Below, one piece after another: positions 1 through 64,000 of a DNA stretch of 64,000 nt (its first letter is position 1; each line of letters starts with the position of its first letter). This DNA comes from Lophium mytilinum (lineage: Eukaryota). Made by a program: the position numbers and the translations under genes. The notes below the pieces were generated by a model. That model worked only from the letters and a program-made list of their open reading frames with translations, was not told the origin of the DNA and ran no database searches. The stretch spans positions 124,001-188,000 of the forward strand of contig MU004190.1 in the NCBI GenBank assembly GCA_010093605.1. Direction: 5' to 3'.

Positions 1-1062
1 CTCGTGGTACCAGTCTTCTAGGACGGCGCACTTTATCGTCACTGGTTGGTCATAAGGTCCGAAGACTGGCGGAGGTGTGATAGTACGCGGAGTCGGCGGC
101 CGAATCGCTTTTCGGCAAGCTGGGCAAGGCTTTGGTGGGCTGGTCGACTCGACCCATCTCTTGATGCAGTTTCGGCAGAAGACATGGTTACACTCGAGCC
201 GAGCAGCTCTTTTAGGGCCCTTGTACGTAAATTGCTCGAGGCAGATCAGACAGCGCGTGTCCTCTTCGGAGTCGCCCAGTTCGTCGCGCCATGCATCAGT
301 TAGCCGCGAATCAATTGGAGGGGTTTTCCACTTCTTCAACCCGTTGTAGCTGTCCAGTCTCCCGATTCTTCCCATAGCAAGCTGGACGGAGTGGTACGCT
401 CGGTCAGTCTTTGCAAGTCGCAAAGTCTCCATTCGATCCCACCATACCTTGAGGGGCTGTTGCTGACGCTCTGCCTGTCGTTTCAGACGTGCGCCCAACT
501 CCATCCATTTGAGAAGGGTCATCGAGTAGTCTTCCGACTCGCGGATGGGGAAGAGGCCTCCATTGGGGATGTCTATTTCAGTATTTCGGGATACGAAGAA
601 CTGGAAATAGCCAGTCACTAGGCCAAGTGTTGTCCTCCCCGCGTATTTGCTCACCCGATCCATATCATGCTCCAGCCGCTCCGCAGCATGGCAGACTTGT
701 CCGCCAGAAGCCTGTTCGTTTTCATATATGTACTGCGCCGTTCTTTCTTGTCCGATGATATCGCTTGACACAGGGTCTGCTGCTGCTTCGGTGATTGAAA
801 AGTACATGCAGTCTTCCGACCTCCATGGGGGTGGTGCAGGATCTGGTTCCATTCTGTTCTCTTGGTTGTCTGGTCGGAAAAGTCGCAATATAAAAGGTTC
901 GTCTTGAGAATGGTCGTAGATCGATCTGCATTTCTCGAGTAGTGCGTGGTCCGGGCAGAGATATTGGGTGAAATGGTGCGGTCTCCATCGCTCCCCGTTG
1001 TCCTGAAAGCGGTGTTGGCCGAATGAGCTGTTGAGATCTCGCGGTTGTACGTCGTTTGACAT
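1..1062 (-). CDS. RING-finger (C3HC4) protein, 3' end runs off the window
   Basis: Manual translation: ATG at 1062, open for 354 codons to position 1 (absent from the ORF track because there is no stop). Contains CLICLEQFTYKGPKRAARLECNHVFCRNCIKRWVESTSPPKPCPACR at about 252-113. Confidence 0.85.
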   Translation of the reverse strand, partial: MSNDVQPRDLNSSFGQHRFQDNGERWRPHHFTQYLCPDHALLEKCRSIYDHSQDEPFILRLFRPDNQENRMEPDPAPPPWRSEDCMYFSITEAAADPVSSDIIGQERTAQYIYENEQASGGQVCHAAERLEHDMDRVSKYAGRTTLGLVTGYFQFFVSRNTEIDIPNGGLFPIRESEDYSMTLLKWMELGARLKRQAERQQQPLKVWWDRMETLRLAKTDRAYHSVQLAMGRIGRLDSYNGLKKWKTPPIDSRLTDAWRDELGDSEEDTRCLICLEQFTYKGPKRAARLECNHVFCRNCIKRWVESTSPPKPCPACRKAIRPPTPRTITPPPVFGPYDQPVTIKCAVLEDWYHE

Positions 1063-2533
1063 TTCGGATATCTTTATTTTCAAGGGTAATTGCTTTAGCG
1101 GGCGTAGCTGTGGACGCTTGACGTCAAGCTTGCCCGTGGGACGTATTTGTCGTCGTAGTCTAAATTAAAATGGACGCACTGAGACTGAGTTAAGCGCTCG
1201 CTTTCAGGAAGCAGGCAAGGATCTTCGCTAGCTGTTTTCAAAGCTATCGCAAACCTAGGGTATTTTATAGCGTGGGGTCAACGACATTGTTCAAGGTGAA
1301 GCCATCGTCGGGTTAGCCAGCAAGGGAAACGGCCGAGTATTCTAGAGGAGTCCGCGCGAGAAACATCCACTGACTTCCACCGTCTACAGGGACAGAAGGA
1401 GATGTAGGAGCTTGCTACCTAAGTAAAGCCACGAAGCTGATGTGGTGTTGTTGCCTGCAGGTGTGAGCCTAGTGGCGGACGGCAAGACGCTGCTTTAACG
1501 GACTTAACGCTAGTTCTAATCGGCTACTAGCGCTGATGACACTCCTCAGTCCGCGACCTCCAGACCTCAGCGACCTCATCCCATTTCCCCCATCTCGTCC
1601 TCCTGCTCTTATGCTCGTCCGGACAGTCTCACTGTGGTAATGAGGCCAAGCATGTTCGACCAAATCTACATATTCAAAGACCAAACTGATGAACCAGCTT
1701 GTCCGAAACCCTCACATTGTTTGTGAGCGATATGGCTTAAAATATCGTGCTCAGCCCGTGATGGAGACAGTTTCATGGCTCGATAGAACCTCCACGTCTG
1801 AGAGTTTACCGCTCTCTTCAGCTTCTGATCAAGGAAGTACCACAACTATAGACAGCGCACCAGGATCTCGTCATTTTTTAGGAAGCTTATGTGCCTAGTA
1901 TGTCCTTCCGCCTCTCTGAACAGGCGTCCGGTTGCCTTCGCCTTTGACTATTCAGGAATGACTTCTGTATATGTTCTTGAATCTTCTCGCAACCTAATAA
2001 GGACGTATCTTAGCCACTGTTTTCTTACCAATCTCGCCTTTGACATCTCGGAGATTGGTTTAGCGGACTTCGAGAAGCGCATCCATTGATTGCTTTAGCC
2101 CTAGAGCCCGACTAGTCTTTCGTGGTTGCGGTAACGCGTGGTCTTTTCTACGACGAGCGTAGGACTGCACAGACAATGCTTCCAGGTGAGCGGCACCCAA
2201 GAGGTGTACTCATGATGTGACATACACATTCACCTCGGGCATCGAATCAACACTGGCAAACACAACCACCCTGTTAAATGTCACTACAGCGTCAATAACT
2301 CACAGGTACGTCAGAGTCACTGTTTTGAAGGCCGAACTTCTCCTATTTGAACCCCTCGGACAAATTTGAATCCACTATTTTGCAAACCATCCACTTCATA
2401 CACCCACCACTACCACACCAACAATACCACTATTTGTGGGGCTTGATTTTCAGGAAAGCCGAGCTTGATCCCGATCTGTATTTAAGGGAAAATCCAGCTT
2501 CGGACTACTGTAGCCTTACCGTTCAGCACCGGC

Positions 2534-4999
2534 ATGGCTGATGGAATTCCTCGCTTTGAGAGATACAGGACGTACAAAAGGCTTACAGAAAAGATTGCAG
2601 ACTTCCTGATCGACAGTTCCGGATATACCCCTTCGCCGCCGAAGGACAATCGCTCAACGTTTTTGCAAAAGGTGCCAAACACGAGGACTTATCTCAACCT
2701 GACTAAGATCATCGTTCAATCAGGACCGCCCCTGATACAGATTTCCGACGACGTTCTTAGGACCATTGACCAGGTCATATGTCTCCGAAAGAAACATACA
2801 GCGACCTTTACGACGTTGTCAAGGGTAGACTTGAAAACTCGGCAACAAAACGACAGTCATATATATTTCACTTCAGTACTAGAGAGAGTACGAGACGATT
2901 TGTATAACCACCAAAAACGTACCCCAAGAGATACTACATCGATTGAGGATATACTTACTACTGCGGAACCAGATATGAGTTTGGCGGCCTTATCAGAGCA
3001 GCCTTCGGTAAACTATAGGGAAGAGCGTCTCGAACCTGGCGACGTCCTGCCAGACTTGGCTTCCACTGCCACTATTGAAGAAGATATGCCCCTCAATCTG
3101 GATTCCGAACGGCAAATCGCAATTGATTTCTTCCTCGACGATCTCATGGAAGTCCGCGTTTACCTTCGTGAGATCTGGACGATCTACAAAGAGCGGAGAA
3201 TCACTCTGGTCACTGCTTCGCTTGTCACCAACTTTGCGATCGATATCTTGAAGAGGGCCGTAGTGGATCTACAAGAGGACTTGTCACAGTTGACCGGAGA
3301 CGTGGAATTGATAAATCCGGCAATCATCGATTGCTGGACTCAGGTCTGTAAAGAGGCCGGCATCTCGGTAGACTTGCCTACACCCGAGAAATACGCCCAG
3401 GTTCCTTCGTTAGTCGCTGCCGCAGACAGGATGTGTGTTCAGGTCTTGGTACCCCAGCCGGACGCAACCCTCGTTCCTGCTCTCCTCGAAGGTTTCGAAC
3501 AGCTTGGGAGATATCGACCTGATGCATCTTTCCTCGCTGAAGATGAATTGACGAAATGCCTTTCTGTCAGCAATGCATCAGACGAGAAGGAAGAGTGGAG
3601 ATATCTTGCCTTACAGATTCTCGTCGACGTCCACAAAGTTTTGAGAACGTCAGTCCAGGACCCAATCAAAGACCTAGAAACGGTGGTTGTGAATACTCTG
3701 ACGTCCGTTGATGAATTTTTCCATCGTGAGAGGGCGCTGGGGTTAGATACATCCGAAGTACGCATCGAAGATTTTGTGGGACTAGGTCAAGCCATCCTAG
3801 ACAAAGTCGCACCCGATTGTGTTGCCGAAGCTGTTGAAAAGGCCAACAAAATACAAATTTCGCAATCTACAAATTCTAAGAAGCGACGCAAGAGGAAGGG
3901 AAAGCAAAACTCAAATCAGTCTGAAGTTCCCAAACAAGCGGAAGAGGCTCCTCCGCCTTATTTTCTTTATGGAAACAACCCAATCCTATGCGGAGTCAAT
4001 ATCTATGGGATGCAAGCGCCTTTGCAGAACCTTAGCATTACTCGACTTGTGCTCCACGCGCACGTTCTCTCGGTCATTCACCTATACAACACACTCATAC
4101 AATGTGGCTTCCTCGAGGAAATGTGGCAAGATCTCGAATATGTTATCAACGTTCACACGCCTCTTCGACTGTTTGCAGGCTCGCGGCCAACGAAGCCGGA
4201 GGAATTTTCAAACCGTGCGTATCTCGTCTGGGGTGTCTCAGCTGCGCAAGTTGCTAAGAATCGAGGACGCTGGGCGACTACCAACCCTGACCGCTACCAG
4301 TATGCGGGTAACGATGCCCAACGGAAACGAGGGTTCCAAATCGAGAGCCCGCTCATGTTACTGTTACGCGAGAGGTATCGAGCTGAAGGTCCCTCTCCTA
4401 TGGCGGTTCAGAACCTGAGCGCTTACCTGGTGAAAAGGTTGGACGAGGAGGCAGCGGCCCGTGATTCTGATACGCAGAAGAGACCTCAAGATCTTACCTC
4501 TGGTGAGAACGATGCGCCCAACCTCGGAGGAGACGATGTTGCAGCTAGCAAGAAGCCGGGACAGAAAAGGAAGGGGAGGAACGGCAAATACAAGAAGCCC
4601 AAACGTGGGGGTAAAAATGCAGCCAGCCTCAAACGCCCGGATTCTACGAGACCGAGCAAGTACTCCGCGACCGACGTGTTGTCCACTCTCACCCAAGAGC
4701 TCATCAAAGAAGAGCTTCACATGAACTTTAACTACCTCGCACTACAGCATCGGTGCGTCGAGCTTCTGCTGTCCATTCAACGTTTCTTTCGGGCCGCTTA
4801 CCCAACGATGGGTGGAGGAGTTCACGATCTTCCGCCATACATGCTGTCAGCCTTGGTCTTTTTGATCATGGACTGTTATGCGGAGAAGCCAGAGTCTCCT
4901 GAGCGTAAGTGGCTGATGGGTGGGTTTGCGCAAATAATGAAGACTTTGATCATGGAGGCTGGGAGGGCAGAGTTGGACCGGTTGGAGGAAGTGTATTAG
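2534..4999 (+). CDS. DUF6604-like domain protein (821 aa)
   Basis: Single long ORF. N-terminal YRTYKRLTEKIADFL...VICLRKK...SHIYFTSVLERVR resembles DUF6604; NPILCG and HLYN...WQDLE motifs are typical of this fungal family. Confidence 0.7.
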   Translation: MADGIPRFERYRTYKRLTEKIADFLIDSSGYTPSPPKDNRSTFLQKVPNTRTYLNLTKIIVQSGPPLIQISDDVLRTIDQVICLRKKHTATFTTLSRVDLKTRQQNDSHIYFTSVLERVRDDLYNHQKRTPRDTTSIEDILTTAEPDMSLAALSEQPSVNYREERLEPGDVLPDLASTATIEEDMPLNLDSERQIAIDFFLDDLMEVRVYLREIWTIYKERRITLVTASLVTNFAIDILKRAVVDLQEDLSQLTGDVELINPAIIDCWTQVCKEAGISVDLPTPEKYAQVPSLVAAADRMCVQVLVPQPDATLVPALLEGFEQLGRYRPDASFLAEDELTKCLSVSNASDEKEEWRYLALQILVDVHKVLRTSVQDPIKDLETVVVNTLTSVDEFFHRERALGLDTSEVRIEDFVGLGQAILDKVAPDCVAEAVEKANKIQISQSTNSKKRRKRKGKQNSNQSEVPKQAEEAPPPYFLYGNNPILCGVNIYGMQAPLQNLSITRLVLHAHVLSVIHLYNTLIQCGFLEEMWQDLEYVINVHTPLRLFAGSRPTKPEEFSNRAYLVWGVSAAQVAKNRGRWATTNPDRYQYAGNDAQRKRGFQIESPLMLLLRERYRAEGPSPMAVQNLSAYLVKRLDEEAAARDSDTQKRPQDLTSGENDAPNLGGDDVAASKKPGQKRKGRNGKYKKPKRGGKNAASLKRPDSTRPSKYSATDVLSTLTQELIKEELHMNFNYLALQHRCVELLLSIQRFFRAAYPTMGGGVHDLPPYMLSALVFLIMDCYAEKPESPERKWLMGGFAQIMKTLIMEAGRAELDRLEEVY

Positions 5000-5449
5000 C
5001 GTTAGAGTGCATTCCTTTTGGTGTCTGATATTGCAATTTCTCTTATTCAGCAAGTACTTTTCAAAACGTCAGGCATTTTTGCTTGAAGGAATCTTTAAGG
5101 GTTCAAACGCAGCCCTGCGCAAAGTATCTTATACTAAGACGCAAGCAATATATAATACATCCGTGATATCAGTCATATAAACTGTAGCAAACAGTCTCGA
5201 CGTATATGCTATGTGCGATCTCAATACCTACCGTATCTCACATAAGTGAAGTCAGCTGTTCAACGACCTGATGATGTTCCTATACCTAAAGACAGACTGG
5301 ACTACCTGACCCTATAGCAACCTTTCCCGCCGACAACGCCACTGCTGCCCATTCGCACTGGTTACCATAGCAATAGACCTTGAGGCAGCATATGCTCGAT
5401 TCACCTTCACTTGAATTGAAAAGGAGGCGTCCAGGGCGTTGGCAGTATG

Positions 5450-6800
5450 GGTTGAAAATAAGCTTTAGGCACTGCAGGACCTATAATGTTATGCCCATCC
5501 TCCGCATGTGGCAGCTCGGGACGACTTTTCGCACCTGATGAAGACTCTGTACTCGCCAACTATTATTGTGCGCCATCTCCAATATCCCAGGCGACTTCTT
5601 GCTTTTAATTTCCTTCTTGATCTCTTGGTAGATATAGGCGGCTCTCTTTCTAATAGTATTAGTTCTCGTAGCAACTAGGAAATGTAATGTTTGCGATGGG
5701 GTGACGTGGAGATGTAGGTCATTAAGTTGGTTGAAAGTGTTCGGCGGGTGAGCGTTTAGATTATACTTGCTAACAGAAAGCGTTCTACTTTCGGAAGGAC
5801 ATCGCAGCCCACCATGCTCTTAAAGATAGCGCCAGGCTCCTCTTAATTACGGTTACGGGGATTCTTAACAAATACTTCTCTGGTTTTGGCCCCTGGGATT
5901 ATACATACAATTAAGGAAGAACCCCCACTAAGACTAGGATTAGGCTTAACCTATTGATAGAGCGTATGCCGCTAGTCCTATAAGTTTTGTTAGGTAGGAT
6001 ATTTACTGACCATCCTATATCTTACACCTGGGCTTCAGCAACGTTCTTAAAGTTATGCTTGTATAGACTTACTCAACAAAGCACCATGTATGACGTAGCT
6101 TCCGTTGGGTCCCTGGGTGTATAATAATCGCAGATATACGGTCGCTGTTTCGCGGAACGGTGCCTGTGGATTGGGATCTCGTTAGCAGCATGGGATTAGG
6201 GCTAGTTCCGGAATCCCAACGCATATATCGCCCGCCGGCGAACTTTGAACCTCTCGAAATACAAATATTTAGGTTGCCGTCGCCGCTGCTTAAGTTAAAA
6301 GCACGCACTAGACAATTATCAGCAAGTTTGGCTGTATTCGCGCGGCTTAGGTGGTATTAGACCCATTATTCAACATCTATCTCCGTTTACAGCAGGAACT
6401 CGCAAACCTAGAACAGAAAGTCCGAAGAGCTAACACGTTACACTGGAGCAAGAGATTCTGGATCATGTGGGAAAAGGCCAACTCCTGGCTTTTTTCAGTT
6501 GTTCGACTTCACGACGACATAGCATGCCTTTGTTCACATATACTGCAATGATACATGGAGCCTAATGGAGTCCGGTTTCAGTACCGTGCATGTTTTATTG
6601 TGCGAGAGAGCATCTATGAGGTAGAAGACAGCTAGTTACAAGTAATCGATAGACGACTAGCTGGTTGGCACGAGAGTTTTGGTGAACGCTAGCAATCGAC
6701 ATAGAACGCCATGGGCCAACATTCAAGAGCATCCACACTAGGATGTTCAATATCCTCGGCCTTACCAGACTTACCATAGAAGATACGAAGTTGGACCATC
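5450..6800. pseudogene. Degenerate, TpA-rich coding relic (possibly RIP-mutated)
   Basis: Fragmented frames; the 6351 + frame continues past TGA/TAG stops (YMEPNGVRFQYRACFIVRESIYEVEDS*LQVIDRR). Conspicuous TA/TAG enrichment at 5640-6070. Origin not identifiable. Confidence 0.3.
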
Positions 6801-6850
6801 CGCAATATGCCAGCCGTCTTGTTCTGCGTTATGTTCTGCCTTGCCGGCCG

Positions 6851-7483
6851 TCAAATCCATCCGTCACATCCGCCCCGTCCACTTGGTCTTACTTTCGGCA
6901 AATGATGATCGAAGTGAAGCCACTGACCTCCCAGTCCCTGTAAAACTCCCAGATGATCCCGGACAGGCCAGTACCAGAATAGTTGCTGCATTGTGCTGTA
7001 CCGCTCGAGAAACTCCTGCATTGCAGGTGGCGGTGTCAAATCGACGTGCACGCACTTGACGGTTTCTGGGAGCTCTCGGAGCTCGTGAAAGAGACTGATC
7101 CAATCAGGGCAGCGCACATCTTCCAACAAATTCGAAGAGAAATAATTGTGGACCCAGCGAGGGAGCTCCGTCCCAAAAATCAAAATAGTGATCTTCTCGA
7201 TGCCACGCCATTCGCGATTGGAGGCTTCTGCCAGCTTTTCGTAGTGAGTCTGGACAGACTTCACATTGCGGGCAGCCAGTGGGTTCGGGATGGGCTCGAG
7301 TGAGTTGGGGCCTGGTAGCCAGCTGCGGAGTACCTCGGTGATGTCTGCCTGTAGAGTTTTGCAGACACCATTGAGCGGTGTGGACGTGTGGAAGCTGTCG
7401 TGATTGACGATGACGGTGATGGTGTTGGCGACAATCTGCTGGCGGATTTCAGCCGGCAGGGTCTCGAGAGCTTGTGTAGACAT
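6851..7483 (-). CDS. Hypothetical protein with F-box-like N-terminal motif
   Basis: 210-aa ORF starting MSTQALETLPAEIRQQI (LxxLPxEIxxxI pattern), with a C/A-rich 5' UTR upstream. The 3' end is uncertain. Confidence 0.55.
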   Translation of the reverse strand: MSTQALETLPAEIRQQIVANTITVIVNHDSFHTSTPLNGVCKTLQADITEVLRSWLPGPNSLEPIPNPLAARNVKSVQTHYEKLAEASNREWRGIEKITILIFGTELPRWVHNYFSSNLLEDVRCPDWISLFHELRELPETVKCVHVDLTPPPAMQEFLERYSTMQQLFWYWPVRDHLGVLQGLGGQWLHFDHHLPKVRPSGRGGCDGWI

Positions 7484-8851
7484 TGCGCGAGGGGAGGTGT
7501 TGTTCTGGTGGAGGATGTTGTTCTGGTTCGTGATGTGTTTTGGTGATTGGTTCTGTTTTGTGTGGGGGCTGTTGTGCTTGGTAGTTGTGGGGTCAAGGTG
7601 GATGAGGAGGTAGTGATGAGAAGAAGGACTAACAAGTCAACCGACCTTTGAAGCGTGTGTGCGGATATGGAGAGGTGAATGCATCTGCTGGAACCGCCTC
7701 TGTACGTAATCCCTTGCCGGTGATTTTCCGCATTCACACTGTAACGCAAAACATTCACCCATGTCTTGAAATTTACATCCAAACAGAAAATAGAAGTGTG
7801 ATGCTCGGTTGTTCGCCTATCATATGCATACTCATGCTAGATATACTCCTACTCTGTTTGAAATCTAAGCTACTCCTATAAGTAGGTTGCTGAAATTGGT
7901 TGCTTTATAGGCCGTAGCATCTAAAAGTAGCTGGAACACGTCTAGATCCCACATATTTAGGTACCGACCCTGCAGTCCTGGTTGTTCCGGGCGTACCATC
8001 GTTCCAAGACTGGACAGTGAAGCTATCAGGCTGAATCAATTCGGATTGGTCTATTGGATTCGTGAAAGTTTTGGACTCGTGTGAAATGGCTTATAGACAT
8101 GTGACAGCCTGAAATAATTGTCTGTAGACCGCTCTGTGGTTTAGCTACAGCTTAGAATGATGCTAATAACCACTTGGACGGGGTGCGTTGAGTTGCCGAG
8201 AAACTTAGAGGAAGCGGCGCTGCGAGTAAGACGCTCCTAGAGCAAATACTGAAGAATGATAAAACCCATTGTGCATGTAGAGCAACGAATAAAATGAAAT
8301 CTTTAATAATATCATGTTCATGGCGTTGAACGCGTTCGGAAGAGCTGAGATTGATGTTGAACAGCGCGCTTACATTGCAAGTATCGGATGATAAAGATTG
8401 TGCGCGGGGTGTTCGCAGCACATTGAGTGTGAAGCGGCTGGATAGCCTAACTAACTATACTAGCTTTGCCGGAACTTACGCTCTAAATTTCTTTACTCTC
8501 AAGCTGAGTTTTCCACGAAGTCAACTGATACCGGCTGCCGACTTCATTCTACCTATAGTACTCCGGGACATGATCCGATTTTGACATACGCGTTATCTAG
8601 CCCCGGCATGCAGTACATCCCACTAACTGAGTTTGAAAGAAACGGCCCCCACGATGCGGGGTCATGTCACACCTATCCTTCTACCATGCAGGGCAGGCGA
8701 ATTTGCGCAAGCGTTTGGGTCGTGTCGAGTACTTCTGCCTAGAAGCGCTCGGCCGGAGGTACCGCACTCCTTTTTCCTAGCTTAACAAGACATTTCGGTC
8801 CTACTTTCTCTAGCACTACCTTAGTGTTCTTCTCGGATCTTTGAAATAGCC

Positions 8852-10825
8852 ATGGTGCGCAACGAGTACCGCTATAGCGGTATCACAAGCGCCCCGAATC
8901 ACATCAGGCTGCTGACACTGCTTCCGGGGTTACACAACGACACCATCCGAATCACTCTCACTGACGTGGATCTTTCTCTCAACGACGACCATTCCGTTTC
9001 GTTTCCTCTGTATGAGTGCTTGTCGTACACCTGGGGCGATTCTACCGACCGTACTATCATCTACGTTGACGGCAGGGTCATTACCGTGACCAAGAACCTC
9101 GGCGAGGCTCTGAAGTACCTTCGACACTATGAAATTCCACGCGTGCTTTGGATTGATGCGTTATGCATCAATCAAGGAGATATGGCAGAGAGAAGTATGC
9201 AAGTCGGTCGCATGTCAGACATCTACTCCAGAGCGACCAGAGTCGTTGTATGGCTAGGGCCGGAATCCGAGGACAGCAACCTTGCGTTGGACACCTTCAT
9301 CGACCTCAGCAACACGATCGACCTGGATCTAGCCACTCAGACCTTTAAACCATTGAAATACGACCCAGAGAATCTATGCGACCGGCACACAGTGCTGCCT
9401 TTCACGACAAAAGCGCAGGTTCAAGCCATATGCAACCTCTACAAACGCCCCTGGTTCGAGCGCCTCTGGGTATGGCAAGAAATCCGGCTCGGAAACTCAA
9501 AGTCGCTGCTCGTCTCCGGCCACAAAAGCATGCTCTGGCGCCGCTTCTACGTCGTCAGCTTCTTCCTTCTGTGGAAAGGCGAATTCGGGCTCGGCGACCA
9601 CTACTGGACCGTCAAAGACCGCCTCGAGATCGTAAACGCCATGATGAACAACATCACCCAATCCCCCATGGCATCCCTCTCCCTCCGAACCTGCCACAGC
9701 AAATGCAGCGAACCGCGCGACCGCGTCTACGCCCTCATGGGCATAACAACGGACCAAGTCAAGCTGAAACCAGACTACACGCTCCCCATCAGCGACGTCT
9801 ACAAAGACGTCCTCCTGCAGAACCTCTCGCAGCTCAACAACCTCGAGCTCCTAACCTCCTGCTCCCACCGCCCCGGCCCCCGCGACATCCCCTCCTGGGC
9901 GCCCGACTGGCGTTTCCCCAACCAACGCAAACGCTTCTTCGACCTCGACGGCGCCGGCGAGCCACCCGCCCACGCCCGCTTCCACGCCCCGAACAGCCTC
10001 CTCGCATCCGGCGCGCACATCTGCACCATCGCCACCGTCGCGCCCCTCGGCCAAACCGAGTCCGACGACGCCATCATCGACCGGCTCCGCGAGCTCGCGC
10101 CGGCTAGCTTGCTCGAAACGCCGTATGTCGCCGGCGGCACGACGCTGGACGCCTACTGCCGCGCCCTCTTTGCGAACGAGTTTACGGAGCGCTACCAGCC
10201 CGCCGGCGAGCTCCTCGGCTTCCAGAACTACGCGGATGCGTTGCGCCACTTGCTCCCCGGGGATGCGAAGCGCGATCGGAAGAGTCTCGCGCATTTTGTT
10301 AAGGACTATCGCATCCAGACTGCCGGCCGCTCGCTCGTTACGACGGCGAAGGGGTATGTGGGCCTTGCGCCGCAGGAGGCGGAGCCGGAGGATGAGGTCG
10401 TGCATGTGCTCGGTTGTAGGTGGCCGCTGGTTTTGCGGCCGGAGGCGGAGAAGGGGTTTAAGGTGGTTGGGCATGCGTATGTAGACGGGGCGAATGACCG
10501 CGAGGCGATTCTGGGGCCGTTGCCGGAGCACTATTCGAATGTGGCATTGTATGATGCGGGGACGGCGAAGTGGTGGCCGGCGTATATGGATGGGCGGACG
10601 AGGGAGGTGCGGATCGAGGATCCGAGAATGGGGCCGTTGCCGGAGGGGTGGAGGGTAAGGCGACATGCGGAGGAGAAGATGTGGATTTGGTATGTGCGGG
10701 ATGATCAGGACATAGGGGCGTTGGAGGGGCTGAAGACGGAGAGGAAGTGGCGGAGTGATCCGAGATTAATTGTGGAAGCTTTGAAGAAGAGGGGGATTGC
10801 GATTCAGGAGTGGGAACTTGTGTGA
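8852..10825 (+). CDS. HET-domain (Het-6-like) heterokaryon incompatibility protein
   Basis: IRLLTL, YECLSYTWG, LWIDALCINQGD..ERSMQV..M.DIYSRA.RVVVWLG, PWFERLWVWQE, CSEPRDRVYAL, PSWAPDW and C-terminal GY.GLAP...GC..PLVLR....VGHAYVDG. Confidence 0.92.
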   Translation: MVRNEYRYSGITSAPNHIRLLTLLPGLHNDTIRITLTDVDLSLNDDHSVSFPLYECLSYTWGDSTDRTIIYVDGRVITVTKNLGEALKYLRHYEIPRVLWIDALCINQGDMAERSMQVGRMSDIYSRATRVVVWLGPESEDSNLALDTFIDLSNTIDLDLATQTFKPLKYDPENLCDRHTVLPFTTKAQVQAICNLYKRPWFERLWVWQEIRLGNSKSLLVSGHKSMLWRRFYVVSFFLLWKGEFGLGDHYWTVKDRLEIVNAMMNNITQSPMASLSLRTCHSKCSEPRDRVYALMGITTDQVKLKPDYTLPISDVYKDVLLQNLSQLNNLELLTSCSHRPGPRDIPSWAPDWRFPNQRKRFFDLDGAGEPPAHARFHAPNSLLASGAHICTIATVAPLGQTESDDAIIDRLRELAPASLLETPYVAGGTTLDAYCRALFANEFTERYQPAGELLGFQNYADALRHLLPGDAKRDRKSLAHFVKDYRIQTAGRSLVTTAKGYVGLAPQEAEPEDEVVHVLGCRWPLVLRPEAEKGFKVVGHAYVDGANDREAILGPLPEHYSNVALYDAGTAKWWPAYMDGRTREVRIEDPRMGPLPEGWRVRRHAEEKMWIWYVRDDQDIGALEGLKTERKWRSDPRLIVEALKKRGIAIQEWELV

Positions 10826-11134
10826 GATCGTTATGTTGGATGAAGTTGTCTTGGATTACGACGTGTAAAGTAGGTGGTGGGAATCTTATGACTTTGCTTG
10901 GTACTGTAACCCTGATGGGAGCGCTCCAAGAATCTAGGAGAAAAGGGACAAGAGAGACCTGGCTTGCAGAGGATAACTGATCAATACAAAGCAACTGAGG
11001 ACATCCAAACAGAAGAAGAATTGTTACCCAAAGAGCCGTTCCAAAACAACAAGATTGAAACCAAAAATACCGCTAAACCATCTTACATTGCATTTCCATA
11101 ACCCTTTCATCTGTCATAAATCATCAATCGTCAC

Positions 11135-11989
11135 TCAATACCCATTCCCCGGCCGACACTCCCACCCCTTCTTCCTCCTCTCCTCCCGCCGCTTATGCCG
11201 CTCCTCCCTCTTCTCCCGCAACTCCTTATGCTCGGCATGCAACTCCCGCGCCTCCTTCACCTCCTTCGCGCTCTGATAGATCCCCAGCGCCGAGATCCCC
11301 ACAGCACCCAACTCCTGCCACCGCTGCTGCTTCTTCTTCTTCTTCGCCTCACCTTCCGACATATCGCCCTCCGCCACCGCCGTCTTGCGCTCTTTCGCCA
11401 GCTCCATAGCCTTGTGGATGCTGCCGGCCGCGTGGATGGTCGCAATACCCGTTAGACCGAAGGTCAAGTATTTCTTGCGGCGCGCGGATTTGATATGCTC
11501 GTTGTCTGAGGAGGTAGAGCCGAGGTCGGAGGTGGATTGGTCGCCTTTGTCGTCGTTTTTCTTGCCGCCTTTCTGGTTGCCTTTCTGGCCGCCTTTCTGG
11601 CCGCCCTTCTGACCGCCCTTCTGGTCGTCGCTCTGATCGTCGCTCTGACCGCCCTGGGATCGGGCACGTTGGGGCCGCCGCGAGCGCGGGGGGATGGAGC
11701 CCTCGCTGTCGTAGTAGCGGTCGAGGTCTTCGCTTTGAGGGCGGGGGCGGCGGGCGAGGCTGCGGTTTTGGCGGTCGTTGTAGGGGCCGGATTGGTTCTG
11801 GCGGTCGTTGTATGGAGCTAACTGGCGGTCCTGGTATTGGTTCTGATTGGAGTATTGGTCTTGGAACTCCGGGGGCGCTCGTCTGACAATGACTTCGCCG
11901 GGACGAACTTCGGAGCGGCGTTTGGCTATGTAGCCGTCTGGTGTTCTTGGGCGCCGGGGCCGGGGGGAGTAGTAGTCGTAGTCGGACAT
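11135..11989 (-). CDS. DUF3824-family-like charged protein
   Basis: Likely start MSDYDYY at 11989. C-terminal GLTGIATIHAA...AVAEGDMSEGEA...VGISALGI segment is characteristic. Internal QKGG repeats. Confidence 0.65.
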   Translation of the reverse strand: MSDYDYYSPRPRRPRTPDGYIAKRRSEVRPGEVIVRRAPPEFQDQYSNQNQYQDRQLAPYNDRQNQSGPYNDRQNRSLARRPRPQSEDLDRYYDSEGSIPPRSRRPQRARSQGGQSDDQSDDQKGGQKGGQKGGQKGNQKGGKKNDDKGDQSTSDLGSTSSDNEHIKSARRKKYLTFGLTGIATIHAAGSIHKAMELAKERKTAVAEGDMSEGEAKKKKKQQRWQELGAVGISALGIYQSAKEVKEARELHAEHKELREKREERHKRREERRKKGWECRPGNGY

Positions 11990-12889
11990 TGTGAAGATAG
12001 AGGCTCTGGGCAATTGGTAGAGGAGGGGTATATTGAGGGGAAGGTTACAGAGGAATGACGCTAGGACGGCTAACTCCTGAGAAATGGAAGGACGATGAGA
12101 AGTAAGGATTCTACGCTATGCACAATGCACTCAAGGGCGATCGTCCACGATTAATGGCGATCTGATTGTGGGGATGACAGGTGATGAGGAAGCTGGGAAG
12201 GGGAGAAGAGGGGACGTCGACGTTGAGCTGAAAGCAAAACAGGGTCACATAGTGCGGTATTTCTCACCTCGCGGCGGGTCTAAAGCACGGCTACGTAGTG
12301 GTGGAACGACTGGGCTCCCGTAGCTTCCGGTGACGAATGCAATTTGCAGCTTTGTAAGTGGCCCCTGCAAGGTTCACGCACCGATGATAAGCCTTTTGCG
12401 AGAATCAAGCTTTCGGCAAAAGGCTTAGCTGTTCCGGTGAGTCGGGCCGGTGAGGGACTAGAACCATCCCAGACTGTCAGGCCAGATTCGTCTGCCAGCT
12501 TTTGGTTCGCCTAGTGAGAGTTTACACCGGTGCCTCAGTACTTCGGGATATTTGCACATTACCTACCTGACAGTAGTGTTTGTGTAGAACGTCATGTGAT
12601 ATCCACCTCTTCAAAAGAAAGTCCGTATACACCTAGGTATGTGCATACCTACGAGCCTAAACATCCCTTAATATACTGAAATGTTACAGCTTCGGCCGTT
12701 CTCAAGTACATCTGATGTGCACACTGCAATCCAAGCATCCATGCCAGACGCGTACTCGATTTAAGCATTTCCTAATAATGTCTATGCAGCGCTCAGTGTT
12801 ACAAGGCCGCGTGCCCAAAATGACCCAACCGCCCGTGACGCCCTCACCAGAACTCCCGAACCACCCATATATACCAACACGCCGCTCAT

Positions 12890-15461
12890 CTAATAATTCT
12901 CCGGCAGCCCCAACTTCCCAAAATCCTCCAACGTATCATTACAACTAAAGTTTCGCTCCCACACCTTCTGCGGCAGAATCCCAGCCGCCATGCCCAGCTT
13001 CCAGCTCCACTGCGTCGCTGCCTCCGTCTCCCACGTCCAGTAGAACCAGCCCCACCCCCTCTCGAAACTCTCCATCTGCGCTATCGAGAACTGGTACAGC
13101 CACTTCTTGTACGCGTCACTGTAATTGCTCGGATCTGCGTTTGCGTCGGAGCACTCGCACTGCGGGCTGTTGTTTGTGGGGCAAGTTGGGTCTAGCACGC
13201 TGGTGGATGCGTTGCCGGTGTTCATATTGCCCTCCCAGCGTGACCCGACGCCGACGTCGTTGATGTACTCGGTGCAGTCCGTGTCGGCCTGACTCCACTC
13301 GCCGCACATGGTTGGGCCAAAGCCGGTGGTCTTGTCTTGTGAGCGGAGGGTCTGCGCCGTCCAGCCTTTGCAGGCGAAGTTGAGTTTGTCGGTGTGCTTG
13401 AGCTTGATCTGGTCTGTGTTGAAGATGACGTATTGGTGCACGTCGAGGACGAGCCTGCTGTCGTCTTGCAGCTTGCCTTGCCATTTATCGAGGCCCATGA
13501 ACCCGTCGCCAAAGACTAGAATGGCTGTGATGTTATTTTTGCGGATCACGTCAATGGCCTTTGTCGTCCAGGTAAGGACGTCGTTGGTGTTGAGGGCCAC
13601 CATGCGTGGCTCATTCAGGATTCCGTACACGGTCACTACGTTCTTGTAGCGAGGCTGCGCAAAGAACGTCGAGAGTTGGCCGTGGATATCGAGAGTGCGT
13701 TGTCCGTTGAGGGCACCGTCAGTCCCATTCAGCCAGCCAATAACACCTTGACGGCCGCTGTGGTTCCAGCCGTTCTGACTCCCAGGAGCGCCGTGAAGAT
13801 CGAGATTTACACGCAGGCCGTTCTGTCGAGCATACTCAATGCCGCGGAGGAGATAGCGCCAGGAGATTTTAGGGACATATGGGTCACCCTCGTAGGTCGT
13901 TACGGCCCAGTAGGAGTACGGTATGCGAACGTGATCGAATCCAGCTGCTCGGATGTCTTCGAAGGTTTCCCGCCTTACAAACGCAGAGTAATGCTGCTCT
14001 AAACTCGTGGTGCATTTAGCTAGGCCCAATTTAGAGCAGAGAGTGTACTCGTCAATTACACCATCGTGGGTACTGAAGTGCTCGAAGAACGAAGGCGTAA
14101 TGAATGGTTCCAGATTCAGCCAACCGCCGACATTTACTCCTCGTATTGGCATAGATCCATAGGCGAACTCGTCTGACAGCTTTGGGACGTTCTCATTGGC
14201 CTGTACTGAGTCGTCCCATGTAGAGTTCAGTCCCATCACCGTCAATCCTCCCACGGTTGCTGCTGTGTACGTAACGTTGAAGTCTAGAGTATCGTACCAC
14301 GTAAAGGGATCTAGTACTGTGCCCTGTGCCGATTTCGGTATGTCGCTTTCAGAGACGCCATTCAGGTTCTTGTTCCCAGGTTTACTCGAGTTTTCTGCGG
14401 CCTTGTCTTGGACGGGGCCGTTGTTTTTCTTGGATAACACTACCGCGACGGGTATTATAATGGCTAGTAGTAAAATCGAAATGCCGACGATGATGACTAC
14501 AGTAAGTGTTAGCAGCTGGACGACCCGAATAAAATGGATGCATACATATATTCTTCCGCTTCTTCTTCCGTGCCCATTCTTCATCTGTGTACCCATCGCT
14601 AGAGCCACCACCGCCTCTCTTCTCAGCGACCTTGTATTCTTCGTATTCATCGTCGTTCCCGCCCTCTTCGAGCAGCGGTCCACTGATCACTCTCCTCTTC
14701 TTCTGGTCTGTTCGGCTTCCGTCTTTCTCTCTCCTCTTCGCTTTCCTTTCTGCTCTTTCGGACGGTGTGTATCTCTCCTCGTACCGCCTCCTCCGCTCAT
14801 CTCGCTCTTCTTCAGTAAGGTGTCGTCTTCTATCGCCCCTCTCGTCATCAGTGTGCGACCTCCTTTTATCTCCCCTCTCATCATCCGTCAGCTCCCTCCT
14901 CTTCTCCCGTTTCTTCTCCCCCCTAACCCTCCCCTCCACCACCCCATCGCTTTCATATGCCCTCCTCCTGTCCTCCTTCCTCCCGCCATCACTCTCATAG
15001 GCCCTCCGCCTCTCCTTCTCCCTAACCCTCTCTTTCTCCTTCTCCCTCACAGCATCCACCTCAAACACCCTCCGCCTCTCCCTCTCCGCCTCCCTCTCCT
15101 TCCTCTTCACCTCCCTCTCCTCCCTAAGCCTCTCCCTCTCAAGCCTCGCCTCCTTCTCCCGCACCTCCTTGATATAGTTCTCATCATACTCGTACCCCTT
15201 ATACCCCTTCTTATGATTATGCTTATCCAGCGCCGCCAGTCCCTCAACCGACAACGGATTCGAGCTGCTCGCGCGCGACGCCCGCTGCTTCCGCGGACTC
15301 GGGCTCTCCGACGCGCTGGTGTCGGCGCCGGGCGCAGCAGTGTTTCGGAGGAGTGCGCCGGTGCTGTCGGTGGCTTTGTGGCCGCGGCGGCGGTGTTGGC
15401 GGTCGCGGGAGGGGGAGTCGCGCGGTGGGCGGTCGTGGTGGGAGGGGGTGTCCCGGGCCAT
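12890..15461 (-). CDS. exgD: Membrane-anchored GH5 exo-beta-1,3-glucanase (ExgD type), 2 exons
   Basis: Intron 14497-14545 (GTATGC..GCTAAC..TAG) joins the R/E-rich N-terminal ORF to a TM helix and the GH5 domain: RGVNVGGWL.LEPFITPS, DHVRIP, DLHGAPGSQNGWNHSG, NEP (acid/base), GEWS (nucleophile). Confidence 0.92.
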
Positions 15462-15628
15462 TGGGGCGCCGGGAGGGGAGAGAGGAATGTGGGATGTAGG
15501 ATGTGTACTAAATGAGGATGCGATGGAATGTGGAATGTGTAGATCTGGGAGCGATTGAGGCTCTTGGGGATTTGGGATGGGATGCGAGGTCGGGTGGCGG
15601 AGGTGGTTTGTTTAATTGGGGCGTCGTG

Positions 15629-15641
15629 GTTGCCCGGCAAC
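15629..15641. promoter_or_regulatory. X-box (RFX-type) palindrome GTTGCCCGGCAAC upstream of exgD
   Basis: Perfect GTTGCC-N-GGCAAC inverted repeat about 170 bp upstream of the ATG. Confidence 0.4.
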
Positions 15642-16110
15642 GGTTTTTTGGCGGCAAAACTGACGTGGCCCCAAGACGTCAAGAACACCAAGAACTTGGA
15701 CGGCGCCTCGCGACTAATGAGTTATCGCTAGGTGCTTCATCGGAAACGGGTGCAGTGCCTTGACAGGTATAGTGAAAAGCATTGTGTGTTTGTCTTTGTG
15801 CGAAGTAAGATTCGACGGCACTCAGGACGCTTCCCCGCATCCGCAACAGCCATTTCCTTTCTACCCCATCACTCTTCATTCTGTCGAGATCGTGCTTTCC
15901 GCCCCAAATTAGGTGATACTGTCTCCATCTCGGTCTCGTAGACGTGGTACTTTGTTGAATTTCTTGGTCACTCAATCTTGTCTACATAGCCTTCTCGCAG
16001 CCGGTTTGAGTAAAATCTCCCGTAACTTGCTCCACCATCATCACGCGATAAGTAGGTTCTTATTTTCTTGAGGGTATTAAGATAAAGAAATATTCCGCAC
16101 TTGTTTCAAA

Positions 16111-16348
16111 CCCGTGGCGTACGCGAATGGAAGGTCTGTCCTGCTATGTAATGTCCGCACCTTCCACTAAAAGCAGAACGGTACGCTGCTTTATTTGCTG
16201 GCAAATTACAACTTCATAGGTAGGAAGTGGTTAAATGTTGTTGCTATGGCGGCCTAAGAGTTGAAGCCTATTTAAACGTTCTTTGATTGCAAGTCCTTTG
16301 CCAAATTTTCATTCAGACTAATGTTTACTAAGCGTTGGGTTACTGCCG
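16111..16348 (+). repeat. Diverged direct repeat, copy A (pairs with 17455-17693)
   Basis: Shared blocks CCCGTGGC..AATGGAAGGTCT..GCAGAAC.GTACGCTGCTTTATTTGCT.GCAAAT..GGTAGGAAGT..TGGCGG..AAGAGT..TTGCCAA..AAGCGTT.GGT.ACTGCCG. Confidence 0.85.
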
Positions 16349-16400
16349 CTACGTAGAAAGAGCATGGAAAACCAGAGTCAAACACCCATCTATCCTAGGA

Positions 16401-17111
16401 ATGGCACCCTCCCGTTCTACGCCGGCCAAGCTTACCTCGCGCACGCAAGCCACTCTGAACGGCTTCTTCAATCCACCAAACTCTTCGTCCACCCGAGTAT
16501 CTAAGTGGTCGCCGCCGACCAAATCCCAATCTCAGTCGAAGGGGGCCGTCCCCACAGGTTCAGACCGCGTGTTAACCGACGTGCTGCTCGCCATCAAGCC
16601 CGTTCACCTCGCCAATATTGCTAGCGGACAGAAGAACCATGAGTTCCGCAAGTACCGGCTGCGCGACGCAGTCACAAGACTGTGGCTGTACGAGACCGGC
16701 GACGGCGGTAAGGGTCGGGCGTCTATTACGTAAGCCTATCTTTTGCCTATCTATTTATTCATCTTTGCCATCTCCTCCTACTTTTTTATCGCCTCATTTG
16801 CCTTATACTAAGATCTAACCAGGCATATCGCGGTCATCCCAGCTTCCGTACGCCATACCCCTGGCTCTGTACCCACTGAACCCTTCGGCATAGGGAACAC
16901 CGACTTCAACGGCGGCCTCAAAGAGTCTAAGTACGGATACCCCGTGTTGGAGCTGTACGAGCTGGTCCGTCCAGTGTCGCTGGCGGAGATGAAGAACCAG
17001 TGGGGCATGGGTGGCGCGCCTATGGGGTGGCGCTACGTGAGGACAGACTTGTGGGAGGATAGCTGGGGAGAGGATCAAGATAGGGCTCAGAAAGTAATTC
17101 GGGTGTTTTGA
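16401..17111 (+). CDS. ASCH/PUA-like domain protein, 2 exons
   Basis: DVLLAIKPVHLANIASGQKNHEFRKY carries the ASCH GxKxxExR motif. Intron 16730-16822 (GTAAGC..CTAAC.AG) continues into HIAVIP...GIGNTDFNGGLKESKYGYPVLELYEL...APMGWRYV. Confidence 0.8.
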
Positions 17112-17454
17112 TGCAGGGTAAGCGTGGTGGGTAGAACGAAGAAGCTGCCGCTCATGTCTGGAAGGTCTTTGCGGTTTTGTCCCTCTACCCTGCTCTTATC
17201 CAAGCCTTCATGACAGGAATGTGGCTGACATCGCAGGACTTTGCTGGATACGAAGGAAAAAGGGCAGGCGCTCGAGTTGATGGGCGAAGTTTCCCCCGAC
17301 AACCGTCTGCGGCCCAGCGGAGATGATGGTTGAGGCCTCATCAATGACTAGATGCGGAATTTTGCGCGGTTGGTGTTCTGGACATTACATGTTTGGTTGA
17401 CAGCACCTATCTTGACCACATCAAGCTTAAGGTGTTTTCTGCACATGGCCTAAG

Positions 17455-17693
17455 CCCGTGGCATATGTGAAATGGAAGGTCTATCTTGCTAAGGAACACT
17501 TGCAGCTTCGAACAAACGCAGAACAGTACGCTGCTTTATTTGCTAGCAAATCACTACTGTCATGGTAGGAAGTCTTAGATATTGCTGCTGTGGCGGATCA
17601 AGAGTAAGTAGCAAATCTCAAACATATAATTTGCATGCTTTCTTGCCAATTTGGCACTTGAGCTAAAGTTTGCAAAGCGTTTGGTCACTGCCG
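17455..17693 (+). repeat. Diverged direct repeat, copy B (pairs with 16111-16348)
   Basis: Colinear match to copy A over about 240 bp. Confidence 0.85.
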
Positions 17694-17856
17694 TATGAGG
17701 TCACATCGCGGTTCAATTTGCTCGAGTGATCGACCACGCCAAAAGGATAGACTGAAAGCAAACCGCAAGCATTGGATATATTAGCAACTCGTTCCTCTTC
17801 TATCATACCGAATCTCGAATCATCCCTGGGGCACAGACTTACAACGAGCGCTGAAT

Positions 17857-18666
17857 ATGAATGTACACACCTTGAACGAGCGCGGCGACGGCGTTGATTC
17901 GACGGAGCACCCATTGATTATCGGATACAATGCAGCTCTCCAAGACATACCAGGACTGAACACGGCCCCAAGGGCCCCACCGCTGTCCGGTATTCCCTTG
18001 ACGACGGCTGAGGTCTTCCGACCTTCTGCTGAAGCCGACACTCCAATAACCTTGTTCACGCATCACGCTTCAGAGCATACGATCCGCTATTGCCATCCCG
18101 GGGCACATCGCCTCGTTCGTCGCTTCGTCACCGATCCCAGGGAGATTCTCATTTACACAAGTGGCTCATGTTTTGACCAGAGGGATGCAACCGAGTCGCC
18201 CAAACTCATTGCCGGATGCGCCTTCGTCTACAAACCCCCTCCGTATCCGAAGACCAGCTGCCAGTTTCGGCTGGAAAATAGAGGCCCTACCGAGGTGCAC
18301 CCACTGACCAAAAGGCGTGCAGAGCTTCGGGCTGCGCTCGGAGCCCTTGCATTTCGTAAGTGGTCTGGAGAGGGCTGGCTAAAAGTTGTCATTGCTACAG
18401 ATTCAAACTACGTGGTTTTCGGTGCCACTGAAAAAATCGAGGATTGGGCTGAAGAGGGATGGAAGACTGAAGCCGATAGCCCGGTCGAAGATGTTGATTT
18501 GTGGAAGATGCTACTTGCCGAGATCAACACGTTGGCGGGCAACGGTGTTGAGGTAGCATTTTGGCGCATTCCTAGGGAGCTTAATCTAGCAGATAGCCCC
18601 GCGAAAGAGGCGGAGATGGGGGAGGAGAGGACTGAGTACAGTATGGTCATCGGAGTAGGCGTTTGA
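17857..18666 (+). CDS. RNase H1-like protein, first catalytic Asp replaced by Ser
   Basis: IYTSGSC (canonical YTDGxC), RAELRAA, IATDSNYVV.G, W...GWKT....V...DLW, FWRIPRELN.AD. Confidence 0.85.
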   Translation: MNVHTLNERGDGVDSTEHPLIIGYNAALQDIPGLNTAPRAPPLSGIPLTTAEVFRPSAEADTPITLFTHHASEHTIRYCHPGAHRLVRRFVTDPREILIYTSGSCFDQRDATESPKLIAGCAFVYKPPPYPKTSCQFRLENRGPTEVHPLTKRRAELRAALGALAFRKWSGEGWLKVVIATDSNYVVFGATEKIEDWAEEGWKTEADSPVEDVDLWKMLLAEINTLAGNGVEVAFWRIPRELNLADSPAKEAEMGEERTEYSMVIGVGV

Positions 18667-18974
18667 TGCATACTTTCTAGTCAACTGGGCTGGATGTTGT
18701 TTAAGGAAGGCATCGGATTTGTATCCTGCCCCAAGGGTCTAAGACTTCTCTATCCTAGATTGCACGTGTTGAGGACATTGCTGTAAGAAAGGAGTGTAGT
18801 CCTTGTTCACTCTCATTGGTCAGTGTAGGATTAGTCATTAGCGCTGTGCCTCAATGCTTCGTCTGCCGCAATTCAAGGCGTAACCCTTTCAACACACTTT
18901 CTCATCACAGATGCATATGTCTCGAGACTTTCAAAAACCCTAGAGCAATAATAAGTGATTTTTGAGGTACCAGA

Positions 18975-21374
18975 ATGTCACGACCGGCCCCCACGATGCC
19001 CCAGGCCCAGCCTAAGCCGCCACCCACGCCTGCTCTTCACCAGTACGCGTGTCTACGTTGTAGGTCACGCCGTGTAAAATGCGACAAAATCCTATTTGGA
19101 TGCGCGAACTGTTCTAGCCATGGGGCCCACTGTGTCTACTCGTCGCGTCGTCCCCGGAAGCCACAGAAGATTGCACAGGATCAAACGACGTCCCAAAGAC
19201 TGTTACTACCAGCGTCAACGTCTCCGTCGGTATCCCAGGGAACCATCGAATCTGAAGCGGACAATCTAGGCACTGAACTGGCGTTTGATCACACTTCGGT
19301 GGCTTCCGAGCATCAAAGTGATGATGAATGTGATGACGCCGTTCTTCCCCGGGAGCTGAACAACGCCGCGTTCAAGGTCAGGAACGATACCACCAATTCA
19401 GATCGTGGTAGATTGTTCGTCGGTCCGCAGGGGAAGTCCCGTTACATCAACGGTGAGAAGGTAAAGCAGGTAGCCTATCTCGAGACAGTCCTTTCAATTG
19501 AGCCGCGTGGAAACCAATACGAAACCGCGACGACAGTATCACCGAATCGGAACGACAGCTTGATTGCGACATCGTTATTGACTGCTTCATACGAGAAAAG
19601 AGATCTGCATATATGCCATCCATCTCCTGAGATTATGCATGTCCTTTGGGAATACTACTGTTGCAACGTAGATGTCATGGTGAAAGTGCTGTATAAGCCG
19701 GCCGTAGACACCTTAATCATGCGTGCTTCGAAAGACTTGTCTTCCGTCGACTCCGCTACTGAAGCGCCACTTCTCTTCGCGATTTGGTACGTCAGATTGC
19801 AAAAAGGATGTCTAGGGCGAGGGCATTACGTTCGTTCCGTGTTCGAGGTGCTAACTATTTGAATAGGCTTGCCACCGCTACGTCCATGTCCGCTGAAGAA
19901 TGCTGGAAATTACATGGAGAGAATAGAGGAGTGCTCATACGAAAATATCGATGCGCGCTCGAAGGCTCCCTTGCGGAAGCAGGATGGATGACTACTCAAG
20001 ATATCCTTGTTCTACAAAGCCTCACGCTATATCTGGTAGGCTATCTTCACTCCAATTCTCCGAAAATATTATTACCCAGTATCTGAAGGGCGCTTTGGAG
20101 TCCTATCATAATTCATTTGAGATATGACTAGCCGTAAAATGCTGCGGCGCCCTCTTATGCCATCCCTTTGATCCGAGGGATTTGTATCGACACCTACGGT
20201 CTGTATCTGACATTCTTAGGTTTTCGCTTCAGCGAACTCGCGTTCCACATGGATACTGAATGGGATTGCTCTCAGTCTTGCCCAAGCGATGGGTATGCAC
20301 TCGGATAGCTCGTCATTCTCTCTGGGCGCGATTGAGACCGAAGTCCGCCGCCGTATCTGGTGGGTACTGTGTCAAACAGATGTTCGCGTCTCAGAGAATT
20401 GCGGCCTTCAGTCTCATGTACCCTTCACTATGGACACAGAGCTTCCCATGAATATCAACGACTCGGACCTCATTTCAGCCAAAGAAAATCCCCTCATTTC
20501 ACGGAATCACTTCACGGAGATGTCGGTGAGCCTTGTCAAAATTGAAATGACCCGGACCAAGCTACAGTTCAATCGCTCCACGCTGAACAAAGAGGAGAAG
20601 GAAAGGCTAGTACAGGATCAGCTGCAAAGATACGAGGACACATATCTCAAGTACTACGATGGGCACTTGGAGCTCCACCGCCTCTATTATCTCGGAACTC
20701 GCCTTATAATGGCTAGAATTTGGAGAATGATGCATGATGCTACACACGACGGATCGGATGACGAAACACTTCAGGAGCCACTAATCTTATGGAATGCGGA
20801 CGTGCTAGAGATTGCGCATCAGTTACCATGTAAATACCGACAACATGGCTGGTTCTTCCGTTGTAAATATACGCAATGGCACGCCGCGGCCTATCTTTTG
20901 ATTCAAATGTGTAAACACACTCTAGGACCTGCCGTGGACCGCGCCTGGGAAGTTCTTGACGTCGCGTTCGCCGACTGGTATGAAGATCTCATCACACGGA
21001 GCCCGGAGGATTTCGGAAAGCTCAGCAATACCGTCAAGAACTTATGGCAGCCTTTGTTACGACTCCGTGAGCGTGCCCGGGATATCAGAAGACAAGCACT
21101 AGAATTACGACCACACTCAGTTTCGGCAGTTACACCTTCAATCCTCGGCACCGGACATGACACTAGCAACTCGACTCCTGAAAACCTTCCGCCGTCAATC
21201 CAACTAGAAGGTGGTGTGACAGGCGACCCCTTCTTTGGTTCGGTCGAAGATCTGTACAAGGAGATGAATTGGGAACAGTTTGATGATTGGGTGCAGAACT
21301 TTCAAGAAGGCCTCGACGAACAGAATCTGCAGTACAAAGACAAGGATGTGATCGGAGCTTTGAGTTGGTGGTAG
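18975..21374 (+). CDS. Zn(II)2Cys6 transcription factor with fungal TF middle homology region, 3 exons
   Basis: ACLRCRSRRVKCDKILFGCANCSSHGAHCVY. Introns 19787-19866 and 20036-20219 give WILNGIALSLAQAMGMH.D...ETEVRRRIWW. Confidence 0.9.
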
Positions 21375-21766
21375 TAAGAATGTGAATCAAAAGGTACAAC
21401 ATCTCCTAAAGTTGGACAGTCTGTGCAGCTTACGGAAACCCTCATCAGTGCTCGCTGTTTCGCTATTTCGCCCTTTTGCTGACCACTAAGAAATGCTGGA
21501 AAAACACGCTAGGTTAGTAGACGTAGCCGTGCATTTCTCAGCCGAGCATGAAGAAGGTTAGCGTGCTCGCTCTTTCGTGGCCAATCACAAGCCAGACGTA
21601 CTTCCACGATTTGCTCAAAAGCACCTCTAAGTATCAAGCCCATTGTCCATTCTTGTTAGAAGTACTCCTCGTAAGCATCCACTTGCCGACGACTGTCTTG
21701 GCGCATCAAAAGGAGCCGCATTCGACATTCCCGACCTCGGACATACTTGCGACCACAACAGTAACC

Positions 21767-23541
21767 ATGAGCACCGAAGATAAGCTCGAACCTTCCTCGC
21801 CTCCCTCAACCTCCCCATCACAATTAGAGGCCCGGGATGGTAGCGAGAAGGCTGTCGACCCAAATCTCATTGACTTTGACGGTCCGGACGATCCTTACAA
21901 TGCGCTCAATTGGCCCTTTGGTAAGAAAGTTAGGGTCACCTTGCTCTACAGCTTCTGTACTATGGGAGCGACGTGGGCAAGTACCGCGTTAGTCGTTCCC
22001 GAATTATACCTTTCTCTCATTTTGCTGACCCGTGCAACAGCTACAATTCTGGGATCGTGGAGATAGAGAAGCATTTCCATGTGAGCCAGGAGGTCGCGCT
22101 CCTGGGAATGTCACTGTACCTGTTCGGGTATGCTAAAAACCTCTATCATCTGATCCGACGTTCGAAGCTTATGTGGGGTTTAGCAATGCGTTTGGTCCTT
22201 TCCTCTGGGCACCAGTGTCCGAGGCTTACGGTCGCAAGCCTTCCATTTTGATCCCTCTCTTCGGCCTTACACTCTTCTCGTTCGCATCCGCTACCGCCAA
22301 AGACATCCAGACACTCTTTATCACTCGATTCTTCGGTGGTGTGTTTGGATCAGCTCCTCTTTGTAACACTGGTGGCGTCATAGCAGACATATGGCAACCG
22401 ACACATAGAGGCCCGGCGCTTCTTATGTGGGGTCTGTCGGTCATCATCGGACCACTGATTGCCCCCATCATTGGAGGCGCTTTAGTGATCAGTATGCCCA
22501 CCGTTGGCTGGAGATGGACCGAATACGTGAGTCCGCTTGCGAAAGAGCATCATGGATTGCTGGCTTATAAGCGTGTTGCCAGGTCACCGGTATCATTTTG
22601 GCCGTCGCCGTCTCTACCAGTAGCATTTGGGTAGACGAAAGCTACCCTCCCGTTCTTCTTGCGCGCAAAGCCAACCGCATTCGATTCGAAACCAAGAACT
22701 GGGCATTTCACTCCAAGAGCCAGGAGGCGGGAACATCGTTCAAGGAGCTGCTGCGCAAGTATTTCATCGTGCCGTTTGAGATGCTGGTAGACCCCATTGC
22801 CTTTATTATCAACATTTACGCTGCCTTTTGCTATGCTATTATTTACCTGTGCGTCACATTCATTTGCATCTTCGAATTGGCCTTGCTAATGATAATACAG
22901 CGCTATTCCAACTCTTCCTTACGAATTCAACCAAACCCGCCACTGGAACGCAGTAGTCGGAGCCACACCCTTTACGGCAATCATTATCGGAGTGATATTC
23001 TCGGCATTCGTAATCTTGTGGGGAGGAGTCTACTACAAGAAGCGTTTCATCGCCAATGGCAACAAGATCATTCCAGAAGCGCGCTTGCCACCCATGATGA
23101 TCGGATCAGTCTTCTTCGCCGCTGGACTATTCATCATGGCCTGGACTTCCAAAGCCAGTGTCCATTGGATAGGGTTCTGCGTTGGGTCTGCTTGCCTCGG
23201 TCTCGGCTTCTTCACGATCTTCCAGAGTTGTCTGGGCTACCTCGTCGACACGTACCTTGGGCTCGCCGCGAGCGCGATTGCAGCGAATTTGTTTATGAGA
23301 AGCATGCTCGCGGGCGCTTTCCCGCTGTTTTCTCACGCCTGTACGTAAAATTGAGATCCCGTAAGGTTGTGAGAAGGGCTAACGTGAGCCTACAGTATAC
23401 ACCAACCTTGGACTTGATTGGGGATTGAGCCTTCTCGGATTCTTGGCTGTGGCCATGCTGCCTATTCCATATGTGTTCTATATCTTCGGCAAGCGGATCC
23501 GCGCAGTGGGTAATCATTCGAATAAGACCTTTGTTCCTTAA
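21767..23541 (+). CDS. MFS transporter, DHA1 (drug:H+ antiporter) family, multi-exon
   Basis: FDGPDDPYNALNWP..KK, GP..WAPVSEAYGRK, RFFGGVFGSAP...GG.IADI, ESYPPVLL, PEARLPP, YLVDTY...AASAIAAN...RS..AGAFPLF, PIPYVFYIFGKRIR; several short introns. Confidence 0.92.
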
Positions 23542-24354
23542 GCGACGCGGTACTTTCGATGGTTGAATTCGATCTGATGGGGAGGAGATCATGCTTGTCG
23601 GAGGGAGTCTCTGTAGCTCTCCCAAGTAAACAATGGAATATCAGGTAGGCGAATAGTGGGGAAGGAGGCCACTTGATAATGCTTTACATTCTCCGGACCG
23701 AAGATGTGAGTCTAGAGCTCGTCGCTCTTTATTAGCTAGATTTGGGAAACACGCTCCATTCATTTATCATGCCGATTCTTTCTGGTGAAGTAGACTTTCT
23801 TCTGTCGATCTAGGATTCCAACGGCACTTCTCGGCCCGTGCCCTCTAATATGCCCTCTAGCTCTATGCAAGGGCTGGAACCGTCGCGTGCGCAGTTCTCA
23901 CTACAGATCGGATTGATTAATGACGAATTCTGGCTTGGCGAGGCTTGGCAGCCAGACGGGCTTCACTTTATGTGAACTCGCGTCGCTGCTCTCTTTCACC
24001 GTACATCACCGACTTCAAATTGAAGGTATGCTGTCCCGCAGGAACCACCCCGTCGGATCGAGAAGTAGAGTATCTGACTTGTGATTCAGATGCCATCCAG
24101 CAAATAGCCTACGGGCGACGAAGATCCAGGTATGTTCAACCCCCGAAAGGGACTTTTCTGTGCTTGTAGTTCACAGCATATAGGTGAAGCTTTCCGGCGA
24201 AGTAAGTGTCCATTAAGGTCGATCCTATCTTCTGCTAGACCTAACACCAACCAGTGGCGCGTGGAGAAGCGAGAGCGGGAGCAGCTGGTTAGTATACCCG
24301 GAAAAGACATTTGTCACTGGCACGATGCATGGCTAACTGTGTGGTATAGCCCTC

Positions 24355-25195
24355 ATGTACAGCAGGCAGGTAGGCACCTCGCTGCTTGATGACTGGGATA
24401 GTCTCAGCCTTGCGGAGTTGAAGAGATTGTTGGCGGGTATACGCCGTGATGCGCTATCGCTGAAGGCGATGGCAGCAACCCTTGCCTTCGCGTACCGCGC
24501 AAAGCACAACGTCAATGTTGGAATGCAGCTTTTACGCGGAGAGTTGTCGGAAGAGCAGGGTGTTCAGATGAGGGTGCCCATGAGTTTCGCGGAAGTTGAA
24601 GCCAGGAAGCATGGCTGGCGTCCGGGCGAGGTAAAGAAGCTTATCCGCTATCTTCTGTTCTATGGCCTCCGAACGTCGTTCCGAACCTATACTCGGAGCT
24701 ATCACCTCTCACAATAATACTGGTACTGACATGGTTGCATAGGGCAAGGTTGGGATGGGCGGGAATGATCCGCTCCAGTCACAGCGACATACAGCAGTGC
24801 CGCCGGGAGCGCCGCCTATGCTCTCGACTCAACACCGTGGTCGGCGGATCGCTGTTGAAGACGAAGACGAGAATACGGAGGTGGGGCAGGAGCCACCGAG
24901 GGTCTTCGAGTCGGAGCACTTTCGAGGGAAAAGGCACGGGAATGAGTGGCGAGAAGCTGAAGAGGACGAGCACGAGGAGGTGGCGCGCAAGTCTGAGGAG
25001 TCAAAGATGGAGCTGCAGCGATTGCGTCAATTGCTTCTAATACAGAAGAGGGAGAGGAAGGCGAAGGATGCCGAGGAGAATAGAAGGTGGAAGCTCATGC
25101 TTGAGCTTGCATACGGCCTGCGGGACGCTGAATACGGTTTCGCGAAGGCTGATTACTGGAAGCTCAAGCTTGAGGGGAAAACCGAAGGAGAGTGA
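24355..25195 (+). CDS. Hypothetical spliced protein with charged C-terminus (5' end uncertain)
   Basis: Intron 24631-24740 (GTAAAG..ACTGAC..TAG) joins ORF 24355 in frame to ORF 24755. Additional splice-like signals at 24130-24350. Confidence 0.4.
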
Positions 25196-25227
25196 GTATT
25201 GAGATGGTTTGCTCCTTCCAAAACGAT

Positions 25228-25400
25228 TTGCCCGCCGCTCCCAAGGCGGATTGTTCACTCATTTAGGTGTTTCCTACCCGCTCTCAAGGTGATTGCTCAT
25301 CCACCCGGGTGATTATTGCCCGCTCCTATGGCGGATTGCTCACCAATGTTGGTGATTCTTGCATTTTGCCCGCCCCCTTTGGTGGTTTTCTCGCCTTATG
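25228..25400. repeat. Degenerate ~42-bp tandem repeat (3-4 units)
   Basis: Recurrent CCCGCTC....GGCGGATTG(C/T)TCAC......GGTGATT. Confidence 0.6.
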
Positions 25401-25876
25401 GCGATGGGTATGAAACAATTCTTTTGCTTCAACGTTTCTCTCCGTGATTACTGCAATCATCTTCCCGTCTTCCCTTCAATCTTCCACATATCCCTCCCTC
25501 CGCCCGGCGAAGCAATCACTCAGAGCCCTCCATCGGTGACCGGGGCCCCATAATAGGCTAAACCATCGAGTGTAAGGTGTCGTAATGAAGAGAAGTGTAC
25601 TGAATATGAGTTGTCACCCAAAACGGGATCAAATCGAAGGCGATGCTCATCACGGCAACGTTACTGGCCGTACTGCATTGCTGCGTAAACTCGTAAGGTA
25701 AAGAGGCGAAGAGGAGACGTTGAAGTATGTCTCAAACACGGGAAGCCGATTTATCCATTCTTTCTGCCGAAAATTGAGGGAGATTAAGGAATGTTACTTG
25801 CCGCCAACGGCTCCATACGGAAAAAAAGTCTGCTAACAGTCCCAAACTCCACATATACCGAAACCACTCAACGCCA

Positions 25877-26896
25877 TTACCTCACCCACCTTTCCTTCCT
25901 CATCACCTCCCCCGTCCACCCATCCAACCTCTCCGCAAGCTCCCCATCCTTCGCCGCACTACTCTGCCACTTCGGCTCCCCAAACCGCCCAAAAATCTCA
26001 AAATACTCCCCGCACTGCTCCGCCTTCATATCCGCACTCGCGGCACAGAACAAACTAGTCCACGCCCCCTTATCAGCCGGTATCATCAACCTCAACTTGC
26101 GCGCGACGGAAAGAACGCTCCCAATCCCCCACCCCGACCCCACCGACGCCGCGAGGTTCGTCTCCACCATCCCCGGATGCACCGACGAAACCCAGATCTC
26201 GCCGTCCCCGTTGCGCGCACTGGGCGAGCCGGGGCCGTACGTCGTGTGCAGGGTCCTAGTGTGCAGAATGTTCGCAAGCTTGCTCTGGCCGTAGCGCGGC
26301 CACGGGCCGCTGTCCTTGAGCGACGGGTCCGCGAAGTTGATGCCGCCTTTGGGTGCGCTCAGGTGGCCTGAGGAGGAGAGGTTGACGATGCGCACGCTGC
26401 CGGGTGGGAGGGGTTTGGCAGTCCGCAGCATTAGAGGGAGCAGGCGCTCGGTTAGGACCCAGTGTGCGAGGTAGTTGGTTTGCCATTGGGCCTCGTGGCC
26501 GTCTTTGGTTATTTCGAAGGGGGTTGCCATGATGCCGGCGTTGTTGACTAGGCCGTGTAGGGTTGTTTCGAGGCTGAGGTAGTGATTGGTGGCGGCGACG
26601 ACGCTGGTGAGGTCCATGAGGTTCATTTGGAGGAGGGAGATGTTGGCGGTGGGGTATGCTTTTTTGATGTTGGCGATGGCTGCTGTGGCTTTCTCTGCGG
26701 AGCGGGCGCACATGTAGACGTGGGCGCCGTGTTCTGCTAGGTGGGCAACGGTGTAGTAGCCTCTGTGGTTTGATCAGATCAGCGATTTGGATTTCGTGGT
26801 GAGAGGGAGAGGGGACACTTACATGCCGGAATTCCCACCTGTGACTATGAATACCTTGCCCTTGAGATCGGGGAGAGTGTCGGGATGGAAAGTCAT
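25877..26896 (-). CDS. Short-chain dehydrogenase/reductase (retinol-DH/WWOX-like), 2 exons
   Basis: Intron 26763-26822 restores TGGNSGIG; NNAGIM, NLSS, YGQSK and VHPG.V.T motifs present. Confidence 0.92.
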
Positions 26897-27080
26897 ACTC
26901 AAAACGAGTACGTGAGTCAATGTGTGAAGGTAGAAATACCGAGAAGCAGGAATTAAAGGTCTTTGATTAAGTTGTGGGGCTTCAATGATACGAAAATATA
27001 GTTCAATAGGAGGTGGGCTAAGGTCTTTATACGGTATTGACCAATGTCGGAGATAGCCGTTAATCCGGGCATTTGATATC

Positions 27081-27564
27081 GTGAGCAAGCTGCATAACCC
27101 TAAGACCAATCACGTCTCCTTCAACTTGGACATTCTGTAAAGATGGACGAATAGGAGAAGGCGAGTGAGCCAGCTGCATGAAGCATGGGGCTGAGTGTCG
27201 CGTCTCTATCTCCTATTCAACTTAGCTATTCTACCCTTGCATGGGCGATCCCTTCGCAAGTCAGCTGCAACGGCTGGAGCCACTTTTGATCCAACCAAGC
27301 CTCGTTTTCTGAGCCAACAGGAGGCCGTCGTCCCTAGGGCAGCAGCTTTCAAGAGTGCACGAATTGAAGACTCCCAAAGGGGCATACGCTGGAGTTAGCG
27401 ATCCTAGTCCGCAATGTGAGCAGGCTGCATGATGCTAGACCTGCTCGAGTTAAACACTAGAAGAGTGACCAATGAAACCGTGCCGTTCCACTTCAAAAGA
27501 ACCCCTGCCTGGATTAGTCGGCGTATATTCCTCCGTTCCCGAGTATTGTGAGCAGGCTGCATAA
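27081..27564 (+). promoter_or_regulatory. Four copies of the 17-bp motif GTGAGCNNGCTGCATRA in the divergent SDR/TF promoter
   Basis: Copies at 27081-27097, 27165-27181, 27416-27432 and 27548-27564, all in the same orientation. Confidence 0.75.
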
Positions 27565-27658
27565 ACCGCCTTGGCCGGCCGGACGAAACTTGCCCTCATT
27601 CATCACCAAAATTATCACCAAATTCATCATCACCGCACTTCCAACGTCCGCTAGCATC

Positions 27659-28888
27659 ATGATTAGTACGTATCAGCCTGTAAATGCAACAGCACCACGC
27701 ATCCAACTCGCGTCGATGCCACAATTGGCCGAGGTACGTACCAGGCCGCCTTCAGCCTTGAAGACGACACGACTTGCTCACCGCATGCAGGCGATGAGAA
27801 AAGAAGACGACTGGACTGGGACCAAGGATGCTGCAGCACGTAGACGAGCACAAACTAGGCTTAACACAAGAGCGTACCGTAAGTAAGGCCTTCTTTTCTC
27901 CTTTACTAAAGTACCCTTTTCTCTTGTACTAAAGTGCTCTTTTCGCTTTCTACTAAAGAGCTCTTTTTACTACCTACTAAAGAGCTCTTTTTACTTTCTA
28001 CTAAAGAGCTTTTTTCGCTGTCTAATAAAGAGCTCTTTTCTCCTTTACTAAAGAGCTCTTTTCTCTAAAATCTTCTCTTAATTAGGAGTTAGGACTACTC
28101 TGATTAAGTGGTACCAAACTACCCAGACTAATAGTGCGGCAGGGAAACGCAAAGCCCCAGCAAAGAAAGTCGAAGCGTTGAGTACTGCAACCGGGACACT
28201 GATCAAATCAGAAGTGCTAGTGGAATGCTGGGACGTTGAGCAGCAAACCGTTTCTAGGATCCCAGCATCCTTTATCAACCAACTATATAATGCGAGAAAT
28301 GCATTATTACCAAACAAACCCAGAAAAGAGCAGTTCAACATTGTCTTCCCCCTCAGCTCAGACCACCTCATCACACTTCTCCAATACAACGCCCTTCGCG
28401 CCCTAGCCGTCAACCGTACTCTCATCTCGGGCATCCTCGTCACGCCGCTCGACTGTGATCAGGAAATTATCCACGTCATCCCCTACCCTACCAAACCCGA
28501 ACTACTGCCGTCAGCACTGCTACCCACTCCCCTTCAGCAAACGGTGCCGCACGGCGACTGGATCGACATGTTCCCCTACCCCGAGGGACGCGACCGCCTG
28601 ATCCGGGCCGCTGGTACCTTCGACGAGGACGAGCTGTGGGCCGACTGCATCGGCGGCCTGTACGAGGGCTTTCCCGACGACGAGGTCGAGCGGCGCGGCA
28701 TGATTGCGTGGTCGCCGCCCTGGGACATCTCGGGTTGGGAGATGTCGGAAGGCTTTCTGAGGAAATGGGGCTGGTTGTTTGAAGGGTTGCCGGCGGCGTT
28801 GGAGGCGACGAATCGGTGGCGGGTCGAGAGAGGCGAGGAGCCTTTCGTTCAAGATGAATGCATGGGCATGTCACGTGCAGCGGTCTGA
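27659..28888 (+). CDS. bZIP-like / DUF3425 transcription factor
   Basis: EDDWTG..D...RRRAQTRLNTRAYR|RKRK basic region across intron 27879-28142 (probable extra in-frame intron 27734-27790). C-terminal DHLITLLQYN..RA, LP.AL.PT.LQQTVPH..WID.FP.P..RD.LI, PWD..GWE.SEGF..KWGWL..G....ATNRWR..RGE.P. Confidence 0.88.
27891..28066. repeat. Intronic minisatellite, about 7 x 23-24 bp, with palindromic core AAAGAGCTCTTT
   Basis: Units of the form TACTAAAGAGCTCTTTT(C/T).... lie inside the 264-nt intron of the bZIP gene. Confidence 0.9.
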
Positions 28889-29715
28889 CATTGGTGTTGT
28901 CCGGCTACTCCTTCGTCATAGGCTAAGCTAGAAGTTCAAGCCATTGGACAGTATTATAACACCGAGATGCGAAACTCTGTTGAGCTCAAAAACGGGTTTG
29001 ACAATCGACAATTATATCGGGTCGAGACCGTGGTCGTGGCAGAACCGGAGGTGGAGGGCCAAGTATAACCGGACTTGGAGCCGCTGTATTGGGTCGCCTT
29101 AGATATGATGGATGACTTGGAATGAGTAGGGTTTAGGGTGGCTCTGTATTGGAGATGGGTTGTAGTGGAGTTTGACGATCACAGAACCGGGTCACGCCTT
29201 AAGAAGCTAGATGTGCTTAATGTCGGGAAGATGACCGAGAGTTCATGGCTCACCAACTTCAGCGACGGAAAAAGATACTTGGCAAAGCCACCTGTGCCTC
29301 TCGGCCGAAGGAATAGGTTTTAAGGGAGCCTTGGGAGTGGAAGGGGGACTGCCCTAATAATCAAGCCGTGCAGATGCAAGCTGGGATGTTACCGCGATAA
29401 TTTACAAGACCGCTACACAAAAATGCGCCCCCTCAGCCTTGCAGGAAGGCTGAACCCCGCTTTGCACTTTTTGCCTGGGTGTAAGATGACTCTTTCTTTT
29501 ACTCTTCAATGACTCTCGCCATGATCGTCGTCGGTGTGCAGTTATTCTACATCACCTCTATCGGCCGCTTTTACTTTCTCGCAGCGGCGACCAGTTCAGC
29601 CTTCCGACATCAGTCTCAAGTCGACGTTTACGTAATCTGAAAAGACGCAGACAGCTTTTTACGACACAGAGCGCTTTTCCGTATAGCCTCCCTTATCTCC
29701 GTTTCTGTACCAAGG

Positions 29716-31724
29716 ATGCGTCTACTCCATACATCCACTTTTGAGGTTAAAAGCTTCTTCGACCAAAACCTCCCCCCATACGCCATTCTGTCACACACCT
29801 GGGGAAATGAGGAAGTTACGCTTCGAGAACTGCAGCAAGAAACGACTGCAAGGTCGCTCCGATCTTTGAAGACACGCATTGTCCGTGAAGAAACCTTTGA
29901 GAGCATCGAATCAACGAAGAAGGGTTTTGTGAAGCTTGTGGGTTGCGCTTTGCAAGCTGAAAGGAATGGTTTCAGCTATATCTGGTGCGATGACTGCCTG
30001 GGAACGAAGGAGATGACCTAATAATGACTTCCCGTAGGTGCGATACCTGTTGTATCGACAAAACGAACAGCACTGAGCTGTCTGAAGCTATCAACTCCAT
30101 GTTCTATTGGTACAAGAACCAGCTCTGCTACGCCTACCTAGATGATGTTCCACATTCTCCCGGTGGAGTTTCATTGGAAGAAGACTCCGCGTTCGCAAGG
30201 AGTCGATGGTTCACGAGAGGCTGGACATTGCAAGAGCTTATTGCTCCTAGATCTGTGATATTTTTCGATGCGAGATGGCACCCAATGGGTAGTAGGTCAC
30301 AGTTTAGCGATTTCATATCAGACAAGACCGGGATTGATAGGTCAGTTCTCAATGGCCAAGATCCTGCGCTGTCCAGCATTGCCAAAAGGATGTCCTGGGC
30401 TTCTCGGCGACAGACAACGAGAATTGAAGATATGGCGTACTCCTTAATCGGACTGTTTGGAGTTAACATGCCACTGCTGTATGGGGAAAGGGAAAAGGCC
30501 TTCCTTCGACTACAAGAAGAGATCATGAAGGCGATCGAGGATCATTCATTGTTTGCTTGGAAGACACCAGCGCTTGGGTTCCTTGAAACAGGCAGTCTTC
30601 TTTATAGCGGCTTACTAGCGACCTCACCAGCGGACTTTGCAGAGTCTCGCAACATCCTCCCATTCCAACAGGAGATGGGCGACGGGATGGACGTCTCTCA
30701 GCCTCCATACTCAATGACCAATAAGGGTATAAGCATATCTTTGCCTATTCTACCATTAGCGCAGACATACAACAGGAATGGCATATCATATCCGATGTTC
30801 TTTGCCACTCTCGACTGTCACGACTCGACTGACACTAGAGGACCACTTGGGATATATCTAGGTGGTCATCAAGGATACTACCACAGATGTCACACTTACA
30901 GGCTCATTCCCGCGGGCACCCTCAACAAAGAAGCCTTAGGCGGGGTCCAGACTAGGAACATTTACGTCGAGCAACGCCGCACGACTATTAGCACGAAGAG
31001 CAGCGCATTGTATCATTTCTACATACCGGAAATACCTCAGGGCCTGCAGCAACACAATATCGTGACAAAGATGTTTGTGAATAGCCAAATTGCTTCCTGG
31101 GATCCCGAAAGCAGTGTGCTTTTCTGTTCAAGGGGCTTGGGGTGTGCAGTGTTCGTCGGGAATCATGAGGGTCGCGGCCGAGTCCTGCTAATTGGAATCG
31201 ACCCAGGATTGCGTGCTCGATGCGTCTTCGACCACGCGAATGAGACAATTAAAGTTATATACAAGTCGAAGAAAGGTGACGAGCTACGACCTGTCTGGTC
31301 GTTCTTTGACAACGAGCTCAAACTGGCTCCGGCACTTCTAGCGTACCGATTCGGATATACTGGGCTGGATGATTTTAATACGGGCCCAGAGGAGCACCTT
31401 TCATGGTTTTACAACAAATATTTCAAGAACACAGCTAGTTTAACCAGAGCCGAATTGGAGAGAAACAGAACGCGCTGGGACTCGTTGGAATATTCTGGTG
31501 ATGGGATGTCAACGAGTCTTGCGTTAGGGAATGCGCATGGTAAAGAGAGCCGGACTTCAAAATTCTATAATTCGAAAAGGAAAGAGCTCCAAGATCGAGC
31601 TGACTTGAGTATTAAGGTGGTGATTGGGGAGGAGTTAGTCAACGGTCGAATGATGTTCTCCGTTCGCTTCAACGTGGGCGAGAAGCAAGACGAGGAGCAA
31701 GAAAGGGTAGCGGAAGCTGCTTGA
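29716..31724 (+). CDS. HET-domain protein (HET-E N-terminal type), 2 exons, no NACHT
   Basis: MRLLH..PPYAILSHTWG. Intron 29985-30037 restores YIWCDTCCIDK..S.ELSEAINSMF.WY; also SRWFTRGWTLQELIAP, RMSWA..RQTTR.ED.AYSL.GLFGVNMPLLYGE..KAF.RLQEEI and GLLA.SP.DF. Confidence 0.92.
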
Positions 31725-31913
31725 GGCGGGAGACTGGGCGCGCGGAGAGGGTCTGGACGATGAAAATGGTGCGTCTCTCTAGGAGCCTGTTGTCACGTGC
31801 CTTCCACCTGCGCCTTACGTAATCTTCCTTTCTCTCGACTATAAACCGTCGCTCTTCTCCTACTTCCCGGATCTTTCAAGGGATCACCAAAGAACGCAAG
31901 GAAATGGAGAGGA

Positions 31914-32052
31914 GGAGATCAGGCCTAGATCTGACACCACTGCTGAGTGCATGTCGTTTCTGGAGATCAACTACAGGACTGACCCCGCTGTGTAAAGCGG
32001 ATGCCGTTTCTGGGGTATCAAATATGGATCTGACACCGCTGCTTAGTGGATG
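31914..32052. repeat. Diverged ~49-bp tandem repeat, about 3 units
   Basis: GGAGATCA...GATCTGACACC(A/G)CTGCT.AGTG.ATG(T/C)CGTTTCT units start at 31914, 31962 and 32012. Confidence 0.7.
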
Positions 32053-32669
32053 GCAACATCAAAATGGAGACGAATTCGGGCTCTCTTTCAAAGGGGATTT
32101 TTGAGGACGATGGGAGGAGGAGAGATCACATGGAAGAAGAAGATGGTGATGGTGGAAGTGGCGTGGTAAGGGTTTGTGGGAAGTGCTGATGATGTTCAAT
32201 GTTTCGCGAAGGTGGTGTTGGGAGCTTGAGAGACTGGCGATGGGGCCGATTAATCAGGTCTACTTACAAAGATGGAGGGAGGAACGGGATGGTGGTGAGC
32301 AGCACTAGTAGCATGGTGGCAAGCTCGCCTCTGTTTTAATCCCTCCAGGACATAACACTCTATCCAAGGTGTCAATCCCTAGTGCCGTGTTCTTGATGAC
32401 TTCTTTCTTACGGGATATCACGCGATGTAAGGCTTAAAATGCTAAAATGACACGTCAGAATTATCAATAGCATACAGTGCTAGCATGTCACATCCAGGTG
32501 CCCTCAACATAGCCCTTAGACAGAAACCAGCCTCAAAACTCAATATAATCTAACAGAAATATGCAGATATCAAAGACTCAGCACTTTACATTAGATATTT
32601 ACGCAGTCCAATACACAAACAAACCCTAACCCACCGAAAGCTCGCACATCAGAGATAATCAGGCTGACT

Positions 32670-35600
32670 CTACAACATAGCCACAGCGGCACCAAAAGCA
32701 CCCACAACAACCGCAACATCCCTTGCCACCTTCCCCGCACCACCGGTATACAGCGCCGGCGAGGCGGTTGTGTAACTCGCGCTGGGCTTCGAGACAGCGG
32801 CGCCAGTGCCGTAGCCAGTGCCGTACGCATAACCTGAAAAGGACGCTTCCACCGTGTTCGAGTAGTATGGCACAGGCGTGACCGCCACTGCTACGACTGA
32901 AGTCACACCGCTGGGATAAGGGCTGTACGCCGCCGCTGAAACCTCTGTATATGCCTCTCCGGTTGGAACAGGGGTGTATTCACACGGTACCACGGTGGTA
33001 TAGGCAGCGTAGATCTCGGTGGTCTTGGAGCCGTATGCGCAGTTCGTCACCAGCGGCGCGCACGTCGAGATCGTGTACGTAGTCGTTGAATAGACAGTCG
33101 ACACGGTGGAAACGGGATAAGCCGTTGTGTGGGCGATGACTTCGGTGGTTTTGGAGCCGTATGGACAGTTGGTGACGTAGGCTGCGCACTTGGAGATGGT
33201 GTAGGTTGTTGTGTAATATACTGTCTTGGTGGTGTAAGGGTACTTCTTCTCCACAGCGGTGGTATAGGTAGCCGGAGTAGGCTTGACGGGACAGTATGTG
33301 GTATACAAGCTTATGGTCTCGGTGGTTACTGATCCGTACGGGCAGTTCGTTACCGTTGGCGCGCACTTTGAAATCGGGTAGGTTTTCGTTGTGTATACTG
33401 TTGAGTAGGCGTATTCGACGGATGAGGGATATACAGGGGCGGCGGTGGTCGATACGCTCAGGGTCGGGTACTTAGTCAGAGCCGAGGAGTATGGTACTGC
33501 AGTAGAGCATGGTGTTCCGGAGGCGTATGGCACCCCCGAGGAGTATGGCACCCAAGAAGAGTATGGTACTACAGACGAGTACGGTACTCCAGTAGAGTAC
33601 GATACTCCAGTAGAGTATACAGTCCCTGAGGAGGAAGTGGCAATAGAAGAGGAGTTCCAGTATCCAGTTGTAGACGAGGAGGAAGGACTTCCGGAAACCG
33701 ATGTCGACAAAGACACACCCGTGCCCGAGCTGAAGCTGAAGCTTAAGCTTGAGCTGGAGCTTGAAGAAGTGATCGAGCCTAGAAGGTGGCCATACAAATA
33801 AGCATTTGTTCAAACGGCTACAAGAGACTAGATCTGTGTACGCTCGCCTGCTAAAGTCTGAAAGACTATACAACGCCTTCCAGCGTGTCAAAGCGATTGA
33901 CATCCAAAAATTTATAATGCTTTGGAGCATCTCGAACAGTGGCAAAAAAGAATACGTAGGAATGAATTCATCACACTACAAGTTCAAACGGAATTGTACT
34001 TACTCGAGGATGTCGTGGTGGAGGAGCTCGAGGAGCTAGCAACGGAAGAGCTGGAGGAGCTGGCGCTGGAGCTAGAGGTAGAGCTGGAGCTGGCCGTTGA
34101 GCTGGCTGTTGTGCTGGTACCGGAAGTGGCGCTGGAGCTGGAACTGGAGCTCGCGGACGATGACAAAGAAGCAGAAGAAGAAGACGACGTGGTCGTGGAG
34201 ATCGACAAGGAAGAAGTCGAAGAAGTCGGACTGCTCGAGGTAGTGGATGATGAAGTGGACGAGCTCGATGTCGATGCAGCGCAAGCACCGGTAACAGATG
34301 GAACCGCGTCGGGGCCCTTTTCAATAGCAACTAGCTCTGATCCACAGTCGTCCGTGTTGGCCAGAAGGAGGTTTTGATTATCTTGGTCATAGACAACATA
34401 TGCGCCTCGGAGGAATGAGTCGCCCAAAACGGGCGCATCATCTTCAGGAAGAAGACCAATGACGCAAAGAGTAGGATTTATAAACCAAATAAACTCATGG
34501 TAGGGGATATTGATGATCGTAGCTCCAAAGGTGAAGTCAACGGTGCCAGGTAGATCAGCGACAGAGCAGTCAACGATATAGAGCCCACTCCCTCCAGTGT
34601 CGAGGGTCGCGCCTGGGAAATCCGCCGCGACGGCATTGTAAATTGGTGTTGGAAGGCGGCTTAGAGTTCCCCCGCTGTCAAGGAAGACGGGGGTGGAGGA
34701 AGCAGGATAAGTCTTTGGGCTATCCCCTGGCTTGGTAATTCCTACCGCATCCATATTGATCCAGTAACTACATAGATGTCAGTAACAGCTTGCAATACTG
34801 TGATAAGTTTGGCAACAGACCGGTCGAAGTCATCAGGAGCGTCTTCAGCTGGAATGATTGGACATTTTTCCAAAGAACCTTTGTATTTCTTCGTATCAAT
34901 GCCACCAAATATGATGGCACCTAAAAATATTTAGTATAGATTGCCTGAGACGTCAAGCTATGTCTTACCGGCTGGAGCATTCACGGATCTCAGATCAAGA
35001 CTGAACGCGCGGCTGTTGGTGATGCCTTGATCAGCGAGCTGATCGATGATAGTCGGGTAGCCTGTCAGTTCGATTCCCGGTCCAACGCCCATCAACCCAG
35101 TAGGCATATCTGTAGAGTCACTTGCGACTGCAAATTGCTGAGCAATAACGGTAGCTCCTAGTTTAATGCGTCAATATCGCGGAACCCGAAGAGAATATAA
35201 AGAAGCAAGTGCCGCTTACCCCCGAGCAGGAAGTTGTCCGTATAGTACTCAACATCTGCAGATCCCTTCCCATATGATAGAGTGGTTGATTCGCCAGTGT
35301 CCTCTGCTGTTGAAGAAAGGTCTACTGTATATACAGGGTAAGAGTTGCAGAGATCGATACTGCTTTGCGGCCCTGCAGTAGAGCAATCGGGATCGACCCA
35401 TGTGTCGGATGAACCGGTATCAATTGAAACAGATACTGGTTGCGGCGGGGTTCCAATGGAGACTGTATAGTTAGTTATACCCTCTAGGGGCCACCCAAGA
35501 ACCACGTACTTACAAGTGACAACATATCGGGTACCGGTCTGAACATTTGCTAACGCAACAGCATCTTGTCTCTTGTGTTTACTAGGCAGCAGCTGAGTAG

Positions 35601-35718
35601 TATTCACTGCAGCGACAGAAAGCGCCAAGATACCGGAGCCCCGTTTGGTATTTGGGAGCGCTGAAGCAGAAGATAAGGGTGCCAAAGAAAGGCACAGAGT
35701 CAAAAGAGTGGACAGCAT
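32670..35718 (-). CDS. Secreted GPI-anchored aspartic protease (yapsin-like, A1) with long Ser/Thr stalk and Cys-containing repeats
   Basis: Signal peptide, IGTPPQ, DTGSSDTWV, LDSG, LGDSFLRGAYVVYD. Intron 33779-34003 joins the protease in frame to ORF 32670-33797, which has three TY.IS.CA..VTNC.YG repeats and a hydrophobic GPI-type tail. Confidence 0.88.
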
Positions 35719-37329
35719 GATTCCGGTTTAACGAAAGATCCAGAATCACACAAGAGAGTTAGGTGGAGAGCGAGCTGAGGGAAGAAGAATCTGGAAAGAG
35801 AACTGAGCTGATTTATGCCCGAAAGCATCTTGGCAAGACCACAGGAAGAAAAGCCTTGGGGCTGGATCAGGAGAGATCCAGGGAGCTTGTATTGATCACT
35901 CTTGGCATGCTGTATTCCTGCAGTCCAATAGTGTTGAAGCCTGATAGGACGAAGTGGAAGGTGGCGTCAAGAACTTCCTGATGGATCAAGATCCTCGATG
36001 TATACTGAATCCAGACATCTGAGTACATATAGACGCACCATACTGCCAAAAGAATATACACACTTGTAGTGAAGCCATAATATACATTATCGCAGTGTGT
36101 CCCTAGTAAAGAGGCCTTCGTAATGCACCTACACTGCTGGCTACAAGTCTTCCCATGAATTTGGCTTGAGGGTTCCAATGGCGGCTATATCCACTTGGCA
36201 GGTCGATTTCGGCAAGCCTCTCGTGTTCTTCCTCGCCGACTAAGGCAACTGCATGCTCAGCTGCACTTGTGGCTTTCCGGTGAAGAGCTTCGCCTCCACA
36301 TCTGCTAGCTTCTTTTGGCAGCCGTTGGCTTTCATGCTGCAGATGAGGTAATTTAGTGAGGTCAAGCGGATGCGGAGCAATAAGGCTGACGGTTCTATCG
36401 CTCCGCAGGTACACCCGTCAGGGGTGGGGGGTATGTGGTGGACTTTGTTCGCGATGGGGCTTTAACCATCGAGCGAATCATTATTCTCGCATTAGGCGCT
36501 TGTGATCTAGCAAGCGAACCTCGGGACTTTCCGCAATTTCTCTTATACGAGTGGGTGTGCAGCTGAGGAAGAAGCTGAGGTTGGAGCTGACCTAGCCGCT
36601 TCGCCGAGCGATTCGTGGCGATGCGCCACATCTCCCACAGCCCCAGAACAGCGCGCTATCCCCTAACACCCCCTGCAATTCCCCCAGATTCTTCTACGAA
36701 GCGCTTGAGAGATGCAACCAGGGTCTTATTTTGGCGTGTTCCATCTTTTGTGAAAGGCTAGGCCCTGAGTTCGGTGGCTACAGGTCTCAAGCTGTACCAA
36801 TTAAAGACTTCATTTTATGCCCTTTCATCTTCAACCAGCCTTACCACAGTCAGTTCGGCAGCTATCATCATGATTATCGATGTATTGGGACTGCAAACTC
36901 TTTCTCTACAGTCACTCACGTCTTGCCACCAGCTGAACAACGTGTTATGGTGCGAGATATTTTACAACCTGAAACTTTTCCAGGAAGCTCTACATCAGCC
37001 CACCGGCCCACGAGGCTCTTAACATAACACCCCATAAAACTTCAAGAGATGTAAACCTCTCTGCAGACTAATAGATCAGTTGAAGAATTTGAACGCGCAA
37101 AGTTTTCGATATCCGCTTACTGTTGGCCAACCTTCGACGCTAGAAGGGTATACAAATCCCTTTGCGTTCCCAATCGCCTCATACCTGGAATACGTTCATC
37201 ATCTCTACATCATACAACCTAAAGAGCGATAGCTTTCTCAATTCCTCTCAACTCCAGGGGAACAACCGTCCGAAACAAATGTTCTGATACTTGATAGTAG
37301 AAGTATTTGCTCGATTGCAACGTTAGAGC

Positions 37330-37701
37330 TTGCTTCTCGAACAACAATGCAACGAAGGCAGAAGCGCTAGGGTGCGGACCGAAACTTTAGAAGACGGATG
37401 GGCAATCTTGCACGACAGACGGCTTTACATGACGAACACGTACAAGAGCCTCGAGAGGTTTGCGGCACCAAACTCGCCACGGACTAAAGGCCTATTACGG
37501 GATTACCAAACACTCATATTATAGATTCAGCTTGTTCAAGCAGATCTACGAGATTACTTGAATCGCCACGTTGGGATGCCGGCACTGGAGAACAGCAGAA
37601 AAAGCAGTGGACCGGTGGTGAACATGGACAGGCTCACTAAGCTAGCGTTCGTCTTTATTTCTATTACTTTCGTCACTTCGAATCTTCTAGCTTACCCCTA
37701 G
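37330..37701 (+). pseudogene. CorA-like membrane protein C-terminal relic
   Basis: Reading through TAG 37522-37524 gives DYQTLIL*IQLVQADLRDYLNRHVGMPALENSRKS...RLTKLAFVFISITFVTS, resembling the fungal CorA-like stalk/TM1. The GMN motif and TM2 are absent. Confidence 0.55.
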
Positions 37702-39184
37702 TTCGCGTTAATTAGTGTTGATTAAACAAGACGAGGTGGAGCTGCCTCGAGGGATCCAGTTCACCGTAGCCAGCACTATTACCGCTCCAACTCGCCCAAC
37801 TGTAACTTAAGTCGCTCAGAGAATCGGGCGCGACACCTTTCCACAAAAGAGAGTGAAGCAAGTCCTCGTAACGAATAAATGACGCAGGCACAATTCAAGA
37901 GGCCGAGGGGGTAGCAGAAGAGAGCCCTCGCCAACGATCCCAATGGAAGACAATCCAAGTGACATTCTTCATGAAGAAGAAGAGGGTTGCTTGGGAGACC
38001 CGGCAGCCTGGCCACACCCCTCTCAGGGAAGCGGGCAAGCCCGCTGGAAACCATGGATACGGATTGCAGTAAGGCGAGTGCCGGTGCACTGGATACAAGA
38101 GAAGGATTCAATCGGCCTCTACGGGAATACAGAGAGCTGGTAGGTTGATAAGACAGTCACAAAGCAGCTTACCTAAAAGGTCCACGTGAAAAGGGAACAG
38201 ATACAGAAAATTGGCGCTCGGATTTCAGTTCGGTGACGCCGTCGGATCATATTTCGTATGGAGCCCAAGCAGGTTGTGTGCTTGCCAGGGTTGAATAGGA
38301 GGAAGAGAACTACTGGAGAGCTTTTAAGGATTTCAAGCTTCGCGTGTTACTGGCTTAGCAATTCAAATACATGTCAATGTACGTACATAGTTTTTTGGTT
38401 TCCTAGCTACCACCTATAGGGAACCTTTGTTTGTCGGGAGGTCTACCAATCTGACTGGACCATACAATTTCGAAGGTTGGTCTAGAGCCTAGAATCCACG
38501 AACTAGAACATCTGTACCAAGGTTACCTAGAGGCCAAGGCACATACTATTTATCCACCTGCCGAATATAGCTATCATGCCAAGTAAAGCGGCGAACAAGA
38601 AGTCCTAGCGAGAGATAAGCATCCGAGTCCCGGGATACAAATCCCGCGTCACCCTGCTGGTTCCAGCGTAGCGGGACCGCTTTAGTGGAGTTGCAGCTTC
38701 GGCATCTCCATCTTTGAATCCCTACACCACGCGCCCACGGCACCGTCGAGGAACCACGCGGGGAGCATGCACCGATCTGGCGGCTCTGACGACATCGAGA
38801 TCTAAACCACGCCCTTATCTTCGGGGGAATCAGTGATGGACCTGCTTGTCGGCCGGAGCCGCCATGCGCGATGATGGAATGCGCTACGATTCGTGTTGTA
38901 CGTGCAGCCTTGGAGCTGCATACAGCTTCGATTGCGAGTGGGGAGAGAGCCGCTACTGGCCAGGTACGACGATGAGGGGGGCACCGTGTCGATGGTCTAA
39001 CGCGGGATTCCGCGTTGTTGGTGCGAAGACAGGTACAGAGTCGCCGGGGGGAGCTGTCATGTATTTACTCGTGTCCTCCTCGTTTTCTCTTCTGCGCTCC
39101 CATAGACTCTCGTCTCCTCGTTTTGAGCTTCTCTAGTTGTGCCTTGCTTTAGTCGTTCAATTGAGCTCTCTCTCGTCTCTCACG

Positions 39185-40487
39185 ATGCGGACATCCTTCG
39201 TTCTCCCCGCCCTCGTGGCATTGCTTTCGTCGTCCGCTGTCTCCTCCACTCCACTCGTATCACGCGATGCCGTAAAGTCGGTAGAAGCTCGCAAGGAGGA
39301 GTGCAAAATCGCCCCAAAGGTCTTCATCATCAGCATGTTTCCGCCCGAAGCTAAGGTTTGGTGGGGGATTCCAGAGTTTGACCTCCTGGCCAAGAACGTG
39401 ACAGTCCATGGCTTCTCGCCGCTGTTCCAGGAAGCCCATTGCACAGCTAATGGCGAGATCTGCCAGCTGATCACCGGAGAAAGCGGTGCGTTGATACGCG
39501 ACTAAAATGAGTCAAGATTGCGAGCTTCCATGCTGACACAGCTTAGAGATCAACGCCGCCGTGACGATCTCCTCCCTCGTCGCTTCCCCCACATTCGACC
39601 TCAAGAGCACCTACTTCATGGTCGCCGGCATTGCTGGTGTGAACCCTAAAGTCGCGACTCTCGGCTCTGTTACTTTTGCCCGCTACGCCGTGCAGGTAGC
39701 TCTCCAGTATGAATTCGACACGCGCGAGATCCCAGACAACTTCACCACGGGATATGTCCCGCAAGGCAGCACAACCCCAGACGAGTACCCGCAGTCCATC
39801 TACGGCACCGAAGTTTTCGAAGTCAACGCAGACCTCCGCTCTCTCGCCGTTGGCTTCGCTAGCACCGCCAAGCTGAACGACAGCGCAAACGCAGTCGCAT
39901 ATCGCGCCAACTACCTCAGCACACCTTACTATGCAGCTGGTGCAGCAGCCCCGAGCGTGGTTGAGTGCGATGTCGCGACCTCAGATGTCTACTACAGCGG
40001 TACCCTCCTCTCTGAGGGCTTCGAGAACTTCACGACTCTAGTGACTAACGGCTCCGGCATCTACTGCACCACTGCGCAAGAGGACAACGCGACGCTCGAA
40101 GCACTCCTTCGCGGTGCCGTCTCTGGCCTCGTGGACTTTGCGCGTATTATTGTTATGCGCACGGCATCTGACATGGACCGGCCCTATGCTGGAGAAGCGG
40201 CTACTACGAACCTCTTCTGGGCCGAGCAGGGTGGCTTCGAGCCCGCGATCCAGAACATCTACCTCGCTGGCGTGAAGGTGGTTGAGGGCATTATCGGCGG
40301 GTGGCACGACAAGTTTGCGAAAGGCATAAACGCGACGAACTATATCGGGGATATCTTTGGGACGCTAGGTGGCGCACCGGACTTCGGCCCGGGCAGCGAG
40401 TTCAATGATAATCCGGTCAAGAGGAGCTTGAAGGCGCGAGGGATGGGGAAGAGGGGCGCGGCTATGTTGCATGAGAAGAGACTATAG
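39185..40487 (+). CDS. Purine nucleoside permease (NUP family), 2 exons
   Basis: Signal peptide, PKVFIISMFPPE. Intron 39486-39546 gives TGESEINAA; TYFMVAGIAG, LQYEFD.RE, TAQEDNATLE, RTASD.DRP. Confidence 0.9.
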
Positions 40488-41166
40488 TTTGCGTTGCGGG
40501 TATGGAGGTTTCACGGATATGAAACTGTACGATGATACGAAAATGAAAGTTTCGATATGGATGCTTGCAAGCGTTTGCCATGTGCTGAGACATTGAAAAT
40601 AATTGACAGAGCTAAATGAAGCGCTAAATGTGCACATCTCAAACCTACGGATGGGGAGGCTGACTTGATGAGGGTTGAGATTTACGTCAGATCAGGAACT
40701 TTAATAATTAGTGAAGTATCACAAGGATTGCAAGTTATACAATGGTGCGAAAGTTAAGTTTTTGGGGCACGGGGTAGAAACTAGACCTTTGTCTTTCAGC
40801 CCTGCGTATAGTGAAAAGCTTCATACAGCATAAGATGAGCAGCGCGGAAACTTTTTGTCAGACCTGTAAGAATTTCACGATTTGCAGTAAAATCCAGAGA
40901 GTATTGGAACACTCCATTCACCGTTATGTGATGTAGCAAGGTTATATCACGTGCGATCGCGGATAATCGGTGATTGGCCGGATTTTGTGGAGGTTTTTCT
41001 TAGCGCGGCGCCTCCCGCTATGTTTACATTTTGGCGGGCGTTGTTGATGCTGCTTTCCTCAACACCACACTACCCACCACATCCACCATCGACACCCATC
41101 GCCACTTCCACTGCAGCGTTCGACTAACTCCATCTCCGATCCCCGCGTGCGCACACGCCCAGCAAA

Positions 41167-44100
41167 ATGAGTTCCTCCCGCAAGGGACAGGCGATTCGCC
41201 AGCTCTCGAGAGACGCGACGCAATCCACCGTGTCGTCGGCGTCGCTGAGCTTCAGTGACATTGAGAACGAGGCATTGATGTCGACACGCCCCTTCGATGA
41301 CGAGATCCTCGGAGAGTTGCCCAGCCAGCGTGACGAGACTCGCGACAATACAATTGGGAGTGATACGCGCAATTCACAACCCACTTTTCCTCACATCCGA
41401 TCAACCGCCAAAAAGTACGGCCGCTGGCAAAACCTCGCTCCCGAGCCCCGAATCACTAGCTCCGTAGTCCGCAACGAGTTCAAGGACTTCGACCAGGACA
41501 GTGAATTCGACCGAGGCACCGAGGACAGCAATTTCACCGATAACAGCATCTCCATTGAGCGGAACCGAGGAGTCAAGCGTGGCTCCCACAACACCCCCCA
41601 ACACCTCAACTCCTCCTTCGTAATGTCTCCAGTACCGCTCCGCGACAGCCTGTACGATGTCACTCCCCCAGCGAAACGCGCCTCGAGGAAGACGCCACAA
41701 CAATCTCCTCTAGCTGAGCCCAGCAGTCTACGACGCGACAGCCAGATGAGACGCGTTTCTGGATCACCAGCAGCCTCTGCTCCGCCAGCTGCACCTGGTC
41801 TCGCCAAAGGGCTCCGCAAAACCACCCTCTCACAGATGCACGCTATGGTCACTGACGACGAGTCTGCAATTGATGACCAGCCGCCCACCGTCACGCTCAC
41901 CAAGACCGCTCGATTTGGCACCGCGTCTCGCCGCCAAGAGCCGACACAAGAGCAAAACACGCATGCTCGCAAGTCCCAGCAAGCATTCAACAACACTCCA
42001 CGAAGTGTTCACTCTACGGCCCAGTCCTTCATGCTCCCAGACCTTCCAAACCTTACCGAGCTGGTTTCCGGCGTCTTCCAAGACGGCACTCCAGTTTTCA
42101 ACCGCACCTCGCGTCCTCGCTCCCACTTTTTCCGACTCCCTACATCCCCAACTCAGCAAGGCCACAATCCAATTGACAGCGTTCCGATTCCCCAAGAGGA
42201 AAAGGCGATCTTTGCGTCTCTGCAGCTTCTTCAGGAGAAGGTAGCTCAGCTAGAACGCGAAAAAGATGAAGCGGAAAAGAGGATGGAGGAACAGGACATC
42301 GAGATTGTCGAACTCAGGGCTGCACATGATGCCCAGGAGCGGGATAGGCGGCCAGACAGCGGCTTAGGATCCACAGACGGCGAGGCGGCTAGTGACAGAC
42401 GTGGCTGGAAAGTCGAGAAGACTAGTAAGTTTTCCAGATTGTTCTTTGTTGGAGTCGAAACATTGCTAACCAAGCATTCAGAACTTGAAACCTCCCTGAA
42501 CACCCTCCGAGTCAAGATTGACAGTGCCGAGCGCAAGGCTTCGAACGCGGAAATAAGCATGAAGCGAGCTACTTCGGAGAGAAACAACGCGGTCACCCAA
42601 TTGCAAGTTGCCTTTATCACCACCGAACAAGTCAAGGCGGAAAAGGAGATTCTATTGGTTGAGAACGAGGATCTTCGCAACGAGGTGGATGAACTGCGCG
42701 CAGAGAACGCGGAACTTCGAGACCGCTTGGGCGAGGTCGACGAGGTTCACACGCAGAACGAGCATCTGCGGCAGCAGCTTGCCGATGAGACAACGAGACG
42801 CCCACAAGAGCGACAGGCTAAGAAGGATGCGGAACGACAGACCAAACGTGAGCAAGAGCGCCATGCCAGACGCGAAGAGAAGCTGGAGGCACAGCGCCAG
42901 GCCAAGCTCGAAGCAGAGCGACAGGTTCAACAAGAGGGGGAGCAACGAGCTCAGCAAGAAGCAGAGCGGCAGGCCCAGGAAGAGCAGCGACGTGCTCAGG
43001 AAGATGAGCGACGTGCTAGACGCGAAGAGGAACGACAGGCCAGACGCGAGGAGCGACAGTCCAGAGAGAGACGCGAGAAGAACACGCAAACACGCATCGC
43101 TGATAGGGTCCAAGAGGAACTCCGCAACAGCAAACTCATGGCTGCAGCTCAGCCGGCTGTTCAGCAGCCCTCTGTTCAGCAGGCACAGCCTCGATTCAGT
43201 CGCTATGCCAGCGCTCAATTCCACTCTGATGCTCAGCGAGTCTCGCTGCCCGCTGCTCCTATCAGGAGTGTTTCGAATCCCGATCCTACCGGTTCAAGGC
43301 GTGGCCTTTACCAGAGCGAAAAGCCCGAGTCCACTACCGATCTTTCTCTTACCAACATGCAGACACCTCGCATGATGTCTGGCGGCAGGAACGGTATGCA
43401 GGAAGCCAAGCCGGTTGAAGCTCCGTCCTTTGATCTTACCGAGCTCAGCTTCATCAACCCCGATGACATTGCCCAGCTCAGGCAGAAGCTAGAGCAAGAA
43501 CGAGCGGCTGCCCGAAAGATGCGAGCGTCGGCTCAGACGGCGCCGGCCCCGACAGCTCGGGAGGACACTGCGCGATCGATGGCATCGGCCAAGTCAGTGC
43601 GACCCCAATCTTCCCACGGCATGCCGACGAAGGATGTCACCGCTCAGAGCAACTTTACGACTCAGACCGAGCACATTGTCGAGCACACCGGCAACTTCAC
43701 TTCTCACTCTAACCGAAGCGTCAATACTCAAGCTCAACAGCCAGATGAGTCTGTTCTGAGCAACTCGAGTCGGCGTCGTCGCAGCGCCCCGGTCGAGGAG
43801 ACGTCCGGCTTCATCGTCCCTGACATCACCATGGGAGGTCGAAAGCAGCCTACCATCACTCTAGGCAAGATCAGGCTCCCATCGCATGACAACAAGAACT
43901 GCACCGTCTGTGCCCGCGAGTCTCAACAAGCCGGAGACTCCGTCGCCATCCCGTATCCAATTCCTGTCTCGTCTCGCACCGTAGATGACGTCGACGCCAC
44001 TCTGCGACCGAGCCAATCTCCCAAGAACGCTCTCGCCAAAGTCATCAAAGAGCTTCAGGATGAACTCTCTCACCTCCACCTAGAGCTCGCAGCCCACGAA

Positions 44101-44478
44101 GCTCTTCTCCGCGCACACGACAGCTCTCTCGGGCGCCGCAAGCGCAAGTCCATTCAAGAGGCAATGGAAGACTTACTCCGATTGATCGACATCAAGGGCG
44201 ATCAAATCTACGACCTCTACGATGTCGTCGAAGGCCAGAAGGCGGACGACATGACGGAGCAGGAGATCGAGGACACGCTCCGCAGCATCACCGAGGCTGC
44301 CACGAGCAAGGCAGCTACGAAGAAGGTTGTGGTCGAGAGCCACCACAGCGACAGCGAAAGCGACGACGAGAGCCTGCTCCGCATCGACGACGACGACGAA
44401 GAGTTGCCGTTCGAGGGCTTCTCGGACACGGAGAGCCTCCCTATCTTCGGGAAGGCCGGACGCCTCGGCGTCTTCTAA
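41167..44478 (+). CDS. Spindle pole body coiled-coil protein, Ppc89/Cep57-like
   Basis: QSFMLPDLPNLTELVSG, PIP.EEKAIFASLQLLQEKV..LE, long coiled coil, HD.KNCTVC, DATLRPSQSP..ALAKVIKELQDEL.HL...IDIKGDQIY.LYDV.E. Probable in-frame intron 42425-42481. Confidence 0.8.
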   Translation: MSSSRKGQAIRQLSRDATQSTVSSASLSFSDIENEALMSTRPFDDEILGELPSQRDETRDNTIGSDTRNSQPTFPHIRSTAKKYGRWQNLAPEPRITSSVVRNEFKDFDQDSEFDRGTEDSNFTDNSISIERNRGVKRGSHNTPQHLNSSFVMSPVPLRDSLYDVTPPAKRASRKTPQQSPLAEPSSLRRDSQMRRVSGSPAASAPPAAPGLAKGLRKTTLSQMHAMVTDDESAIDDQPPTVTLTKTARFGTASRRQEPTQEQNTHARKSQQAFNNTPRSVHSTAQSFMLPDLPNLTELVSGVFQDGTPVFNRTSRPRSHFFRLPTSPTQQGHNPIDSVPIPQEEKAIFASLQLLQEKVAQLEREKDEAEKRMEEQDIEIVELRAAHDAQERDRRPDSGLGSTDGEAASDRRGWKVEKTSKFSRLFFVGVETLLTKHSELETSLNTLRVKIDSAERKASNAEISMKRATSERNNAVTQLQVAFITTEQVKAEKEILLVENEDLRNEVDELRAENAELRDRLGEVDEVHTQNEHLRQQLADETTRRPQERQAKKDAERQTKREQERHARREEKLEAQRQAKLEAERQVQQEGEQRAQQEAERQAQEEQRRAQEDERRARREEERQARREERQSRERREKNTQTRIADRVQEELRNSKLMAAAQPAVQQPSVQQAQPRFSRYASAQFHSDAQRVSLPAAPIRSVSNPDPTGSRRGLYQSEKPESTTDLSLTNMQTPRMMSGGRNGMQEAKPVEAPSFDLTELSFINPDDIAQLRQKLEQERAAARKMRASAQTAPAPTAREDTARSMASAKSVRPQSSHGMPTKDVTAQSNFTTQTEHIVEHTGNFTSHSNRSVNTQAQQPDESVLSNSSRRRRSAPVEETSGFIVPDITMGGRKQPTITLGKIRLPSHDNKNCTVCARESQQAGDSVAIPYPIPVSSRTVDDVDATLRPSQSPKNALAKVIKELQDELSHLHLELAAHEALLRAHDSSLGRRKRKSIQEAMEDLLRLIDIKGDQIYDLYDVVEGQKADDMTEQEIEDTLRSITEAATSKAATKKVVVESHHSDSESDDESLLRIDDDDEELPFEGFSDTESLPIFGKAGRLGVF

Positions 44479-45209
44479 TTACCAAAAGTTTTGCACGAAT
44501 CGTTACGCGTTATGGGCAGCGCGGCGTGAGGCGGATTGACACGGCTTGGTGTTTCTGGTTCTTCTTTTTAGCGGTTTGGGTATGATACCGGGATGATGCA
44601 TTGAGTTTGGGCGTTTTTGTGCATTTTCAGGGGCGAAGAGGGGTCCCCTTTGGGTGGTTTCTTGGGCGGGGGTTTTGTGGGTCTTGGGTCTTTTTCTTCT
44701 TTTTCTTCTTCTTCTTACAACCATCCAATCTGCGCCCTCTTGGGCTTGAACCTTTGACTTCCCCTTCGGGGTTGAAGTTGGGTTCGCCGCCAAGGGCGCA
44801 GATTGGATGGGTTTTGTAACGGGGTTTCCTTATAGGGTAGCGGGGGAGGAGCGCTCCCATTAGTTTAGAGTAGTGGCAATCAGGGTTCGATAATATTTCA
44901 GTTTGAACGCTTTGTGGTGTTGTGATGTATCGTGAGGTTGAGTTGGGGGGGTTGGCAGTTGGTTGGCGCCGTCTGAGGGACCCTGGCACTGGGGTAGGAG
45001 TTGGGAGTGGATGTAAAGTATTCGAGGGTGTGGATTAGGTATGGGTGTTTTGAGGGGTTTGTGGTGTAGTGAGGGCCGCCAGAGGGCGGGATATAGCTGT
45101 GCGGGTCTCACTCGTTGGAGGCTTTCTACGTCACGCGGATACCACTGCATGAGGTGGCTCTACCCCCCCAGCTAGCTGCCCAAACCCTCCCCTTTCCTGT
45201 CTCTTTTTA

Positions 45210-45839
45210 CTACTTTTCCCTTAACACACTGGAGTCATCCATGATTCCATCTTCCGTAATCTCTACCTCACCCTCAACAATAGATATGTTGCGATCGTGG
45301 ACCCAGGTGATTAGAGCACTGGCGGATCTGATACGCAAACGGATAGATTTCCACCCTTCCACTTCAACTGACCCATCTAACCCTTCGTACATATCAGGAT
45401 CTTCTTCCTCTTCCCGCCGCTCCCAGAATTCCAGGGCATAGAACGCAACCGTATGATCTTCCAGGGTTCGTTCGTCCATTACCACGAAGCAAGAGACATC
45501 AATCTGAGCGTCGTATCCTGGGAGAAAGTGTTTCTCGTCGAAGCTAACCAGATCTTCAAATGATGCGCCGATGAAACCGCTGGTGAAGGGTTCGACTGGC
45601 GGTACAGTGGGTATGTCGAAGGTGGACTGGGCGAGCGGATGAGGGTCCATAGGGGGAGGTTTTGCTCGGGGTCTGCGGTTAGGAACTCGTTGACTAGCTG
45701 GAAGTTGTTGTCGGCTTGCACGAACTGAGGCTTTGGGGACTAGGACATGTGAAGTGGGGAGGCGCACGTCGATTGGGATATCTGCCGTGCAGAACACGGG
45801 AAATAGATCATACTCAGGCTCCGATGTGGCCTCTGCCAT
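45210..45839 (-). CDS. Hypothetical acidic protein; splicing/frame ambiguous (possible frameshift)
   Basis: ATG at 45839, LFPVFCTADIPID, donor at 45767; C-terminal FVVMDERT...WKSIRL segment. Confidence 0.5.
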   Translation of the reverse strand: MAEATSEPEYDLFPVFCTADIPIDVRLPTSHVLVPKASVRASRQQLPASQRVPNRRPRAKPPPMDPHPLAQSTFDIPTVPPVEPFTSGFIGASFEDLVSFDEKHFLPGYDAQIDVSCFVVMDERTLEDHTVAFYALEFWERREEEEDPDMYEGLDGSVEVEGWKSIRLRIRSASALITWVHDRNISIVEGEVEITEDGIMDDSSVLREK

Positions 45840-46578
45840 TTCGAAGAAAGACACAAATGCAAGTGGTGGTAAGATGGGTTTAGGTAAACGCATAAAGCAC
45901 ATATGACGGCATCTTTGGATGGTTTGTGGATGTGGCTGACCTGTTGCTGTGCCGCATGCGCCGTATTCGCTTTAGCGCCTGTCACTTTAATGTGGTTGGA
46001 TCTTTCGGCTTATAGCTCTGTTTACTTCTCTTTCTTCTCTTTTCACGTGTAGAATGGCACACAGGTACAGCAATCTTAGCCCAGCGGGTCTCCCTTTCGC
46101 TGCTCTCGAGCTAGAATATGGCGAACTATAACCTACCACCGGCGTCGACTGGCATCAAAGCAGTATTGGGACCGATTGAGCCTTTTATACGACGGGCTTC
46201 TCCCCTGATCTAGACATTGGCCCATACGCTAGGCTCTATCAAGCGTCCCATGTCCTCGGACGCATGCTCAATCAACGAGATTGCAGGAAAGACAGTTCAA
46301 GCCGAGAATACGCTGAGTCAGAAGTCTATGCAAACTGGTTCGGCGCTACCTGGGCAAGCCCTATGAGCTTTTAAAAGTCTTAACGTGGCACACAATCTGA
46401 TGGAGCAAATTTTTTAAAGGCCTCTTCATTCAGCTGTCACTTGATAGCTAGGGCTACTTCTGGCCCTGCGTCTGGCAACCAGAAGTGGCAGCCGGGGATG
46501 TGATAGGTTCATATACCTCACGCTACGATGCAACATTATAGTTTCGGGCTGATTGTCTCTAGATCCAGAAATCAAACT

Positions 46579-47493
46579 CTACCATGGATGGATCCGATCG
46601 ATCGTCTCGTTGAAGAACTTCTCCGAATGTTCCTCCTTCGTAGCGTTGTCGATCTGTAGCGTCACGTCAGTGAGAACCAGAGCATACTCTGCATAGCACA
46701 AGACCTACAATGTGCGCAGTATTTCTACTACTCTCCTCCAAGGTCAGAGTAGCCTTGTCCAACCCAAAAGCTCGCGCACCGGCATTCCCCATATCCGTCT
46801 GCACCAGCCTGTCCCTCACGTCAGCTCCCATTCCCACATCCCAACCCACTCTCCAAAGCCGGCCAACTTACCCAGGATGAATACACAACGTAACCAGCCA
46901 CTCATTCTCCATCCCCATCTTCACCACCAACACGTTCGCCAGCGCCTTCGAACTCGCATAGCTCGCATTCGGATACGGATACTTCCCCATCTTGTTCAAA
47001 CTCCCGCCCGCCGCACTGATGAACACAAACCTCGCCGGCCTCCCCGCCTTTCTCAGCAGCGGCAACGCAGCTTTATACAACAGCATGACTGAGATCGCGT
47101 TGACCATTAGCACTTCCTCGTACTCCGCCAGCGGCATGTCTTCGATCGTGTTCAGCTTCGCGATTCCGGCGGCTGAGATCACGACGTCGATGTGGTTGAT
47201 TCCCTGGGCGCGGAGGGAGGTGATGGCGTCGTAGGCGTCGGTTTTGGAGGCGGAGTCGATTTTGACGAGGATGATGGTGGTGTTTTGGCCTTTGGGGAGT
47301 GTGAGGAGGTTTTGGGAACCTGGGACGTCGCGGACGGCGGCGATGAGGGTGTTGGAGGGCTGGGCGACGTAGTGGTTGAACATGCCGCGGCCGATGCCTG
47401 GGGGTGGTTTAGATGGGGTGGACGGGTGTAGGAGAGGAATAGGGGGGATGTACCGCGGTTAGCGCCTGTGATGAGGTAGGTCTTGCCGGGCAT
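46579..47493 (-). CDS. Short-chain dehydrogenase/reductase (Nor-1 ketoreductase-like), 4 exons
   Basis: Spliced: YLITGANRGIG, IAAVRD, IDVVISAAGI, YASSK, IHPGLVQTDMG, IDNATKEEHS.KF...PW*. Confidence 0.9.
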
Positions 47494-47759
47494 GGTGCTG
47501 GCTTTGAGGGGAGCTAGACTTTTAGAAATGGAGACCTGGGTATTGGAGAGCTTGAAGCACTGAATGGGCTCTAATAACAGAAGTAGTAGACCTGAAGTGC
47601 TATGTCAAGCTTGTAATCAAAACAGTGCAATGTTAGAAGTGCTTTGCTAGCCCCGTCTTGTTCATAAATCCAACAGCTGTTTAACGTTGAGCAGAACAAT
47701 TCTGATATCAGTAGCCAGATTCTTTCTCCTTTATATCCTGTTTAGCGTAGTCCTAAAGT

Positions 47760-47947
47760 TGCGGAGCAAGCTGCGGAGCACTTGCGGAGACAGGGGACGT
47801 GGCAGCTCTGCTGCATAATCAACATATAGGTACCTAGTCTGTAGACACCAACATTGAGATTATAGAGATAGCGCTATAGCCATCACCTGCGGTATACATT
47901 TGGAAAGCCGATAGCTTTGTGCATCAACATCACGTGACACTCACGTG
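47760..47947. promoter_or_regulatory. Triple TGCGGAG repeat plus two CACGTG boxes in a divergent intergenic region
   Basis: TGCGGAG at 47760, 47772 and 47783; TCACGTG at 47930 and 47941. Confidence 0.45.

Positions 47948-64000: not shown

Follow-up and report, generated by a model that had tools for sequence, protein, structure and literature searches.

Four copies of a 17-bp motif, GTGAGCNNGCTGCATRA, lie in the bidirectional promoter between a gene for a classical SDR and a gene for a DUF3425 regulator in a 64-kb stretch of Lophium mytilinum DNA, hereafter called the window. An earlier reading made from the letters alone (the sequence-only reading) had pointed out these copies, and all of them were recovered at the positions and with the sequences listed in Table 1. 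The motif is a real element that is confined to the SDR/regulator promoter within the DNA available, and it is conserved well beyond neutral expectation in related loci. Since it is kept in relatives where the surrounding DNA has changed completely, its pattern of conservation indicates that the four copies almost certainly constitute a protein-binding switch for the gene pair.

Table 1. Features of the SDR/regulator locus in window coordinates.
Feature	Position	Strand	Details
Conserved two-gene cassette, full extent	25857..28963		blastn of the window against 14 loci plus end alignments
Classical SDR gene, 319 aa	25877-26896	-	exons 26823-26896, 25877-26762; intron 26763-26822
Bidirectional promoter between SDR and regulator genes	26897..27658		holds all four motif copies
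Motif copy 1, GTGAGCAAGCTGCATAA	27081..27097	+	~185 nt upstream of SDR start codon
Motif copy 2, GTGAGCCAGCTGCATGA	27165..27181	+	~270 nt upstream of SDR start codon
Motif copy 3, GTGAGCAGGCTGCATGA	27416..27432	+	227 nt upstream of regulator start codon
Motif copy 4, GTGAGCAGGCTGCATAA	27548..27564	+	95 nt upstream of regulator start codon
DUF3425 regulator gene, 302 aa	27659-28888	+	exons 27659-27733, 27791-27878, 28143-28888

Occurrence and conservation of the 17-bp element

With up to two mismatches allowed, the motif pattern has four sites in the whole 64 kb, compared to 0.35 expected, and none of 100 dinucleotide shuffles of the window contained four or more sites. With a weight matrix derived from the four copies, these score 26.3-27.9 bits, and the next best site on either strand of the 64 kb reaches 14.1 bits. 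A pattern-free control was meant to remove the bias of a pattern chosen after viewing the sequence. Here, the largest family of non-overlapping 17-mers with at least 14/17 identity was determined within the 763 nt from 26896 to 27658; the real sequence gave four copies, whereas 300 dinucleotide shuffles gave one copy in 257 cases, two in 43, and three or more in none. A comparison of the flanks bore out that the copies are dispersed with unrelated surroundings, which rules out a tandem duplication, and copies 1 and 4 have a longer stretch of 24 nt in common (88% identity). The promoter also contains a TATAAAG near 27027-27033 on the SDR strand and a variable central spacer, of which 27226-27388 is specific to the window. 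A possible fifth copy at 27254-27269 (TCGCAAGTCAGCTGCA) is a degenerate match and was not counted because it sits in this window-specific repeat insert of 160 nt; a 40-nt piece of the insert spanning the match (27248-27287) is present again on a different contig in the same assembly.

The sequence-only reading had staked its proposal on conservation of the motif in orthologous SDR/DUF3425 promoters, and this is what we observe. Thirteen of 14 related metagenome loci carry two to four copies, which match those of the window in place and orientation; the remaining locus, L013, has no upstream DNA. Outside the intergenic regions, ∼86 kb of locus DNA contain one stray match with up to two mismatches (L001, position 8633). 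In six close loci, 90% identity is seen in the motif columns compared to 52% in the other intergenic columns. The close loci are mutually related, and there are about three independent lineages. In L010 the corresponding values are 88% and 31%, and four copies are kept there at a saturated dS of ∼1.9-2.0; a pattern-free self-repeat search of L010 finds them again. None of 100,000 random sets of four 17-mers matched the observed conservation of the four copies. The three most conserved intergenic 17-mers are motif copies, led by copy 2 (0.966), and copy 4 ranks fifth. CCAAT boxes near the copies are conserved within the close group alone, with none at the corresponding positions of L010, and were not counted towards the element.

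Copy 1 has an orthologue in all nine other lineages tabulated (91% identity over seven aligned loci), and copy 3 carries a T at motif position 10 in most relatives. Copy 4 lies 82-101 nt from the start codon in six of the seven lineages where it could be placed and 33 nt from it in L003. The layout of two copies near each gene, already described in the sequence-only reading, is conserved as well and survives a 1.1-kb insertion between the site pairs in L003, L005 and L006. The 160-nt insertion of the window likewise splits the site pairs, and the coding frames checked (L003 and the window) remain open. Not all sites are indispensable: a deletion has removed copy 4 from L007, copy 4 of L009 is degenerate, and only two copies are kept in L014, whose regulator has 52% identity.

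All 36 motif instances share one orientation, with two invariant blocks, GTGAGC and TGCAT, at a distance of about one helical turn. These blocks are not inverted repeats, i.e., not mutual reverse complements. A quasi-palindromic AGC-NN-GCT core had been proposed as a homodimer site, but the right-hand GCT is present in only 26 of the 36 instances, which leaves a symmetric site unsupported. At both sites of L014, GTGAGC is replaced by GTAAGC.

The gene pair and its possible spread

Both gene assignments of the sequence-only reading hold, with Pfam matches to adh_short (E 1.6e-18) for the SDR and to PF11905 (E 1.3e-17; 63.6-64.5 bits compared to a gathering cut-off of 27.1) for the regulator. 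Both genes are spliced as modelled, as seen in contigs of a relative, where spliced contigs of the two genes occur in one run. The joint 26762->26823 confirms the SDR intron, and for the regulator the joint 27878->28143 is present and a loose end shows that intron 1 is removed. Run X3 gave no cover of the intergenic region and is uninformative on transcription start sites.

Classical SDRs are defined by a Rossmann motif TGxxxGxG, an NNAG motif and Ser-Tyr-Lys catalytic residues. The SDR translation, which is 100% identical to P0271, contains TGGNSGIG (across the splice), NNAG, SSSG and YGQSK and thus belongs to this type. A sequence search of solved structures yielded one distant match, the uncharacterised 3rd5. 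Going by general features of SDRs, an Arg after beta-strand 2 hints at an NADPH cofactor, and the enzyme may be an NADPH-type carbonyl reductase that acts on the inducing compound.

The regulator (P0001) bears a bZIP-like basic region, RRRAQTRLNTRAYRKRK; all 48 homologues with a gene model that covers this region have its core, QTRLNTRAYRKRK, unchanged. The basic region is identical in every GTGAGC locus, and L014 is the sole locus with a different one (RRKRQNRLNVRAYSK). The bZIP signature pairs a basic region, in which one Asn is invariant (N-x7-R/K), with a heptad leucine zipper behind it. In the regulator, AQTRLNTRAYRKRK has Thr where the DUF3425 family consensus has QNRLN, and hmmscan of P0001 returned PF11905 only, with no Pfam bZIP match at E<=10. 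Its predicted helix spans only residues 39-70 and ends ∼12 residues past the basic region. A two-copy complex prediction, run without controls, scored 0.01 compared to a mark of 0.32 and gives no verdict on a homodimer.

Fold models of the regulator are confident (pLDDT 82.8 for the whole protein, 84.7 for residues 75-302). Searches for a solved structural relative found none with Foldseek (best E 2.8 and 3.6), and VIA-align gave a best Z of 4.3, confined to the long helix, and of 3.1 when the domain was compared by itself, so that the idea of a ligand sensor neither gains nor loses structural support. A protein atlas query returned DUF3425 clusters only. At E<=0.001 the regulator has 1724 relatives among 1.84 billion representative proteins. 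The DNA-binding region is missing from 72 of the 120 matches listed among public-database homologue models, apparently because intron 2 is mis-modelled, as seen in the one such model inspected; flagging these models is a practical by-product of the analysis.

Similarity to all related loci stops at the two ends of the cassette (25857 and 28963), and the flank genes differ between loci. The 3.1-kb cassette is ∼80-87% identical across contigs with unrelated flanks. The SDR gene is divergent from the regulator gene in 10 of the 14 loci, the contigs of the other four ending before the main SDR exon, and the locus tags of the two genes are consecutive in five named genomes from three classes. At the protein level, on which the named genomes were compared, a tree built from 59 named homologues has a star-like shape and shows 15 class changes compared to a minimum of four, and identity within Xylaria (0.80) equals that between classes (0.79). 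At the nucleotide level, dS was taken from the metagenome loci: in L007 a flank gene looks Eurotiomycete, but the dS of the cassette to the window is 0.32-0.47. Cassette similarity despite unrelated flanks, together with protein identities that lack taxonomic signal, suggests that the cassette spread horizontally.

Hallmarks of mobile elements were sought around the cassette: no repeats of at least 30 nt flank it within 18000-38000, the end alignments show no terminal repeats, and its base composition does not differ from the surroundings. Stray fungal copies were also looked for in contigs of prokaryote genomes, and none was found.

The adjacent regulator as candidate binder

We propose that the four elements would be cis-regulatory protein-binding sites of a self-contained two-gene unit, and the sequence evidence makes it fairly probable that they are the autoregulatory site of the adjacent DUF3425 regulator. 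The 302-aa protein may bind them through its bZIP-like basic region, with GTGAGC as a putative half-site of the family type and TGCAT(G/A)A, one helical turn off, possibly read by a second subunit or a partner protein. With two sites upstream of each core promoter, the regulator would control both the SDR gene and its own gene. Of the suggestion that the motif is a homodimer site for the neighbouring protein, the neighbour survives as the best candidate binder, and the symmetric site does not. We infer the regulator as binder, as well as the sign of regulation and any small-molecule or stress signal.

GTGAGC is one base from GTCAGC, the core common to the AfXanC site AGTCAGCA and the reverse complement of the A7370 site ACGGCTGAC; by a rough estimate, an invariant block would show such a one-base resemblance by chance in ∼1-2% of cases. 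Covariation of motif and basic region is seen at a single divergent locus, L014, where GTAAGC accompanies the changed basic region. That the cassette keeps its promoter sites while the flanks differ favours a regulator carried inside it.

Conservation and promoter position mark a constrained DNA element and do not identify the protein that reads it. The motif may instead be bound by another, host-encoded factor (a stress bZIP, zinc-cluster or bHLH protein), with the DUF3425 gene as a co-regulated target, which we consider rather unlikely. Such a factor would fit the TGCAT(G/A)A block, which matches nothing in the known sites of DUF3425 factors, and a regulator that has no recognisable bZIP domain or zipper; it would also fit an E-box-like CAGCTG inside copy 2, but this is found in one of the four copies only, and we know of no fungal consensus that matches the 17-mer. 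Moreover, the motif is restricted to this promoter in the 64 kb, with the one stray match mentioned above outside the intergenic regions of the 14 loci. As the cassette occurs in unrelated neighbourhoods and, as it seems, in several classes of fungi, this reading demands a host factor that all of them possess and whose specificity has not shifted. The coincidence of GTAAGC with a changed basic region in L014 also argues against such a factor.

It is highly improbable that the element functions in the RNA or provides short upstream reading frames. Every copy contains a minus-strand ATG (MQLAH or MQPAH), which is invariant because TGCAT is invariant, and in the window the spacings of 84 and 132 nt are multiples of three, so that copies 2->1 and 4->3 are in frame and open. 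However, copies 1 and 2 of the relatives are spaced by 92, 93, 94, 51 and 48 nt, and as the frame relation is not conserved, minus-strand short reading frames were rejected. On the plus strand, the EQAA/EPAA frame has stops immediately upstream of copies 1 and 2 and no ATG in between. There is no consistent hairpin (shuffled sequence folds as well as five of the six 37-nt segments taken around the copies), an Rfam scan gave no family at threshold, and a search for long inverted or direct repeats around the copies found none. That the copies are functionless remnants, left by small duplications or by a dispersed repeat, as their common orientation, the 24 nt shared by copies 1 and 4 and the repeat insertions that the region does take might suggest, is scarcely credible in view of their unrelated flanks, the lack of further copies in the window, their top ranks among the conserved 17-mers and their persistence in L010, where synonymous divergence is saturated and the flanking intergenic DNA is 31% identical.

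Comparison with known systems and implications

Turning back to the adjacent regulator as binder, we compared the locus with factors of known specificity. The sequence-only reading knew of no defined motif for this family, which is outdated: in Curvularia lunata, the DUF3425-bearing bZIP-like factor A7370 recognises ACGGCTGAC, a site defined by ChIP-seq, EMSA truncation and point mutation (PMC13113314). A7370 binds it weakly (Kd 10.6 uM), and its target is the distant pathway regulator cuaF with a single 9-bp site 1.4-3.2 kb upstream (PMC13113314). Like the regulator of the window, with which it was compared by domain and site, A7370 combines a DUF3425 domain with a short promoter element. The reverse complement of its site, GTCAGCCGT, and copy 2, GTGAGCCAG, have GT-AGCC in common and differ at the third base. 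In contrast to the window, the available part of the A7370 report mentions no second TGCAT block, repeated sites or divergent partner (PMC13113314).

The motif of AfXanC from Aspergillus fumigatus, GTCAGCA, is one substitution from the GTGAGCA of the window, and its targets form a biosynthetic cluster, unlike those in the window. AfXanC is a putative DUF3425 member. The string "DUF" occurs nowhere in the AfXanC paper (PMC8406171), in which the protein is annotated as a bZIP with a conserved basic region that is missing the typical zipper leucines. Its site, AGTCAGCA, came from MEME on the promoters of neighbouring genes and was then confirmed by promoter mutation (PMC8406171). According to the part of the paper available, the xanC promoter itself is without the motif, so that no autoregulation occurs through it (PMC8406171). 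With A7370 acting on a distant gene and the AfXanC motif absent from its own promoter, autoregulation would be without precedent in both systems, as far as the available parts of the two reports go.

In Aspergillus nidulans, the salicylate-induced cluster AN2114-AN2118 has a DUF3425 gene beside an NAD-dependent epimerase/dehydratase and catabolic enzymes, and these genes are upregulated together by an aromatic compound (PMC7842363). Unlike the pair in the window it comprises four genes, and no motif is reported in the available part of the paper (PMC7842363). In the portions of the DUF3425 literature available, no more than two DNA sites are assigned to known or putative family members, and we found no description of the 17-bp motif or the cassette.

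Divergent promoters in which several sites serve one activator include yeast GAL1-GAL10, with four Gal4 sites, and niiA-niaD of Aspergillus. As proposed for the window, a repeated motif in the shared intergenic region drives two divergent genes; their factors, in contrast, are encoded elsewhere and bind symmetric zinc-cluster sites, whereas the window has an asymmetric site and a candidate factor encoded by one gene of the pair. In bacterial divergons such as tetR-tetA and LysR-type pairs, a regulator and an enzyme or pump are transcribed divergently from a shared operator. The proposed resemblance to these divergons applies to the regulator beside its target, the shared intergenic sites and the portable unit; it does not extend to the eukaryotic setting, the introns and the unrelated protein family. 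In the window, sites lie up to ∼270 nt from the start codons, and autoregulation is probable.

The DUF3425 factors form a large family of regulators that is specific to fungi and almost uncharacterised, and for which this locus offers a clean natural test case: its bipartite site is longer and kept in four copies, the basic region is invariant, and L014 supplies a natural variant pair of GTAAGC and a changed basic region. In combination, these features make the recognition rules directly testable. Should the regulator bind its own promoter, the two genes would make up a minimal autoregulated module whose inducer and substrate could be searched for. The sharp cassette boundaries and the taxonomy-blind similarity make the locus a candidate for studies of how a whole regulatory unit may pass horizontally from one fungus to another. 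More tentatively, the SDR, the regulator and the four operator-like sites might together be a 3.1-kb cassette that regulates itself and owes its spread among classes of filamentous ascomycetes to horizontal transfer, a possibility that we put forward with low confidence. If true, the cassette would work wherever it lands, since it carries its own regulator and binding sites, and would be a eukaryotic counterpart of the mobile bacterial regulator-enzyme divergon.

A repeated motif in the divergent promoter

The promoter shared by the short-chain dehydrogenase/reductase (SDR) gene and the divergent DUF3425 regulator gene contains four copies of a 17-bp motif, all on the plus strand and with the places and sequences given in the sequence-only reading. 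Its description of them as dispersed also stands, as the flanks of the copies proved unrelated. A degenerate pattern with at most two mismatches matched these four copies and nothing else in 64 kb (0.35 matches expected), and 0 of 100 window shuffles contained four matches. Scored with a weight matrix, the copies reach 26–28 bits and the next best site 14 bits. As a pattern-free control, we determined the largest family of 17-mers with at least 14/17 identity within the 763-nt stretch 26896–27658: the real stretch has four members, and 300 dinucleotide shuffles gave one member in 257 cases and two in 43. Equally large families in other window segments correspond to coding repeats, low-complexity DNA or a tandem array. 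These three controls show that the four-copy motif exceeds chance. A weak fifth match at 27254, within a window-specific insert, was set aside because the 40-nt insert piece covering it (27248–27287) is found again on a different contig of this assembly.

Features of the cassette and its surroundings (window positions)
Feature	Position	Strand	Description
Motif copy 1	start 27081	+	GTGAGCAAGCTGCATAA
Motif copy 2	start 27165	+	GTGAGCCAGCTGCATGA
Motif copy 3	start 27416	+	GTGAGCAGGCTGCATGA
Motif copy 4	start 27548	+	GTGAGCAGGCTGCATAA
SDR gene	start codon 26896–26894; intron 26763–26822 (60 nt)	−	Pfam adh_short
Regulator gene	exons 27659–27733, 27791–27878, 28143–28888	+	DUF3425 (PF11905)
Candidate core promoter	near 27027–27033	SDR strand	TATAAAG
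Central insert	27226–27388		160 nt
Minisatellite	27892–28066		24-nt unit TCTTTTCTCTTTCTACTAAAGAGC, 7.4 copies
Cassette	25857–28963		Extent of similarity to other loci
RNase H reading frame	17785–18666		Pfam RNase_H, E 4.5e-13; ~7 kb from cassette
HET-domain genes	8825–10825; 29641–31724; 60753–62882		Heterokaryon incompatibility

With the main exon of the regulator as query, a scan of metagenome contigs yielded 14 related loci. The motif lies upstream of the regulator in 13 of them, always in the regulator's orientation, and the fourteenth, L013, starts inside the regulator gene; the SDR gene is divergent in 10/10 loci whose contigs reach far enough. Six close loci have alignable intergenic DNA, with a synonymous divergence of 0.30–0.61 in the five measured. 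Here the motif columns are 90% identical versus 52% for the remaining columns, copies 2, 3 and 1 take the first three ranks in conservation among all 17-mers of the intergenic region (copy 4 ranks fifth), and 0 of 100,000 random sets of four 17-mers matched the observed conservation. The close loci are not independent, and the conservation argument rests on about three independent lineages.

The distant lineages L010 and L014 are a stronger test. In L010 (near-copy L011), regulator identity is 71%, synonymous sites are saturated (dS ~1.9–2.0) and the intergenic DNA is merely 31% identical to that of the window, yet four motif copies are present, and they are recovered when L010 by itself is searched for self-repeats without any preset pattern. 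L014, with 52% regulator identity, retains two copies, one near each gene. No single or opposite-strand occurrence of either conserved block was found in the intergenic regions of L010 or L014. The motif is thus conserved in orthologous promoters, where the sequence-only reading had taken a lack of conservation to speak against it, and in all likelihood serves as a regulatory element bound by some protein.

Site anatomy and promoter layout

We tabulated 36 motif instances from ten distinct lineages, omitting the near-duplicates L004, L005, L006 and L011 as well as L013. Two blocks, GTGAGC (positions 1–6) and TGCAT (positions 11–15), were taken as invariant; their centres lie ~9.5 bp apart and therefore on the same side of the helix.

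Nucleotide counts at motif positions (n = 36)
Positions	Counts
1–4	G 36; T 36; G 34 / A 2; A 36
5–8	G 34; C 36; A 27 / C 9; A 17 / G 19
9–12	G 32; C 26 / T 7 / G 3; T 36; G 36
13–17	C 35; A 36; T 36; G 26 / A 10; A 30

An AGC-NN-GCT quasi-palindrome serving as a homodimer site, as initially proposed, is unsupported, because the right-hand GCT is kept in 26 of the 36 instances, GTGAGC and TGCAT are not mutual reverse complements, and the orientation is identical across all instances. Judged from these instances, the site is asymmetric and bipartite.

Two sites lie upstream of the SDR gene and two upstream of the regulator, as had been claimed. The distance from copy 1 to the SDR start is 170–222 nt in the eight lineages where it is measurable, and copy 4 was placed in seven lineages, six of which have it 82–101 nt from the start of the regulator. 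The centre of the intergenic region varies: the window has its 160-nt insert there, and in L003, L005 and L006 the corresponding place is occupied by an AT-rich insert of 1.1 kb (L003 2250–3470) in which no notable reading frames occur. The coding frames remain open despite these inserts (checked in L003 and the window); thus, each gene seems to have its own site pair. The TATAAAG, which is conserved in the close group ~50 nt downstream of copy 1 in the direction of SDR transcription, may represent the SDR core promoter.

In L007 (3688 and 3588–3690), the regulator start codon reads ATA and a deletion has removed copy 4 together with the CCAAT box next to it. The main exon remains open, and the L007 gene copy may be decaying or have been re-started. 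Every motif copy also contains a minus-strand ATG (MQLAH or MQPAH; window 27081–27564), and in the window copies 2 to 1 and 4 to 3 are in frame and open on this strand; spacings of 92, 93, 94, 51 and 48 nt in the relatives mark this frame relation as coincidence.

The two genes and the candidate binder

Pfam matches on divergent strands agree with the gene pair originally described. The SDR product (319 aa, identical to database protein P0271) has intact TGxxxGIG, NNAG and Ser-Tyr-Lys motifs, and the regulator (302 aa) is identical to P0001, a Lophium mytilinum database protein. A run of a relative (90–95% alike) includes contigs lacking the SDR intron and intron 2 of the regulator, and a loose end from which regulator intron 1 has been removed. 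In this relative at least, transcription and splicing of both genes thus follow the gene models. The minisatellite, absent from all related loci, fills the regulator's second intron (27879–28142), bringing it to 264 nt, and its unit includes a branch-point-like CTACTAAAG. The remaining window genes (HET domains, zinc-cluster factor, GH5, aspartyl protease, ankyrin repeats) are ordinary filamentous-ascomycete content. No polyketide or peptide synthetase was found among them, and the SDR and regulator genes are a two-gene unit outside any obvious biosynthetic cluster.

The adjacent regulator is probably the protein that binds these sites. The sites accompany both genes into unrelated neighbourhoods, which is easiest explained by a binder encoded in the same block. 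Moreover, the basic-region core QTRLNTRAYRKRK is identical in 48/48 database homologues whose gene models include this region, proteins just ~80% identical overall, and at every GTGAGC locus, including L010. L014 is the one locus whose basic region differs (RRKRQNRLNVRAYSK), and this locus alone has GTAAGC at both sites, a single covariation. bZIP proteins keep an Asn at the basic-region place where this orthogroup has Thr; the wider DUF3425 family has QNRLN there, making the Thr distinctive. A7370, a DUF3425 factor of Curvularia lunata, binds ACGGCTGAC (ChIP-seq, EMSA truncation, point mutant; PMC13113314), and AfXanC of Aspergillus fumigatus works via AGTCAGCA (MEME and promoter mutation; PMC8406171). 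Both of these sites contain GTCAGC on one strand, one substitution from GTGAGC. We estimate the chance of such a match for the invariant block at ~1–2%, so that the resemblance is supportive but not compelling; XanC, we assume, also carries DUF3425.

Several observations speak against the regulator as binder. The TGCAT block has no precedent in the family's sites, A7370 acts at a distance and with low affinity (Kd 10.6 µM; PMC13113314), and the XanC motif is absent from xanC's own promoter (PMC8406171). The regulator itself gave no Pfam bZIP match at E ≤ 10 and, by its sequence, is not recognisable as a bZIP protein; its predicted helix ends at residue 70, ~12 residues beyond the basic region. 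With the regulator as binder, the two blocks, one helical turn apart, might be read by a dimer held via the C-terminal domain, or with a partner protein. The basic region is missing from 72 of the 120 listed database homologues (P0001–P0120); at least some models translate the second intron, e.g., P0028, and the others appear late-starting or truncated. Many database entries of this group therefore lack the DNA-binding part.

In our model, the regulator would bind the four elements and co-regulate the SDR gene and its own gene, some signal would change its activity, and the SDR would have the compound concerned as its substrate. Signal, substrate and sign of regulation are each inferred here. 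The salicylate-induced cluster of Aspergillus nidulans, in which expression of neighbouring enzymes goes up along with that of a DUF3425 gene (PMC7842363), may serve as a loose precedent for co-induction. The regulator's C-terminal domain has a confidently predicted fold (pLDDT 84.7) for which structure searches found no solved relative, so the structure speaks neither for nor against a ligand pocket.

Possible spread of the cassette

The window resembles each of the loci only within the cassette, which ends ~20 nt beyond the SDR stop codon and 75 nt beyond the regulator stop codon. In most close loci, identity is ~80–87% in the genes and 74–81% in alignable intergenic parts. Flanking DNA is unrelated and differs in gene content (L001: FAD-binding, zinc-cluster, HET; L002: amidase; L007: Mso1-like gene, DDE transposase; L010: HET). 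A HET gene adjoins the cassette on its downstream side in the window, L001 (6469–8346) and L010 (4943–7852). HET genes are frequent here, which may simply reflect a variable, accessory genome region. The RNase H frame is possibly a retroelement remnant.

Homologues of both proteins with 72–87% identity occur in Sordariomycetes, Eurotiomycetes, Leotiomycetes, Dothideomycetes and Lecanoromycetes, classes which we assign from general taxonomy, and in one assembly labelled Lipomyces. Consecutive SDR/regulator locus tags are found in five named genomes from three classes (Xylaria multiplex, Conoideocrella luteorostrata, Penicillium cataractarum, Penicillium hispanicum and Cadophora sp.). A regulator tree of 59 named homologues out of 120 listed (the other 61 comprise metagenome proteins lacking a name, one partial protein from a MAG and one near-duplicate) is star-like, with groups only at the genus level. 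Class labels change 15 times on it versus a minimum of 4, and are nonetheless more clustered than shuffled labels (mean 22.1; 0/200 as low). On average, identity is 0.80 among Xylaria sequences, 0.80 among those of Penicillium, and 0.79 both between these two genera and between classes. A constraint plateau does not explain these flat values, because true orthologues exist at 71% (L010) and 52% (L014). The best named relatives of the L007 flank gene are from Chaetothyriales and other Eurotiomycetes, and dS between the L007 cassette and that of the window, whose regulator is identical to the protein of L. mytilinum, a Dothideomycete, is just 0.32–0.47. Together, the flat identities, the star-like tree and this contrast suggest that the cassette may well have spread horizontally among ascomycete classes, with protein comparisons and locus tags as the named-genome evidence. 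As a caveat, no terminal repeats or target duplications were found at the cassette ends, and no compositional anomaly within it.

The motif, its bipartite form, the four-copy layout and the link to a widespread orthogroup were not described in the papers searched. The motif set would work like the sites of a cluster-specific factor in a divergent promoter, and the unit like a bacterial divergon; in contrast, the regulator does not belong to the defined bZIP families, nor the motif to the palindromic-site class. Tentatively, the SDR-regulator block might represent a fungal regulator-enzyme cassette that regulates itself and moves horizontally.
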